From Chloroflexota bacterium (GTDB lineage: Bacteria; Chloroflexota; UBA11872; VXOZ01): a DNA stretch of 64,000 bases. The DNA lies in contig JAAXIC010000014.1 of assembly GCA_012270555.1 (NCBI GenBank), positions 1,200-65,199 on the forward strand, in the 5' to 3' direction. The translations under genes were made by a program, and so were the position numbers. Under the pieces are notes generated by a model that saw only the letters and a program-made list of their open reading frames with translations, was not told the origin of the DNA and ran no database searches. Below, piece after piece: positions 1-64,000 of the stretch. Each line of letters begins with the position of its first letter. The stretch's first letter is position 1.

Positions 1-1302
1 GGCACTGCCACAATGCCCGCAGCGCCGGAGCAAGGTGAGGGAGAAGCCGAGGCTAAGCCGGCTGCTGAAGCAGCTCCCGAGCCGGAGGCCGTAGAACTCA
101 AGGCCATTACCCACGCCCAGGTAGTGTTTGATGACAATGGGCGCGTCAATGAGGCGTACCGCGCCGAGTTCGGCGATCGCGTCAATGTGAGTACCGACAT
201 CTCCCCCAATCAGAGCGAGATGCAGAACAATCTCAAGATCGCGCACGCCGCGGGCTCTGTACCCTATGACCTCATGTGGATTAATGCCCCCGCCATCATG
301 TCCTTTGCCGCGTTGGGCATGCTCACTGAGCTGGACCCGTACATTGCCCGCGACGGCATCGACATGGGAGACATATTCGCTCCCTATGCGCTTGATATCT
401 ACACGGTGTTCGGCAAGTTCTGGGGCATGCCGAAGAACCAGGCGACCGTCGGCATGTTCTACAACGTCGACCACTTCGAACAGGCCGGCATAGACGTGCC
501 GGCAGGCGACTGGAACTGGGAAGACTGGCTCGATCTCGCTGAACAACTCACCGTGCGCCAGGGTGACAAGGTGGAGCGATGGGGCACGCTGGTGGGTCCG
601 TGGGGGCAAACCCAGGGCTTCAACTGGATTGTCATCAACGGCGGCGAGATTCTTAGCGAGGACAAGACCCACTTGCGGTTTGGCGAGCCCCCCGGACTGG
701 ATGCCCTCAAGTGGGTGCACGATCTCGTCTACAAGTATCGGGTGGCGCCCACGTACGAGGAAACGTCCGCGTTGGGTGGGGCCTTCACGATGTTTTCGAC
801 GGGTTCGTTGGCGCTCATGCCGAGCGGCTCGTTCCTCTTTGGCCGCCCGCAAATGGCGGAGTTCCGTTGGCACGCGCAGGTGCTGCCCGTAAGCGTGCGG
901 CCGGCCAGTGTCATTCACGCCGGCGCTATGGCGGTGCTCAATCCCATCGAGCATCCCGACGAGGCCTGGGAGTTCATCAAGCACTCCACCACCTCCGAAG
1001 TGGGCGAGCAGTCGACGGCGGTGTGGAACTTGCCCGCCACGTGGCGTGGCGCGGCCAACTGGGCGAGACTCAGCGACTACCCCGAACCGGCCAAGATCTT
1101 CGTGGATTCCATGGAAATCGGCTATCCCTACCCCTATTCATTCTTTACGATTGAATGGATAGTGGCGGTGAGGGATGAGTTGAACAAAGGCTGGCTGAAT
1201 GAGGTTGGCATGGAGGAAGCGGTTGCTACGGCCGTGAAAGCCGGCAACCTCGTGCTGGAGAAAGAGCAAGAAGAACTGAAACGTCTCGGAATCTTGAAGT
1301 AG
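1..1302 (+). CDS. Sugar ABC transporter extracellular solute-binding protein (family 1), probably 5'-truncated by the window edge
   Basis: MFYNVDHFEQAG, WNWEDW and HPDEAWEFIK motifs of family 1 SBPs; Ala/Pro/Glu-rich N-terminal linker; no signal peptide visible, so the start probably lies upstream. Confidence 0.85.
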   Translation, partial: GTATMPAAPEQGEGEAEAKPAAEAAPEPEAVELKAITHAQVVFDDNGRVNEAYRAEFGDRVNVSTDISPNQSEMQNNLKIAHAAGSVPYDLMWINAPAIMSFAALGMLTELDPYIARDGIDMGDIFAPYALDIYTVFGKFWGMPKNQATVGMFYNVDHFEQAGIDVPAGDWNWEDWLDLAEQLTVRQGDKVERWGTLVGPWGQTQGFNWIVINGGEILSEDKTHLRFGEPPGLDALKWVHDLVYKYRVAPTYEETSALGGAFTMFSTGSLALMPSGSFLFGRPQMAEFRWHAQVLPVSVRPASVIHAGAMAVLNPIEHPDEAWEFIKHSTTSEVGEQSTAVWNLPATWRGAANWARLSDYPEPAKIFVDSMEIGYPYPYSFFTIEWIVAVRDELNKGWLNEVGMEEAVATAVKAGNLVLEKEQEELKRLGILK

Positions 1303-1524
1303 GGGCTTGTAGCGGTCAGTGTGCTAAGGAGGGCTTGTTCGGCAGTCACCGCACGTACGGCCGCTTGGAGAAGTGGTGCGGTTGCACTGTACGCCCTCTT
1401 TGGTCACGTCCTGAATAGTCCGGCCGAACACTGGGAATAGAATCGTCACGCGCAACTCATCACGAATGCCGGGTCTGCGCCAACGCGGCTCCGGCGTTCG
1501 TGATTCTTGAGAAAGGAAACATGT

Positions 1525-3828
1525 ATGAACGACCGCCGCTATATGTTGTTTGAACCCACGGAATTCGCCTACAGCGAGCAGAAGGTCGCTTTTCGGGGAC
1601 AGCACTACCAGCGCTCGGTGGCCGACCTCACCCTGCAGACGCGCGGCTGGAACGTGGATCGTCCCTACGGCCTATGGCTGGGTGTCTCGCCGCACTCGTC
1701 AGAAGAACGCTACGTGGAAGTTGAGCTAGACGGCAAGAGCGGCCGGGTGCGGTTGGACCCGCAGGTGCGGCCGGAAACCGTGTGGACGCGGGTCGCCACG
1801 GTTTCCTTGCGTGACACTTTCCTGCAAATGCGCGTCTCCACGCCGGAGGCCACGCTGCGGGGTTTCGACGGCGTCATTCTCAGCGATGACCTGGGACTGA
1901 ATGTGCCGGCGTCGGTGCGCACTGAAGCCGATCTGCACGCCCTGTTCAGCGATCCCAGCGGCTTCAGCGAACTGACGCCGAATCGGGTAGTCTCTTGCTC
2001 GCGCCACGAGTTTCGCATGACCTACACCGTGGGCAAAGAGGGTATTGCCGTGGGCGGCGGCATTCTGGCGTTCGTGGAAGGCTCGCTGTGGCGTGAGACC
2101 CATACGCCACAGACGGAAGACCCGACCGCACCGGGCTACGTGACGGTTTCGCATGAAGGCAGTGGATGTGTTGACATAACTGAGATTGTCGATCCGGTTA
2201 CGGGTCTGCACGATCGCGAACTCGGCATTCGCGTCACCGTGTCTGAGGCCCCGCTGCAGCCGGGCGATACTATTACGCTGGTCTTTGGCGATCGCAGCGG
2301 GGGCGGTCCCGGCGCGCAGGCGAATGTAGTCTGCTGGACGTATACCCACAATTACAAGCGCGCGTGGTGGCACCGCATGCCGGTGCTCACGGTTTGGGTG
2401 GATGCCCGCGCCAACGAGACGTTTCTGCCGTTGGAGCGCGACCATGCCCATTCGTTTACGGTGGTTCCCGATGAGCCCGCCAAGCTTTTCGTTACGGCAA
2501 AGGCCCACGCCCAGGTCGGCGTGCCCCATGATCTGAACATAGCAGTGATGGATCAATTCCAGGCGCTGGTGCAGCCCGCGTACACCGGTGTCGTGCGCTT
2601 CGCGTGCGACCGGGAGGACGTAGACCTTCCTGGTCCGGTTCACTTGCGGGAAGGTGACGGCAGCCATTGCCGCGTTACCTGGGTGCCTCAGGGCGAGGGC
2701 ACCTACGTCATCACTGCCGAGACCGGCGATGGCCTGACCGGTACGTCGAACCCGGTTGTGAGCGCGTCCGAGATGCCGGAACACCGCGTGTACTTTGGCG
2801 ACATTCATTCGCACTCGCTCTATTCCGGTGACGCGGTGGGCGAGATCGAGGCCCAGTACGAGCACGGCCGCGACGTGGCGAATCTCGATTTCATGTGCGC
2901 CTCAGAGCACGCCGAGTACGAGACCGACAACCAGTGGGTTGCCAACCAGATTCTGGTGCAGCGCTACCACCAGCCGGGCGAATTCGTGCCGATCAGCGGT
3001 TTTGAATGGGCATATTCGGATGTGGATGGTGAAGGGCACGGTCTCGGGCACCGCAACGTGTATAGCGAAAATGACTACCACCAGTTACTGCGCGGCAGCG
3101 CAGTCGCTACCGCGAATCTGGAGCGCCTGTGGCACCATCTTGAAGGGCGCGAGGACGTGCTGGCATTCGGCCACCATCCTTTGATGGTGCTTCGCTGGCA
3201 CCAGCACAATCCCAAGTACGAGCGGTTGCTGGAGATGTACTCGGGCTGGGGCAATTCTGAGATTCGCGGCAATCCAGAGCAACCATGGGGTGGCCAGAGA
3301 GGAATGTCGTTACAGGAAGTACTGGCGATGGAGGCGCGCGTGGGCGTGATCGCCGGCAGCGACAACCACGACGCCCGGCCCGGTTACGCCGGCGCCGGCG
3401 AGCAGTTCAGCAAGTCGGTGGCCGACGTCCTCTGGAAGCCGTCGGGACTGGCGGTGGTGTGGGCCACCGGCCTCACGCGCCAGGAAATCTTCGAGGCGTG
3501 GCGGGCACGGCGCACGTACGGCACGTCAGGCCAGCGCATATTGCTGTCATTCAAGGTGAACGGCCATTGGATGGGGTCGGACATCGCGCTTGCGGCCAAT
3601 GATGCGCGGCGGCTCGTGGTGAACGTCATCGGCACCGCACCGCTCGCCAATGTCGACGTTGTCAAGAACAACGAAGATGTCCACACGTGGCAGAATCCCG
3701 AGCAGGGCGTTGACCTGGTATGGGAAGACTCCAGCGCAGCGAGCACGGGGGATTTCTACTACATCCGCGTAACGCAAGCGGATGAGGAAATGGCGTGGTC
3801 AAGTCCGGTGTGGTTAGATGTGACGTAA
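1525..3828 (+). CDS. PHP-like metallohydrolase (CehA/McbA/DUF3604-type) with N-terminal beta-sandwich domains
   Basis: GDIHSHS, DFMCASEH, GFEW, GHRNV, GSDNHD and C-terminal AWSSPVW motifs; ATG 1525 follows AAAGGA. Confidence 0.75.
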   Translation: MNDRRYMLFEPTEFAYSEQKVAFRGQHYQRSVADLTLQTRGWNVDRPYGLWLGVSPHSSEERYVEVELDGKSGRVRLDPQVRPETVWTRVATVSLRDTFLQMRVSTPEATLRGFDGVILSDDLGLNVPASVRTEADLHALFSDPSGFSELTPNRVVSCSRHEFRMTYTVGKEGIAVGGGILAFVEGSLWRETHTPQTEDPTAPGYVTVSHEGSGCVDITEIVDPVTGLHDRELGIRVTVSEAPLQPGDTITLVFGDRSGGGPGAQANVVCWTYTHNYKRAWWHRMPVLTVWVDARANETFLPLERDHAHSFTVVPDEPAKLFVTAKAHAQVGVPHDLNIAVMDQFQALVQPAYTGVVRFACDREDVDLPGPVHLREGDGSHCRVTWVPQGEGTYVITAETGDGLTGTSNPVVSASEMPEHRVYFGDIHSHSLYSGDAVGEIEAQYEHGRDVANLDFMCASEHAEYETDNQWVANQILVQRYHQPGEFVPISGFEWAYSDVDGEGHGLGHRNVYSENDYHQLLRGSAVATANLERLWHHLEGREDVLAFGHHPLMVLRWHQHNPKYERLLEMYSGWGNSEIRGNPEQPWGGQRGMSLQEVLAMEARVGVIAGSDNHDARPGYAGAGEQFSKSVADVLWKPSGLAVVWATGLTRQEIFEAWRARRTYGTSGQRILLSFKVNGHWMGSDIALAANDARRLVVNVIGTAPLANVDVVKNNEDVHTWQNPEQGVDLVWEDSSAASTGDFYYIRVTQADEEMAWSSPVWLDVT

Positions 3829-3922
3829 TTGGAGAGTTGACCTAGCCAGCAGCCTCTCTTCACCGTCCTGCGCAGCAATAAACTTGGCCGTCAATCGCTG
3901 CGACAGAGCCAATGTGGAGCAT

Positions 3923-3958
3923 CCCCCTCTCCTGGGGGAGAGGGCTAGGGTGAGGGGG
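3923..3958. repeat. Intergenic palindromic repeat, family A (CCCTCTCC..GGGAGAGGG..GGGTGAGGGG)
   Basis: Same motif recurs at 16587-16620, 37583-37612, 37657-37691 and 40595-40627. Confidence 0.8.
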
Positions 3959-4103
3959 AGTCTTCGATGTTGTCTAATCCAACCTATTGACTGTGACTTG
4001 CATAGCACTTCCTAGGCAGCGAACATTGTCTGTTGCAAGCGGGCTATCGATCGATAGTGTAGGCTCACTTTAGATTCGCAAAACCTCATAAGGAAATAGG
4101 ACC

Positions 4104-4781
4104 ATGGCAAATCCCGTTCTCCCTCCGCTTCCTACCTACACCTGCCGCCGGGCAACTTCCCCAATCACAATAGACGGCGCGCTCGACGAAGCGGCATGGG
4201 AACAGGCCGAGCAGATGCAGCTCGTCGAGACAGTCACCGGTGACGAGCCGCGCTATCCCACCGTCGTGCGGGCGCTTTGGGACGATACCTATCTCTACGT
4301 GGGCTTTGAAGCGGAAGACCCCTACATCTGGGGCACCCTCAAGGAGCGGGATAAACCCTTGTGGGATGAAGAGGTGGTGGAGGTATTTCTGGACGATGAC
4401 AGCGATGAGTGGTCTTTCTTAGAATTCGAAGTCAGCCCGAATAACGTCATCGTAGACCTCGCCGTCTTCCGGCGCGGCGGCAAGAGCCACGAACTCTTCT
4501 GCTGGGACTGCCCGGACTTGCAAACCGCCGTGCAGGTGGACGGCAAGGTGAACTCTTTCGACGGCACCGATACCGCGTGGACCACCGAAATCGCGATCCC
4601 CTTCGACCAGTGCATGACCGCGCCCCACATTCCACCGCGAAACGGCGACCGCTGGCGCGCCAACTTCTACCGCATCGACCGCGCACACGATGCCGACGAG
4701 TACAGCGCCTGGTCCCCCACCGGCGAAATCCAGTTCCACATGCCAAACCGGTTTGGGTACGTGGTGTTTAGTGAGACATAG
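4104..4781 (+). CDS. Carbohydrate-binding family 9-like (DOMON/CBM9) protein
   Basis: IDGALDEAAW, LWDDTYLYVGF, EVVEVFLD, WTTEIAIPF, WRANFYRID and FHMP motifs. Confidence 0.8.
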   Translation: MANPVLPPLPTYTCRRATSPITIDGALDEAAWEQAEQMQLVETVTGDEPRYPTVVRALWDDTYLYVGFEAEDPYIWGTLKERDKPLWDEEVVEVFLDDDSDEWSFLEFEVSPNNVIVDLAVFRRGGKSHELFCWDCPDLQTAVQVDGKVNSFDGTDTAWTTEIAIPFDQCMTAPHIPPRNGDRWRANFYRIDRAHDADEYSAWSPTGEIQFHMPNRFGYVVFSET

Positions 4782-4946
4782 GAACCTCTTTGGCATTCGC
4801 CTTCACGTCATTCCACCAATTGGCCCAAGAGAACGAAGTGCGATGATTGAAGATACCGAATGTTTCACAGACACTTCTCTAACGCGATTGTCGGTCTGCA
4901 GCAAATGCAACTTTTCTGGCAATAACCTGTCGCAGGTACTCTTGCG

Positions 4947-6176
4947 ATGAGGCGTTTGCCTGCATACCCTCTGTCCATCGGCATGTCGGCCGTTGAGGGG
5001 ATCGCAATCGCGACCGTCATCACCACGAGTCTCGTGTACCAGGTCGAGACCGTCGGCCTCAACGCACTCCAGCTTGTGCTGGTTGGAACGGTGCTTGAGA
5101 CTACCGTCTTCATCTTCGAAATCCCGACCGGCGTCGTCGCCGACATCTACAGCCGCCGCCTCTCAATTTTAATCGGTCTGACTCTTGTCGGCGTTGCCTT
5201 CATCCTTGCAGGCTCCATCCCGCTCTTCGCCACGCTGCTTGCGGCACAGGTTGTATGGGGGCTTGGGATGACCTTTGGCAGTGGGGCCAGGACAGCGTGG
5301 CTGGCCGACGAAGTCGGCGCCGAACGGCTGCCGCACGCACTCCTGCGTGGTTCGCAGGCCGGCCTTGTCGGCGGGCTGGCGGGTGTGTCGCTATCCGTCG
5401 CCCTTGCCAGTGTTGATCGCAGCTTGCCGCTCATCGTTGGGGGCTGCATGTACCTCGCTCTCGCCGTGTTCTGTGCGTTCACCATGACCGAGCAGGGATT
5501 TCGGCCTGTGCCTGCCCATGAGCGCGAGACCTTCAAGGACATGGCGCGCACGCTGCGGCAAGCGCTGCAGATAGTCCGCCGGCGGCGGGTCCTGATCCTC
5601 ATTGTTATGGTGCCGTTCCTGTTTGGCGCCGCGAGTGAAGTCCCGGATCGCCTCAGTACGCCGTTCCTTCTGCAGACGATCACGCTGCCGTCCCTCGGAT
5701 CCTTGGATCCTGTCGCCTGGTTTGGCCTGAGCAGCTATATCTCAATGGGGCTCGGCTTTATTCTGCTGGAAGTCGTCAGGCGCACGGTGGATACCGCCAG
5801 AGATCGGGCTGTGGCGCGCGCGCTCATGGTGCTTCAGGCCCTCTACACCGGCAGCTTAGTTGCCTTTGGCCTCGCGACCACTCTACCCCTCGCCATGGCA
5901 ATGTTCTGGGCGCGAGGCCCTCTGCGACACGCCAGCGATCCGCTGCTGAGCGCTTGGCAAAACCGCTTCGTGCCCTCGCGTGTGCGCGCGACGGTCTTGT
6001 CCTTTGGAGGGCAGACGGATGCCGTGGGCCAGATGATCGGCGGCCCGCTCTTGGGAGCCGTCGCGCTTGGACTGTCGCTGCGCGTGGGTTTTCTGGCAGC
6101 CGCCGCGGTGTTGCTCCCGGTGGTGATCGTGTTCGCGCTGCTGGGACGGCCGCAGAGGGAGTCATCGGCTGATTAG
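4947..6176 (+). CDS. MFS transporter (TetA(P)-like subfamily)
   Basis: About 12 hydrophobic segments; FEIPTGVVADIYSRRLS motif A. Confidence 0.8.
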   Translation: MRRLPAYPLSIGMSAVEGIAIATVITTSLVYQVETVGLNALQLVLVGTVLETTVFIFEIPTGVVADIYSRRLSILIGLTLVGVAFILAGSIPLFATLLAAQVVWGLGMTFGSGARTAWLADEVGAERLPHALLRGSQAGLVGGLAGVSLSVALASVDRSLPLIVGGCMYLALAVFCAFTMTEQGFRPVPAHERETFKDMARTLRQALQIVRRRRVLILIVMVPFLFGAASEVPDRLSTPFLLQTITLPSLGSLDPVAWFGLSSYISMGLGFILLEVVRRTVDTARDRAVARALMVLQALYTGSLVAFGLATTLPLAMAMFWARGPLRHASDPLLSAWQNRFVPSRVRATVLSFGGQTDAVGQMIGGPLLGAVALGLSLRVGFLAAAAVLLPVVIVFALLGRPQRESSAD

Positions 6177-6254
6177 AGGAAGATTGGCGACCCAGTCACT
6201 AAGTGGCGACGTTTTGTAAGCTCACCATCGGCCTACGCTGGTTGGAGTATCGGC

Positions 6255-6833
6255 TCAAACGCTTTCGAGAATTGTACCCAGGTGGTACGCCGGTAGCGAA
6301 AGCACGACGAAAGACGGTAAGTCCAGGCGCTTCCACAAGGGAAACGGCTGGAGTCCACATGCCCGGGCCACGAAGAGCGTGATTACAGTACCGTGTGCTA
6401 CAACTGCGATTGTGTGTTCCGGATATTGCTTGATTACAGTGGACACGGCGTTGGAAAATCTTGCGTGAGCGTTGTCGGCAGTCTCTTGACCGAAGACGAG
6501 AGTTTGAGCATTCGCAAAGAACAGCGCAACGCGATTGTCGAATTGCTCTTTGGTGGGAAAGTATCCTTCATTGCTTCTATCATGCTCATGCAGGTTTGGC
6601 GCTGTTGCGCAGTGCGTGTCGAGTATTTTGGCTACAATCTCTCCGGTTTCTTGGGCTTTCGGTTCATTGCTAGTTACGAATACCTCAGGTGAATACACCT
6701 CTAGTTGCGCTGCGAGTTGTTCACAACGTTGTCGTCCCATTGGAGACAGATGCCACTGGTTCGCCGGTATGCTAGGAACTATCTCCGGAAGAGAGTGTTT
6801 TATGAGGATTAGGTGGTTCTCTTGCTGCGGCAA
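6255..6833 (-). CDS. Histidine phosphatase family protein
   Basis: LIKHS (variant of RHG), TSNEPKAQET, LHEH and VVAHG motifs. Confidence 0.75.
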   Translation of the reverse strand: MPQQENHLILIKHSLPEIVPSIPANQWHLSPMGRQRCEQLAAQLEVYSPEVFVTSNEPKAQETGEIVAKILDTHCATAPNLHEHDRSNEGYFPTKEQFDNRVALFFANAQTLVFGQETADNAHARFSNAVSTVIKQYPEHTIAVVAHGTVITLFVARACGLQPFPLWKRLDLPSFVVLSLPAYHLGTILESV

Positions 6834-6966
6834 CGTTTGATACTCTCACTGGTCAGGTTGTTTCTCTACGCTGCATTCTAAGCGAGCATTGATAGGTATA
6901 CAATCGTGGATGAGATGATTGGCGGCCACTTGGGCTAAAGACGGATCTGGCGACAAGGAGCTAGCG

Positions 6967-8238
6967 ATGCCGGGTAATCAAGAAGAGCTTGCGCAATCTG
7001 GCGGGACGCCAGCAGTAAATGAAGGGTCTGTGCAGCCGTGGCCGCATGTGGCAGCGGTGGACAAAGAAGCCGTGATGGGTGTGTTGGAGCGCGGCGTGCT
7101 GTGGGGAGCGGCGGCGCCGGAAGCGACGGCGCTGCAAGAGGAATGGGCGGCATACGTGGGCGCGCGTCACTGTTTGGTGACGAACAGCGGCACGGCGGCC
7201 TTGCACATGGCCGTAGCCGCGGCGGGCGTGCAGCCGGGCGATGAGGTCATCACCACGCCCATGTCCTGGTCGTCCACGGCCACGTGCATTCTCCACCACA
7301 ACGCGATTCCGGTCTTTGCCGACATCGATCCGGCAACCTATACGCTGGACCCGCAGCAGGTCGAGGCTAAGATCACGCCGCGCACCCGCGCCATCCTGCC
7401 GGTGCATCTTTACGGCCTGCCGGCTGACATGGACGGCATCATGGCGGTGGCGGAGAAGCACGGGCTGCAGGTGATCGAGGACTGCTGTCAGGCGCAGGCG
7501 GCGACGTACAGAGGGCGTATGGTTGGCACGCTGGGCCACGTCGGCGCGTTCAGCTTCAACGGCAATAAGAACCTGCCCGGCGGCGAGGGCGGCGCGCTGG
7601 TGACCGACGACGAGGAAGCCTGGGATATGGCGGCGCGGGTGCAGCAGTTTGGCGAGCGGCGGCGCAGCGACGGCGAGCGCGAGTACAACGTCTACGGCAT
7701 GGGCTGGATGTATCGCGGCACCGAGATGACCAACGCCTTCATCCGCTCCCAACTAACTCGCATCGACGAAACCACGGCGCACATCCAAGCGAACGCCGCC
7801 TATCTGGATGAACACCTGGCGGGTATTCCGGGACTGCGCTTGCCGCACGTGCCGTCCGGCCGCACCCACGTCTACTTTCGTTACGTGGCGGAGTTCGCGC
7901 CGGAAGAGGTCGGTCTGGACGTCGAACCGGGACCCGCTAGTGAAAAGGTCCGTGAGGCGCTGCGGGCGGAAGGTGTCGGCCTCGGCCGCGCGGAGTTCCT
8001 GCTGCCGCGCATGACGCTCTTTCAGGAGCAGGAAGGCTACGGTCGGGGCTGTCCCTGGGAGTGTTGCTACGATGGCACGATTGCATACCGTCCGGAAGAC
8101 TACCCGCATGCTGCCAACGCGGTGGATAGGGTCATTCCGCTGATGGGATTAACGCCGCCAAATGACGAAACGCTGATGGCGGGGTACGTAGGGGCATTTG
8201 AGAAGGTCTTTGGTCAGCTTGAGCGGGTTGTGGCTTGA
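6967..8238 (+). CDS. DegT/DnrJ/EryC1/StrS family PLP-dependent aminotransferase
   Basis: NSGTAALH, PVHLYG, IEDCCQA and FSFNGNKNLPGGEGG (PLP Lys); AAGGAG RBS before ATG 6967. Confidence 0.9.
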   Translation: MPGNQEELAQSGGTPAVNEGSVQPWPHVAAVDKEAVMGVLERGVLWGAAAPEATALQEEWAAYVGARHCLVTNSGTAALHMAVAAAGVQPGDEVITTPMSWSSTATCILHHNAIPVFADIDPATYTLDPQQVEAKITPRTRAILPVHLYGLPADMDGIMAVAEKHGLQVIEDCCQAQAATYRGRMVGTLGHVGAFSFNGNKNLPGGEGGALVTDDEEAWDMAARVQQFGERRRSDGEREYNVYGMGWMYRGTEMTNAFIRSQLTRIDETTAHIQANAAYLDEHLAGIPGLRLPHVPSGRTHVYFRYVAEFAPEEVGLDVEPGPASEKVREALRAEGVGLGRAEFLLPRMTLFQEQEGYGRGCPWECCYDGTIAYRPEDYPHAANAVDRVIPLMGLTPPNDETLMAGYVGAFEKVFGQLERVVA

Positions 8239-8300
8239 CAAGAGTGCTTGAGGGACTCGGATCCCTAGCACTTCTACCTATGCCAAGCGACGCCGTCCAT

Positions 8301-8325
8301 GCTTCGACAGGCTCAGCACGAACGG
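8301..8325. repeat. Intergenic repeat, family B (CTTCGACAGGCTCAG..CGAACGG)
   Basis: Related copies at 9532-9633, 16738-16825 and 18536-18726. Confidence 0.7.
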
Positions 8326-8404
8326 CTTGCTAGCCAAATGGCCACTCTCTAAGCAGCCATTTGCTGTTCACGCGGGCGCCCAACAAGAAGCGTTCCGGGA
8401 GCAA

Positions 8405-9415
8405 TTAGCGATCTCCTACCAGACTGATTGGCTTGCCGCTGGCGGCTGAGCGCTGGGCCGCATCCACCACGCGCACCGCTTCATGCGCGTGCTTTAACTT
8501 GACGGCCGGCTCCGCGCCGGTGCGCAGACAGTCCACGAAGTGCTTGACCTCATGAAAGATGGCGCCGACGTAGTCCGCTCCCAACGTCGGGCCGTACCAG
8601 GTGTCGTGGGTCTCAACCTGCTCGCCGGAAATCGTGAGGCTCGTGGCCGGTGCGCAATCGATGCGGATCATGCCTTTGGTGCCGACGGCGTCGAGGCGCG
8701 CGTCCAGCGCCCGGAAGTCTTGGGCGGGCAGCGTCCATGCGTGCTCAAAGCTGGCAACGGCGCCGGAGGCGAATTTCACAAGGGTAAAGACCGCGTCGTC
8801 GATGCCGAGATCAGTCGCTAGCACCTGGTGGGACTCCGCCGTAACGCGCACCACCGGTTCGTCTACCATCGAGAGCACGTACTCGATGTCGTGAATGCCG
8901 AGGAATTGCAGCACGGTTGTGTTGCCCTCGAACTTTTCGGCGCTGTCGATGGGATTGTTGCGGCGGGCGTAGACGTGAATGACGTCGCCGATTGCGCCGC
9001 GCCGGAAGTCTTCCAGCGGCATGGCGTAGCGGGGATCGAAGTGGAGGGTGTGCCCCACCAGCAGCGTGATCCCGGCGCGCTTTACGGCGGCGACCATGTC
9101 GTCGGCGTCGGCAACCGCGATGGCGAGCGGCTTCTCAAGCAGGATGTGTTTGCCGGCCGCCGCCGCTGCGATCACGGCGTCACGATGATCCCAGTCCGGC
9201 AGGCAGATGCTCACCGCCTGAATGTCTTCGCGTTCGAGTAGCTGCCGCCAGTCGGCGTATACGTCCGCGCCGGCCGGGTCGGCGGCTGCGTGCGCCGCCT
9301 GTGCATTCAAATCGGCAACGGCCCGCAGTTGCACTTCGGGAAGCTGCCGGTAGACGTTAGCGTGCCGTTGTCCCATCTGTCCGGCGGCAATGACGCCGAT
9401 GCCGATTTGTTCCAT
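8405..9415 (-). CDS. Gfo/Idh/MocA family oxidoreductase
   Basis: Rossmann N-terminus, GKHILLEKP, GIHDIE. Confidence 0.9.
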   Translation of the reverse strand: MEQIGIGVIAAGQMGQRHANVYRQLPEVQLRAVADLNAQAAHAAADPAGADVYADWRQLLEREDIQAVSICLPDWDHRDAVIAAAAAGKHILLEKPLAIAVADADDMVAAVKRAGITLLVGHTLHFDPRYAMPLEDFRRGAIGDVIHVYARRNNPIDSAEKFEGNTTVLQFLGIHDIEYVLSMVDEPVVRVTAESHQVLATDLGIDDAVFTLVKFASGAVASFEHAWTLPAQDFRALDARLDAVGTKGMIRIDCAPATSLTISGEQVETHDTWYGPTLGADYVGAIFHEVKHFVDCLRTGAEPAVKLKHAHEAVRVVDAAQRSAASGKPISLVGDR

Positions 9416-9531
9416 TTCCCTATTCTCCCATTAGATGAAATAAGGGCATGTAAACACGCCCCATGTGGCTTGCAATTTAGCTGCTTATACTCTCGAACTC
9501 ATCTCATTGATGCCTCGCTCCGCGCAGGTGT

Positions 9532-9633
9532 GCCCTTCGACAGGCTTTGGGCGAACGGAAGAGGTGAAGATTTGTTCGTGCTGAGTGCTGCGCGAAGCCT
9601 GGGCTTTATGAAGCCGTCGTCGAAGCACGAAAC
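9532..9633. repeat. Intergenic repeat, family B, inverted pair
   Basis: CCCTTCGACAGGC..GGGCGAACGG followed by GTTCGTGCTGAG...GTCGAAGCACGAA. Confidence 0.75.
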
Positions 9634-9735
9634 GGCATGACGAATCTACTTATGAGATAGTTTCTATTGACCGTGTTTACCCTTTGCATTAGTTAGTCGC
9701 TGCCTGGACCCAATCTAGACGGAGCGGTCCACCTT

Positions 9736-10767
9736 CTACATCTGCTCCGCGATCAAGTCGGCAGGTTTCACCGGCTGGCCGGTCTCGATAGACCGCTCGG
9801 CCGCTTCGATCATAGCCACCACGGCTAAGCCGTCGCGTGCCGGTATCGCCGGTTCACCGCCGTCCAGCACGCAGTCCACCATGTTACGCATCGAATTGCC
9901 CCATGAGTCGTCGGTCTTGAAATACGACCACATCTTGGGCCGAATGGTGAGTTGGCGTTCTTCAGTATCCAGCGAAAACCCGCGATTGGAGCGGTCCAGC
10001 GTAACCTTGCCGGCAGTGCCGTAGAGCGAGAGATACTGCTCGACAATGGCCGGATAGCCTTCCGGCACGATCCAGGAAGTCTCGAACGTGATTGTGCAAT
10101 TCTCGAACTCCACCATCGCCTGCACGAAGTCGTACGCATCCACGCCCTTCTGCGGCAGCAAGCGCTTCTCGCCGCGGGCATAGACGCTTACAGCTTCTTG
10201 CCCGATGATCCAGCGCATGTAGTCCATGGTATGGGGAAAGAGGAACCAGTGCGGGCCGGATTGGCTGCCCCACGAGAGCATTTGGGTGGGCACCCACACG
10301 GTGTCGGAGAGGCGCGAGAAGCCAAAGACCGGCTCGCCGATTTCGCCGCTCTGCACGCAATCGCGCAGTTCTTGGATGTCGTTGACCCAGCGATTGCCGA
10401 GGCTCACGCTGAAGAGGCGGTTATTGCGTTCGGCGGCTTGCACCATGGCTACCGCGTCGGCAACGGTGGTGGCCAGCGGTTTTTCGACGAGCACGTGCTT
10501 GCCGGCTTCCAGCATGGTGACGACCGCGTCGCGATGGGCGAAATCGGGCGTAGCCACGCTGACAAGGGCAACGTCGGAGGCTGCAATGGCATCAAGGTCT
10601 GGCGCAGTTTGGCATCCCAGGCGGTCTGCCACCGTTTGCGCGCGCTCAGGGTTAGCGTCAAAGACGAATTCGAGGCTGGCGCGGTCGTACGCCGCGTAAA
10701 CATCGGCATGCTGCTCGCCAATCAGGCCCACGCCGACAACGGCAGTGCTCAGGCGGTCACCTGCCAT
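9736..10767 (-). CDS. Gfo/Idh/MocA family oxidoreductase
   Basis: VVGVGLIG, GKHVLVEKPLA. Confidence 0.9.
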   Translation of the reverse strand: MAGDRLSTAVVGVGLIGEQHADVYAAYDRASLEFVFDANPERAQTVADRLGCQTAPDLDAIAASDVALVSVATPDFAHRDAVVTMLEAGKHVLVEKPLATTVADAVAMVQAAERNNRLFSVSLGNRWVNDIQELRDCVQSGEIGEPVFGFSRLSDTVWVPTQMLSWGSQSGPHWFLFPHTMDYMRWIIGQEAVSVYARGEKRLLPQKGVDAYDFVQAMVEFENCTITFETSWIVPEGYPAIVEQYLSLYGTAGKVTLDRSNRGFSLDTEERQLTIRPKMWSYFKTDDSWGNSMRNMVDCVLDGGEPAIPARDGLAVVAMIEAAERSIETGQPVKPADLIAEQM

Positions 10768-10787
10768 GGCTGTCCCCCTAGGCGACG

Positions 10788-11168
10788 CTACCTGACCTCG
10801 AATTCCTCAGTCCACGAGATCTGGCCCTCTTCGGCCACTGCCGTAACCATGACAGTGTATGTGCCAGGCTCTAGTGTTTCGGGGACCGTCCACGTCCAGC
10901 GCACAAAACCGTCCGTCCCCGCCGTCTGGGCCGTGAACTCCTCAATTGCAATCGTCTCTTCGCCCCGCATGAGCGCGGGCGTAACTTCGGCCCCTTCCTT
11001 CGAGGCAGCGTGGAGGATAGCCTCGCTCCCACGGTGCACGATCTCAGAGTACGTGAGGATGCGCAGGGGGATGAACTGCGCTTCTTCAGGGGGTTTTTCT
11101 CCGATGCCGAGCTGGCACGCGCTGAGAAGCGTACCGCCAGCCACTACCAAGAAGGCTCGTCTTCGCAT
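10788..11168 (-). CDS. Small lipoprotein with an Ig-like beta-sandwich fold
   Basis: MRRRAFLVVAGGTLLSAC (Tat-like RR plus lipobox); WTWTVP..PGTYTV; GGAGG RBS. Confidence 0.6.
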   Translation of the reverse strand: MRRRAFLVVAGGTLLSACQLGIGEKPPEEAQFIPLRILTYSEIVHRGSEAILHAASKEGAEVTPALMRGEETIAIEEFTAQTAGTDGFVRWTWTVPETLEPGTYTVMVTAVAEEGQISWTEEFEVR

Positions 11169-11229
11169 TACTTTCCTCCGCTCATTGGCACTCAAGTTCA
11201 CGCGCTCTCGCGTGCGACAGTCATCACTC

Positions 11230-12261
11230 CTATCCGTCGCGCAGGCGGATCGGTCTTCCTACTTCTATGGACTGATATGCCGCCAGGATAGCTTCCACCC
11301 CGGCGCGACCGTCTTCCCCTGTGACCAACGGAGAGCGTCCGGCGATAATTGCCTCGCAAAAATCCTTAAGCAAATAGTAATTCATTGACTCCGATGTATC
11401 AATCGAGGAGATGGCGCCGCTCTTCGATTCGGTGCGCACGAGGGCTTGTCCCGTGATTTCAAACTCGATCATGCCCCGGGAACCGAGCAGCCGCAGGTAG
11501 ACGTTGCCCCACTTCGACCAGTTCTCCGGCCGGTTCCACGAAGGGTCGGTGGAGGCAATGATGCCGCCCTCAAATTCCTCGACGAGGATCGCCACGTCGT
11601 CCACGGCGATGTGCGGCCGCTTGAGCGTGTCGCCCTCGGCGTAGACCTCCACCACCTCCTTGCCCGTAAACCAGCGCATCAAGTCGGTGACGTGCACGAT
11701 GTGATCGCGGATCGTGCCGCCGCCGGAGCGCTGTGGATCGATAAACCACCCTTCCGTAAACGGTCGCAAGTGATTTGTGCCGTGCATGGCGAGTATGTCG
11801 CCAATTTCACCATTGTCCACGCGCTGCTTCGCTTGCCAAGCAACGGGCGCAAAGCGGCAGGGATACGCCGTACCTAAGTATACGCCGGCCTCGCGGCAGG
11901 CGGCGATCATGGCATCCGCTTCTTCCAGCGTGATGGAGAGCGGCTTTTCGCAGAGCACGTGCTTACCGGCGTGCGCGGCGTCGATAGTCATCTGCGCATG
12001 ATCGGCGTTTGCGGAGCAGATAGAGACCGCCTCGACCTCGTCAAGCTCCAATAATTCGTGGTAATCGGAGAACACTTTCACTGCCGGGGCTTCCGGATGC
12101 GCGGCGAGCATCGCGTGCATGCGGTCGAGTTGCGCGGGAATTGGGTCCGCCGCGGCGACAAGCTGGGCGGACGGCAACTCCAGCAGTGCCGAGACGTAGC
12201 CGTTTTGATGGCCGTGGTCGAACGAAATGGCGCCAATGTTCATTGTGCGGGTCGCGCTCAT
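11230..12261 (-). CDS. Gfo/Idh/MocA family oxidoreductase
   Basis: GKHVLCEKPL, WFIDPQRSGGG, DHIVHVTD. Confidence 0.9.
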   Translation of the reverse strand: MSATRTMNIGAISFDHGHQNGYVSALLELPSAQLVAAADPIPAQLDRMHAMLAAHPEAPAVKVFSDYHELLELDEVEAVSICSANADHAQMTIDAAHAGKHVLCEKPLSITLEEADAMIAACREAGVYLGTAYPCRFAPVAWQAKQRVDNGEIGDILAMHGTNHLRPFTEGWFIDPQRSGGGTIRDHIVHVTDLMRWFTGKEVVEVYAEGDTLKRPHIAVDDVAILVEEFEGGIIASTDPSWNRPENWSKWGNVYLRLLGSRGMIEFEITGQALVRTESKSGAISSIDTSESMNYYLLKDFCEAIIAGRSPLVTGEDGRAGVEAILAAYQSIEVGRPIRLRDG

Positions 12262-13157
12262 ATCGCCACCACCTCGTTACGTTCGATGCTCTCCATGGCC
12301 GCCCAGTAGGCGCGGAGCGCAGGCAGAGGGTCCGGGAGCCCGAGAGCCGACTCTGCTTCCGCTTCCCACGACCGCAGGTAAGCGTCTGCCATCTTCTCGT
12401 ACGGTGTGCGGTGATACGCTTCCGCGAGCGCGATGCCGCTTTCGGATGCCATCCAGAAACTGCGGGCGTTGGAATCGTACTCCACCATACCTTCGCGTCC
12501 CGTTATCTCGATGACTTCTTTGCTGTAGTTGCTGGGATAGGCCGCGCTCATTTCGCCGTAGAAGATAGCGCTATTCACGTAGCGTCCATTGCAGAAGACC
12601 GTGTCCGTATCGGACGACTTCAGGGCCGCGGCGCGCGCATAGATGCGCTGGAGAGGGCCTCCCAGCAAGATGAGGGACTCCACAAGCTGAAACAGGCTCT
12701 GCTGCCACGCCTGGGCGGGAGGGAAGACGCGGATATTGCGCACGGTGATAGTGTCGCCGATTCCCGCCCGCGCGGACTGCGCGGCGGATTCGTACTTGTG
12801 AGTGTAATGGACAGGCAATGCCACACGCATGGCGCCGCCGGCCGCCGCCAGAATCGCCTCCGCGTTCGCGTACGAATCCCCGAAGGGCGGATGGATGAGC
12901 GCGCGACAACCGCTTTCCAAGGCGCGGCGCGCGGTAACGGCCCGTGCCGCGCAATCGCCGGCAATGTCCGCGATACCGCCGCTCGCATCCGGCCACTCAT
13001 GGGCCACCGGCACGCCCAGGAACGTGTTCCGGCCTTCTTCAGCACCCTCGGGCTTGAGGATAGCGATGGACTCCGCAGGCAGAAGCCGCTTGTAGGCTTC
13101 CAGGCGTTCGGCGAGGTTTTCCGCGCCGATGAGGAGAACAGAATTCATACCCATCAC
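12258..13157 (-). CDS. Divergent Gfo/Idh/MocA-like protein
   Basis: C-terminal half (IEITGREGMVEYDS..AAMESIER) is GFO-like, but HPP replaces EKP; 4-nt overlap with the downstream GFO gene. Confidence 0.55.
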   Translation of the reverse strand: MMGMNSVLLIGAENLAERLEAYKRLLPAESIAILKPEGAEEGRNTFLGVPVAHEWPDASGGIADIAGDCAARAVTARRALESGCRALIHPPFGDSYANAEAILAAAGGAMRVALPVHYTHKYESAAQSARAGIGDTITVRNIRVFPPAQAWQQSLFQLVESLILLGGPLQRIYARAAALKSSDTDTVFCNGRYVNSAIFYGEMSAAYPSNYSKEVIEITGREGMVEYDSNARSFWMASESGIALAEAYHRTPYEKMADAYLRSWEAEAESALGLPDPLPALRAYWAAMESIERNEVVAI

Positions 13158-13280
13158 TTGCTACTCTTTGGTCTGGATTGCGGCCTTCACCGGAACAACC
13201 ACGATCTTGCGCAGGCCGCGCAAGGAGATGTAAACGGTGCTCGGCTTTCTATTATCATTGCAATTAAGCTTTCCTGTGGC

Positions 13281-13308
13281 CTGGATTCCGGCGTTCGCCG
13301 GAATGACG
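13281..13308. repeat. Palindromic repeat, family C (CTGGATTCCGGC..GCCGGAATGACG)
   Basis: Near-identical reverse-complement copy at 43116-43143. Confidence 0.75.
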
Positions 13309-13326
13309 CAGCCGTGCGGCTCGGTC

Positions 13327-16314
13327 TCATGTCGGCAGCCAGCCGCGCTGGGCGGCGAATAGCAGACTTACCGTCAGAGTCGCCTCCGGATGCTTGCCGT
13401 CGAGCACTTCTTGCAGCAGGTCTCCTGCGGGCACGAGTTCAACCTGAATAATCTCGAATGCGTCAGGCTTGGGAGCATGATAGTCAAGATCGGTGGCAAA
13501 GTAAAGACGCATCATCATTGGCAGTAAGGGGGTGCTGGGATGATAGGTGCCCAACGGTCGTATCTGTCCGGCGCGGTAGCCGGTCTCTTCCTCTAGCTCA
13601 CGCAGGGCGCCGGAGGCGGGATCTTCACCCGGGTCGAGCGCGCCGGCCGGCACTTCGAGCGTGGTGCGGCGCAAGGGATGCCGGTATTGCCGCACCAGCA
13701 CGGCTTCGCCGGCGTCGGTCAGCGCCAAAACCGCAACCGCGTCCCGGCGGATGTCCAGGTAGGTGTAGAGCATGCGCCGGCCGTCAACGTCCGCCTCCAG
13801 CAAGTCCTCACGCACCGGGAAGCGGCCGCTATAGGCGACTTTGGATTCAACTGTTTTCCAACCCAAAGGAGGGTGGGAGTCGTCTTGTGTTTCCTTACTC
13901 AACTCACGGTCTTTCTCACCTGAAAGAACGTCGAATGTAGCAGAACTCAAGGCAGTGTTGGTCGAGAGTTGGCGCAATCGCAGCCGCACCAGCCGCAATT
14001 CCTCGTAGGAGTAATCGTCACCTAGGCGCTCTTTGACGGGCTTGAGCAGGTCGTCACTCTCAGCGCGAAAAGCGTCCATGATGCGCGCGTACCGGTCCGT
14101 TGGCGGGAGCAGGTGTGTCAGGTCGAGGGCCTCATCCGTCTCAATGATGCGCTCCAAGTGCGCAATTACCGTGCCGACTGAAAGACCGCGCTGCGCGGCC
14201 ATCTCCGCCATGCTCAAGCCGTGCCGCGCCAATTCCAGGGTACGCGTCTCGGTTTCGCTGAGCGACAGATGGTAATCGGGAGCGATCCCCGCTTGGCGCA
14301 GCCGCGATGCGATTGCACCCGGTCGGCGGCCCAGTGCCGACGCGATCTCCGGTAGTGAGCGCCCGGCCTGGAACAGACTGACAAGCCGCTCGTCCTCCTC
14401 CGGTTCCCATTGCGCGTAGGCGCGCGGATGTGAATTGCGGATCTGTGCAAAGGATGCACCGTTTGCCGCATGTTCGCTCGTTGTAGATGGGTTGGAAGAG
14501 CCGACGCCGCGCTCTGCCGCATGCTCGCGAATCACGGCGAGGAACCGGTCGCCGAACTGGTCAAGCTTAGTATTGCCCACGCCCTTGATTTGGAGCAGCG
14601 ATTCGTGATCGGTTGGGAAGTAAATAGCCATCTGCCGCAGCGACTCATCGGAGAAGACGACGTACGCTGGCACCTTCAACGCTGTAGCGATTTCTTGACG
14701 CAGAGCGCGCAGTTTTGCAAAGAGAACGGTGTCGGGTTCCCCGGCTGCGTTTGCGTGCGGCGGCGCTTGTCGGACGAGTGACAGGGATTCACGCTTCTTG
14801 AGGAAGGCTCTGCCTTTGGTGGTGACGTACAGCGTCGGATACTCGCCGCTCGTTCTGCGCGCCAGCAGCCCTTTCTCAATAAGCTGGTCGATAACATCCT
14901 GCAAATCGTCCTTCGCTACAGCGCGTGCGAGGCCGTGGACTGGCAGCGTGTCGTGGCGGAATTGCCGCACGCGCCGCGCTTGGCTGCCGCGCAGCACGTC
15001 GACGACGTGGTTGACCCCAAATCGTTCCCCTGTCCGTATCACGGTCGACAGGACCTTCTGCGCGATTTCAGTGCCGTCGTAAGTATGCGCGGTGTCCTGT
15101 TCGTCCGGTTGCGCCGATGCGGCCAGGCATACGTCGCACGCGCCGCAGTTCTCTGCCTGCCACTCCTCGCCAAAGTAGCTGAGCAGGAACTTTCTGCGGC
15201 AGGTTCTTGCTTCGCCGTAAGCGACCATCTGCGCAAGCTTTTCTTCGGCGTGGGCGCGCTCTGCGTCATCCTCGACCTGGTTGATGAAGTATTCCTGGTT
15301 TATCTTGTCGCCGTAAGAGTAGAAAAGCACGCACGCGCTGGGGTTGCCGTCGCGTCCGGCGCGGCCGGTTTCCTGGTAGTAGCCCTCGATGGTCTTGGGC
15401 AGGTCGTAGTGCACGACCAAGCGGACGTTTGGCTTATCCACGCCCATCCCGAAGGCGATGGTCGCCACGATGATCGGTACGTCATCCCGCAGAAATCGCT
15501 CCTGGGTTACCCACCGCTCCTCGTCTTCCAGTCCCGCGTGGTACGGCAGGACGTTGAAGCCGCGTTCACAGAGTTCGGCGGCAAGGTTTTCGGTATTCTG
15601 CCGCGAAAAGCGATAGATAATGGCGGAACCGCCGTGAAGTTCGCGCAGCAGTGCAATCAGTGTTTCGAGGCTCCGCCGCTTGGGCCTGACACGATACGTC
15701 AGGTTCGGGCGATTGAAGCTGGCGATGAACTGGGCGGCATGGGTCATGCCCAGTTGAGCGAGGATGTCTTGCCGCACGCGCTCCGTCGCGGTGGCCGTGA
15801 GCGCAATCACCGGCACTGTGGGGAAGTTGTCGCGCAGCACCCGCAGTTCTCGATAGTCGGGGCGGAAGTCGTGTCCCCACTCGGAGATGCAGTGGGCCTC
15901 GTCGATGGCGATGAGGCTAAGTTTCAGGGCATGCAGGAAGTCGCGGAACTGCGGCGTCGCCACGCGCTCCGGCGCCACGTACAGGATGTCGAGATGACCT
16001 TTGTAGGCTGCCACCTGCACGCGCCGTGCTTCTGCAGGGCTCATGCCGCTATGGATGCAGTCGGCGGCGATGCCCCGCGCTTTCAAGCCGTCCACTTGGT
16101 CCTTCATCAGCGCAATCAGCGGCGAAATGACGAGCGTCACGCCGTCCAGGCAGAGGGCCGGCAGTTGATAACACAATGACTTGCCGCTGCCAGTGGGCAT
16201 GAGTACCAGTGAATCCTTGCCAGCCAGAACATTGCTAATGACTTCTTCCTGCAAGGGTAAGAAGCTATCGTGCCCAAACGTTGACTTCAGGATGTCGGTA
16301 AGATCGCGTGTCAC
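13327..16314 (-). CDS. recQ: DNA helicase RecQ with HRDC and HTH modules and a C-terminal Nudix hydrolase domain
   Basis: MPTGSGKSLCYQLP, IDEAHCISEWGHDFRP, YYQETGRAGRDG, Zn-binding Cys, HRDC (PAYVVFSD); Nudix box GALDPGEDPASGALRELEEETGY. Confidence 0.9.
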   Translation of the reverse strand: MTRDLTDILKSTFGHDSFLPLQEEVISNVLAGKDSLVLMPTGSGKSLCYQLPALCLDGVTLVISPLIALMKDQVDGLKARGIAADCIHSGMSPAEARRVQVAAYKGHLDILYVAPERVATPQFRDFLHALKLSLIAIDEAHCISEWGHDFRPDYRELRVLRDNFPTVPVIALTATATERVRQDILAQLGMTHAAQFIASFNRPNLTYRVRPKRRSLETLIALLRELHGGSAIIYRFSRQNTENLAAELCERGFNVLPYHAGLEDEERWVTQERFLRDDVPIIVATIAFGMGVDKPNVRLVVHYDLPKTIEGYYQETGRAGRDGNPSACVLFYSYGDKINQEYFINQVEDDAERAHAEEKLAQMVAYGEARTCRRKFLLSYFGEEWQAENCGACDVCLAASAQPDEQDTAHTYDGTEIAQKVLSTVIRTGERFGVNHVVDVLRGSQARRVRQFRHDTLPVHGLARAVAKDDLQDVIDQLIEKGLLARRTSGEYPTLYVTTKGRAFLKKRESLSLVRQAPPHANAAGEPDTVLFAKLRALRQEIATALKVPAYVVFSDESLRQMAIYFPTDHESLLQIKGVGNTKLDQFGDRFLAVIREHAAERGVGSSNPSTTSEHAANGASFAQIRNSHPRAYAQWEPEEDERLVSLFQAGRSLPEIASALGRRPGAIASRLRQAGIAPDYHLSLSETETRTLELARHGLSMAEMAAQRGLSVGTVIAHLERIIETDEALDLTHLLPPTDRYARIMDAFRAESDDLLKPVKERLGDDYSYEELRLVRLRLRQLSTNTALSSATFDVLSGEKDRELSKETQDDSHPPLGWKTVESKVAYSGRFPVREDLLEADVDGRRMLYTYLDIRRDAVAVLALTDAGEAVLVRQYRHPLRRTTLEVPAGALDPGEDPASGALRELEEETGYRAGQIRPLGTYHPSTPLLPMMMRLYFATDLDYHAPKPDAFEIIQVELVPAGDLLQEVLDGKHPEATLTVSLLFAAQRGWLPT

Positions 16315-16429
16315 GCTAAGCGTCCTTATGCGCTACCGGTATTGAGGAGCCTTCTTCTCTTCCTTAATCGTCTCGCTGCGCTTACCGTTACTAAGTAGCT
16401 TACCCGAGACCGTGTTTACTTTTGGCGCG

Positions 16430-16825
16430 AAGGGGGCAAGCCCCAATGTTGTCGCATGCGGGGGCAAAAGCCCCCACGGACAAAGTGGCAATGAATACCG
16501 CGCCTCACGTCCCCGGTAGCGCAGGTTTGCAACCCCGTATCGAGTACGGGTCAGGCTCTGCGCCTGCCTGTCGGCGCCTGCCATTTCCCCTCACCCCGGC
16601 CCTCTCCCCAGTGAGAGGGGGCAGAGCGCGCCCAATGAGCGTACCGTCCTAATCTTAATGCGACAGCATTGGGGACAAGCCCCCGCGCTACGGCTTGTTA
16701 GAACTCATCACATCAATACATTGCTCTGTGCAGAGATGCCCTTCGGCAGGCTCAGGGCGAGCGGAAAAGCGAACAATCCGCTCATGCTGAGTGGACTTCG
16801 CGAAGCCCTTGCCTGTCCTGAGCTT
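16430..16825. repeat. Composite intergenic repeat cluster (families A and B plus GTAG-type hairpins)
   Basis: GGGGCAAGCCCC, GTAGCGCAGGTTTGCAACC, CCCCGTATCGAGTACGGG, family A at 16587-16620, GGGGACAAGCCCCCGCGCTAC at 16671-16691, family B at 16738-16825. Confidence 0.75.
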
Positions 16826-16879
16826 GCCGAATGGTCGAAGCATGAGTTGGCACAGCGCGCTCTAGCCAAGGCCACGCGC

Positions 16880-17593
16880 TTATCGTTGCAAGAATTCATG
16901 GTTGTGCAACTCATGCAGCGAGCGAATGCGCGAAGGGTCTGTGTTGCCGCGTGCGGCGTGGCGATCGATGAGGACCGCGCGCATGCCGATGGCTTCAGCC
17001 GGTTTGATGTCAAGTTGGACGATATCACCGATGAAGAGTACGTGCTCGGGCGCCATGTCAGCCTGCTCGAGGGCCATTCTGAAGATTTGAACGTCCGGTT
17101 TTTCGATGCCGACACAGCCCGAGAGCACTTGCGTAGGGAAATAGCGGCTGATGCCCAGGTATTCGACAAGCTCTGCGCCCCAGGCCTCCCAATTGGAAAT
17201 CAGCGCCAGGGTATACTCTTCGCTCGCCAAGCGTTCCAACACCGGAATGACGTCCGGATACAGCCCGTAGCCCTGGGGTTGACTCAATTGGCCATAGATG
17301 CGCAGGACAATGTCTCTGCGCGCGGCAGACGCGATGCCTAGCTCGGCCAGCGCACTGTCGTAATAGTGAGTCCAGAAGGCGTAGGAGCGCTCATGGGTCA
17401 GCGTCCAGCCGCTATTGCTGGGATCTTCGAACTGGGGCGCGCGGCTGTCCAAAGCATTGGCAACCTCGTGATGAGGAAAAGGATGCCCAAAGTCCGCGAG
17501 CGTCTGCACGATTTGCTCGGCAACCGATGGATTGGCCGTAGTCAGCGTACCACCAAGATCGAAGAAGATGCCTTTTGACGTGTTCTGTGTCAT
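16880..17593 (-). CDS. HAD-IA family hydrolase (REG-2-like)
   Basis: IFFDLGGTL, ISNW, EKPD..IF, IGD..DI motifs; start taken at MTQN. Confidence 0.85.
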   Translation of the reverse strand: MTQNTSKGIFFDLGGTLTTANPSVAEQIVQTLADFGHPFPHHEVANALDSRAPQFEDPSNSGWTLTHERSYAFWTHYYDSALAELGIASAARRDIVLRIYGQLSQPQGYGLYPDVIPVLERLASEEYTLALISNWEAWGAELVEYLGISRYFPTQVLSGCVGIEKPDVQIFRMALEQADMAPEHVLFIGDIVQLDIKPAEAIGMRAVLIDRHAARGNTDPSRIRSLHELHNHEFLQR

Positions 17594-17888
17594 GGGTTTT
17601 TGCAGAGTGAAGGGAAGACCGAGGATTTCGGCGCGTTCTTGGGACTGGCTGTATTGTCCGTGGCTGTGGCGGGATGTGTCAACCAGTGCCCGTCGTGGCT
17701 CCAGATTCTTGCGACTGATGAGGCTAATGCGACCGTGATCGCGCAATTGAACCCTGAATGGTTTTTTGCGTATTCCAGCCGCGACTCGGTTTCCAGTCCT
17801 TACTCAGAGGATATGCTCTGGTCAGAGGCGCCGCCGCTCGTTAGAATCGAGTGTGTTACACACTGAGCCAGAGAAGAGGTGGAAACCT

Positions 17889-18452
17889 GTGGATGCTGAG
17901 CGAGACCGCCTGCGCCAGTTGCTGCAAGCGGAAGCGATAAAAATAGGGGACTTCGTACTCAGTTCCGGCCAGCGGGCGAATTATTACATCGATTGCCGTC
18001 TTGTCACGCTATGCGCGGAAGGCGCACACCTAACGGGGCAGGTGATGTTGCAGGCGTTGGGCGATCCCTTGCCAGACGCCGTTGCCGGCATGTCGGTCGC
18101 CGCGGACCCGGTGGTGACCGCCGTCGCGATTGCCAGTTTCACGGCAGGTACGCCGCTTGCCGCTCTCATCGTGCGCAGCCAGGCGAAAGAGCACGGCACC
18201 GGCAAGCAGGTGGAAGGCCCGCTGCGGCCAGGAATGCGGGTAGCGATCCTGGAGGATACGGTCACGACCGGCGGTTCTGTGTTGCGCGCGGCGGAGGCGG
18301 TCAAGGAAGCAGGAGGTGTGGTAACCGGCATATGGACGCTTGTGGATCGCTTGCAGGGCGGTGCAGCCGCTATTGCCGCGGCTGGCTACGCATACGGGCA
18401 CATATTTACGATTGAGGACCTAGGAGTTAAGCCAACGCTGCACAAGGATTGA
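17889..18452 (+). CDS. pyrE: Orotate phosphoribosyltransferase
   Basis: GDFVLSSG..YYID, KEHGT, PRPP motif ILEDTVTTGGS. Confidence 0.93.
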   Translation: MDAERDRLRQLLQAEAIKIGDFVLSSGQRANYYIDCRLVTLCAEGAHLTGQVMLQALGDPLPDAVAGMSVAADPVVTAVAIASFTAGTPLAALIVRSQAKEHGTGKQVEGPLRPGMRVAILEDTVTTGGSVLRAAEAVKEAGGVVTGIWTLVDRLQGGAAAIAAAGYAYGHIFTIEDLGVKPTLHKD

Positions 18453-18535
18453 CGTTTGGATTGCGCTTATACGAGTCCTGACCAGCATCATCTTTAGGTT
18501 TCTGTGTGTATTCCCGATCTCTGAAGAACGCTGTT

Positions 18536-18726
18536 TCCGTTCGTGCTGAGGGCTGCGCGCAGCCGGCTGCGCGCAGCCTGGGCTTTATGAAAGCCCCTGT
18601 CGAAGCATGAACGGAGGGAATAGGTTTGCGGAGTTGCTACCCGCTACCTCCGCCGTTCACCCTTCGACGATGCTCAGAGCCTGCCCCGTACTCGATACAG
18701 CGATCGAACGATACGGGGGCGAACGG
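18536..18726. repeat. Family B repeat cluster containing a tandemly duplicated 14-bp palindrome GGCTGCGCGCAGCC
   Basis: Identical palindromes at 18551-18564 and 18565-18578, inside GTTCGTGCTGAG...GTCGAAGCATGAACGG. Confidence 0.75.
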
Positions 18727-18834
18727 CTTGGTCACGCTATTCTTGGAGTAAGACAAGCCCAAATAGATTGGAATCATTGGGCAAAAGCAAGAACCAACTC
18801 GGGAGTATGTCTCCCAAGATCGAGGATTACGCGT

Positions 18835-20229
18835 GTGGATTTTGAGGACACCATCGCCGCCGTAGCCACGCCGCCGGGTGAAGGCGCAATCGGTATCGTG
18901 CGGCTGAGCGGCAGTCAGTCCCTTCCGATTGGCAAACGCTGCTTTCGGCGGCAGAAGCCCGGCAAGTGGCAGAGCCACCGGGCGTACGTCGGTCTCGTGT
19001 GCGATCCGGCCAACAACGAGCGTGTGGACCAGGCGCTTTGCACCTATATGCGGCGGCCGCACTCGTACACGGGTGAAGACGTGGTTGAGTTTTCCTGTCA
19101 CGGCAGCCCCGCCGTGCTGCGCTGGATGCTCGCCTTGCTCGTTGCGCAAGGCGCGCGCTTGGCCCGGCCTGGCGAGTTTACGCTGCGCGCCTTTCTCAAC
19201 GGCAAGCTCGATCTGGCCCAGGCTGAGGCGGTCATAGACGTGGTACGCGCCCGCTCGGGTAAGGGACTTTCGTTCGCGCTCGACCAATTGGATGGCCGCC
19301 TGTCACGTCACGTGCAGCAGTTGCGGCAAGAGGTGCTGGGGCTGCTGGCGCGTTTGGAAGCCAACATCGACTTCAGCGAGGACGACGTGCCCGCGGTCCC
19401 CGCACACGAGGTGGAAGCAACCCTCGCAGACATGCTCTCCGCCTTGGATCAACTGCTGGCAACAGCGCAGAGCGGCGCGCTGGTGCGTGACGGCGTACCT
19501 GCGGTACTCGTCGGACGCCCCAACGTCGGCAAGTCGAGCTTATTGAATGCGTTCTTATCCGCCGACCGGGCGATCGTAACGGACATCCCAGGAACGACGC
19601 GGGACGTGCTGGAAGAGACCGTTGACGTTGACGGCATACCGCTCGTGCTGGCGGATACGGCGGGCATAGCCGCCACGCAAGACGTGGTGGAGCAGCTTGG
19701 CGTCGAGCGCAGCCGGGCGTCGCTGGCTGCCGCCCGCTTGATAATTTTGGTCTTGGACAGCAGCATGCCGTTGCAACCGGCAGACCACGACGTGATTGCA
19801 GAAGTGAACAGCGCCCGCGCAGCAGATCCGGACCGGCGGACGATCATCGCCCTGAACAAGGCTGACAAGGCACGGGTCCTTTTCCCCAACGACGTGCAAC
19901 ACGTGCTCGATGGCACTCCGGTCGTGCAGACCTCGGCTGTTACCAACGACGGCCTGGAGGCGTTGTGCGCGGGTATCAGCGAAATACTTTTGCGGGGCGG
20001 GTTGCCGGCTGATAGTGCCGTGGTAACCTCGCTCCGCCATCAAGAGGTTTTGCAGGAAGCGCGCGCGGCGCTTATGGAGGCGCGCCAGGCCGCGGTTGAC
20101 GATCTTCCCGCGGACTTTGTCTGCATCGGTCTGCGGGCCGCGGTGAGTGCGTTCGGTGAGTTGACCGGCGAGAGCGCGACGGAAGATCTCCTCGACCGCA
20201 TCTTCGGCGAGTTCTGCATCGGAAAGTAG
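18835..20229 (+). CDS. mnmE: tRNA modification GTPase MnmE
   Basis: DTIAAVATPPGEGAIGIVRLSG, GRPNVGKSS, GTTRD, DTAG, NKAD, C-terminal FCIGK. Confidence 0.97.
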   Translation: MDFEDTIAAVATPPGEGAIGIVRLSGSQSLPIGKRCFRRQKPGKWQSHRAYVGLVCDPANNERVDQALCTYMRRPHSYTGEDVVEFSCHGSPAVLRWMLALLVAQGARLARPGEFTLRAFLNGKLDLAQAEAVIDVVRARSGKGLSFALDQLDGRLSRHVQQLRQEVLGLLARLEANIDFSEDDVPAVPAHEVEATLADMLSALDQLLATAQSGALVRDGVPAVLVGRPNVGKSSLLNAFLSADRAIVTDIPGTTRDVLEETVDVDGIPLVLADTAGIAATQDVVEQLGVERSRASLAAARLIILVLDSSMPLQPADHDVIAEVNSARAADPDRRTIIALNKADKARVLFPNDVQHVLDGTPVVQTSAVTNDGLEALCAGISEILLRGGLPADSAVVTSLRHQEVLQEARAALMEARQAAVDDLPADFVCIGLRAAVSAFGELTGESATEDLLDRIFGEFCIGK

Positions 20230-20242
20230 ATGAAAAGCGCGC

Positions 20243-20734
20243 TCAGGGTTCCTGTCGGCGCTCTTCACGGGAAGTGTTGTTGCGGTTTCGCCACTGCTGC
20301 ACGACATTCCAGGCCAAAAGGGCGCTCGCGCCGCCGATGACGTCCACCGCCACATCCTGCCAGGTGGCGCTTCTTCCCGGTACGAAAGACTGGTGAAACT
20401 CATCGCTGAGGGCATAGACAATGACAATGATGAGCGCCAGGGGCTGAATCTTTGGATGGGGAAAGCGCGAGTAGATCGCGCGGTACCAGAGCACCGCCAG
20501 CACGGCGTATTCCACAAAATGTGCGCCATACTTCACCAGCGAGTCGAGGAGGCTATGCGTGAGGGACGGCAGCGTGGGTTGTGCGGAACCGTAGTAGATG
20601 AGGGCCATCCAGAGAAGTGGAGGCAGCCAGTAGAAGAGAAAGCTGCGTATATGGGAGGGTTTCACAGGATGGGCTATTGTCCAAACACTAGAGCGCACAC
20701 AATTCAACACGCCAGACGCCGTCCTGTGGGTCAA
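20243..20734 (-). CDS. VanZ family membrane protein (start uncertain)
   Basis: AHFVEYAVL and YALSDEFHQSFVPGR..DV..D motifs. Confidence 0.85.
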   Translation of the reverse strand: MTHRTASGVLNCVRSSVWTIAHPVKPSHIRSFLFYWLPPLLWMALIYYGSAQPTLPSLTHSLLDSLVKYGAHFVEYAVLAVLWYRAIYSRFPHPKIQPLALIIVIVYALSDEFHQSFVPGRSATWQDVAVDVIGGASALLAWNVVQQWRNRNNTSREERRQEP

Positions 20735-20758
20735 CCTCCAAGAGCCTGGGAGATTTTC

Positions 20759-21403
20759 CTACGTGATGGACGTTTCTTCCGGCAGTAGAGCAATTTGGTC
20801 CGGCTGGGCGCGGCTGCGTTTCCACTGCTGGTACTCGGCAATTTCCTCGGCAATGCTGTCGATGTCTTCGAAGCGGCGATAGACCGAAGCGAAACGCACG
20901 TAGGCCACTTCATCGAGGACGCGCAGGCGCTGCATTACTCTATCGCCGATGACCGTGGACTCTACCTCGGGTTCGCCCACTGCAAGCAGGTCGCGTTCGA
21001 TGTCGTCAACGATGTTTCCGACCTGCTCCGAGCTGACGGGGCGTTTCCAGCACGCCGTGCTGATCTTGTCGCGCAGTTTCCCCCGGTTGAACTCCTCACG
21101 CCGGCCGTCCCGCTTTACTACCGTGAGCGGCACCGGGTCAACCCGCTCGGTGGTCGTGAACTCTCTGCCGCAGCGCAGGCACTCGCGGAACCGTCGCGAT
21201 CCGGCCTTGAGCAGTTGGTACGAAGCGACGCGAGACTCAATAGACTCGCAGTGAGGGCAGGCAAGGACTTCCAAGCGCTCATACGTGGTGTAGCGGTGAC
21301 CGCAATTGCCGCATTCGCGGCGGCGGCGAATGCTCATTTCTTCCGGTCGACTATCAACCACGCGGGTATCTTGCTTGGCGCACTGTGGGCAACGCATGCG
21401 CAT
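20759..21403 (-). CDS. nrdR: Transcriptional repressor NrdR with a duplicated zinc ribbon
   Basis: CPQC..VVDSR..IRRRRECGNC..YTTYER, then a second CPHC..CLRC..FTTTER, then the ATP cone VVKRDGRREEF and VAYVRFASVY. Confidence 0.93.
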   Translation of the reverse strand: MRMRCPQCAKQDTRVVDSRPEEMSIRRRRECGNCGHRYTTYERLEVLACPHCESIESRVASYQLLKAGSRRFRECLRCGREFTTTERVDPVPLTVVKRDGRREEFNRGKLRDKISTACWKRPVSSEQVGNIVDDIERDLLAVGEPEVESTVIGDRVMQRLRVLDEVAYVRFASVYRRFEDIDSIAEEIAEYQQWKRSRAQPDQIALLPEETSIT

Positions 21404-21494
21404 ACCTCCGTAGGCGTCTATCGATTCGTCAGAGCGAGCAGGCGCAACTGTGGCCGGCTACAACGTGCCTCGGTATTGGACATCCACCACTATA

Positions 21495-21542
21495 GCACAG
21501 TATGTAGTTTCCATAAAGCAAAGCCGGATCAAGATATTGTTA
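21495..21542. promoter_or_regulatory. Tandem putative NrdR boxes
   Basis: GCACAGTATGTAGTTT (21495-21510) and GATCAAGATATTGTTA (21527-21542) fit acaCwAtATaTwGtgt, 32 bp apart, upstream of nrdR. Confidence 0.6.
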
Positions 21543-22298
21543 GTGGAGCGCTGAGAGGATGTAATCGGGGTTCTCCGTCAATACCTCGCACGAAACGTCG
21601 ACGTTCGCTTGGGCATCGATAACGTACGTTCTACTCTCCCCGATCATCGCGCGTTGGAGGAGGCCGCGCTCGAGGAATACCGGCTCCATGTTGCCCAGGT
21701 GGCGCGTGATACCGCGATCAAAGCAATCGTAGCGGCGGGCGGTAACCGTGCGTCTACGGCCGTCCCTGTCTTCCACGATAGCGCCCTTGATCGTCGCGAA
21801 GCCCAAGTAAGCGGGGCGCACGATCTCCTCCGCGCAATGGAAGACGGAATTGCTGCCGAGCGACGCGCCAAAGAAGACAACCTTTCCGCCAAGTTCGTAC
21901 AGGCGGAAGTAGGGTGAATCCGGCCCGCAAGGGGTATCCCGATGCGCGGCGGTGAGGTAGGCCGCCTGCGACCCTATGGCCGCGGCGGAAGACACGGGGT
22001 GGCCGCTCCGAACAGCCTCTTTGCGCTGGCGCAGCGTCTCGGTAATGCGTCCCGAACTCGACGGTGCCTTGCCGACGGAAAACAGATGCGGCCAAGACTT
22101 GAGGACTGTGAAGGTCAAGGTAGGCACAAGTACGGTGCCGCTGTCTCCCACGGTCTCTAAGAGCGCGTCGATTACGGTGTCGGCGCCGCCCTCCACGTAG
22201 CCAAAGCTGCGCAAGGAGCTATGGACGAGCAGCAAGTCGCCGGACATGACGCCAAGATCGTGGAGTCCTGCGCGAATCTGATTCTTGTCAACGGACAT
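21540..22298 (-). CDS. AAC(3) family N-acetyltransferase (YokD-like)
   Basis: LLVHSSLRSFG.VEGG, GTVLVPT, RSGHP..S, FHCAE. Confidence 0.85.
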   Translation of the reverse strand: MSVDKNQIRAGLHDLGVMSGDLLLVHSSLRSFGYVEGGADTVIDALLETVGDSGTVLVPTLTFTVLKSWPHLFSVGKAPSSSGRITETLRQRKEAVRSGHPVSSAAAIGSQAAYLTAAHRDTPCGPDSPYFRLYELGGKVVFFGASLGSNSVFHCAEEIVRPAYLGFATIKGAIVEDRDGRRRTVTARRYDCFDRGITRHLGNMEPVFLERGLLQRAMIGESRTYVIDAQANVDVSCEVLTENPDYILSALH

Positions 22299-22635
22299 AT
22301 TCTATCCTCACTCTGCGGTCGTGCCGCGGAACAGTAGGTATGCGCCCAGGCAATGAGACACAGTTGGCAGCGATGCGTGTCAGGGAGCGGGAGGAGGCCT
22401 TAGTCACCTGCGTGGGGAGATAAGGTGTGTGGCGTAGCCCCTACACCGTCTGTGCGCTTGACGCTGTGCATGAAAGTCCTGCTACGCAGAAGCCAAGAGC
22501 CGGAGTTTGAGGACATCCCTGTGCTCTCAAGCATGCTCTGGTGCGGGAAATGTAATGTTTCTTACCGTAAACGTTAGACTCTTATACAATTCTTAAGGTT
22601 GTCTAGTGCCCTGGGACTATTGCCATAATACCCCA

Positions 22636-22644
22636 TGCTATAAT
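22636..22644 (+). promoter_or_regulatory. Putative extended -10 sigma70 promoter (TGcTATAAT) upstream of the FtsH-like gene
   Basis: Exact TGn-TATAAT in an AT-rich intergenic region. Confidence 0.45.
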
Positions 22645-22767
22645 GGGTAGCAGTTGACGGAGGGTTCTTTGGCGCGAATTGGGAGCGATGGCGTCTTGCG
22701 ATTTGCAGGGCATGGTACAGTATCAGTAATCTATCCTCCCCTTTAGTATGGAAGGCACGGTGAAGCT

Positions 22768-24585
22768 ATGATAGGCGGGGTCCTGGGGTTCATCGGTCGT
22801 CACTGGCGCGGCATTCTGCTTTGGGTGCTGGTTGCGATCGGCTTTTGGTGGTCTGTTGCCACGTTCGGCGCAGGAAACGTCCTGCAGATTCTGTTTCTCA
22901 TCTTTGCCACGCTGTTCCAGCTTGCCTTTGCGATTCTCTTCGTATTGATTCAGTTCGTGGCCCTCTTCTGGTTCCTCGGTCGCGGACGTGTGTACTGGAT
23001 CATGCCCGGTGGTGAAACGGGAATCTCCTTCAAGGACTACCGCGGCAACGAGCAAGTCTTGGAAGTATCAGCGCGGATCGTGACCCTGTTGCGCGGCGTG
23101 CGCGACTTCAAGCGCATGGGCGGTGAGGTTTCACGCGGCTTACTGCTCATCGGGCCGCCGGGCACCGGTAAGACGTATTTGGCGCAAGCCATTGCCACCG
23201 AGGCCGGCGTACCCTTTGCGTACGCATCCGCGCCCGGTTTCCAGAATATGTTCATGGGCGTCGGCAACCTGCGCATCATGATGCTTTACGGCAAGGCGCG
23301 GCGGCTCGCGCGGAAGTACGGCTCCGCTATCATTTTCATCGATGAGATCGATGCCGTCGGTACCGCCCGTACCTCGCAGATGGGCGGCGGCATGGGCATG
23401 ATGGGCGGCATGTTCGGCGGCGGCATGGGCATGCTCAATACCCTGCTCCTAGAGATGGACCCGCCTAACGTGGACACAAGCTGGAAGGCGCGCATTCTGC
23501 GCCGCCTCGGTCTCCGCAGAGGCAAGGCGATACAGCCGGTGGTGCTGACGATTGGCGCGACCAACATCGCTGAAGTGTTGGACCAAGCCCTGCTGCGCCC
23601 AGGACGTTTCGACCGCAAGATCACGATTGACGCGCCTGACTTCGACGGCCGCAAAGACGTCATCCAGTACTACATGGACAAAGTGCGGCACGATCCTGAC
23701 ATCGACATCGATAAGATTGCCGCTGACACCGTGGGCTATACGCCGGTGAGCATCAAATACCTCATCAACGAAGCCGCGGTCGTCGCGCACTTCGAGGGCC
23801 GCGACTATGTTTCGTACACAGACTTCAGTGAGGCGCGGGAGACGAATGAGTGGGGCTTGCGCCAGCCAATCCGCAGTATGAGCGAAAAGGAACGGCGGCG
23901 ACTGGCGTACCACGAGACCGGCCACGCCATCGCCATGGCCTTGCTGCAGCCTGAGAACGAGCTCTATAAGGTCACGATCATCCGCTATGGAAGCGCTTTG
24001 GGTCTGGCTGCCAGCACGCCACTCGAAGAGCGCTATACGCAGTCCCGCGAAGAGATACTCTCGGAAATCAAGGTTGCCCTGGCCAGTCGTGCCGCCGAGG
24101 AACTCTTCCTGGGCACCGGCCTTACCGGCGTTACCTCCGACTTGCAACAGGCGACGCGCCTGGCGATGGGGTACTTCGGCTTCTACGGCATGGGCAACAG
24201 CTTCTACTCGTATCTCGCCATGCCCAGCGGCTTGGGCGGCATTGATCCGGATACCAAGCGTCGTATCGAGGCATTGCTGGATGAGCAATATCGCGAGGTG
24301 AAGCAACTCCTGGCCGAGCATGCCGATGAAGTGCACATCATTTCAGAACGGTTGCTGGAGGAGTTAGAATTGCATGGCGAGGATGTCAAGGAAATCCTGG
24401 AGTCCCGCGGCGTGAAACGTGAGCCCGTGGGGGTCGCCGCTCTGACCGGCTACTCAAGCGGTCTGGCTTTGGGCCAGCAGAGTAACGGGCCGTCAGATTC
24501 GCCGGGGCCAAACGGCAATCCGGTCGATCCTCCTGATAATCAAGTGGAGTCAAGCGAGGAAACGGACGGGAAATCTGATTCCTAG
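22768..24585 (+). CDS. FtsH-like AAA+ zinc metalloprotease (peptidase M41)
   Basis: N-terminal TM segments, GPPGTGKT, IFIDEID, ALLRPGRFDR, HETGH zinc motif. Confidence 0.88.
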   Translation: MIGGVLGFIGRHWRGILLWVLVAIGFWWSVATFGAGNVLQILFLIFATLFQLAFAILFVLIQFVALFWFLGRGRVYWIMPGGETGISFKDYRGNEQVLEVSARIVTLLRGVRDFKRMGGEVSRGLLLIGPPGTGKTYLAQAIATEAGVPFAYASAPGFQNMFMGVGNLRIMMLYGKARRLARKYGSAIIFIDEIDAVGTARTSQMGGGMGMMGGMFGGGMGMLNTLLLEMDPPNVDTSWKARILRRLGLRRGKAIQPVVLTIGATNIAEVLDQALLRPGRFDRKITIDAPDFDGRKDVIQYYMDKVRHDPDIDIDKIAADTVGYTPVSIKYLINEAAVVAHFEGRDYVSYTDFSEARETNEWGLRQPIRSMSEKERRRLAYHETGHAIAMALLQPENELYKVTIIRYGSALGLAASTPLEERYTQSREEILSEIKVALASRAAEELFLGTGLTGVTSDLQQATRLAMGYFGFYGMGNSFYSYLAMPSGLGGIDPDTKRRIEALLDEQYREVKQLLAEHADEVHIISERLLEELELHGEDVKEILESRGVKREPVGVAALTGYSSGLALGQQSNGPSDSPGPNGNPVDPPDNQVESSEETDGKSDS

Positions 24586-24778
24586 TAGCAGAATTGGGAA
24601 AGGCTGATTTACGCTTGGCTCATGGCGATTGCGTCAAAGACGACGACTTCGTTGAAACGGCGCACTATCAGCGTGCTGCGCATAGCATGAGGATAGTGCG
24701 CTCTTTTTCTCCAATCGTCTCTACATATCTAGTGGAACAGCGTAGCAACGCTACGCGACGTAAACTGTGAGGATGTCC

Positions 24779-27682
24779 ATGCAGCGCAACACCGTAATTG
24801 GTGCCGTCTTTGTTACTATTGTCGTGCTCATCGGGCTGGTGCTCGTCGTACCGAATATACTTGCCGACTGGCTTTGGTACCAAAGCCTTAATCGCACCGA
24901 TGTCTTTTCCAGAATCATTACACTGCAAATAGGTCTCTTCGCCGCCGGCTTGGTCGTCTTTGGCGTCCTATATTTTGGCAACATGACCTTAGTGCGCAAG
25001 ATTGTGGCACGACAGGCGTATAACACCGGCGAGGACTTTCTCTCAAACTCAGCACAACGGACCGAGCATGTATCGCGGGTCATTTCCGGCATTGTCGGTG
25101 TGATTGCTTCCGTACTTTTTGGCCTGTTGGCCTCCGGACAGTGGAACACGGTACTCCGCGCCCAGAACCTCATCGAATTCGGCACCACGGACCCTCTTTT
25201 CGAAAGAGACCTCTCATTCTTCGTCTTCACGCTGCCGCTGCTGGAGTTCGTACAGGGCTGGCTGTTCCGGGCAGTTGTGTTGGTGCTGGTGGTAGCGGTA
25301 TTCGCGTACGGTTTCCGGCTCGTGCTACCGTACATGATCTCCCCGGAAGACGATGAGGGGGAAAGACGCGAAATCCCCAGAAGCCTCGTGGCGGGGGCTC
25401 CCATTCGCATTCACCTTTCCGTACTCGGTTTTCTGGTAATGCTGCTCGTGGGCTGGGCCCATTGGTTGAGCCTGCACACGCTAGAGTTCTCGACGCGGGG
25501 CGCGGCCTACGGCGCCAGTTACATTGATGCGAACATTATGCAACCCGTGCAGCAGGTGCTCATCGTGCTGGCGGTAGTGGCGGCGATTGGGCTCGTTGTT
25601 GGCGCTGTCTTCAATCTGCAGTGGGTGCCCGTTGGCGGTTTCGGTCTGTGGCTGCTTGTGCTGGTGGTTGGCGGATGGGCTTATCCCGGACTGGCGCACC
25701 GCCTGGAGGTGCAGCCGAATGAATTGGAGCGCGAGCGTCCCTATATCGAGAACAACATCGAGTTTACGAGGGAGGCGTACGGCCTCAACCGCATTGTCGA
25801 AAGGGAGCACCCAGGGGGAGACGCGGTTTCACAGGATGAGTTGGAGGACAACCCGCTCACGGTGCGCAACTTCCGCTTGTGGGACCCCGAACCGCTGCTC
25901 ATTACGTACAACCAGGTGCAGAGCATCCGCCTGTACTACGACATTCTCGATGCGGACGTGGACCGCTATTACGTGGATGGCGAATACCGTCAGGTGATGG
26001 TTGGGGCGCGGGAACTTTCACCGGAGAAATTGCCGAGTTCGGCGCAGACGTGGGTCAACCGCCGTCTGCAATTCACCCATGGCTACGGCGTGGTGATGAG
26101 CCCCGTAAACGAGGTCTCGCCGGAGGGATTGCCGTCGTTCTTCCTCAAGGACGTGCCGCCCACCGGAATCATGGATATTGAACGACCGGAAATCTACTAT
26201 GGCGAGAAGACGTTTGACTATGTGATCGTCAACGCACGTATTGCTGAAATCGACTACCCGCGCGGAGAGGATAACGCGCGTTCGTTCTACCAGTCCCGCA
26301 CCGGCGTGGGCGTAGGCACGTATCTGCGCAAGCTGCTCTACGCTTGGTATCTCAAAGACGTGAACATCCTGCTCTCTGACGAACTGACACCTGAGAGCCA
26401 AATCCTCTATCGCCGCCAGGTGCGTGAGCGCGTGGCAACGGTGGCGCCCTTCCTGGTCATTGACCAGGACCCGTACATCGTGGTGGCCGACGGCCAACTC
26501 TTCTGGATCGTTGACGCTTATACGTTTACCGACCGCTACCCGTACTCACAGCCGTTGGCCGGAGCTTTCAACTACATTCGCAACAGCGTCAAGGCCACCG
26601 TAAACGCCTACGACGGTACCGTGCGGCTGTATGCGGTGGAGGAAGATGAACCGATCTTGCAGGCGTACTCGCAAGCCTTCCCGGACCTCTTCCAGCCGCT
26701 GAGCGAGATGCCGCCGTCAATCCTGCAGCACATTCGCTATCCGGCGTTTCTCTTCCAGGTGCAGGTAGAGCTCTACTCGCTCTACCATATGCAGAAGGCG
26801 GACATCTTCTACAATCGCGAAGACGCCTTCTCGCGGCCGCGAGAACTCTACGGCGGTGTCCAGGTGCCCATGCGGCCCTACTACGTCATCATGCGGCTGC
26901 CTGATTTCCCGCGTGAAGAGTTCATCCTCATCATGCCCTACACGCCAATACAAAAGGACAACATGGTGGCGTGGTTGGCCGCTCGGTCGGACCCAGAGGG
27001 CTACGGGTCGCTCTTTGCCTTCAAGTTCCCGAAGGATAAGCTCGTCTTCGGACCGATGCAGATCGAAGCGCGCGCCGACCAAGACACCACGATTTCCCAG
27101 CAATTCACGCTTTGGGGGCAAGGCGGATCACGGGTGCTGCGCGGCAACCTGCTGGTCGTGCCCATCGGCCAATCGAATCTCTATGTTGAGCCGATCTACC
27201 TGCAGTCTGAGCAGGGCCAGTTGCCTGAACTCAAGCGCGTCATCATTGCCAATGGCTCAAACATCGTGATGGCGGAAAGCGTGTTGCAGGGTCTCCAGCA
27301 GTTGTTCGGAGAGGGGGTCAGTAGCATCTTCACGGGGACCACTGCGTCGACCGGAAGCGGCGGGACGCAGAGCGGCTCGTCGGGCACGACAACGGCCGTT
27401 ACGCCCACGCCTGCGCCTGTGATCTTGCCGACGCCAACCACGGCGCCGCAGCCGATGGCGCAGCCACAGGTGACGCCTCAGGCAGGGACAACGCCAACGC
27501 CAAGCCAACTCACGCCACCGGCGGCAACGACGCCCGGCCCCGTCAATTCTGTTCAGGAATTGCTCGACGCGCTCAAGCGGCAAAACGACTTGATACAGCA
27601 GCAGCTTGAGCTGAACCAGCAACTCTTGGATGAGCTACAAAACCAGATTACGGACGAGAATCAAGATGAGAGTGAGGAGTAA
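24779..27682 (+). CDS. UPF0182 family membrane protein
   Basis: DWLWY, DPLF.RDLSFFVF.LP, FTHGYG, NYIRNSVKA, GNLLVVP, YVEPIY; Pro/Thr-rich linker and Gln/Leu coiled-coil tail. Confidence 0.9.
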   Translation: MQRNTVIGAVFVTIVVLIGLVLVVPNILADWLWYQSLNRTDVFSRIITLQIGLFAAGLVVFGVLYFGNMTLVRKIVARQAYNTGEDFLSNSAQRTEHVSRVISGIVGVIASVLFGLLASGQWNTVLRAQNLIEFGTTDPLFERDLSFFVFTLPLLEFVQGWLFRAVVLVLVVAVFAYGFRLVLPYMISPEDDEGERREIPRSLVAGAPIRIHLSVLGFLVMLLVGWAHWLSLHTLEFSTRGAAYGASYIDANIMQPVQQVLIVLAVVAAIGLVVGAVFNLQWVPVGGFGLWLLVLVVGGWAYPGLAHRLEVQPNELERERPYIENNIEFTREAYGLNRIVEREHPGGDAVSQDELEDNPLTVRNFRLWDPEPLLITYNQVQSIRLYYDILDADVDRYYVDGEYRQVMVGARELSPEKLPSSAQTWVNRRLQFTHGYGVVMSPVNEVSPEGLPSFFLKDVPPTGIMDIERPEIYYGEKTFDYVIVNARIAEIDYPRGEDNARSFYQSRTGVGVGTYLRKLLYAWYLKDVNILLSDELTPESQILYRRQVRERVATVAPFLVIDQDPYIVVADGQLFWIVDAYTFTDRYPYSQPLAGAFNYIRNSVKATVNAYDGTVRLYAVEEDEPILQAYSQAFPDLFQPLSEMPPSILQHIRYPAFLFQVQVELYSLYHMQKADIFYNREDAFSRPRELYGGVQVPMRPYYVIMRLPDFPREEFILIMPYTPIQKDNMVAWLAARSDPEGYGSLFAFKFPKDKLVFGPMQIEARADQDTTISQQFTLWGQGGSRVLRGNLLVVPIGQSNLYVEPIYLQSEQGQLPELKRVIIANGSNIVMAESVLQGLQQLFGEGVSSIFTGTTASTGSGGTQSGSSGTTTAVTPTPAPVILPTPTTAPQPMAQPQVTPQAGTTPTPSQLTPPAATTPGPVNSVQELLDALKRQNDLIQQQLELNQQLLDELQNQITDENQDESEE

Positions 27683-27845
27683 CTCTTTTCGTCTTGGATA
27701 GGCACTGGGTTAAGTGCAAAGCGCACATAGGGCGGCTGCGACAGGTGGCGGTGCGCCTTTTGATTGGCATTGACGTGTGTCTGAGTCCCTTATAAGTTTC
27801 GCTTTAGCGAACAGCGCTCAGGTCGGTGACGAGATTGGATTCGCG

Positions 27846-28097
27846 GTGACCAAAGCACGCATATACGTGACATACAAGTCGACAGTCCTTGACCCGCAGG
27901 GCAATGCCATCCAAACCGCGCTCCACCATCTTGGATTTGCAGACGTAGAATCCGTGCGCATGGGCAAGTACCTGGAAGTCGAACTGCATACGGATGATAC
28001 GTCCCGGGCTCAGGAAGAAGTGGAGGCTATGTGCCAACAGTTGCTGGCCAACCCCGTGATCGAAAGCTACCGCTTCGACTTGGAGACGGTGCAGTGA
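27846..28097 (+). CDS. purS: Phosphoribosylformylglycinamidine synthase subunit PurS
   Basis: VLDPQG, VRMGK, LLANPVIE. Confidence 0.95.
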   Translation: MTKARIYVTYKSTVLDPQGNAIQTALHHLGFADVESVRMGKYLEVELHTDDTSRAQEEVEAMCQQLLANPVIESYRFDLETVQ

Positions 28098-28801
28098 GAA
28101 TCGGCATTGTCCAGTTTCCCGGTTCCAACTGTGATTATGACTGCCTCCACGTTATCCGTGCTGTGCTGCAGGTCCAAGCGGACCTGATCTGGCACGAGGA
28201 GACGCAGGTCACGGGCTACGATGCGCTTGTGCTGCCGGGGGGCTTCTCCTATGGCGACTACTTGCGGTCGGGGTCTATCGCTCGCTTTTCCCCCGTCATG
28301 CGCGCGGTAACGGAGTTTGCGGATGACGGTGGGCTCGTGCTCGGCATTTGCAACGGCTTTCAGATACTCACCGAGGCAGGACTCCTGCCGGGCGCGCTGC
28401 TCAGGAATAGCGCGCTCGAGTTCCGTTGCGGGTGGGTGCACCTGCGCGTGGAAAGCGTGAAGTCTCCATTCATGGCAACCTATGAAACCGGCCAAGTAGT
28501 GCGAATGCCAATCGCCCACGGCGACGGCAGCTACGTGGCTGACCCGGCTGTGCTCAACCGCATGCGTGACAACGGCCAGATAATTCTGCGCTACTGCGAT
28601 GCCGAAGGAGACGTGTCGGCGGCCGCAAATCCGAATGGGTCCATCGAAAACATCGCCGGGATCTGCAATGAAAACGGCAATGTGTTCGCCCTGATGCCGC
28701 ACCCCGAACGGTGCGCCGAGCCTGAATTGGGCAGCGTGGACGGCTTAGGCGTCTGGCAGGCGATGGTTCTGGCGCTCACGTCCGTGCCTTTGCGCGTGTG
28801 A
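28094..28801 (+). CDS. purQ: Phosphoribosylformylglycinamidine synthase subunit PurQ
   Basis: FPGSNC, PGGFSYGDYLR, GICNGFQIL, MPHPER. Confidence 0.96.
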   Translation: MRIGIVQFPGSNCDYDCLHVIRAVLQVQADLIWHEETQVTGYDALVLPGGFSYGDYLRSGSIARFSPVMRAVTEFADDGGLVLGICNGFQILTEAGLLPGALLRNSALEFRCGWVHLRVESVKSPFMATYETGQVVRMPIAHGDGSYVADPAVLNRMRDNGQIILRYCDAEGDVSAAANPNGSIENIAGICNENGNVFALMPHPERCAEPELGSVDGLGVWQAMVLALTSVPLRV

Positions 28802-28930
28802 GTTCGCTGCCCGCCATGCCCTCGATTCACTTTTGTGGATGTGCACGTCTCGTGCCTGTATCTTGGTAATCTTAGCCGCAATTACACTTGGGCGCTTTGC
28901 TGGTTTCGTAGTTACTCAGCGAGGGAAAGC

Positions 28931-31141
28931 GTGAGTCGAACAGACACTGCCGTATCAGATGCCGACTTGCGGGAAGTCTCGCTCACGCGCAGCGAATATG
29001 AGCGCATCTGCGCCCAACTTGGCCGCGCTCCCAACCGCGTTGAGCTTGGCATGTTCGGCGCCATGTGGAGTGAGCATTGCGGCTATAAGAACTCGCGGCC
29101 GCTGCTGAAACTGTTGCCTACCGACGGCAAGCACGTCCTCATTGGCGCGGGTGAGGAAAACGCCGGCGCCGTGGACATCGGCCACGGGCTCGCGGTGGTC
29201 TTCAAAGTCGAGAGCCACAACCACCCCAGTGCTGTCGAGCCGTTCCAGGGCGCGGCCACAGGCGTCGGTGGGATTGTGCGGGACATCTTTACCATGGGCG
29301 CGCGTCCCATTGCCTTGCTGAATTCTTTGCGTTTCGGCCCCCTGAGCGATGCGCGCAACCGCTACCTCTTCAATGGCGTCGTTGGGGGCATCAGCCACTA
29401 TGGGAACTGTGTCGGCATTCCGGACGTAGGCGGTGAAGTGAATTTCGCGTCGTGCTATGCCGGCAACCCGCTCGTCAATGCCATGTGCGTTGGCATCATT
29501 CCGCAGGAGAAGCTCATCCGCGCGCGGGCGCGCGGCGCCGGCAATACATTGATGCTCGTGGGCGCGGCAACCGGCCGGGACGGGATTCACGGCGCGTCTT
29601 TCGCGTCTTTGGACGATCCTGAGCTCTCACACCGCGGCGTGGTGCAGGTGGGCGATCCTTTCATGGAAAAACTGCTCATCGAAGCGTGTCTCGAACTCGG
29701 GGAAACCGACTATCTGGTGGGATTACAGGACCTCGGCGCGGCGGGATTGACGAGCTCCTCCGTGGAAGCGGCGCACAAGGGTGAAAGCGGCGTAGATATT
29801 GACGTGAGTCGCGTGCCGTGCCGCGAAGAGGGGATGATCCCCTATGAGATCATGCTCAGTGAGAGCCAGGAACGCATGCTCGCGATTGTGCGCCGGGGCG
29901 CGGAGGAGCACGTGGAAGCGATCTTCTCGCGCTGGGGGCTGCACTCCACCGTTATCGGTCGTGTCACAAGCGATGGCATAGTGCGTGTGCGTAATGGCGG
30001 GGAGGTGGTTGCGGAGATTCCGGCGCACTTGCTGGCAGATGCGCCCACATACGTGAGGGAAGGCACGCTGCCAACCTACTTACAGGAAACACACGCCTTC
30101 CAACAAGAATCCTTGCCCGAGCCACAGGACTACAATGACGTCTTTCTAAAGCTGCTCGCCAGCCCCAACATCGCGAGCAAAGAATGCGTCTTCCGGCAGT
30201 ATGACTACAGCGTTCAGGTCAACACGGTGCAGGGGCCCGGCGGCGATGCGGCGGTGCTCCGCGTCAAGGGAACACCGGCAGGACTTGCCGTCACGATTGA
30301 CGGCAACGGGCAGTACTGCTATCTCGATCCGTTTGGAGGCGGCGCCATTGCCGTGGCGGAAGCGGCGCGCAACCTGGCTTGTGTGGGCGCCGAACCGCTT
30401 GCCCTCACCAACTGTCTCAACTTCGGCAACCCGGAAAAGACCGACGTCTACTACCAGTTGGAGGGAGTGATACGCGGCATGGTGGCGGCGTGCGCAGCGC
30501 TGGACGTGCCGGTGGTGAGCGGCAACGTGAGCCTATACAACGAAACGCGCGGTCAACCTATCTATCCCACGCCGATGGTCGGCATGATTGGCAAGCTGGA
30601 GTCTCTCCAGCAAAGCACGACCCTGGCTTTCCAGCGGGAGGGAGACGTTATCGCCTTACTGGGTCCTCAGACCGACCATTGCGGCGGTAGCGAGTACGTG
30701 GCGCACATTCTCGGCAGAGTCACCGGTCAGGTGCCCTCCATCGATCTCGACATGGAAGTTCGTGTGCAAGCCGTCTGCCGACAGAGTATTCGTGACGGCC
30801 GGATTAGCAGCGCGCACGACTGCTCTCAAGGCGGTCTGGCCGTTGCGCTCGCTGAGAGCGCCATCGCGGGTGGCATCGGGTTTCAGGTGGATATCCCAGG
30901 CGCGGGACGCGCGGACGGTCTCTTGTTTGGCGAGGGGCAGTCACGCATTGTGGTCAGTCTGCCTGAAGAGAATCTAGCCGCAGTGCGCGCGTTAGCCGCA
31001 GATCATGGCGTGCCGCTTACGGTTATCGGGAGTGTCCAGGGTGATGCGGTCGTGCTGGGCGACACGGTGTCTGTGCCACTGGCATCTGCGCAACGGGCGT
31101 GGCAGAATGGAGTGGCGGAAGCACTGGCTGCGGCAGGGTGA
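28931..31141 (+). CDS. purL: Phosphoribosylformylglycinamidine synthase subunit PurL
   Basis: MWSEHC.YK, ESHNHPS, DLGAAG, SESQERM, SGNVSLYN. Confidence 0.97.
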   Translation: MSRTDTAVSDADLREVSLTRSEYERICAQLGRAPNRVELGMFGAMWSEHCGYKNSRPLLKLLPTDGKHVLIGAGEENAGAVDIGHGLAVVFKVESHNHPSAVEPFQGAATGVGGIVRDIFTMGARPIALLNSLRFGPLSDARNRYLFNGVVGGISHYGNCVGIPDVGGEVNFASCYAGNPLVNAMCVGIIPQEKLIRARARGAGNTLMLVGAATGRDGIHGASFASLDDPELSHRGVVQVGDPFMEKLLIEACLELGETDYLVGLQDLGAAGLTSSSVEAAHKGESGVDIDVSRVPCREEGMIPYEIMLSESQERMLAIVRRGAEEHVEAIFSRWGLHSTVIGRVTSDGIVRVRNGGEVVAEIPAHLLADAPTYVREGTLPTYLQETHAFQQESLPEPQDYNDVFLKLLASPNIASKECVFRQYDYSVQVNTVQGPGGDAAVLRVKGTPAGLAVTIDGNGQYCYLDPFGGGAIAVAEAARNLACVGAEPLALTNCLNFGNPEKTDVYYQLEGVIRGMVAACAALDVPVVSGNVSLYNETRGQPIYPTPMVGMIGKLESLQQSTTLAFQREGDVIALLGPQTDHCGGSEYVAHILGRVTGQVPSIDLDMEVRVQAVCRQSIRDGRISSAHDCSQGGLAVALAESAIAGGIGFQVDIPGAGRADGLLFGEGQSRIVVSLPEENLAAVRALAADHGVPLTVIGSVQGDAVVLGDTVSVPLASAQRAWQNGVAEALAAAG

Positions 31142-31173
31142 CAGGCACGCGGATTCTGAGGGGGCTGCGCGCT

Positions 31174-32628
31174 ATGGATCGAACACCGGCGACCGCCGAC
31201 ACGGATTCCCCGCGTGAGGCGTGCGGCGTCTTTGGTATTTACGGCCGTGAACTGGACGTTGCGAAACTCACGTACTTTGGCTTGCACGCGCTCCAGCATC
31301 GTGGCCAGGAGAGCGCCGGCATTGCCAGCGCCGACGGCAAGCAGATGCAGGTCTACCGCAAAATGGGCCTTGTCTCCCACGTATTCTCAGAAGAAATACT
31401 GGAAGACTTACAGGGTATCTTGGCAATCGGGCATACCCGGTACTCCACCAAGGGTTCGAGCAGAGAAGACAACTCCCAGCCCATATTCGTAGAGGGGCCG
31501 CTTGGCCCGTTCGCCTTGGCCCACAACGGCAATCTCGTCAATGCCGATCAGTTGTTGGACGATCTGGAAGAATTTGATGTACGCCCGAAGTCCTCAACCG
31601 ATAGCGAGATTGCGGCGTGGCTCATCGCGCTCGCACCGGGGAGTACGTGGCCGGAGAAGCTGCAACACACCCTGCCCCGGTTGGTCGGTTCATACACTTT
31701 TGTAATGGCCACCGCAGACCACGTACTGGCGGCACGGGATCCTTTGGGGAATCGGCCGCTTTGCCTGGGAAACGCCGATGGGTCATGGGTAGTTGCATCC
31801 GAAAGTTGTGCGCTGAATACGGTTGGCGCAGAATTCGTGCGCGAGATAGAGCCGGGAGAGTTGATCTCGGTCGGGGAAGAAGGGCTGCGGTCGTACCGCA
31901 TTCAACCGGTCACAAAGCGGGCGGTCTGCATGTTCGAGTTCATGTATCTTGCGCGACCGGACTCATACATCGAGGATACGTTGCTCTATCACGCGCGTCG
32001 GCAGATGGGCCGGCAGCTCGCGCGTGAACGCCCAACACCGGGCGCGGACTTGGTAATGGGCGTGCCGGAGTGCGCGATTGCCGCCGCGCAGGGATATGCC
32101 GAAGAGAGTGGACTACCCCTACGCGACGGTTTGGTGCGCAACCGCTACATCCACCGGACGTTTATCCAACCCACCGACCAACTGCGGCGTGAGGGCGTGC
32201 TCTTGAAGTACAATCCCATGCCGGAGGTGCTGGAAGGGCAACGCGTCGTTGTGGTGGACGATTCCATCGTGCGCGGCACGAATACGCTGCCGATTGTCAA
32301 GATGCTGCGTCAGGCGGGCGCCACGGAGGTGCACGTACGCATTGCCGCCCCGCCAATCCGTCATCCGTGTTTCTTGGGCGTTGATATGCCGACCCGGGGC
32401 GAAATCATCGCTTCAGCCTTCAATTCGCAAGAAGAAGCCGAACTGGCCGTTGGGAATGCCATACAGGCGGACAGCCTGGGGTACTTGAGCATCGAGGGTA
32501 TCGTGGAGGCAGTCAATCTCCCTTACAATCACTTCTGCCTCGCGTGTTTCAATGGCGATTACCCCGTGCCGGTGCAGATGGAGTTCGACAAGCTCTCCCT
32601 CGAGCAACTCCGAGCGCCGGTATCATGA
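31174..32628 (+). CDS. purF: Amidophosphoribosyltransferase
   Basis: Propeptide then CGVFG, LQHRGQE, GHTRYST, HNGNL, VDDSIVRG; Fe-S Cys present. Confidence 0.97.
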   Translation: MDRTPATADTDSPREACGVFGIYGRELDVAKLTYFGLHALQHRGQESAGIASADGKQMQVYRKMGLVSHVFSEEILEDLQGILAIGHTRYSTKGSSREDNSQPIFVEGPLGPFALAHNGNLVNADQLLDDLEEFDVRPKSSTDSEIAAWLIALAPGSTWPEKLQHTLPRLVGSYTFVMATADHVLAARDPLGNRPLCLGNADGSWVVASESCALNTVGAEFVREIEPGELISVGEEGLRSYRIQPVTKRAVCMFEFMYLARPDSYIEDTLLYHARRQMGRQLARERPTPGADLVMGVPECAIAAAQGYAEESGLPLRDGLVRNRYIHRTFIQPTDQLRREGVLLKYNPMPEVLEGQRVVVVDDSIVRGTNTLPIVKMLRQAGATEVHVRIAAPPIRHPCFLGVDMPTRGEIIASAFNSQEEAELAVGNAIQADSLGYLSIEGIVEAVNLPYNHFCLACFNGDYPVPVQMEFDKLSLEQLRAPVS

Positions 32629-32806
32629 CGGCCGCTGCGGCTACGCGGCTGCTGTGCAGAGTGAGGAATTGGCGTAGCAAACCTCCTAAATCCGTCTGCA
32701 TGAAAGTCGCCTCTTGCGTGTGTAGGTACGATGGATCGCTCATTTCCGGCTGCGGCTTGGATGCGTCTTTCCGCCGGACAGCTTGGTGATTGGCTGGCCT
32801 GATACT

Positions 32807-33838
32807 ATGCGTAACACAGGGCACCCTCCTTCGACCTACCGGCAGGCCGGAGTAGACATCGACGCCGGGGCTGAGGCCGTCCGCCTCTTCAAGGCGCAGG
32901 TGGAGGCCACCCACGGACCGGAGGTGCTCACCGGTATCGGCAGCTTTGGCGGTCTCTTTCAGTTTCCCACGCACTACACTGAACCGGTACTCGTGGCGAG
33001 CACCGATAGCGTAGGCAGCAAAGTGAAGCTTGCGGCACTGCTGGAGCGCTACGATACGGTCGGGCAGGATATCGTCAATCACTGCGTCAACGACATCCTT
33101 ACCTTGGGCGCGCGGCCGCTCTTCTTTCTCGACTACGTAGGCGTGGGGAGGCTGGTGCCTGAAGTCATGCGCGATGTTGTCTCCGGCGCGGCGGAGGCGT
33201 GCAAAGAAGCCGGGTGTGCGCTGCTCGGCGGTGAATTGGCGGAGATGCCGGATCTCTACGCCGGAAGCGACTTCGACTTTGCCGGGACAATCGTAGGGGT
33301 TGTGGAACGAGACCAGATCGTTAGCGGGGAGGACATTGCGCCGGGAGATGCGGTTTTGGCCTTTCCCAGCAACGGCTTGCATACGAATGGGTATTCGCTG
33401 GCGCGCCGTGTCTTTGCCGAAGAATCCCTGGAGGCGCATGTGCCGTCGCTAGGGGTGACGCTGGCGGATGCCTTGCTGGCAGTGCACATTAGTTACTTGC
33501 ATCCCGTGCAGCGTTTGCTCTCCGAACTCGACATAAAGGGCATGGCGCACATTACGGGCGGCGGACTGTGGGACAACATCCCACGAGTCCTGCCGCAGGG
33601 CACCCAGGTGTCCTTGCAATGGGGGGCATGGCCGGTGCCGCCGATCTTCCCGTTCATTCAGGAGCGTGGGGGAGTGGAGTTCGCTGAGATGTGCCGTGTC
33701 TTCAATATGGGGGTCGGCTATGTGGTGATCTGCGGTGAGGACGAGGCGGCGGAAGCGCTGCGCCTCGAACCGTCGCTGCGGCGTATTGGCGGCGTTGAGA
33801 ACTACGCGGGTGATCCGCGTGTGGTCATTGCGCGGTGA
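32807..33838 (+). CDS. purM: Phosphoribosylformylglycinamidine cyclo-ligase
   Basis: YRQAGVDI, GLHTNGYSL, HITGGG, VFNMGVG. Confidence 0.96.
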   Translation: MRNTGHPPSTYRQAGVDIDAGAEAVRLFKAQVEATHGPEVLTGIGSFGGLFQFPTHYTEPVLVASTDSVGSKVKLAALLERYDTVGQDIVNHCVNDILTLGARPLFFLDYVGVGRLVPEVMRDVVSGAAEACKEAGCALLGGELAEMPDLYAGSDFDFAGTIVGVVERDQIVSGEDIAPGDAVLAFPSNGLHTNGYSLARRVFAEESLEAHVPSLGVTLADALLAVHISYLHPVQRLLSELDIKGMAHITGGGLWDNIPRVLPQGTQVSLQWGAWPVPPIFPFIQERGGVEFAEMCRVFNMGVGYVVICGEDEAAEALRLEPSLRRIGGVENYAGDPRVVIAR

Positions 33839-33869
33839 CGTTTAGCAGTAGAGAGGCTGTGGGTCGAAT

Positions 33870-34532
33870 TTGGATGCGGAGGCCGCCCTGCGTGTAGCAG
33901 TGCTCATATCGGGACGAGGCAGCAACTTGCAAGCGCTCATCGACGCGATCGCTGGCGGGAGCCTCGCTGCCGAGATTGCTGTCGTCATTTGCAACCACAA
34001 GAACGCGCCGGGCATTCAGAGGGCGCGCGCGGCCGGTATCGCTGCCTATGTCTTTGTGCGGCGCGACTATGAGTCCCGCGAGGCACAGCATGGGGCAATG
34101 TTGGCTTGCGCGCAGGAGCATGACGCAGAACTGATTGTCCTTGGCGGCTTTGATCGTATCCTTGCGCGGGCGTGGGTAGAGGCCTATCCGAATCGGATCA
34201 TCAACATTCACCCGTCGTTGCTGCCGGCCTTTGCGGGTGGGATGAATCCCAAACCGCAGCAGGATGCCCTGGAGGCTGGCGTGAAGATTGCTGGATGCAC
34301 TGTGCACATTGCCACCGCTGAGGTGGACGCCGGTCCAATCGTGGCGCAGGCCGCGGTGCCCGTGCTGGCGGATGATACCGTTGACACCCTTGCGAACCGC
34401 ATCTTGGCGCAAGAACATCGGCTGCTGCCTCAGGTCGTGCAATGGTTTGCGGAAGGCAGAGTACGCGTCGAAAATGACAGTGTGCGAATTGCCGGCGTGA
34501 TTCCATCTCGCTGGTGGAGTGACGCGGAGTGA
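33870..34532 (+). CDS. purN: Phosphoribosylglycinamide formyltransferase
   Basis: SGRGSNLQA, NIHPSLLP, GCTVH, DAGPI, EH. Confidence 0.96.
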   Translation: MDAEAALRVAVLISGRGSNLQALIDAIAGGSLAAEIAVVICNHKNAPGIQRARAAGIAAYVFVRRDYESREAQHGAMLACAQEHDAELIVLGGFDRILARAWVEAYPNRIINIHPSLLPAFAGGMNPKPQQDALEAGVKIAGCTVHIATAEVDAGPIVAQAAVPVLADDTVDTLANRILAQEHRLLPQVVQWFAEGRVRVENDSVRIAGVIPSRWWSDAE

Positions 34533-35170
34533 GCGACACGCAAGGGGAAGAGAGTGTAGTGATTACTGAGCGGAGCATTCATGCGTACTTAGAAGACCTA
34601 GCTGCCCGCGAACCGACCCCCGGGGGCGGCAGTGTGGCTGCGCTAGTCGGAGCCCTTGCCGCGGGTCTGGCTGCCATGGTTGCCAACTTCACTCGGGGGA
34701 GTAAGAAGTACGCGGCAGTCGCTCCCGAGGTCGAGCATCGGCTCGCACAGTTGGGCCACTCTCTGCAAACCCTAGAGGAATTGGTGCAGAAAGACATCGA
34801 TGCGTACGGTGCCGTGGGGGTGGGATTTGCCATGCCACGCGGCACCGCTGCCGAGCGCTCGACGCGATCCAGCCACATTCAGCGGGCTTCAGTTGCAGCC
34901 ACGGAGGTGCTCTTCGAAATTGCCGACGCGTGTACTGACGTCAGCGGGCATGCCATGTGGCTTGCCAAGCACGGCAACACAAACCTTGTCTCAGACGCTG
35001 TGATGGCAGTACTCTTGACGGACGCTGCGCTACGGGGGACAGTCGTTACGATCGAGTCTAGCCTGAGTTTTCTCAAGGACGCCAATGTGGTCGCGGCGAT
35101 GCGCGATCGTCTTGTGGCCTATGAAAGAGTGTCAAGAATACGTGAGGAGGCCCTGTCGCTTACTCGGTAG
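34529..35170 (+). CDS. fchA: Cyclodeaminase/cyclohydrolase family protein (FchA-like methenyl-THF cyclohydrolase)
   Basis: PTPGGGSVAAL and GN.NLVSD motifs; lies between purN and folD. Confidence 0.8.
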   Translation: MSDTQGEESVVITERSIHAYLEDLAAREPTPGGGSVAALVGALAAGLAAMVANFTRGSKKYAAVAPEVEHRLAQLGHSLQTLEELVQKDIDAYGAVGVGFAMPRGTAAERSTRSSHIQRASVAATEVLFEIADACTDVSGHAMWLAKHGNTNLVSDAVMAVLLTDAALRGTVVTIESSLSFLKDANVVAAMRDRLVAYERVSRIREEALSLTR

Positions 35171-35299
35171 CATGGGGTCGGCGACTGTTGGTTGAAAGTG
35201 ATCCCACCGGACTGAGTGACATGGTAGCTGGCCGTACTTGTCGCGTTCATTGAATCGGAGGCGACACGCACGGAGAAACACGGAAGGGGTTGGAAAGTA

Positions 35300-37476
<2,177 letters not shown>

Positions 37477-37582
37477 GCGCACAAGACTGAATTCCGGCAT
37501 GATTGCGGTTGCTTGCAGATCCAGAGGGGATCTTTTGCGACTCCGCCAAGCGGTTAGATTCGAGGTGGATCGTCGATGATTT

Positions 37583-37691
37583 CCCCTCACCCCGTCCCTC
37601 TCCCGCGTGAGAGTGTGCAGAATGTGGAGCCAAGTGAACGCGGAGCAGCTCCGGTTCCCTCTCCTGCGGGGAGAGGGTTAGGGTGAGGGGG
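37583..37691. repeat. Family A repeats as an inverted pair downstream of eno
   Basis: CCCCTCACCCCGTCCCTCTCCC ... GGGGAGAGGGTTAGGGTGAGGGG. Confidence 0.8.
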
Positions 37692-37948
37692 TCTTTGCGT
37701 CTGCCAGCCTGAGTTATGCAAAGGTCTCCAGGTGGGTGTTTTTGGTCGCGTAACGGTGTACGTGTGCCCTATAGCGAGCATGCTGTCGCCAAAGTCCCCT
37801 CGGTCGCCTACATCGTCACTGGTTTGACGGTCTGCTTCTCTGCGACAAGACCACCTACGCTACAATAGTCGTTGGGTTGAGCGACGAAGAGTTCATCTGC
37901 CCGTACTTGCATTGGAGATTGCGGGCCGCGGAGATTTTACCGGCCTCA

Positions 37949-38725
37949 ATGGACACGAATACACTGCGCGAGCTGCTAGCGGAATTGCAGCGCGGCGCGA
38001 TAGACATCGAGCAGGTGGTACGCCGCATACGCTTGGCGCCCTACGAGGACCTCGGCTTTGCCAAGGTGGACGCGCAACGGCAATTGCGGGTCGGTTTCCC
38101 GGAGGTGATCTACTGTCCCGGGAAGACCGCGGCACAGGTCACCGCCATTGCCGAGGAGCTACTGGCCCACGATCAAACCGTGCTAGCCACGCGCGCGACA
38201 CCGGAACTCTACGCGGCGTTGCAAGCGCGCATCCCGGCTGCCGAATACCATGAGGACGCCCGCGCCATCGTCGTCCGCCGTGAGACACGCCGCCTTGCGC
38301 AGGGGCGCGTAGCGGTGGTCGCGGCGGGCACCGCCGACTTGCCGGTGGCGGCAGAGGCCAGCTTAACGGCGGAACTTATGGGGTGCCGCGTGGATCGTCT
38401 GACAGACGTGGGTGTGGCCGGCCTGCACCGACTTTTGCTGAATCTGGAAACGGTGCAGCAGGCGCGCGCCGTGGTTGCCGTGGCCGGCATGGAGGGTGCG
38501 CTGCCGAGTGTACTTGCCGGTCTCATCGATCGTCCCGTTATAGCGGTGCCGACGAGCGTCGGTTACGGCGCATCCTTGGGCGGTCTGACGCCCCTCCTCA
38601 CAATGCTAAATAGCTGTGCCGCCGGGCTGGCTGTGGTCAACATTGACAACGGATTTGGCGCCGGCTACGTGGCGGGTCTGATTTGCCGCATGGCGGAAAG
38701 CAGTGACACACAGGTAGCGCCATGA
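37949..38725 (+). CDS. larB: Nickel pincer cofactor biosynthesis protein LarB
   Basis: GFPEVIY..GK, AGTAD, DVGVAGLHRL, AGMEGAL, PTSVGYG, NSCA, VVNIDNGFGA. Confidence 0.93.
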   Translation: MDTNTLRELLAELQRGAIDIEQVVRRIRLAPYEDLGFAKVDAQRQLRVGFPEVIYCPGKTAAQVTAIAEELLAHDQTVLATRATPELYAALQARIPAAEYHEDARAIVVRRETRRLAQGRVAVVAAGTADLPVAAEASLTAELMGCRVDRLTDVGVAGLHRLLLNLETVQQARAVVAVAGMEGALPSVLAGLIDRPVIAVPTSVGYGASLGGLTPLLTMLNSCAAGLAVVNIDNGFGAGYVAGLICRMAESSDTQVAP

Positions 38726-39888
38726 GAGTCGCGTATTTCGACTGCTTTGCCGGCGCTTCCGGCGACATGCTGCTTGGCGCTCTGGTAGATGACGGGTGGG
38801 CGCTGGATGACCTCAAGGCGACGTTTGCCAAGATTCCGCTCGGCGGCTATGCGGTTCGCGCGGAAGAAGTGCGCAAGGGTCTGCTCCGCGCCTTGCAGGT
38901 GCATATCGAGATCGACGCCGACGAGCATACGGTGGAGCGAAACCTTGCAGACATCGTGCAGTTGCTCGAGGCAAGCAGCCTGGATGAGGACATTGCCGCT
39001 ACGAGTAGGAAGCTCTTTGTCCGGTTGGCGGAAGTCGAGGGCCGCATGCACGGCGTGGCGCCGGAAGCCGTGCACTTCCATGAAGTCGGCGCGGTTGACT
39101 CTATCCTCGACGTCGTCGGCGTGGTTGCGGGACTAAAGGCGCTTGGCATCGAGCGTGTTGTTTGCTCGCCTGTGAACGTTGGCGGCAGCCCGCCCATTCA
39201 GACCCGCCACGGCTGGTGGCCGATCCCGGGCCCGGCGACGCTCGATCTGATGAAGGGTAAGCCCATCTATGCCGTGCCGGACATGGGCGAGACGCTCACG
39301 CCCACCGGCGCGCTCTTGCTGAGCGAATTGGCGGACGAGTTTGGTCCCATCCCGGCCATGCACGTGGAACGCGTGGGTTACGGTGCCGGCATGCGCGATA
39401 GCGCTATCCCCAATGTGCTGAGGATGATCGTGGGAGAGGAGTCTGCCGGGGAGACGCAGGGCATGGCAACCGTCATCGAAACCACGATCGACGACATGAA
39501 CCCACAGTTGTACGGGCACGTAACCGCACAGTTGCTTGCAGCCGGGGCGCTGGATGTGACGCTGACCCCGGTGCAAATGAAGAAGGGCAGGCCCGGCCAC
39601 GTGCTCAGTGTGCTGACAGAGGCCGCAGACCACGGACCCCTGCTGGACGTGATCTTTGGCGAAACGACGACCATTGGCGTACGGCTGCATCGCGTCGAGC
39701 GCATCAAGCTGGAGCGGCAGGTTGAGCACGTGGCAACGCCGTGGGGCTCGGTGCGCAGAAAAGTGGCGCACTGGCGCGGCACGGTTGTGAATCGCAGCCC
39801 TGAGTACGAGGACTGCTTGCGGGTCGCCACGGCGGCACGGGTGCCGGTCAAGCAGGTCATGGATTACGCGCGTACGGCCTCCGTATAA
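38722..39888 (+). CDS. larC: Nickel pincer cofactor biosynthesis protein LarC
   Basis: DCFAGASGDM, HFHEVGAVDS, TPTGA, ETTIDD, MKKGRPG, ETTTIG, PEYED. Confidence 0.93.
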   Translation: MRVAYFDCFAGASGDMLLGALVDDGWALDDLKATFAKIPLGGYAVRAEEVRKGLLRALQVHIEIDADEHTVERNLADIVQLLEASSLDEDIAATSRKLFVRLAEVEGRMHGVAPEAVHFHEVGAVDSILDVVGVVAGLKALGIERVVCSPVNVGGSPPIQTRHGWWPIPGPATLDLMKGKPIYAVPDMGETLTPTGALLLSELADEFGPIPAMHVERVGYGAGMRDSAIPNVLRMIVGEESAGETQGMATVIETTIDDMNPQLYGHVTAQLLAAGALDVTLTPVQMKKGRPGHVLSVLTEAADHGPLLDVIFGETTTIGVRLHRVERIKLERQVEHVATPWGSVRRKVAHWRGTVVNRSPEYEDCLRVATAARVPVKQVMDYARTASV

Positions 39889-39999
39889 GTGCGCTCATTT
39901 GCTCTTTGTACGGGGCTGCTATCATAGACTATGAGGGGTATGTGGGGTAAGGGGCCGGAGTGTTGTGACAAGAGATTCAAGCGAGAAGAAGAGGTGCCG

Positions 40000-40503
40000 A
40001 TGATGGGGTCTTCTGAGGTGCGGCCGGAGCAGATGCCGGTGGGCAATGACGTTTCGGAAGACGTTTCTCAAGAAGCAGTAGACAACGGCGGGCAAAGCGC
40101 TGTTGGAGACGCTACGGACGTGGACGAGCGTTTTCAGATCACGAACAGTCTTGTGCGGCACGTGGTCGCGGACGACATCGATATGCAGAATACCGCTGCC
40201 GGGGTCGTGCAAGCGGAGGCCGCCTCACTGCAGCAGGGGCTCACCGGTATCGCTGCCGGCCATGAAGTCAGCGTGACAGAGGGGGCCACGTGGCTGGTGC
40301 TGGGCGGCAGCGTGGATACGAATTACTCCGTGTCACAATGGATCGTCGGCGGACAGATCGAGGCGGAACAGGTGGCAAGCGTGGTGGTGGTTGGCGGACG
40401 AGTGAATGGCAACGTCAACACGCTCCTCGATACCCGCGGCGCGGCCATCTGCGGACTCGTCATCGGCCTCTGCTATATCCTCTTCCGTCTCATCCGTCGT
40501 TAA
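40000..40503 (+). CDS. Hypothetical protein with beta-helix-like small-residue repeats and a C-terminal TM anchor
   Basis: GAGG RBS; regular V/A/G pattern; hydrophobic C-terminus ending RLIRR. Confidence 0.55.
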   Translation: MMGSSEVRPEQMPVGNDVSEDVSQEAVDNGGQSAVGDATDVDERFQITNSLVRHVVADDIDMQNTAAGVVQAEAASLQQGLTGIAAGHEVSVTEGATWLVLGGSVDTNYSVSQWIVGGQIEAEQVASVVVVGGRVNGNVNTLLDTRGAAICGLVIGLCYILFRLIRR

Positions 40504-40594
40504 CTACTGTAGGAGACATTTGCACAAGCAGGCGTAAAGACCTCCCTCTCCCTGGAATACCCTTGTATGTCCCAGGGGCTGAAGGCGAAAGGCT

Positions 40595-40627
40595 TCCTCT
40601 CCTTGGGGAGAGGGCCGGGGTGAGGGG
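40595..40627. repeat. Family A palindromic repeat
   Basis: TCCTCTCCTTGGGGAGAGGGCCGGGGTGAGGGG. Confidence 0.75.
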
Positions 40628-40705
40628 AAAGCGTCACCGCTCCAGCCCAATGCCCACTGTTTGGCAGAGTTGCGCAAAGGTCTCTACGGAGAGGTTGGTA
40701 CGTTC

Positions 40706-41449
40706 ATGCAGCTAACGGAGACTGTGTACTTAGTTGGCAGCGGTCAGAATGGCTTCAGCCTCACCGACCCCTTGGACTGCCACGTCTACCTCCTGGACGG
40801 AGGATCGGAAATGGCCCTTATCGATACCGGTGTGGGCAGAGACGTGCCGGCCATAGTTGCGGAGATCGAGGCGGCGGGTTTCGACCCTGGCGACATTGCA
40901 AAGATCTTCATTACGCACTTGCACCTCGATCACTCCGGCGGCGCGGCGGCATTGCAGCAAGTGTGTGGCGCTGAAATTGTTGCTTCTCAAGACGTGGCGG
41001 GCTGGCTTGAGACTGGTGACGAAGAGGCCGCGAGCCTGGTTGCCGCCCGGCAGACCGGCATGTATCCGTTGGAAAACCGCCTGCGGCCGGTGGCGTCCGC
41101 GACGGCTGCTACGGCCGGCGACGTGATTGCCGTGGGCTCCCTCAGGGTAACGGTAGTGAAGGCCGACGGGCACAGCCAGGGCCACCTGGCATTCCTCTTG
41201 GATGATGGTACGCGCCGCGCCCTCTTCAGCGGCGACGCCCTCTTCTTTGGCGGACGCATTCTGCTGCAAAACATCTGGGATTGCTCGCTGGAGGAGTCCA
41301 TCGCCACCGTCCGGCGCTTTGCCAAGCAGGAGTTCTCACAATTCTTCCCCGGCCACGGGAGCTTTTCGTTCCAGGACGGCAAGCGTCACGTGGACGCCGC
41401 CATGGTGCAAATCAAGCAACTCCTTCCCCCGCCGCAGCTTGAAACGTAG
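40706..41449 (+). CDS. MBL-fold metallo-hydrolase
   Basis: LIDTG, THLHLDHSGG, GHS.GH, SGD, PGHG. Confidence 0.9.
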   Translation: MQLTETVYLVGSGQNGFSLTDPLDCHVYLLDGGSEMALIDTGVGRDVPAIVAEIEAAGFDPGDIAKIFITHLHLDHSGGAAALQQVCGAEIVASQDVAGWLETGDEEAASLVAARQTGMYPLENRLRPVASATAATAGDVIAVGSLRVTVVKADGHSQGHLAFLLDDGTRRALFSGDALFFGGRILLQNIWDCSLEESIATVRRFAKQEFSQFFPGHGSFSFQDGKRHVDAAMVQIKQLLPPPQLET

Positions 41450-41726
41450 GCTGCGATTTCTCGCATTCCAGCACGTTTGCATTGGCAAATAGGGGCTTCG
41501 GGTACAGTTCTTCACCCGGAGCCCCCGAACTTTCCGTTAATCACACCTATGCGGAAGACTTCTCAATACTTTCCTTCCGGCTGCATACCACATTCTTAGT
41601 GAAATTTCAGGATTCGTTAACATATCCGCTGCTACCATATAGCCAAGAGGACCTACTGCGGCCCAAGAGAGACTGCCAATAGACGGGGCACTGCGGAAAC
41701 AGTCACCGGCAACGGGGAGCGGCACC

Positions 41727-42404
41727 ATGCATCTCCTGTTGAGTGAAGATAACGCGCCAGTCGGAGAGGCGCTCAAGCACCTGCTACAGCATACGGGCTT
41801 CGTGGTCGATTGTACTTCGCTGCGTGACTGCGAGGCGTTCGCCGAAAGCGGCGCGTATGACCTCGTGATCCTTGACTACGGCGCGGAGCCCGCGCGCGGC
41901 TTGGCGCTGCTCCAAGAACTACGGCATGCGGATGATGCCGTGCCAGTGCTGGTCGTCGGCATGCGCGGCGGGATGGAGGATTGTGTTCGTTTGCTGGAGG
42001 CGGGGGCGGATGGCTATTTGGCCTCGCCGTTTCGGCAGAAGGAACTTGTGGCCTACGCGCGGGCCGTGCTGCGGCGTTGCTGCGGCTTTCCCCAGCACGG
42101 AGAGCTGCTGCGCAGCGCTGATCTGGCGCTGGACCTGTGGCATCAACGCGCCACCCGCGCGGGACAGCCACTTACACTGACATTCAGGGAATTCCAGTTG
42201 CTGGAGTACCTGTTGCGCCGCGCCGGCAACGTATGCACCCGCGCTGAATTGCTTGATCACGTCTGGGGCCTGGAGAAAGCCCGCAGCGAAAACGTGGTTG
42301 AGGCATACATCGGATTCTTGCGCCGCAAGATCGACCGCGGCTTTGCGCCCAAGCTCATTCACACGGTACACGGGATGGGGTACGTGCTGGCTGTGCAAAG
42401 TTGA
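41727..42404 (+). CDS. OmpR/PhoB family response regulator with an atypical receiver domain
   Basis: YDLVILD receiver; winged helix LTFREFQLL..NVVEAYI..LRRKI..IHTVHGMGY. Confidence 0.9.
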   Translation: MHLLLSEDNAPVGEALKHLLQHTGFVVDCTSLRDCEAFAESGAYDLVILDYGAEPARGLALLQELRHADDAVPVLVVGMRGGMEDCVRLLEAGADGYLASPFRQKELVAYARAVLRRCCGFPQHGELLRSADLALDLWHQRATRAGQPLTLTFREFQLLEYLLRRAGNVCTRAELLDHVWGLEKARSENVVEAYIGFLRRKIDRGFAPKLIHTVHGMGYVLAVQS

Positions 42405-42458
42405 AGGCGGCACGGATATTGGCAAGAGCCGTCACTACGATGGCAAGGAGGCTGACCG

Positions 42459-43004
42459 ATGGAAGCAATTGGCGTAACGCTGTTGCTGCAACTGCTGGCG
42501 GGCGGTATCTTCCTCCTGGCTGCCGCCGCCAAGCTGCTGCACTTGGCTGAGTTCAGAGCCGCGGTGCACGGGTTTGGCGTAGTGCCTTTCGGCGCGCTCC
42601 CGCTCGTGAGCGGCGCAATCCCTCTGTTGGAACTCCTCTGCGGCACCTTGCTCATCACCGGCCTGGCTGCGGTGTGGGGCGTGTGGTTGGGCATTGGCCT
42701 CGTCATTACTTTCATCGCCGCGTCGACCATCGCCTTGGCGCAGGGTCGGGGCGGGACTGAATGCTACTGCTTGGGCGCGGGCGGTCAACCGCTGGGCAAA
42801 GCCACCATCATCAAACAGGTCGCCATTCTCGCGATACTCGTTTTCCTTGCGCCCACGGCCGGGTCTACCTGGTTCCTGGATAGCGGGTTTACTGCCGACG
42901 TAAGCGGCGTGGCCGGAACTGCGGTGTTCGTGGCCGGCGCTTGGGCGGTCGCCTTCGTCGTAGCCGAACTGCTGCGGCTGCGCACGCTTTCACAATCACG
43001 CTGA
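42459..43004 (+). CDS. MauE/DoxX family membrane protein
   Basis: About 5 TM segments; F..AAAAKL, PLLE and CxC motif (GRGGTECYCLG) as in MauE; AAGGAGG RBS. Confidence 0.85.
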   Translation: MEAIGVTLLLQLLAGGIFLLAAAAKLLHLAEFRAAVHGFGVVPFGALPLVSGAIPLLELLCGTLLITGLAAVWGVWLGIGLVITFIAASTIALAQGRGGTECYCLGAGGQPLGKATIIKQVAILAILVFLAPTAGSTWFLDSGFTADVSGVAGTAVFVAGAWAVAFVVAELLRLRTLSQSR

Positions 43005-43019
43005 GGAAAAGACAATCCG

Positions 43020-43180
43020 TCATTTCCGTGAAAACTCGCCCCCGTGCGGGGGCGCGGAATCCATCTTCACAAGAGTAGCGCGGGGGCTTGTCCCCCGCAG
43101 TGGGAGCAAACAGACCGTCATTCCGGCGGAAGCCGGAATCCAGGAAGGGTAGGTAGCGTAGGTTTGTAACCTGCGCCACG
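43020..43180. repeat. Composite REP-like cluster between the mauE-like and mauD-like genes
   Basis: 43075-43095 is the exact reverse complement of 16671-16691; 43116-43143 is family C; GTAGCGTAGGTTTGTAACC resembles the hairpin at about 16517. Confidence 0.8.
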
Positions 43181-43212
43181 TGGTTTCCGGTGAGAACAGA
43201 AAGGAGCAAGTC

Positions 43213-43785
43213 ATGGAAGGCATCTGGCTGACAACATACCTCTTGCAATGGGCGCTGATGGGTCTGCTCGTCTTCATCGTCATCGGCCTCATGCGCCAGA
43301 TTGGCGAGATGCGCCTGCGGGTCGGGGAAGAGCGTGAGATGGGCCTCGCCGTCGGGGGCACAGCGCCGCTCTTCCAGGGAGAGGGTCTCGATGGGACCGT
43401 AGACCTAGAGACCATGGTGGGTGAACGGTTACTGGTGCTCTTCGTCCATCCCACCTGCCCGCCCTGCAAGGAGTTCTTTAGAAGCCTGAACGGAGAGGCG
43501 GAGCACATAGCAGAACAAGGCGTGAAGATGGTGCTGGTGAGCGGCGGCAGCCAGGAGCAGAACCGCGAGATGGTTGACGAATACAAGCTCACGTGTCCGC
43601 TGGTGATCCAGCAGGAGCACGAGATTGCCGATTTGTACGGCAGTAGCTGGACGCCGTTTGGCTTCGTGGTCGATGCCGACGGCAATATCGCCGGAAAGGG
43701 GGTGGTGAATGATGTGCATGTGCTAGGCGAACTGCTCGCTAAAGATGCGACGGCAGGCAGTTCGCCAAAGCCTGAAAGCACGTGA
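43213..43785 (+). CDS. MauD-like membrane-anchored thioredoxin-fold protein
   Basis: N-terminal TM followed by GLMRQIG (MauD-type LRQ(I/V)G), GL.VG..APLF, FVHPTCPPCK (CxxC), cis-Pro TPF, AGKG.VN; AAGGAG RBS. Confidence 0.85.
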   Translation: MEGIWLTTYLLQWALMGLLVFIVIGLMRQIGEMRLRVGEEREMGLAVGGTAPLFQGEGLDGTVDLETMVGERLLVLFVHPTCPPCKEFFRSLNGEAEHIAEQGVKMVLVSGGSQEQNREMVDEYKLTCPLVIQQEHEIADLYGSSWTPFGFVVDADGNIAGKGVVNDVHVLGELLAKDATAGSSPKPEST

Positions 43786-43867
43786 CGGTCGCACACGTCG
43801 TGTGACATTATCACGCCCAATAGTCGCATCACAGACGCAATGCATGCAACGCATGGGAGGTAAACCC

Positions 43868-44191
43868 ATGGATAAGCTGATCGAAGACGCAAGTGTCAGC
43901 CTTGCAAAGGCCGGCATGGACCGTCGCGGCTTCCTGGGCAAGCTGGCGCTGGCGGCGACAGGCGCCGGGGCGCTCTCCGTTCTCTTTGCCTCAGGCGTGA
44001 GCGCCGATCACTGTAGCGGGAGTCACTTCTGTGAGACCAGCCGGAGTATCATAAGCTACTGTGGCGGTTCGTGCTCGTATAACAAGAAAACAAAGGAGCT
44101 TAGGCAAGAAGGCAAGGATTGCTATACCGGTGCGTCATGCCCCGCGCTGTACAGCTTCTACGGCTGTGGAAGCAGCGGTAGCTGTCCGTAA
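43868..44191 (+). CDS. Tat-exported cysteine-rich peptide precursor (107 aa; about 61-aa mature part with 8 Cys)
   Basis: GGGAGG RBS before ATG 43868; DRRGFLGK twin-Arg motif, hydrophobic stretch, VSA|DH cleavage site. Confidence 0.8.
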   Translation: MDKLIEDASVSLAKAGMDRRGFLGKLALAATGAGALSVLFASGVSADHCSGSHFCETSRSIISYCGGSCSYNKKTKELRQEGKDCYTGASCPALYSFYGCGSSGSCP

Positions 44192-44361
44192 CGGCGCTGA
44201 TTGTTGGCTCCGCCTGCGCTCTACGGCGAACGCAGGCGAACCGGGTCAGCGCAGAGGCCTGATGGAGGGATTGTACCCTCCATCAGGCGCACTGTCGTAG
44301 CTTGACCGGTGTGAGCGACCGCAGAGCATAGGCACACGTACCGTACAAGGAGGAATGAACT

Positions 44362-45681
44362 GTGATTTCCCGTCGCGCGCTTGTGGCAAGCACGGCAGTC
44401 CTCGCGGCCGGCTGTAGCATGTCACGCCTACCTTTCCCGGTGCCGGGTCTTGCAAAGAAAGCGGAACTCACCTGGGTATCCCAAAGCAATCAACTAGGCC
44501 TCAATCTGCCATGGGGGGTGAGTGGTGAGGAACTGCTGCATCGCGCGCTGGTAGCGCTTGAGGAGGATACAGAGAATCCTTACGGCCCCGCGCAAGGCGG
44601 CTATAACATCACTTTGCGACACCTGGTACCCACAGACGACGGGCAAACCAAGGACGAGTTTGCTGCCCAGATCCGCGAACTCAAGGCAGACCTCGTTACT
44701 GTGTCGCTCGGCGAGGCGGTGGCGTTGGGAGAGAGGGGGGTGTTGCTGCCCTTGGAGCAGTTTAGCAACCTCGATGGCGGCGAAATTCATCGCGCCTACT
44801 TCCCCAGTCTGCTTGAGCAGTTTAGCGATCAAGGCGCCCTCTACGCCTTGCCGGTGGACGCGGGACCGCTGATGCTCTACTACGACTCCGACTACTTTGA
44901 ATTGGAGCAGGTACCGCCGGTGGACAGTAGCTGGGATTGGAACGACCTGGTAGAGAACGCGGTGAAACTGACGAGGCGCAGAGATGATGGCACGCTGCTG
45001 CGCTGGGGATTGGCGCCGCACCTGTTTGGCATCTGGTGGGCCCTCTGGCAGAACGAGGCAGAGGTGGTTGACTCGGATACCTTGCGGTGCCGCTTGCAGG
45101 AACCGGCCGCCACCCAAGCCTTGCAGTTCTTCTCAGACTTGATCCATTCCCATCGCGTCACCCCACCGTTACACAGAGAGATTTGGGATCTGATTCGTGG
45201 GTCAGTGGGTTCTCCACCGGTGGGGATTCCCCCGGCGATGGTGTATAGTGTTCCCCCTCTGGGACCGCAGAGCAGACACTACCATCTGGCAGAGTTGCCC
45301 AGGGGCAAGACGCAGAGCGTACCGGTTAATCCCAGCATCGGCATCGCCATTGCCGCGCAGACCGAGAGTGCAGAAACGGCCTATCTGGCGCTCAAAGGCC
45401 TGGTGGATATCATGCAACAATTCGCCATCGTGCCTGCGGGAAGGGAAGCGGCCGCCAACCTCGGTGAGATTCGGTCCGACCTCCACCCGGAAGAGATTGG
45501 GGCGATACAGCGGTCACTAGAAGCCGGACGCGGACTGCCGTGGCATACGCTCGCCGCAATGCATGCTATGGACACTGCAGTGGGTGATCTGGTGCGCGGT
45601 GACGACGTAGCCACCGTGGTCAACCATGCATGCTCACTCGCGCGTGAATACCAGCAAACCGGCGGGCAGACTCGCGAGTGA
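44362..45681 (+). CDS. Extracellular solute-binding lipoprotein (family 1-like, divergent)
   Basis: SRRALV..LAAGC lipobox; ALYALP..LMLYYD..F, WDW. Confidence 0.75.
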   Translation: MISRRALVASTAVLAAGCSMSRLPFPVPGLAKKAELTWVSQSNQLGLNLPWGVSGEELLHRALVALEEDTENPYGPAQGGYNITLRHLVPTDDGQTKDEFAAQIRELKADLVTVSLGEAVALGERGVLLPLEQFSNLDGGEIHRAYFPSLLEQFSDQGALYALPVDAGPLMLYYDSDYFELEQVPPVDSSWDWNDLVENAVKLTRRRDDGTLLRWGLAPHLFGIWWALWQNEAEVVDSDTLRCRLQEPAATQALQFFSDLIHSHRVTPPLHREIWDLIRGSVGSPPVGIPPAMVYSVPPLGPQSRHYHLAELPRGKTQSVPVNPSIGIAIAAQTESAETAYLALKGLVDIMQQFAIVPAGREAAANLGEIRSDLHPEEIGAIQRSLEAGRGLPWHTLAAMHAMDTAVGDLVRGDDVATVVNHACSLAREYQQTGGQTRE

Positions 45682-45959
45682 GCGGTATGCCCTCTATCAT
45701 GCTCCATACGAACGCACGCCGTTCTCGCTCAGCAGTCTTAGTGCGGGGCTAGTCCTCCCGCTTGCTGGCGCAAGCAGTGGGCCGCTAAACCCCTCAGTCA
45801 TTGCGGTCAACCAAGCCTGCTCCGTCCTCTATGAAAACCGGTGACACGCTACTGACTTTGCCCCCACACGGCGGGGCACTCTGCTCTTTCAAGCAAGAAG
45901 AGCACTTTTCGGGCAAAGCGGCAAGATTCGTCCGTCATAAGCATGGAAGGAGCGAGACG

Positions 45960-47261
45960 ATGCTCTCACGCCGAACGCTGATAGGCAGCACCGCTGTACT
46001 CGCGGCTGGCTGCGGCGGGCTGGATCTTCCGTTCCCTGAATTTGGCACCCCAAAGATTACTCCATTGACTTGGGTCTCGCGCCCGGTCCCCAATCTCAAC
46101 ACCGGGCCAGGCATGACGTCCTTTCTGCAGCAACTCCAACGGGTAGAGCGAAGTCTGTCAGAAGACACGGAAAGCCCCATTGGCCCCACGCGCGGACGGT
46201 ACAGCCTCACTCTGGAATACTATGAGACCTATGCGGGCAGCTATTCGGATCCTGAGTCGCCACACTTTCTCAGTCCAAAGCACTTGGCGGAGTGGCTGAA
46301 AGAAGTCGATGCTGACCTTATAACGCTGTGGAGTGACGAGGTGCGTGCACTGGAGAATCATGGCGTGCTACTGCCCTTGGACCAATTCGGTGGCGCAAAT
46401 GGTGAGGATTTCGAGCGCGAGTTCTTCGCGCCAGTACTTGAGCCGTATCGCGAGAGCGGCGCGCTCTATGCCTTACCATTGAACGCGTTTCCCTTGATGC
46501 TCTACTACGATGCCGACTACTTTGCACAAGTAGGAGTAACGCCGCCGGATAGGAGTTGGGATTGGGATGTCTTGGTGGAAAATGCGCTCAAACTAACTGA
46601 GCGGGGCGACGACGGTACGGTTGAACGCTGGGGATTGGAATCTCTCGGAGAGGCAATCTGGTGGGCGCTCTGGCAGAACGAAGCGGAGATGGCTGATGTG
46701 CTAACGTCACAGTGCCGGCTGCAGGAACCTCCGGCTCTTGAAGCCATTGAGTTCGTCCGGGGATTGATTCATTCTCACCGCGTTTCACCTCCGGCTCTTG
46801 GTGCTGACCGATTCGAATTGCTTTACAATTCGCCGCGCCCACCAGCGATGGTGTACAGTACTTTCCCGCTTGACTTGATACACTTCAACTATCGATGTGC
46901 TGTCCTACCCATGGGCAAGGTGCGTAGTATTCCTGTCGAAACATACCCGGGGATCGCAATTGTGGCAGAAACAGCCGCGCCGGAAGCAGCCTATGCGGCC
47001 CTTAGGGGTCTGGTGCGCTCTTTCCAACAATTTGCGAACGTACCAGTGGAGAAAGAGGCCATGGGGCGGATAGGTAGAATTCGGAGAGATTTGCGGCCGG
47101 AGGAGGTCGCGGCGATGCAGCAATCAATGGAGCTCGGACGGCTGTTGCCGGAGAGTGAGACCCAGCGAACTGCCATGCGTAGCATTCTGGATGCACTGGT
47201 GCGCGGCGACGACGTAGCGGCAGTGGTCAACCAAGGATGTACCGCTCTTTATGGAGCCTAG
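45960..47261 (+). CDS. Extracellular solute-binding lipoprotein, paralog of 44362-45681
   Basis: SRRTLI..LAAGC; shares IWWALWQNEAE, CRLQEP and LVRGDDVA.VVN with the upstream paralog. Confidence 0.75.
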   Translation: MLSRRTLIGSTAVLAAGCGGLDLPFPEFGTPKITPLTWVSRPVPNLNTGPGMTSFLQQLQRVERSLSEDTESPIGPTRGRYSLTLEYYETYAGSYSDPESPHFLSPKHLAEWLKEVDADLITLWSDEVRALENHGVLLPLDQFGGANGEDFEREFFAPVLEPYRESGALYALPLNAFPLMLYYDADYFAQVGVTPPDRSWDWDVLVENALKLTERGDDGTVERWGLESLGEAIWWALWQNEAEMADVLTSQCRLQEPPALEAIEFVRGLIHSHRVSPPALGADRFELLYNSPRPPAMVYSTFPLDLIHFNYRCAVLPMGKVRSIPVETYPGIAIVAETAAPEAAYAALRGLVRSFQQFANVPVEKEAMGRIGRIRRDLRPEEVAAMQQSMELGRLLPESETQRTAMRSILDALVRGDDVAAVVNQGCTALYGA

Positions 47262-47431
47262 CGGAAGTAGAATCTTGCCCGCGCTTGCAATTACGGTATT
47301 CACGACAACCGTGCAGCACTTGACCCCAAGAGACGGATTCCGGATTGCGCGGGATTGACGGATACGATTCACACCGGTCAACGCGAGCCCATAGAACCAT
47401 GCAGACGCTCACCAGCAATAGCTAGGACTCG

Positions 47432-48610
47432 CTACGGCCTGAACTCGCGGGCGATTTGGGCGTAGACGTCGGCGCTTTGGACGACTTCGGTGAGATCGAC
47501 GCGTTCGTGGTCGGTGTGGGCGTAGCCGATGTCGCCGGGGCCGTAGACGATGCAAGGCACATCTTGCTTGACTTGCAGCTTGCTGGCGTCGGTGCCGTAG
47601 GTGACGCCCTGCGGTTCGGGCGCGAGATTGTGTGCCTGGAGCGCGCGCATGGCGGCTTGGACGATTTCCTCATCTGCCGCCGTATCCAACGGCCAGTCCG
47701 CGAGATCGCGCGAGGCCACGCTGGGGTGCAGATCGTGCTTGGTCGCAGCGAGTTCCTGCATAGCTTCTTCAAACTCTTGCACTGCGCCCTCAGAGGTTTC
47801 GCCCGGAATGATGCGCCGATCGACTACTATCTCGCAGGTCTCCGGTATGACGTTGGCGGCGTGACCGCCGTGGATGATGCCGATGGCCCACGTGGGATAG
47901 CCCACCAGCGGGTGCGAGCGCGCCGCAAAGCGTGGGTCCAAGGTGTTCCGCAGGTGCTGGATGACCTCGACCATCTGGTAGATGGCGTTGTTGCCCTTGT
48001 GGGGCTGGCTGCTGTGCGCCGGACGGCCCTTGGTCTGTAGCGTGAAACGCACCGCGCCCTTGGTGGCGGTCACCAGGCGCAGCTCGGTTGGTTCGCCAAT
48101 CACTGCTGCAGTTACCTGGATTCCTTGCTTGATGAAGCCCTCGATACCGCGAAAGCGGTACTCTTCATCAACCACACCTAGCAGTCCGATGTCTACCGCA
48201 AGCTGCTCGGGCTGCTTTATCAATTCACGCAGCGCCAGAATCATGCCGGTCAGGCAGCCTTTGGCATCGCAGGAGCCGCGCCCGTGCAGCGTGGTGCCCT
48301 CCACTCGCGGCTCTAGGGCCTCCGAACCCCACGTGTCGATGCCAACCGTATCCATGTGGCACTCGAAGAGCAGCATTCCCTTGGAGTTGGGCACGTGCAG
48401 GCGGCCGAAGACGTTCGGGCGGCCCGGCAGCACTTCGTGTTGCTGCGTCTCCATGCCGAGGTCCCGCAACTGGGATTCCACGAAACCGGCCATCCCAGCC
48501 TCGCCGCCGGAGCCGTCGGCCATAAAGGCCGGATTCATGCTGGGAATGCCTACAAGTGAGGAGAGTAACTCCGCCGATTCTTGGATACGAGTCTCGTCGA
48601 CAACGCTCAT
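47432..48610 (-). CDS. M20 family metallopeptidase/deacylase (ArgE/DapE-like)
   Basis: HMDTV, GRGSCDAKG, DEE, GEPT, AHSS, GTDA, GPG..AH..E. Confidence 0.9.
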   Translation of the reverse strand: MSVVDETRIQESAELLSSLVGIPSMNPAFMADGSGGEAGMAGFVESQLRDLGMETQQHEVLPGRPNVFGRLHVPNSKGMLLFECHMDTVGIDTWGSEALEPRVEGTTLHGRGSCDAKGCLTGMILALRELIKQPEQLAVDIGLLGVVDEEYRFRGIEGFIKQGIQVTAAVIGEPTELRLVTATKGAVRFTLQTKGRPAHSSQPHKGNNAIYQMVEVIQHLRNTLDPRFAARSHPLVGYPTWAIGIIHGGHAANVIPETCEIVVDRRIIPGETSEGAVQEFEEAMQELAATKHDLHPSVASRDLADWPLDTAADEEIVQAAMRALQAHNLAPEPQGVTYGTDASKLQVKQDVPCIVYGPGDIGYAHTDHERVDLTEVVQSADVYAQIAREFRP

Positions 48611-48874
48611 AAGAGTCCTATAATCCTATCGATTTACGCTGCGTTTTGTGCCACATCTCGCTCCATAGTAGCAGATTCGCTTGGGGCGAGAATGTCCCAA
48701 GACCCCGGCAAGCGACTGCGGCAGAAGTGACGGTTGGCTGAGTTCCGTAGGATAGAGGATTATCGGGGCCACGCACTGTTGAGCATAGGTGGGTGGCTTG
48801 CAACGCAACGGAACAAATGCGGAAAACCCTCGACTACCTGCTGTAATAACACAGCCGACCTGTAGTCGTGGTTT

Positions 48875-50500
48875 CTAGTGCTCGCCGCGGGCTTCCAGAG
48901 TGATGAGATCCAGCACGTCCTGGCTGGTTACCGTGCCCAGAAACTGTTCCGACTCTCGGTCCAAGACCGGGATAATCGTCAGCCCGTTCTCCGTCATCCG
49001 TTGCAGCACGTCTTCCGCCGGCTCATCGGGCCACGCGTGCGGCGGTGTCGTGCGGCGCACCACGCTATCCAACTGCGTCTCAGACCATCTCTCCTTGGGC
49101 AAGTAGCGCAACATGCTCAATGAGACAATGCCGGAGAGACTGCCATTATTGACAATTACGTAGTCTTGCTGGTGGGGCAGTATCCATTGATCGACGAAGT
49201 GGCGGACCGACAGTGCGGCGCTAGGATAGGCGCGCGTGCGGTCAAGTATGTCGTCCACGGTAATATCATCCAGAGCGAATTGAGCCAGCGAAGCCGGCAA
49301 AGAGTCAGGCAGTGTTGCCGGCTCTTTCGGTCTGGCGTGGTCGATGGCAAAGTTGATAACCCAGGGACCGAAGAGGATATAGGCGAACATAATCAGTACG
49401 AGCAACGAGAAGATATCATCCCCAATGATGCCGGTCTCCAGCATCACCAGGAGCAGGGCGACTTCCGCCACTCCCTTGGCCATGAGCCCTGTGGCCAGGG
49501 CAAAGGGCATCTCCAACCGGGACACGAAGGCGCCGATGAGAGAGCCGGCAAACTTGCCCAAGAGCGGAATTGTCACCAGCGCCGCTATCGTCCCTATTGG
49601 CAGTTCGGTGAACGAAAGGCTGAGGTGCAGCCCCGCCGAGGCGAAGAAGAGCGGCACAAAGAGCCCTTCGGCGGTGCTGCGCATGCCGGGCACGATATCG
49701 CGACGCAATTGATAGGGGAGTCCTGAGAGCGCGGCGCCAAAGAGCAGCGCTCCCAGCGAGCCGTGCGTCCCTACGGCTTCCGAGATCCCGACGACTACAA
49801 ATAGCCCACCAATGAGTATGCCAAAGGAAAGCTGCGGTACGCGTATTGTGCGTTGCAGTATCACAATCAGCGGCGGCACGACGTATCTGGAGAGGATCCA
49901 CGTCACCAGGGTAAAGCCGACAATCTTCGCCAGTAGGATGAGCACGCTCGGCACGTTGAATTCGGGCACGTGCTCGCCGATGGTGAAGCCTATGAGCAAC
50001 AGGGCAAGCAACTCGGCAATGAGTACGGTGACGAAAATCTGGATGCCGATGGGTTTGCGGAGATGGCCTTCGTCGGCCAGAACCTTGCTGGCCAGCCCGA
50101 GGCTGGAGAGCGAGAGGATGCCTGACAAAGCAAGCGCTTCGGTAAAGTCGAGGCCTAGCCCAAAGTCATAGAAAATATCGGAGGTTACGGTTAGAGCCAA
50201 GAGGAGGGAGATAATTACCGAAAGAGTCGCCGCCACGAAAAATCTTCCGCGTATCGTGGCGATGAAGCCGGAAATGTCGATCTCATCTAAACCGATGAGA
50301 AAGAAGAAGAGGAAAATTCCGAGGCCAAGGATGATATCTAGTTCATCTGTGGGTTCGATAAAGCCGAAGACAGGACCCAGCGCCACCCCCGCTGCTGTAT
50401 AGGCCACGATCGCATTCAGCCGGAAGCGCCGGAAGACGCCTTCCAAGAGCTTGGCGACTACGATGAGCAGTCCGATAGAGAGGAGTACTTCAAAGTGCAT
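48875..50500 (-). CDS. Cation:proton antiporter (CPA2-like) with a C-terminal CBS pair
   Basis: Multiple TM segments, FVPLFFASAG; C-terminal CBS-like IIPVLD..GTVT..D. Confidence 0.85.
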   Translation of the reverse strand: MHFEVLLSIGLLIVVAKLLEGVFRRFRLNAIVAYTAAGVALGPVFGFIEPTDELDIILGLGIFLFFFLIGLDEIDISGFIATIRGRFFVAATLSVIISLLLALTVTSDIFYDFGLGLDFTEALALSGILSLSSLGLASKVLADEGHLRKPIGIQIFVTVLIAELLALLLIGFTIGEHVPEFNVPSVLILLAKIVGFTLVTWILSRYVVPPLIVILQRTIRVPQLSFGILIGGLFVVVGISEAVGTHGSLGALLFGAALSGLPYQLRRDIVPGMRSTAEGLFVPLFFASAGLHLSLSFTELPIGTIAALVTIPLLGKFAGSLIGAFVSRLEMPFALATGLMAKGVAEVALLLVMLETGIIGDDIFSLLVLIMFAYILFGPWVINFAIDHARPKEPATLPDSLPASLAQFALDDITVDDILDRTRAYPSAALSVRHFVDQWILPHQQDYVIVNNGSLSGIVSLSMLRYLPKERWSETQLDSVVRRTTPPHAWPDEPAEDVLQRMTENGLTIIPVLDRESEQFLGTVTSQDVLDLITLEARGEH

Positions 50501-50731
50501 CGTAGGTAGGTTTATTGTTGCTGCTCGTTTTTCCAGCAACATGGTACTACAAATGCGTGTGAAGGGCATGTAGGTCTGATCGAAGGGGTTGGTTTCACAG
50601 AGGAAGAAATGAGCCGGTTCGCGTGAGGCCGCGAAGTCCGGGAGCGATTGCGCTACAATGGAGCGCAAATGCGGAGCGCGATGCGCTTGCGTCAGTTGGA
50701 ACATCTAGGGTCACATTTAGGACGAGGATAG

Positions 50732-51784
50732 GTGGGTCCGGTGGAAGCTCGTCAACAGAGTCTAAGGGTGGGAGTAGTAGGCCTTGGCGTGGGCCGGAGA
50801 TTCGTCGAGGCGTTCGCCGCGCATCCTCACGCGACGGTGCTTGCCATCTGCGGGAAAGAGCCGGATGTGCTCGCGGCGGTTAGTCAAGAGCATGGAGTTC
50901 CGCGCTGTTACGCGGACTTCGCCGAAATTGTGGCCGACCCTGATGTTGAGCTATTGGTGGTTGCGACACCTCACGCCATGCACGCTTCCATGGCGGTGCA
51001 GGCTTTGCGCGCAGGTAAACACGTTATCGTGGAAAAGCCAATGTGCATCTCGCTTCAAGAGTGCGAGGCGATGATTCGCGCGGTGGAGGATTCCGGCAAG
51101 CTGCTGGCGGTTGATCAAGTGTTGCGATTCTACCCCTACTACCAGTCAATCAAGGAGCACATTGCTGGAGGCGGCTTGGGGGACATCTACTATGCCGAGG
51201 CCGATTACCTGCACAACACCACCCGGCTCATCCGCGAGCGCACCGTGTGGCGTGGTTCGGCCGAACACTCGCATTACCCGATCCTGGGCGGTGGTTCGCA
51301 TTCGCTGGATATGTTGCGCTGGCTCGTGGGTGAGGTCGACCGGGTACACTGCGAGGCATCGCGGCGGGCAATGCCGGACTTTCCCTTCCCGGACTGCATG
51401 ATAGCTACTTTGCACTTTGCGAACGGCGCCGTGGGGAAGTGTACTACCTCGTACGGCCTGGTGCGGGAGACGATGCACAACTTGGTGCTCTTTGGCACGA
51501 ATGGCACGATTGAGCGCGCGCGGGGCCGGCAAGATCGCGACAAACAGTTTCGCTCTTTAGCAGAGCACGCCTTTGATGAAGAAGCGTGGCCCGTGCCCTT
51601 TCAACCCCCGGGCGGTAAACCGATTGCCGCCGTGGTCGATCACGTGTACCAGTGCGTGGTCGACAACGAAACACCCCTCACCAACGTGTGGGAGGGCGCC
51701 AACACGGTTGCGGTGGCGCTCGCTGCCATTGAAGCTTGGCAGACCGGTAGGCCCGTCCAACCTGCGCAATTCAAGCCGGCATGA
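50732..51784 (+). CDS. Gfo/Idh/MocA family oxidoreductase
   Basis: GVVGLG, GKHVIVEKP, EADYLH, GSHSLD. Confidence 0.9.
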   Translation: MGPVEARQQSLRVGVVGLGVGRRFVEAFAAHPHATVLAICGKEPDVLAAVSQEHGVPRCYADFAEIVADPDVELLVVATPHAMHASMAVQALRAGKHVIVEKPMCISLQECEAMIRAVEDSGKLLAVDQVLRFYPYYQSIKEHIAGGGLGDIYYAEADYLHNTTRLIRERTVWRGSAEHSHYPILGGGSHSLDMLRWLVGEVDRVHCEASRRAMPDFPFPDCMIATLHFANGAVGKCTTSYGLVRETMHNLVLFGTNGTIERARGRQDRDKQFRSLAEHAFDEEAWPVPFQPPGGKPIAAVVDHVYQCVVDNETPLTNVWEGANTVAVALAAIEAWQTGRPVQPAQFKPA

Positions 51785-52656
51785 TCTACGTTGCCGGTCA
51801 AGTCTTCGGTAACTTCGTGTTTGCCATGTCGCTGCGCTGGGCGCGGGGCAGGCAATTCCACTACCTGACCGTAGGCACTATCAACTACGCGGTGGCCGCG
51901 GTGCTGGCGGTCGTCTGGATGCTCTTGAACCGACCACCCGACTTCGATCTGCCGGTTATTCTCTTGGGAGCAATCAACGGGCTGCAGTATCAGATCAGTC
52001 TGGCTGTGCTGTTTACGGTAGTGGAATTTGTCGGAATCGGCATCACGTTTGGCATCATCCGCCTTTCAATCGCTTTGCCAACGCTGGCCTCGATTTTTTT
52101 GTGGGGAGAGCATCCGGCCGCACTCCAGGTGGTCGGTCTCTTGCTCGCGTTCGTCGCGCTCCCACTGCTGGGCGCGGATGCCCATCAGGCGACGCGCACC
52201 AGACCGGGGCGGTCACTGCAAATGTGGGGTGTGTTGATTGTGGTTCTCTTCCTCTCCGGGACAGGCTTCACTGCGGCAAAAGCGTTTTCCGTTTGGAGCA
52301 CGCCGGACTATCAACCACTCTATACGGCTTCGGTGTTCGTTGCCGCTACCGTCGGCGCCGGGTTTGTCTGGCCTCTCCGCAAGCGTTTTCGCTTGCCGGA
52401 CTGGCAGGCAGCTTCACTACGACACAACATCGGCTTGGGCGTGGTTATGGGTGCGGCAAATCTCTTTCAAATTGCCATGCTGCTGCGCGCGCTGGCGGTC
52501 TTGCCCGGCACAGTCGTCTTTCCGCTGGCGGCAACCGTGGGTTTGGCAACGACGTTAGTTGGCGGGATGGTGCTCTTTGGGGAGCGATTTGGGCGCGTTA
52601 CGGCGGTCGGCATCGTCCTTTCGCTCTTTGCCATCGCCTTCATCAACGCGAACTGA
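51781..52656 (+). CDS. EamA/DMT family transporter
   Basis: About 10 TM segments in two repeats; LWGE and LFGE motifs. Confidence 0.75.
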   Translation: MIYVAGQVFGNFVFAMSLRWARGRQFHYLTVGTINYAVAAVLAVVWMLLNRPPDFDLPVILLGAINGLQYQISLAVLFTVVEFVGIGITFGIIRLSIALPTLASIFLWGEHPAALQVVGLLLAFVALPLLGADAHQATRTRPGRSLQMWGVLIVVLFLSGTGFTAAKAFSVWSTPDYQPLYTASVFVAATVGAGFVWPLRKRFRLPDWQAASLRHNIGLGVVMGAANLFQIAMLLRALAVLPGTVVFPLAATVGLATTLVGGMVLFGERFGRVTAVGIVLSLFAIAFINAN

Positions 52657-52673
52657 AAACGAGGAGGTTGGGG

Positions 52674-53447
52674 ATGATTGGCGCTCTCGCAGGAGATGTT
52701 ATTGGTTCCGTGCACGAGTACAACGCGGTCAAGACGAAGGACTTTTTCCTGCTCGACCCCAAATGCTTTTGCACTGATGACACGATCTTGACGGTTGCCG
52801 TAGCAGACGCCCTGTTGAACCGGCTCGACATTGCCGTCACGCTCAAGTCGTACTACCGGCGCTATCCCTGTGCCGGCTATGGCCTGAGCTTCCATGGTTG
52901 GGCGATGTCGGATTCGATGTGCCCCTACAACAGTTGGGGAAACGGGTCCGCGATGCGGGTCAGTCCGGTGGCTTACGTCGCAAAGAGCCTCGATGAGACG
53001 CTGGAGTTGGCAGAGTGGAGCGCTGCCGTAACGCACAACCACCCGGAAGGCATTCGCGGAGCACAGGCCACTGCTGCCGCCATCTTTCTGGCCCGGTCCG
53101 GCCACGAGAAGAGCGACATAAAGGCGTTTGTGGAATCCTGGTGCGGTTACGACTTGCAGCGAACCTTGGATGAGATTCGACCCACCTACACCTTCGACGA
53201 ATCTTGTCAGAGAACGGTGCCGCAGGCAATTACGGCCTTCTTGGAGGCGGTCGACTTTGAAGACGCCATCCGCAACGCCATCTCACTGGGCGGCGATGCC
53301 GACACGCTGGCCTGCATTACCGGTTCGATTGCGGAAGCCTATTTTGGCGGCGTGCCGCCGGATATACGGGAGAGTGTCCTCTTGCGGCTTGATGACGACC
53401 TGCTGGGCGTTGTTAGGGAGTTTGAGCAGCGGGTGATGGCGCGTTAA
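52674..53447 (+). CDS. ADP-ribosylglycohydrolase family protein
   Basis: GALAGDVIGS, TDDT, GNGSAMR, THNH, GGDADT; GAGGAGG RBS. Confidence 0.92.
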   Translation: MIGALAGDVIGSVHEYNAVKTKDFFLLDPKCFCTDDTILTVAVADALLNRLDIAVTLKSYYRRYPCAGYGLSFHGWAMSDSMCPYNSWGNGSAMRVSPVAYVAKSLDETLELAEWSAAVTHNHPEGIRGAQATAAAIFLARSGHEKSDIKAFVESWCGYDLQRTLDEIRPTYTFDESCQRTVPQAITAFLEAVDFEDAIRNAISLGGDADTLACITGSIAEAYFGGVPPDIRESVLLRLDDDLLGVVREFEQRVMAR

Positions 53448-53516
53448 CCCGGTACTCACTTAAGACAGGTTGCTCTCGCGGCTTCGTAATCTCGCTCGAC
53501 GTGCTACACAAGACAA

Positions 53517-53549
53517 AGACCTGCCTTTCCATCCATGGAAGGCAGGTCT
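53517..53549. terminator. Strong hairpin between convergent genes (probable bidirectional terminator)
   Basis: AGACCTGCCTT / AAGGCAGGTCT perfect 11-bp stem. Confidence 0.55.
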
Positions 53550-53669
53550 CTTGGATAGGTAGCTGCTTCTGCGGAGACTCCTTGACTGCCAGCAGGCGCC
53601 TGAGGTCGCACAGGTAAAGGGAGCGGACCGGTCGGGCGGAGCGAACGCAGACGTGTTTCTCAAGCTGGG

Positions 53670-55190
53670 TTAGTTTACGTATCTTCCGGTACCCACTACC
53701 CAGCGTTCGCGCCAGGGAGTGAATTCGCTCCAGAACTCGTCAATACGGGTGCTGTCCCCCTGCACCACTTGCCTGAGAATCCCTGTCTCCATACCGTCCA
53801 CTGCCCATTCCACTTGCAGGCGCACACCTCGGGGCAGGCTTGGATCCGGCGTGTCCGGCAGCGGCGGTTTTGGAGCCTCCACGTTCTTTTCAATGGCCGG
53901 CAGCATTTCCACCGTGCGGTTAAGGTCATTGCCGCGTAGTGTAATCGTGAACTCCATTGCGTGTTCGTCGACGCGGGCCTGGATCAGGATGGGATGTTCA
54001 GAGTCATTAAGGAATTTTAGATCAAGCCAGGGGCTATAGATGGTGGCATCGAAGCCAGGCGGGCTGCCGTCTAGCTCGTAGTAGCTCACGCGGTACGCGT
54101 GTGGATGGCGCTCCGCTATCGGCAACCCCGCCCAGAACGCAGCCCGGAACACCGTGGTTGAAACCTGACAGACGCCTCCGCCAACGCCCCAGATGGTCTT
54201 GTCTCCCCAGATCACAAGACCCGTTTGAAAGCCGGCCTTGCGCGTGATCGGGCCCAGCACCTTCAGGAAAGAAAAGGTCTCACCGGGTTGGATCACGTAG
54301 CCATGGAGCTTGGACGCGGCAGTGACGATATTGTGAACGCGCGAAGCGGATGAGCCGGTAAACTCCGAGGCGCCTTCGGCAATGACGTTCTCGAATTGCT
54401 TCGCCGCTTGCCCAGCCTTGAATGCGATTGGCGCAGGGCGCTCATAACTCATGTGCGGCAGCTTTGCCTCAAACGGCAGCAGGTTGAATTCCTTCAAGAG
54501 GTCGCCGCCGAGGATGGTCGTGATGTCGCCTTTGCGCGCAATCCCGGGCACATCCTCCGTCCAATACTGGAGGGCAATGCGCTGAAAACGCTGAGTGATG
54601 AACGGACCGAAGGCCTGCGGCTTCGACATGGGCAGACCGTACAGTCTGAGCGCAGCCTTTTCGCCGCCAGCGCCGAAGTAGTGCTGCTTGATGACGTCGT
54701 TTGTGAGCCAGCTCAGACGCGTTTGCTTCGCTTTTGCGAAGTCTCCATTGGAGCCGTCATCGACGATAGACAGGGGAATGCCGCGCGCGTACAGGAGGTC
54801 GTTCAGGCCGGCCTTCTCAAGAATCTCGAAGGTGTTGCCAAGAAAGACTTGCTGCAACTGTGGGTGGTACTGGAGCAGCGCGCCCTGCGTGACCAGATAG
54901 ATGAAGCCGTCTTCTTCATAGCGCCGTGAGGCCGGATAGCCAAGGGTGCGCACGCCGCCAAGCTGGCGAAACTCGCTATAGAACGCGGGTCCGCCGGGCT
55001 CATCCCAGATCAGGAATCCCTGATCGCCGCGGCCGCCAAATCCGTTGGCTTGCCGATAGAAATGCCCACCGCTGATTGCTTGGTCCATAGAATCAGCAGC
55101 GTAGAGTGGTGGAGAAAGAGGAAGCAGACTGAGGGCAATACCTACAAGGAGAGAAGAAGCCAGTCTGCCGAGTTTAGAGGGCACGGGCAT
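53670..55190 (-). CDS. Secreted VanW family protein with an N-terminal repeat domain
   Basis: Signal peptide; GG..LGYP/QRFQR-type repeats; VanW core R.HNI, PGETFSF, GGGVCQVSTT, ERHPH, DATI, DLKF.N. Confidence 0.85.
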   Translation of the reverse strand: MPVPSKLGRLASSLLVGIALSLLPLSPPLYAADSMDQAISGGHFYRQANGFGGRGDQGFLIWDEPGGPAFYSEFRQLGGVRTLGYPASRRYEEDGFIYLVTQGALLQYHPQLQQVFLGNTFEILEKAGLNDLLYARGIPLSIVDDGSNGDFAKAKQTRLSWLTNDVIKQHYFGAGGEKAALRLYGLPMSKPQAFGPFITQRFQRIALQYWTEDVPGIARKGDITTILGGDLLKEFNLLPFEAKLPHMSYERPAPIAFKAGQAAKQFENVIAEGASEFTGSSASRVHNIVTAASKLHGYVIQPGETFSFLKVLGPITRKAGFQTGLVIWGDKTIWGVGGGVCQVSTTVFRAAFWAGLPIAERHPHAYRVSYYELDGSPPGFDATIYSPWLDLKFLNDSEHPILIQARVDEHAMEFTITLRGNDLNRTVEMLPAIEKNVEAPKPPLPDTPDPSLPRGVRLQVEWAVDGMETGILRQVVQGDSTRIDEFWSEFTPWRERWVVGTGRYVN

Positions 55191-55369
55191 ACGCCATTGT
55201 TCCCGCTCGGTTGGAATGAGCAAACTGCCTAGTAATGATACAGTACCGCGTCTGGCATTGTAAACTGCTGGGCCATTGCTGGGCCGGCAGAGTTCAATAA
55301 GGCAACCTATCTTTGGAGAAGCCCATTTCCTTGGAAGGGTGGCTATCGCGGCCGTGCCTGCCTGGAGGC

Positions 55370-56206
55370 TTACTCTGCGAAACTCCAGAGGCGGAGAGCA
55401 GTCCCGCCAAGAATCCATTCCAGGTCGGACTGGCTGAAGAACGGCATCTCGTCACGGACGGCCGTGAGGCGCGGAAGATACCCGGCCTTATCGAGCAACA
55501 TGGGCCAGTCGGTGCCCCACATGAGGCGCTGCGGCCCCCACGCATCTTTTGCCATCCGGAAGAAGGGATGGGTATCCGCGAAAGGATACGCCTCGGCGCT
55601 GTAGTGCAGCATGCCGGATACTTTGGCGTAGGTGCGGGGGAAGTCTGCGAGTTCCAGAAAGCGGCTGAAAACGGGATACGGCGGCTGTTCAGCAACATTG
55701 ATGCGGCCCATGTGGTCGAGAACAACATCCACTTCAGGAAAGCGCTTGAGCATCTCTTCGACCATGGGTGCATGGACGAGGTCCAGGAGTAAGCAGATTG
55801 GGATGCCAAGGTCGGCGGCTTTGCGCCAGATGCGGTCGGTTTGGGCGGACGTGAACCAACTGGCGCTGTCGGGCCGCACCGCGTGGAGCCGCACGCCGTG
55901 GAAGTTGTGCTCTCGCACCCAGTACTCAAGCTGTTCCGGCGCCTGCTCATCGAGTGGATTGACCAGACAAACGCCGGCAAGCTGCTGCGGATAGCGAGCG
56001 ATGTTATCCGCGAGATAGCGGTTGTCCCAGCCGTACGTGCTCGGCTGAACGAGCACCACGTGATCCACACCCGCTTTTCCTGTTTCCTCCAGCAGCATTT
56101 CTGCGGTCGCGTCGGTGGTTGGCACCGGCACATCGGGGAGCGTGGGGGCAAAGGGGTAATTCTCGTCTTGAGTCCAGATATGAACGTGAGATTCTACTAT
56201 TGGCAT
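55370..56206 (-). CDS. Amidohydrolase_2 family protein (lactonase-like)
   Basis: ESHVH, VLVQPS.YG.DN, LDHMG, KVSG, MWGTDWP. Confidence 0.88.
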   Translation of the reverse strand: MPIVESHVHIWTQDENYPFAPTLPDVPVPTTDATAEMLLEETGKAGVDHVVLVQPSTYGWDNRYLADNIARYPQQLAGVCLVNPLDEQAPEQLEYWVREHNFHGVRLHAVRPDSASWFTSAQTDRIWRKAADLGIPICLLLDLVHAPMVEEMLKRFPEVDVVLDHMGRINVAEQPPYPVFSRFLELADFPRTYAKVSGMLHYSAEAYPFADTHPFFRMAKDAWGPQRLMWGTDWPMLLDKAGYLPRLTAVRDEMPFFSQSDLEWILGGTALRLWSFAE

Positions 56207-56232
56207 AGTTGTGCTTTGCCTGAGTTCTCGAC

Positions 56233-57261
56233 TCAGCCGATCATGGGTAACGCCACAGGACGTCCTTCCGCAGCCGAAATGTCGGCGGCAAAGCACGCTT
56301 CATGCGTATTGATTGAATCGAAGATGTCGGCGTAGGAGTCTTCGTCGTTGAGGATGCAGTCGACAATGTGGTCGATCTCGCCCTGGAACGGATGATGGGC
56401 AACGTCTCCCGAGTCCGGTGGAACGGTCGGAATGTCCATGAATCCAGTTAAGCCGGGAAATGCTGTCGAATAGATCTGGTTATTGCGCGCCGATCCTTCA
56501 TCACCCTGCAACGACATGTGGAAAACATACGGCATGTGAGCTTCCATAGTGGCCGTGACACGACCCACGACGCCGTCTTCCATTTGCAGCACCGCCGCGG
56601 TCGTGAGCGGGAAGTCAAAGCCTTTCTCTTCCAGGCACACGGGCGTCGAGTAGGCGGAGACTGACTCGACGTTCTTGCCGGTCAGCCAGCGGATGCAGTC
56701 CATGGCATGGCTGCCGCCGGACAACATGGCGCTGCCGACGTTCTTCTGATAGCGTCCCCAGTGACCGGGCGGACGCAGGTAGCCCACCTCGTGCATGTAG
56801 TCGGCTTCAGCATAGACGATGCGCCCAAAGTCGCCCGCCTCGCGCCGATGGTGGAGCGTTTGCACTAAGGGATTCCAGCGCAGCACGAAACTCACCACGC
56901 TCTTAACGCCGGCTTTCCTTACCGCTGTCACCAATCTATCGAGTTGCTCCACCGAAATGGCAATGGGTTTCTCAATCACGAGATGCTTGTTCGCTTCGGC
57001 TGCCAAGGCGCCTTGCTCGGCATGCGCGAAATTTGGCGTGCAGATGGAGACAATGTCTACGTCGGGATGGGCCAGCATCGCTTCATAGTCGGTGTAGGCT
57101 TTGGCGTCCAGCCCAAACTCGTCGATGGTCGCTTGCGCCCGTGCCATGTCCCGGCTGCAGACCGCGACCATACGCGTATGCGGATTGTTGTTAAATGCGC
57201 GAATGTGCTCGCTGGCTACCCACCCGGGACCAACCAAGCCAACTCCCATTACGTCTGCCAT
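56233..57261 (-). CDS. Gfo/Idh/MocA family oxidoreductase
   Basis: GLVGPG, KHLVIEKP, EADYMH, GSHAMD. Confidence 0.9.
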   Translation of the reverse strand: MADVMGVGLVGPGWVASEHIRAFNNNPHTRMVAVCSRDMARAQATIDEFGLDAKAYTDYEAMLAHPDVDIVSICTPNFAHAEQGALAAEANKHLVIEKPIAISVEQLDRLVTAVRKAGVKSVVSFVLRWNPLVQTLHHRREAGDFGRIVYAEADYMHEVGYLRPPGHWGRYQKNVGSAMLSGGSHAMDCIRWLTGKNVESVSAYSTPVCLEEKGFDFPLTTAAVLQMEDGVVGRVTATMEAHMPYVFHMSLQGDEGSARNNQIYSTAFPGLTGFMDIPTVPPDSGDVAHHPFQGEIDHIVDCILNDEDSYADIFDSINTHEACFAADISAAEGRPVALPMIG

Positions 57262-57467
57262 ACCGTATCCTCCTCTTGTAAATAGGCGCTCTCACTGGCG
57301 CCCCGCTTGTCACGAAGGGTCGTGCTCTTTCTCCCGGAGCGGCGCATAGGTGCGCAGCCTAGCGCAACTCCAGCGACGGCGAGTACGGCTGCCAAAGGGC
57401 TTCGTACCGTTGTTTCGCTTGGCGCTAGAGTACGCTACCAAACAAGCGAATGCAAACGGTATCCGGC

Positions 57468-58565
57468 TTAGGAGTCGCGTGCCAAGACGAAATCTGCCAC
57501 GGCGTGCAGGAGCTGCCGGTAGGGCTGTCGCTGCACGTGTGCCAGGCTGCTGTGTGCTTGATCGATGTACGTCTGTGCCAGCGAACGAGCGTACGCTACT
57601 CCGCCTAAGTCTCGCAACAGGCGCGTCGCGCTTGCGACGTGTGCGTCATGGGCGCTCCGGTTGCCGAGGGTACTAAGAATCTCCCGGCGTTGGGTAGGAG
57701 AAGCATTACGTAGTGCCTCCATTACAATCAGAGTGCGTTTGCCCTCCCGAATGTCCGCGCCAACCGGCTTGCCTGTGGCTGCTGAGTCTCCAATGATGCC
57801 AAGCACGTCATCTTGCAGTTGGAAGGCTATCCCGCAGTTGCGGGCGAAAGCCGCCAGCGCCGCGACTGCAGGATCGGCCGGCCGCCAGGCGTCCAGGCCG
57901 ATGCAAGCGCCGGCGGTTGCGGCAAAGGCGTAGAGCACGCCGGTCTTCTTCTGCATCATGTCGAGGATATCCGCCTCAGTGACGGTAGCGAGATCTTGCA
58001 GGCTAAACTGCACGTCAAGCGCCTCTCCGTCGACCAGATGCGCTTCTACCGAACCAAAGAGTTCAGCAACGAGATGGATAACAAGTGTGGGATTGACACC
58101 CAATTCGGTTGCGGATTCCGTGAGGAGCATAGCCGACCACCCCTGCTGAATGTCGCCTGCCAGCAAGGCTTGCGTAAGCCCATAGTGGGCAGCATCGGCA
58201 GCGGTCAGTTGCAGTTCTTGCTGGGCGCGTTCGGCAAAGGCGGCATGGACGGTCGGTCTGCCGCGGCGCAGGTCGTCTTGGTCGATAATGTCGTCATGCA
58301 CCAACGTCCAGATGTGAAAGAGTTCTACGGCGGCGGCGGCGGGGACTGCGCGTTCTTCCGCGCCGCCGGTAGCGCCGCAGCACAAGAGGAGGATGCCCGA
58401 CCGCAACCCTTTTCCCGGTTGCCGCACGTAATGGCCTACCGCCTCTCCGAGGTGGAGTGAGCGCAGCGCGTTACGGCCAAGCGCCGCTTGCAGGTAGGCA
58501 TAGACGCGCTCGCGGCGAGAGGAAAGCTCCGCGAGAAACTGGGCGCGGTCGATCTCCGGGCTCAC
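57468..58565 (-). CDS. Polyprenyl diphosphate synthase
   Basis: GKGLR, LVHDDIIDQD..RRG, KT, FQLQDD, GK..G.D..EGK. Confidence 0.92.
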   Translation of the reverse strand: MSPEIDRAQFLAELSSRRERVYAYLQAALGRNALRSLHLGEAVGHYVRQPGKGLRSGILLLCCGATGGAEERAVPAAAAVELFHIWTLVHDDIIDQDDLRRGRPTVHAAFAERAQQELQLTAADAAHYGLTQALLAGDIQQGWSAMLLTESATELGVNPTLVIHLVAELFGSVEAHLVDGEALDVQFSLQDLATVTEADILDMMQKKTGVLYAFAATAGACIGLDAWRPADPAVAALAAFARNCGIAFQLQDDVLGIIGDSAATGKPVGADIREGKRTLIVMEALRNASPTQRREILSTLGNRSAHDAHVASATRLLRDLGGVAYARSLAQTYIDQAHSSLAHVQRQPYRQLLHAVADFVLARDS

Positions 58566-59446
58566 GTTGCGGTATCCATCTTGTCGAGATCAAGGCCGCG
58601 CAGATAGGCGAGCAGTCCGGGTCTGAGGTCAGGCCGCTTCAGCGCCAGATCAATGGAGGCGGTCAAGTAGCCTACCTTGTCGCCCATGTCGTAGCGCTTG
58701 CCCGTGAATTCGCAGGAGTGCACAGGGTTCTCTTGCGCAAGCATGTTGATGGCATCAGTGATCTGGATTTCACCGCCGGTTCCGGTAGGAATGCGGTCGA
58801 TGTATTCAAAGATTGTCGGCGTAAAGACGTAGCGACCGACGATAGCCAGATTAGACGGCGCCTCGCTTGCCGGAGGTTTCTCTATGAGGCTGCGCAGCCG
58901 TTGCACGCCTGCCGCCACGTGCGTGCCTTCTACAATGCCGTAGCGATCAACGTGGGCGTGCGGGACAGGCATAACGGCAACCACTTCTCCCCCGTAGGTG
59001 TCGTGCGCGTCGATGAGTTGCTTGATAGCCGGTGGGTCGCCGTCGATAACGTCGTCCGGCAAGAATACGGCGAACGGCTCATCGCCGACGACGCTGCGCG
59101 CCGTGCGCACGGCATCACCGGTGCCGAGCGGCGCGTGCTGGCGTACGCCAATGACCGTTGCCATCTCCTTGAGTCCTTGCAGTTCTGCCAGTTCCTTGTG
59201 CTTGCCTCTCGTGGCGAGGCTCTCTTCAAGACGGTACGCCGTGTCAAAGTAGTCTTCAACCGCCTGATTGCCGGCAGCCGTGACGAGGATGACCTGCTCG
59301 ATGCCTGCCGCCACCGCCTCTTCTACCACGTATTGGATCGCCGGTTTGTCGGCAAGCGGCAGCATTACTTTGGGGATGGATTTCGCGGCGGGGAGGGTGC
59401 GGGTGCCCAAACCGGCAACCAGGAATACTCCCTTGCGTACGCTCAT
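58562..59446 (-). CDS. galU: UTP--glucose-1-phosphate uridylyltransferase
   Basis: AGLGTR.LP..K..PK.ML, RQ..PLG.G, EKP, GEIQITD. Confidence 0.9.
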   Translation of the reverse strand: MSVRKGVFLVAGLGTRTLPAAKSIPKVMLPLADKPAIQYVVEEAVAAGIEQVILVTAAGNQAVEDYFDTAYRLEESLATRGKHKELAELQGLKEMATVIGVRQHAPLGTGDAVRTARSVVGDEPFAVFLPDDVIDGDPPAIKQLIDAHDTYGGEVVAVMPVPHAHVDRYGIVEGTHVAAGVQRLRSLIEKPPASEAPSNLAIVGRYVFTPTIFEYIDRIPTGTGGEIQITDAINMLAQENPVHSCEFTGKRYDMGDKVGYLTASIDLALKRPDLRPGLLAYLRGLDLDKMDTAT

Positions 59447-59857
59447 GAGGCTGACCTTGCGCAGAAAGCGTTATTTTGTAACGAAGACGGTAGCAATGAA
59501 AGAATTACTTGACTCTTTGAGACGGGCAAACCCGCGCATACTGGGCCTGCAGATGCACGTTGGGAAGGTTGTGACTAAGCGCGAGGCACACTACGTAACA
59601 AGCAATGCACAAACGAGCAGCGCTCAACGAGCAGCGCTCGTAGTAGACGGCCCTTTTTCACAGCGATTATACTTTTCACATGTGTCACGTGACAAGGGAT
59701 ATGTTCGCATATTGACCAGCGATCATGTTTTGGTCTCAGTTCTGCACTTGTCAATTTGAGTAACCAAAGCACTGCGGGTTTCGGAAAACGCTTACTGTGG
59801 CCGTGTCAGAGTCGTCTACTTCTAGACTTCATCCGTTGATAATGCCGGGCGGACCTG

Positions 59858-60439
59858 GTGGATACTGAACGCCTTTTCCTCGCTATTGCCTTGCCGGAGA
59901 ACGTCCGGAGCTGCTTGGTAAAGAGAATGCGTGTTGTCAACGCGCGCGCTGTCAAGGTGCGGTGGGTACCGGCTGAAAACATCCATGTTACACTCAAGTT
60001 CTTTGGTGACACGCCAGCAGGGCAGAAAGCCGTTATTGAGAACACCATGGAACGCGTGGTAGCGAGAGTGCAGCCTTTTGACCTTGCGATTGCAGGCGTG
60101 AAGATCGTGCGCAGGGGCAGAAGGCCGCAGATGGTCTGGGCTACCGTGACAGACAGTGACGGCGAGTTGCGACGGCTGCACGGCAGGACTGAGCGGCTAC
60201 TCGAGCAGGGCGGTTTTGCGCGTGAATGGCGGCCGCTCTCGCCCCACATTACCCTCGCCCGCGTGCGTGACGGTATTGCTCCCTGGGAGCAGCAGATGCT
60301 CGACGATTGGGCGGAAGCACAACGCGATCTGGCGCCAGTCCCATTCCGGGTTGAGGATGTCGTTCTCATGCAGAGTGAGTTGAAGCCAAGCGGAGCGGAG
60401 TATACCGTCGTCAGACGCTTTGAATTGCAAGAAAAGTAA
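59858..60439 (+). CDS. thpR: RNA 2',3'-cyclic phosphodiesterase (2H phosphoesterase)
   Basis: RLFLA, HVTLKF, PHITLAR, S.L...G..Y. Confidence 0.92.
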   Translation: MDTERLFLAIALPENVRSCLVKRMRVVNARAVKVRWVPAENIHVTLKFFGDTPAGQKAVIENTMERVVARVQPFDLAIAGVKIVRRGRRPQMVWATVTDSDGELRRLHGRTERLLEQGGFAREWRPLSPHITLARVRDGIAPWEQQMLDDWAEAQRDLAPVPFRVEDVVLMQSELKPSGAEYTVVRRFELQEK

Positions 60440-60545
60440 GTGAGGTACTGACACGCTGCTGCAATCGCATTTGATAGGCGTGCAGGCTGGTCGGGGACGG
60501 CGACAATGCAAGAGTCTGTTACAGAAGAGGATATGGATACGGGCT

Positions 60546-61067
60546 ATGGCGGTTGTCTATCTCGGTCTTGGAAGTAACTGCGGAGACCGCTTAGCGTATC
60601 TGCGAACCGCGGCGCGGCGGCTGCACGCGGAAATCACCATTACCCAGGTTTCTTCCGTCTACGAAACGGAACCCGTGGGTCACGCGGAGCAACCGTGGTT
60701 TCTCAATGCCGTGCTCGAAGGGTACACAGAGTTGAAACCGGACACTCTCTTTCAGTTTTCCCAGGACATCGAGAAATCACTGGGCCGGGAGCGGCCGTTT
60801 CCCAACGCGCCGCGCACGATAGACATCGACATTCTACTGTATGGTGAACTGAAGATCGCGTCATCCACGCTTACCATTCCCCATCCACGTCTCACCGAAC
60901 GCGGCTTCACGCTCTGTCCCTTGACTGAGATTGCGCCGCACCTGGAGCATCCGGTCTCGGGCGAATCCATGGAGAGCATTCTCGCAACGGCGGTCGGCCT
61001 TGAAGAGACCCGCCACTTCGCGGACCAGAATTGGTATGCCGAAGCGGCGCCGGAGATGCTCTCCTGA
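60546..61067 (+). CDS. folK: 2-amino-4-hydroxy-6-hydroxymethyldihydropteridine diphosphokinase
   Basis: YLGLGSN, SSVYETEP, FLNAV, PRTIDIDIL, IPHPR. Confidence 0.95.
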   Translation: MAVVYLGLGSNCGDRLAYLRTAARRLHAEITITQVSSVYETEPVGHAEQPWFLNAVLEGYTELKPDTLFQFSQDIEKSLGRERPFPNAPRTIDIDILLYGELKIASSTLTIPHPRLTERGFTLCPLTEIAPHLEHPVSGESMESILATAVGLEETRHFADQNWYAEAAPEMLS

Positions 61068-61175
61068 GGCTTGGCATAGCGTGATGTCAGAGTGGCCCTG
61101 CGTGGCACGCACGCACAGCGCAACGAATGATAGCTGGGCACCGGCACGAAGCATCAGCCGACGAGAATAGCGTCC

Positions 61176-61565
61176 CTATAAGGCGTCTTTCCTCTCAAGC
61201 AACTCGATCTCGTATCCGTCCGGATCGTCGATGAAGGCCATCTTTCTGCCGTCGGCGAATATCTCGCGCCAGCCGTCGGGCCAGATTTCGATCCCCTTCT
61301 CTTCCAGTTCGCCGCAGAATGCGATGAGATCGGGTACGCCAATGGCCAAGTGCATCAGGTCCTCGGGAACGTTGAGGTCGTAGTCGTCCGAGTAGGTGAG
61401 TTCAAGCGTATGCAGATTGCCCGGTAATTCCAGGTGGGCTATCTGATTGCCGTCGGGCGAGCGCTCGCTCCGGCTGATCACCTTAAAGCCGAGGTGCTCG
61501 CAGTAGAAGTTGATCGAATTATCCAAGTCGCTTACGCGCACGCGGGTATGCAAGAAAACCGCCAT
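61176..61565 (-). CDS. VOC family protein (lactoylglutathione lyase-like)
   Basis: LHTRVRV, LELTY, HLAIG, FIDDPDGYEIEL. Confidence 0.88.
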   Translation of the reverse strand: MAVFLHTRVRVSDLDNSINFYCEHLGFKVISRSERSPDGNQIAHLELPGNLHTLELTYSDDYDLNVPEDLMHLAIGVPDLIAFCGELEEKGIEIWPDGWREIFADGRKMAFIDDPDGYEIELLERKDAL

Positions 61566-61650
61566 GATTTGCTCCCATCTAATGATCCTACTTCAGTTTT
61601 TATCAGTATACAGATTGCCTTGGAGGAGATTACCTTTCGCTGCCTGCCTC

Positions 61651-62064
61651 CTAATCATCTTTATCCGAGAACTCCTCGCTTGCGAGATCAAAGGGTGGAA
61701 CATGTACGAGCAAGAGCCTCGCAGTTTGGTCCTCCGCATTACGATAACTGAACCACTCGCCCCGGGGTACATGAAGGACATCCATGGCCTCTAGCTGGAA
61801 CTCTCGGTCCATTACGACGAATGCAATACGTCCTTCAATGCAAACGTAGAGCTTATCGCTCCGGCTTGAGCGCGCGGTCCGATGCGCCGCCCCAGGTGGA
61901 ACGTCGATTGCGGCAATTGAGGCTGAATGCAGTTCTTCAGGCGTGAGTTCCCAGATTTCCAACCCTTCAAAGTCGAACGGTACAATTCTAGCAAACTTCA
62001 CGCGCATGATGGCGAACTTCTCCCATGAGTTGTCTGCATAGGGCGGGTAACACGCTGTCTTCAC
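61651..62064 (-). CDS. Cupin domain protein (start uncertain)
   Basis: VPPG..H, YVCIEG, VPRGEWFSYRN, VHVPPF. Confidence 0.7.
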   Translation of the reverse strand: MKTACYPPYADNSWEKFAIMRVKFARIVPFDFEGLEIWELTPEELHSASIAAIDVPPGAAHRTARSSRSDKLYVCIEGRIAFVVMDREFQLEAMDVLHVPRGEWFSYRNAEDQTARLLLVHVPPFDLASEEFSDKDD

Positions 62065-62167
62065 GCCTGCCTTCGACGGGCCCCTGCACTTGCGGAAACC
62101 GATCCTGCTAGCATTCTCGTTCCGTTTCTGAGCATCGCCCTCCGCAGGAACGCACTTTTTTATCCTG

Positions 62168-62908
62168 CTATTCTTTAGCGCCTGCGTCGATCAAAATACT
62201 TACGACTTCAGGCGTGCCCTGAAAACTGGCCGCTGCCAGCAGAGACCGTCCATCGGCCAGTCTCGCATTCACATCGGCGCCAGCAGCAATGAGCATACGG
62301 AGCGCTTCGGTATTCTCCCACCAGATCGCGGCGTACAGGAGAGGATCGTTATTGTGGTCACGGGCGTTTACATCCGCACCGGCAGCGATAAGTATCCGTA
62401 ATGCTTCGGTCTTCTCCCGCCAAATCGCGGTGTGTAGCAAGGGATCGTTGTCGCTGTCGCGCGCATTTACATCCGCGCCGGCGTCCACGAGAATCTGTAC
62501 TTTCTCGGGAGAGGCCCGCCAAATTGCAGTGTACAAGAGCGGATCGCCCTGTTCGTTGCTGGCATTTACCTCTCTCCCTTCGTTGACAAGGGCTTGCAAC
62601 TGTTCAGTGGTACCTCTCCAGATTGCTGCGTAGAGCTCGGGATCGCCGGGCGGATAGGGCGTGGCTTTGGGCACAGGCGGCAACGTAGGCAGAGGCTCAA
62701 CGGTAGGCGCTTGGGTTGGGCTCGCGGGCTGGGGTTCGCGTGTTGGCTGGGATGCCGCTTGCGTTGATTCGGCACCGCGGTCCGCAGCCCCTTGCGTGTC
62801 CGATGCGCGTGGCGCAGGTGTGGGATCCTCGTAGAGGACGACTATTGTGAAAACAACGGTGGCAGTGACGACGAAAGCCAGAATGAACCCCAACACATAG
62901 CGAATCAT
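62168..62908 (-). CDS. Membrane-anchored ankyrin-repeat protein
   Basis: N-terminal TM, Pro/Thr linker, about five 33-aa repeats ending (A)GADVNAR. Confidence 0.88.
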   Translation of the reverse strand: MIRYVLGFILAFVVTATVVFTIVVLYEDPTPAPRASDTQGAADRGAESTQAASQPTREPQPASPTQAPTVEPLPTLPPVPKATPYPPGDPELYAAIWRGTTEQLQALVNEGREVNASNEQGDPLLYTAIWRASPEKVQILVDAGADVNARDSDNDPLLHTAIWREKTEALRILIAAGADVNARDHNNDPLLYAAIWWENTEALRMLIAAGADVNARLADGRSLLAAASFQGTPEVVSILIDAGAKE

Positions 62909-63162
62909 AGCGACCGGCTCCTCTGTCAGCGGCGTTTCAGGTAGGCAGTGTGTGTGGTGTCAGCCACTTCAGTCTGCACCAGCTTTCGGACAAATAGGAC
63001 TGCCTTAAGCACCAGCAGCGTTGTGCGGAGAGGATTGTCCATCACCAGCCCTTCACGTTGCCGCCTCTTGTATTCTATACTACTGCTTGTCAGCACTATA
63101 CGTAGTCAATTGTGCATGTCGGCACGGTTCCGAGTCAGAAGCCCGAAAAGGAGGGCGTTCGC

Positions 63163-64000
63163 ATGGAGCGCGCGAGCAGGTTCTGCACCAACTGTGGCAG
63201 CGAATTGGACCAAGGCGCGAAGTTTTGCGCCCAATGCGGCACCCGAACGCGACAAGGCGGTACACCGGCGGCCCGAGAGGTTGGCAGGCAGCCACCAAAG
63301 GAAGAAGCTCCGGCGGCGCGTGAGGTCGGCAGTCAACCACCGCAGGAAGAACCTCCAGTGGCAGCCCGTGCAGTCGGTAGGCCGACGCCGCAAGAGGAGG
63401 CCCCGGCGGCGGCAGACGTGGACTGGAGCAAGTATTCGCGGTATCTAAGGGTTGATACGTCCGGTGGCTTTGCTGCCATTGTTACGCCGATCATGATTTG
63501 GACGGTTGCCGCAGGCACCCTCGTATGGGCAGTTCTCGGACTGATCTCCCTCCGCTTCGATCTCTCGATACTGAATCTCGAAGACCTGTTCTTCACCATG
63601 CTGATCATCATTGGCATCATGCTCAGTGTAGTTGCCAACATCTATCTCACCCTTAGCTACCGTGACCGGGCAGGTGCGTTGTGGCAAGCCTTGTCCTTTT
63701 TGCCGGTGCTTTGGTTGGCCTTCTTGTGCGTGGGATTGACTATCATGATTGGGCAGGTGTGGACGGACTTCGCGGGCGGTCCCAACGAGCTCCGGCGGGC
63801 GATGTTCTCGCTAATTGGTGTTGGTGTGTGCGGGGTCTATGGTGGGTACGTGTCCCTCGTAGCGATCGGTCAGGGCCGCATCTACCATTGGGTGCGCCGG
63901 GTGGTGTATGTCTTGATAGCGATTACTGCCGTAGAAATTCTGGATGCGTTGTGGTGGGGGACTGGATACCTGTCAGGGGAGGAGATGTGGGAGCACTTCC
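63163..64000 (+). CDS. Zinc-ribbon domain membrane protein, 3'-truncated (absent from the supplied ORF track)
   Basis: AGGAGG RBS; MERASRFCTNCGSELDQGAKFCAQCG; Pro/Glu repeats, then several TM segments; frame open to the window end. Confidence 0.75.
   Translation, partial: MERASRFCTNCGSELDQGAKFCAQCGTRTRQGGTPAAREVGRQPPKEEAPAAREVGSQPPQEEPPVAARAVGRPTPQEEAPAAADVDWSKYSRYLRVDTSGGFAAIVTPIMIWTVAAGTLVWAVLGLISLRFDLSILNLEDLFFTMLIIIGIMLSVVANIYLTLSYRDRAGALWQALSFLPVLWLAFLCVGLTIMIGQVWTDFAGGPNELRRAMFSLIGVGVCGVYGGYVSLVAIGQGRIYHWVRRVVYVLIAITAVEILDALWWGTGYLSGEEMWEHF

What the first reader, a model, noticed from the sequence alone, without database searches (positions are those of the whole stretch)
41727..44191. 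MauE-MauD disulfide-handling cassette apparently dedicated to a non-MADH, Tat-exported Cys-rich peptide
Seen: four co-oriented genes, each with an RBS: OmpR-family regulator, MauE-like protein (CxC), MauD-like thioredoxin (TM-MRQIG..CPPC) and a small twin-Arg precursor. Established: in methylamine dehydrogenase clusters the order is mauB-E-D-A; MauE and MauD are needed to mature the disulfide-rich small subunit MauA, whose TTQ cofactor needs two Trp and MauG. Here the E-D-small Tat protein order is kept, but there is no beta-propeller mauB, no mauG-like diheme enzyme and no amicyanin in the window, and the cargo has no Trp. Inference: a stand-alone system for oxidative folding and export of a disulfide-rich miniprotein (defensin/toxin-like effector, metal binder or signal). 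This is the best candidate for an undescribed system in the window.
Basis: partly seen in the sequence, partly recalled or inferred. Interest (0 to 1): 0.87.

Follow-up and report, generated by a model that had tools for sequence, protein, structure and literature searches.

The report
MauE–MauD cassette for Cys-rich miniprotein
A Chloroflexota genome carries a small disulfide-forming gene pair next to a secreted, highly variable cysteine-rich miniprotein that always comes with a sugar-binding-protein-like lipoprotein, a set unrelated to methylamine use and only partly anticipated in print.

Summary
The window has four co-oriented genes with ribosome-binding sites: an OmpR-type regulator, MauE, a MauD-like redoxin (CPPC) and a 107-aa twin-arginine precursor with 8 Cys. 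The 97%-complete genome has no mauA or mauB, and no mauG over cut-off.

Three corrections.
- The regulator is not a conserved part. It was found in 2 of 17 genomes of the genus.
24 of 24 peptide genes examined are followed at once by an SBP-like Tat lipoprotein. Peptide cores and these lipoproteins diverge together (Mantel r 0.78).
- The idea is not wholly new. MauE is reported as a general DsbB-like oxidase (2026 preprint), and mauE/mauD clusters with precursors of at least 8 Cys were flagged in Streptomyces (2020).

MauE and the peptide go together in the genus. All 10 MauE-holding genomes have the peptide; 5 genomes lack both. In 14 of 20 MauD-like loci sampled across the phylum, an unrelated small Cys-rich ORF follows mauD.

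Best reading: a dedicated oxidative-folding pair for a polymorphic secreted miniprotein that works with its neighbouring lipoprotein. Binding between the two is not shown. The mature fold matches nothing solved. I rate it a new variant of a known kind, interest about 0.6.

The parts
40661..41449 (+). MBL-fold hydrolase gene. It is the syntenic left flank of the primary locus in the genus, not shown to be functional in the cassette.
   Evidence: Pfam Lactamase_B 84.8 bits. An ortholog lies upstream of MauE in 8 of the 17 relatives' loci compared, but is absent from secondary arrays (L015).
41727..42404 (+). OmpR-family response regulator. It is a lineage-specific addition with no kinase gene beside it.
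   Evidence: Trans_reg_C and Response_reg. The best NCBIfam hit is the heavy-metal regulator subfamily at 161 bits, under its cut-off of 279. Absent from the other loci. A 93% ortholog occurs only in G014, again beside MauE.
42459..43004 (+). MauE-family membrane protein, the presumed quinone-linked thiol oxidase (DsbB-like). Its CYC motif is at residues 102-104.
   Evidence: PF07291 66.6 bits. Lys25, Glu58, CxC and the following Gly are kept in at least 90% of 26 aligned MauE-like proteins. These are the features named in the 2026 preprint.
43020..43180 (.). Dispersed REP-like hairpin repeats inserted in the MauE-MauD spacer.
   Evidence: 48 matches in the own genome. Depth spikes to about 400 against about 5 in a DNA run. 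The fold z-score is -2.7. Relatives have shorter spacers.
43213..43785 (+). MauD-like membrane-anchored thioredoxin-fold protein with CPPC. It is the presumed direct oxidase or isomerase of the cargo.
   Evidence: AhpC-TSA 64 bits and TIGR02661 57 bits over profile positions 8-180 of 189. The CxxC, the cis-Pro and the anchor Trp/Arg are invariant in 10 aligned homologues.
43868..44005 (+). Leader of the precursor: an 18-residue conserved N-region, the twin-arginine motif RRGFLGK, an h-region and a VSA cleavage site.
   Evidence: TIGR01409 18.2 bits. Mean pairwise identity of the leader is 74% against 39% for the core. dN/dS is 0.11. TatC is present in the genome.
44006..44191 (+). Mature Cys-rich miniprotein: 61 aa, 8 Cys, no Trp, plus the stop codon.
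   Evidence: Five Cys columns are invariant and three more nearly so in 25 sequences. Every full-length copy has 8, 10 or 12 Cys. In the AF2 model the mature part (blocks from residue 51) has pLDDT 77-87 up to residue 100, as a three-stranded sheet. No solved fold matches at E<=1e-3. dN/dS is 0.38.
44257..44288 (+). G+C-rich stem-loop (13-bp perfect arms) between the peptide gene and the SBP gene. Likely a terminator, attenuator or transcript-end stabiliser.
   Evidence: Inverted repeat. A long stem is present in 24 of 24 peptide-SBP spacers. The consensus helix has 7 of 10 pairs with compensatory changes. No canonical T-run follows.
44362..45681 (+). SBP-like Tat lipoprotein paired with the peptide (SBPa).
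   Evidence: SBP_bac_8 and SBP_bac_1 hits. Best PDB relative is the arabino-oligosaccharide binding protein 6rjy, E 6.8e-17. RR motif, lipobox and two invariant Cys. It follows the peptide gene in 24 of 24 cases.
45960..47261 (+). Second SBP-like Tat lipoprotein (SBPb type) with no peptide gene of its own.
   Evidence: SBP_bac_1 53.8 bits. It is one of 23 unpaired full-length SBP genes in the arrays. The start at MLSRR was read.

Best explanation
This is a dedicated oxidative-folding cassette and not a methylamine dehydrogenase remnant.

Proposed steps:
1. The 107-aa precursor is exported by its twin-arginine signal and cleaved after VSA.
2. The membrane-anchored MauD-like thioredoxin-fold protein (CPPC) puts its eight cysteines into four disulfides.
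3. MauE re-oxidises MauD through its CxC loop and passes the electrons to quinone, as DsbB does for DsbA.

The product is a small beta-rich, disulfide-knit miniprotein. Its core is hypervariable behind a conserved leader.

In this genus the miniprotein gene and the SBP-like Tat lipoprotein gene right behind it form the unit that is duplicated and diversified. I infer that the secreted miniprotein works with that membrane-anchored lipoprotein as a cognate pair. The most likely form is a polymorphic effector with its binder (immunity protein or receptor). A ligand-receptor pair or an accessory-subunit role is less likely.

A conserved stem-loop after the peptide gene probably sets a high peptide-to-lipoprotein transcript ratio.

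Shown: gene content, order, co-occurrence, conservation pattern, and absence of the other mau genes.
Inferred: the redox direction, the disulfide state, binding to the lipoprotein, and the biological role.
For: MauE/MauD and the peptide go together.
- In the genus, all 10 MauE-holding genomes hold the peptide, and the 5 genomes without the peptide have no MauE.
- 15 of 16 MauE loci lie 1.3-2.5 kb upstream of a peptide gene. The 16th (L031) has its own unrelated 16-Cys Tat peptide.
- Outside the genus, MauE-MauD is followed by unrelated Cys-rich Tat-type ORFs in three other genera of the class.
- The same holds in 14 of 20 sampled loci of other classes. 17 candidate ORFs lie in 21 one-kb windows, against 1.8 expected.

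It is not a housekeeping system and not MADH.
- The genome has a DsbB-family gene elsewhere (52 bits).
- MauA and MauB give no match, and MauG gives none over cut-off.

The machinery looks active.
- MauE keeps the Lys, Glu, CxC and Gly reported as functional (preprint).
- MauD keeps the CxxC and the cis-Pro.

The cargo looks disulfide-bonded.
- All 23 full-length copies have an even Cys number (8, 10 or 12), so extra Cys come in pairs.
- The ORF is under purifying selection: dN/dS is 0.11 for the leader and 0.38 for the core.

The peptide is linked to the SBP-like gene.
- 24 of 24 peptide genes are followed by one.
- Core and SBP distances correlate: Mantel r 0.78, p 1e-4. Within genomes r is 0.76 over 32 paralog pairs.
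- The nearest peptide's partner is among the 3 nearest SBPs in 23 of 24 cases.
- The SBP link recurs in genus g5 and in one genome of another family (L121, L131).

Other points.
- A hairpin lies in 24 of 24 spacers, with compensatory changes.
- Precedent for a DoxX-type membrane protein plus a thioredoxin as disulfide makers of one exported peptide: HumE/HumF.
Against: - No expression or chemistry is shown. The three RNA runs laid gave 0 reads, which is no test.
- Peptide and SBP genes persist where MauE/MauD are deleted or broken. G010 has none, G011 has only a MauD remnant, and one G006 locus lacks MauE. MauE carries in-frame stops in G007 and G015. The pair is therefore dispensable or those copies are decaying.
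- The redox direction cannot be read from sequence. MauD sits in the AhpC/TSA-ResA group, whose known members are mostly reductants.
- Co-divergence of neighbouring genes follows from joint duplication and does not show binding.
- The SBP family is much larger than the peptide family: 17 of 17 genomes hold 2-25 copies, including peptide-less genomes. The lipoproteins therefore have a peptide-independent function.
- No pair reached dN/dS above 1, so diversifying selection is not shown.
- A 430-aa sugar-type SBP would be an unusual immunity protein.
Confidence: 0.55

Rival explanations
1. MauE and MauD are the cell's general (or SBP-directed) disulfide system. Their clients are the many SBP-like lipoproteins, each with two invariant Cys, and other exported proteins. 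The small peptide is just one neighbour or client, not the reason the pair exists.
For: - The preprint argues that MauE is a generalist, and only about 10% of MauE species have MauA.
- The SBP-like proteins keep two invariant Cys.
- SBP-like genes sit beside MauE in other genera, in one case with no MauD or peptide detected between them (L075, L078).
Against: - 7 of 17 genomes of the genus gave no MauE match yet carry 2-10 copies of the SBP family.
- A DsbB-family gene is present in the own genome.
- MauE/MauD sit only at the head of peptide-bearing arrays, never at the peptide-less SBP arrays listed.
- A Cys-rich small ORF follows mauD in 14 of 20 loci elsewhere in the phylum, mostly without any SBP.
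Confidence: 0.15
2. The cysteines (and the N-terminal His residues of the DHCxGSHxC motif) bind metal rather than forming disulfides. On this reading the peptide is an extracytoplasmic copper, zinc or cluster-binding protein exported folded by Tat. MauE/MauD keep its thiols in the right state, and the neighbouring CopR/CusR-like regulator controls it.
For: - The regulator's best family hit is the heavy-metal response-regulator subfamily (161 bits).
- Tat export often serves cofactor-bearing proteins (general knowledge).
- The motif after the cleavage site has His and Cys close together and is conserved in many copies.
Against: - The regulator hit is under its cut-off of 279, and the regulator occurs in only 2 of 17 genomes.
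- The second His is replaced by Tyr (GPYFC) in 8 of the 25 aligned copies.
- The Cys count is always even and grows by pairs, as expected for disulfides.
- There is no ferredoxin-type CxxCxxCxxxCP spacing (read).
- Tat-type signals are also on the SBP-like lipoproteins here, so Tat use is not special to this cargo.
Confidence: 0.1
3. It is a decaying or re-used remnant of a quinoprotein amine dehydrogenase system. On this reading the peptide descends from a MauA-type small subunit, and a partner enzyme (the SBP-like protein, or the beta-propeller near L031) replaces MauB.
For: - The E-D-small-Tat-protein order matches mauE-D-A.
- The leader of the L031 peptide (residues 4-28) hits the leader part of TIGR02659 (MADH small subunit) at E 8e-4.
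- A beta-propeller gene lies divergently beside that cassette.
Against: - Only 1 of 22 cassette peptides scanned hits TIGR02659, and only in the leader.
- There is no PF02975 hit.
- No Trp is conserved, and MauG is not over cut-off.
- The predicted fold finds no MADH light chain among the PDB matches shown.
- The propeller does not hit PF06433.
Confidence: 0.05

Closest known systems
mauE-mauD-mauA of methylamine dehydrogenase clusters (Paracoccus, Methylobacterium)
   Same: The gene order is the same: MauE, then a MauD-like redoxin, then a small disulfide-rich protein with a twin-arginine leader. MauE is a family member (PF07291). MauD is the best NCBIfam hit of the redoxin.
   Different: The genome has no MauA or MauB family hit and no MauG hit over cut-off. 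The cargo has 61 mature residues and no conserved Trp, so no TTQ is possible. The MauD score is far under the equivalog cut-off (57 against 188.6 bits). An SBP-like lipoprotein follows instead of amicyanin and the rest.
MauE as a general DsbB-like disulfide-forming protein (bioRxiv 10.64898/2026.03.05.709764; abstract and Results read)
   Same: The CxC loop and the conserved Lys and Glu are present. MauE occurs without MauA. The authors name a thioredoxin-fold partner (MauD or DsbA) as the likely intermediary.
   Different: That work argues for a generalist role. In this genus MauE is accessory: 7 of 17 genomes gave no MauE match, and the own genome holds a DsbB-family gene. It is tied to one cargo gene family.
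Streptomyces candidate RiPP families with mauE (one also with mauD) and precursors of at least 8 Cys (Kloosterman et al. 2020, PMC7794033; passages read, its S2 Table not seen)
   Same: MauE/MauD homologues lie beside a small Cys-rich precursor gene in genomes without the other mau genes. The authors propose that they modify the precursor.
   Different: The phylum is different and the peptide sequences are unrelated. Here there is a Tat signal, tandem arrays, and an obligatory SBP-like lipoprotein neighbour. Whether the Streptomyces clusters share these features could not be checked because supplements are closed.
HumE (DoxX-family membrane protein) and HumF (thioredoxin-domain protein) of class I lasso peptide clusters (PMC7168211; passages read)
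   Same: A DoxX/MauE-type membrane protein plus a thioredoxin-fold protein are encoded in a peptide's own cluster and assigned to making its disulfides. Response regulators lie in the same cluster.
   Different: The window shows no lasso cyclase, leader protease or ABC exporter. The cargo is about 60 residues with four predicted disulfides and leaves by Tat.
Bacteriocin or lantibiotic loci with lipoprotein immunity (LanI type) and orphan immunity genes (recalled, not searched here)
   Same: A conserved leader with a variable core, a cognate co-diverging downstream lipoprotein gene, unpaired extra copies of that gene, patchy presence among species, and a stem-loop after the structural gene.
   Different: The lipoprotein is a 430-aa sugar-type solute-binding-protein homologue from a large family with peptide-independent members. 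No antimicrobial activity or binding is shown.

Membership tests
Methylamine dehydrogenase (mau) system | Small subunit MauA (PF02975 / TIGR02659) with two Trp for TTQ | tested here: not met
   There is no PF02975 match in the genome at E<=1 or in the peptide. The window peptide has no Trp, and no Trp column is conserved.
Methylamine dehydrogenase (mau) system | Large beta-propeller subunit MauB (PF06433) | tested here: not met
   0 candidates in the own genome, which is 97.4% complete.
Methylamine dehydrogenase (mau) system | Di-haem MauG (PF03150) | tested here: not met
   The best match is 14.9 bits, under the cut-off of 25.6.
MauE family (PF07291), DsbB-like oxidase | Pfam score over the gathering cut-off | tested here: met
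   66.6 bits against 27.
MauE family (PF07291), DsbB-like oxidase | CxC active-site motif with the conserved Lys (first helix) and Glu (second helix) | tested here: met
   CYC at residues 102-104, Lys25 and Glu58. These are kept in at least 90% of 26 aligned homologues. The residue after CxC is Leu here, where relatives have Phe.
MauE family (PF07291), DsbB-like oxidase | Oxidase activity (replaces DsbB) | not testable with these tools
   Shown only for two proteins of other phyla in the preprint.
MauD (TIGR02661 equivalog) | Score over the equivalog cut-off | tested here: not met
   57 bits against 188.6. None of 401 genomes of the phylum reaches the cut-off. The protein is MauD-like in architecture (anchor plus CxxC) but is not an equivalog.
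Tat substrates | Twin-arginine signal and a Tat translocase in the genome | tested here: met
   TIGR01409 18.2 bits against 16.7. TatC scores 214.7 bits. Export itself is not shown.
ABC-transporter solute-binding proteins (SBP_bac_1/8) | Family domain | tested here: met
   50.8 and 45.5 bits. PDB relative 6rjy at E 6.8e-17.
ABC-transporter solute-binding proteins (SBP_bac_1/8) | Encoded beside its permease genes | tested here: not met
   None of the 6 listed own-genome loci of this SBP family shares a contig with any of the 18 BPD_transp_1 matches. Two of these loci lie at contig ends, so adjacency there cannot be excluded.
RiPP / lasso-type peptide clusters | Leader-dependent modifying enzymes (cyclase, protease, radical SAM and the like) in the cluster | tested here: not met
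   The neighbours scanned are MBL-fold, regulator, MauE, redoxin and SBPs only. Only the genes between 39931 and 47261 were scanned.
Bacteriocin with cognate immunity lipoprotein | Variable structural gene paired with a co-diverging downstream gene, plus orphan copies | tested here: met
   24 of 24 peptide genes are paired and 23 SBP genes are unpaired. Mantel r is 0.78.
Bacteriocin with cognate immunity lipoprotein | Antimicrobial activity and protection by the partner | not testable with these tools

The most novel reading that the evidence does not exclude
Across Chloroflexota, MauE-MauD pairs service a sequence-diverse class of exported, hypervariable disulfide-rich miniproteins that has no described function. 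In this sponge- and reef-associated genus these miniproteins have become polymorphic surface ligands or effectors. Each is locked to a co-diversifying SBP-like lipoprotein receptor or immunity partner. That would be a new kind of secreted-peptide and solute-binding-protein recognition system.
Probability: 0.3. Interest if true: 0.78.

Novelty: new variant of a known kind. Interest (0 to 1): 0.6.

Why it matters
- It gives a concrete natural client set for the MauE/MauD pathway outside methylamine metabolism. That pathway was only recently proposed as a major route of bacterial disulfide formation.
- It offers a compact four-gene unit (MauE, MauD, precursor, lipoprotein) that can be tested heterologously.
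- The peptides are a source of new small disulfide-rich scaffolds with no solved look-alike.
- If the peptide-lipoprotein pairing reflects binding, it would be an unrecognised use of solute-binding-protein folds as receptors or immunity factors for secreted miniproteins in host-associated Chloroflexota.
- If the pairing does not reflect binding, the finding is still a tidy example of a client-dedicated oxidative-folding module.

Tried and rejected
1. Complex prediction of the mature peptide with its neighbouring SBP-like protein gave 'no answer' (score 0.13, mark 0.32). I use it neither for nor against binding.

2. Expression. The look-up of sequencing runs listed no RNA holder. Three RNA runs added by species label gave 0 laid reads, which is no test. 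The DNA run only confirmed the sequence and the repeat in the MauE-MauD spacer.

3. MauA-like leader. The TIGR02659 hit of the L031 peptide leader (E 8e-4) was not repeated in the other 21 peptides scanned. I keep it as a weak lead only.

4. Fold and look-alike searches.
- Foldseek against the PDB gave 0 matches at E<=1e-3.
- The Atlas gave no usable hit.

5. Sequence relatives.
- The word-index search found 9 clusters.
- The profile search of 1.84 billion representatives found 14. Among them, P0021 (a repeat protein) and P0020 (2683 aa, no aligned stretch) look spurious.
- The L031 peptide found nothing.

6. In-frame TAG in many SBP matches. Reading them through showed that the TAG is the real stop near the end of the profile. 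There is no readthrough.

7. Positive selection. Whole-core dN/dS never exceeded 1. Only 18 of 253 pairs were in the usable dS range, so diversifying selection is not shown.

8. Print. Three literature searches were run with the terms MauE, MauD, disulfide, cysteine-rich, twin-arginine, DoxX, thioredoxin and gene cluster. No paper in the listings of these three searches appears to link MauE/MauD to SBP-like lipoproteins or to Chloroflexota peptides. I read only three papers, in part, plus one irrelevant hit. Supplements (for example S2 Table of PMC7794033) are closed and might bear on this. The MauE hit in PMC10783030 was an author's name.


Full report
WHAT IS THERE.

Window 41727-44191 holds four co-oriented + strand genes.
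- The first is an OmpR-family response regulator (Trans_reg_C 89 bits, Response_reg 59 bits).
- The second is a MauE-family membrane protein (PF07291 66.6 bits, cut-off 27).
- The third is a thioredoxin-fold protein of the AhpC/TSA-redoxin group. Its best NCBIfam hit is MauD (TIGR02661, 57 bits over profile positions 8-180 of 189, cut-off 188.6).
- The fourth is a small ORF with a twin-arginine signal (TIGR01409 18.2 bits, cut-off 16.7).

From the sequence, the MauD-like gene starts at ATG 43213 behind AAAGGAG. The peptide gene starts at ATG 43868 behind GGGAGG, which gives a 107-aa precursor. It has an 18-residue N-region, RRGFLGK, a mildly hydrophobic stretch, VSA, and then 61 residues with 8 Cys and no Trp.

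IT IS NOT MADH.

The window's genome (56 contigs, 97.4% complete) gives no match to the MADH small subunit (PF02975) or large subunit (PF06433). It gives only a 14.9-bit sub-threshold match to MauG. It has one MauE.

It also has a DsbB-family gene elsewhere (52.2 bits) and TatC. VKOR and Thioredoxin_4 were not found.

THE PEPTIDE FAMILY.

The family is very narrow in sequence. I found 9 clusters among 5.8 billion proteins. A profile of 25 members found 14 representatives among 1.84 billion, and two of those look spurious.

In 61 related genomes, credible matches (E<=1e-19) occur only in the window's genus. They occur in 11 of its 16 other genomes, with up to 8 copies per genome. The best match outside the genus has E 0.002.

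The leader is conserved (mean pairwise identity 74%) and the core is not (39%). Five Cys columns are invariant and three nearly so. All 23 full-length copies read have 8, 10 or 12 Cys. Extra Cys therefore arise in pairs, as expected if all are disulfide-bonded.

dN/dS is 0.11 in the leader and 0.38 in the core. This rests on 18 usable pairs of 253, and no pair exceeds 1. The ORF is therefore a real coding gene, and diversifying selection is not demonstrated.

An AlphaFold model built on the family alignment gives pLDDT under 50 for the leader (residues 1-44). The ten-residue blocks from residue 51 to 100 have pLDDT 77-87, forming a three-stranded sheet. Foldseek finds no solved structure at E<=1e-3 and lists no MADH light chain. 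The ESM Atlas gives nothing usable.

THE LINK TO MauE AND MauD.

In the genus, MauE is present in 10 of 17 genomes. All 10 hold the peptide. Two peptide-holders (G010, G011) lack MauE, and five genomes lack both.

Of 16 MauE loci, 15 lie 1.3-2.5 kb upstream of a family peptide gene in the order MauE-MauD-peptide. The sixteenth (G004, locus L031) is a divergent cassette. It has MauE, a MauD-like protein (CEIC) and an unrelated 112-aa Tat peptide with 16 Cys, followed by SBP-like and membrane-protein genes.

MauE keeps Lys25, Glu58, the CxC and the following Gly in at least 90% of 26 aligned homologues. A 2026 preprint reports that two MauE proteins replace DsbB in E. coli. It identifies the CxC as the active site and points to the conserved Lys, Glu and Phe as likely quinone-binding residues. 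I read its abstract and Results. MauD-like proteins keep the CxxC, the cis-Pro and anchor residues.

BEYOND THE GENUS.

In the class (98 genomes held), 26 genomes have MauE.
- In genus g5 the order is MauE, MauD, a membrane protein, a 103-108-aa peptide with 12 Cys, then an SBP-like gene.
- In g8 and g2 the order is MauE, MauD, then a Tat peptide with 13-15 Cys and no SBP. In two of these loci a small CxxCH protein lies downstream.

In a sample of 401 genomes of the phylum, 60 have a MauD-like match at E<=1e-8, and none is over the equivalog cut-off. I picked by eye the matches outside the class that cover the N-terminal anchor (about 28) and fetched 20 loci. In 14 of the 20, a small ORF with 8-22 Cys follows mauD on the same strand.

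A script with a fixed filter counted 17 candidate ORFs in the 21 one-kb windows after mauD, against 1.8 expected from the rest of the loci. That script counts the doubtful L127 and misses L117. The peptides are unrelated in sequence to the window family. Record titles name the relatives as Chloroflexota MAGs.

Every peptide gene examined (24 of 24) is followed at once by a gene for a roughly 430-aa protein. This protein has an RR-type lipoprotein signal (for example MLSRRTLIGSTAVLAAGC) and two invariant Cys. It has weak SBP_bac_1/8 domains. Its best solved relative is an arabino-oligosaccharide binding protein (6rjy, E 6.8e-17).

In the window these are 44362-45681 (paired) and 45960-47261 (unpaired). 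In relatives, peptide-SBP units are repeated in tandem. G004 has peptide-SBP-peptide-SBP-peptide-SBP-SBP-SBP-SBP-peptide-SBP behind one MauE-MauD pair. The arrays hold 23 further unpaired SBP genes.

Peptide-core distances and partner-SBP distances correlate. Mantel r is 0.78 (p 1e-4). Among 32 within-genome paralog pairs r is 0.76. The nearest peptide's partner is among the three nearest SBPs in 23 of 24 cases. This shows that the pair is the unit of duplication and divergence. It does not show binding.

The SBP family is larger than the peptide family. All 17 genomes of the genus have 2-25 copies, including the peptide-less genomes. The peptide-linked copies form the top-scoring group (about 630-720 bits). 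None of the six listed own-genome copies shares a contig with any of 18 ABC permease matches, though two of them lie at contig ends.

OTHER FEATURES.

A G+C-rich stem-loop lies between the peptide and SBP genes in 24 of 24 spacers. The window copy is at 44257-44288, with 13-bp perfect arms. The consensus helix has compensatory changes in 7 of 10 pairs. No T-run follows it. I read it as a terminator, attenuator or 3'-end stabiliser that favours the peptide transcript. This is an inference.

The regulator is not conserved. It is absent from the 17 other loci compared. An ortholog (93% identical) occurs only in G014, again next to MauE. One metagenomic ORF (P0016) fuses its receiver domain to a peptide core, apparently through a deletion.

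The 208-bp MauE-MauD spacer of the window holds dispersed hairpin repeats. There are 48 matches in the genome and a depth spike in a DNA run.

Several cassettes are decaying.
- MauE has in-frame stops or a frameshift in G007 and G015.
- An IS-like insertion lies between MauE and MauD in G005.
- MauD is truncated and MauE is missing at one G006 locus.
- G011 has only a MauD remnant and G010 has none.

HOW IT MOST LIKELY WORKS.

These steps are inferred, by analogy with DsbB/DsbA and from the preprint's data.
1. The precursor is exported by Tat and cleaved.
2. MauD, anchored outside the membrane, oxidises or shuffles its eight thiols into four disulfides.
3. MauE re-oxidises MauD through its CxC loop and hands the electrons to quinone.

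That the pair is dedicated rather than housekeeping rests on three points. It co-occurs with the peptide. It is missing from seven congeners that still hold the SBP family. The own genome holds a DsbB-family gene.

The role of the miniprotein is open. The pattern is the one seen in polymorphic secreted effectors with cognate binders: a conserved leader, a variable core, a co-diverging downstream lipoprotein, orphan copies, patchy distribution and arrays. I prefer that reading, but with modest odds. A ligand-receptor or accessory-subunit role, or no physical link at all, remains possible.

COMPARISON WITH WHAT IS KNOWN.
- The gene order mirrors mauE-D-A, but three defining mau components are not met.
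- MauE without MauA is now reported as the rule: only 10.2% of MauE species have MauA.
- Kloosterman et al. 2020 listed three Streptomyces candidate families with mauE, one also with mauD. Each has a precursor of at least 8 Cys, and the authors proposed that these proteins modify the precursor. I read passages only.
- Class I lasso clusters encode a DoxX-family protein and a thioredoxin-domain protein for the peptide's two disulfides. I read passages only.

What is new here is the peptide family and fold, the recurrence across Chloroflexota, the Tat leader, the tandem arrays, the constant SBP-like partner and the conserved stem-loop. No paper in the listings of my three literature searches appears to describe these. 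Supplements were closed.

NOT OBTAINED.
- The complex prediction gave no answer.
- RNA runs gave no reads.

VERDICT.

It is a new variant of a known kind. Interest is about 0.6.

Noticed in passing
window 43020-43180: The MauE-MauD spacer holds short G+C-rich hairpin repeats that are dispersed through the genome. There are 48 matches in the own genome, and depth spikes about 80-fold in a metagenome run. Relatives have a much shorter spacer here.
   Followed up: partly
window 44257-44288, and the peptide-SBP spacers of L015-L030: A conserved stem-loop lies after every peptide gene (24 of 24). The consensus arms are roughly GCAGAGCGCC...GGCGCTCTGC, with compensatory changes in 7 of 10 pairs. No clear T-run follows it.
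   Followed up: partly
window 41727-42404: The response regulator has no kinase gene beside it. By eye it reads GADGYLASPF where OmpR-family receivers usually have a Lys before the Pro (recalled, not tested). It may act without phosphorylation. An ortholog occurs only in G014. P0016 is a receiver::peptide fusion ORF from a metagenome.
   Followed up: partly
L031 (G004:C1:1258000-1274000), 995-10851: This is a second, divergent cassette in a congener. It holds MauE, MauD-like (CEIC), a 112-aa Tat peptide with 16 Cys, then three SBP-like genes interleaved with 200-aa multi-pass membrane proteins of no known family. A membrane-anchored beta-propeller gene lies divergently upstream. The peptide leader weakly hits the MADH small-subunit model (E 8e-4).
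   Followed up: partly
L064 12058-12414 and L067 7692-8195: In genus g8 a small CxxCH (cytochrome c-like) protein is encoded just downstream of the MauE-MauD-peptide cassette in both loci seen.
   Followed up: no
Own genome C8:72188, C11:13399, C16:1346, C35:309, and the genus-wide hits: The SBP-like Tat lipoprotein family is strongly expanded in the genus (2-25 copies per genome, often in tandem). In the own genome it is not seen next to ABC permease genes.
   Followed up: partly
L017 10281-11291 (G005): A 336-aa ORF that looks like an IS transposase (helix-turn-helix start, by eye) is inserted between MauE and MauD of one cassette.
   Followed up: no
L069 2298-2633 (G026): A 14-Cys small ORF after a MauD-like gene has no twin-arginine or hydrophobic signal by eye. 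Some cargo of these cassettes may therefore leave the cell by another route, or the start may be miscalled.
   Followed up: no
window 37877-39888: Two genes upstream look by eye like LarB- and LarC-type nickel-pincer cofactor synthesis genes. They were not scanned against any library.
   Followed up: no
(runs X1-X16): Near-identical DNA is held by runs labelled coral reef, sponge and marine metagenomes from six studies. This fits a host- or reef-associated organism. Only run X1 was laid.
   Followed up: partly
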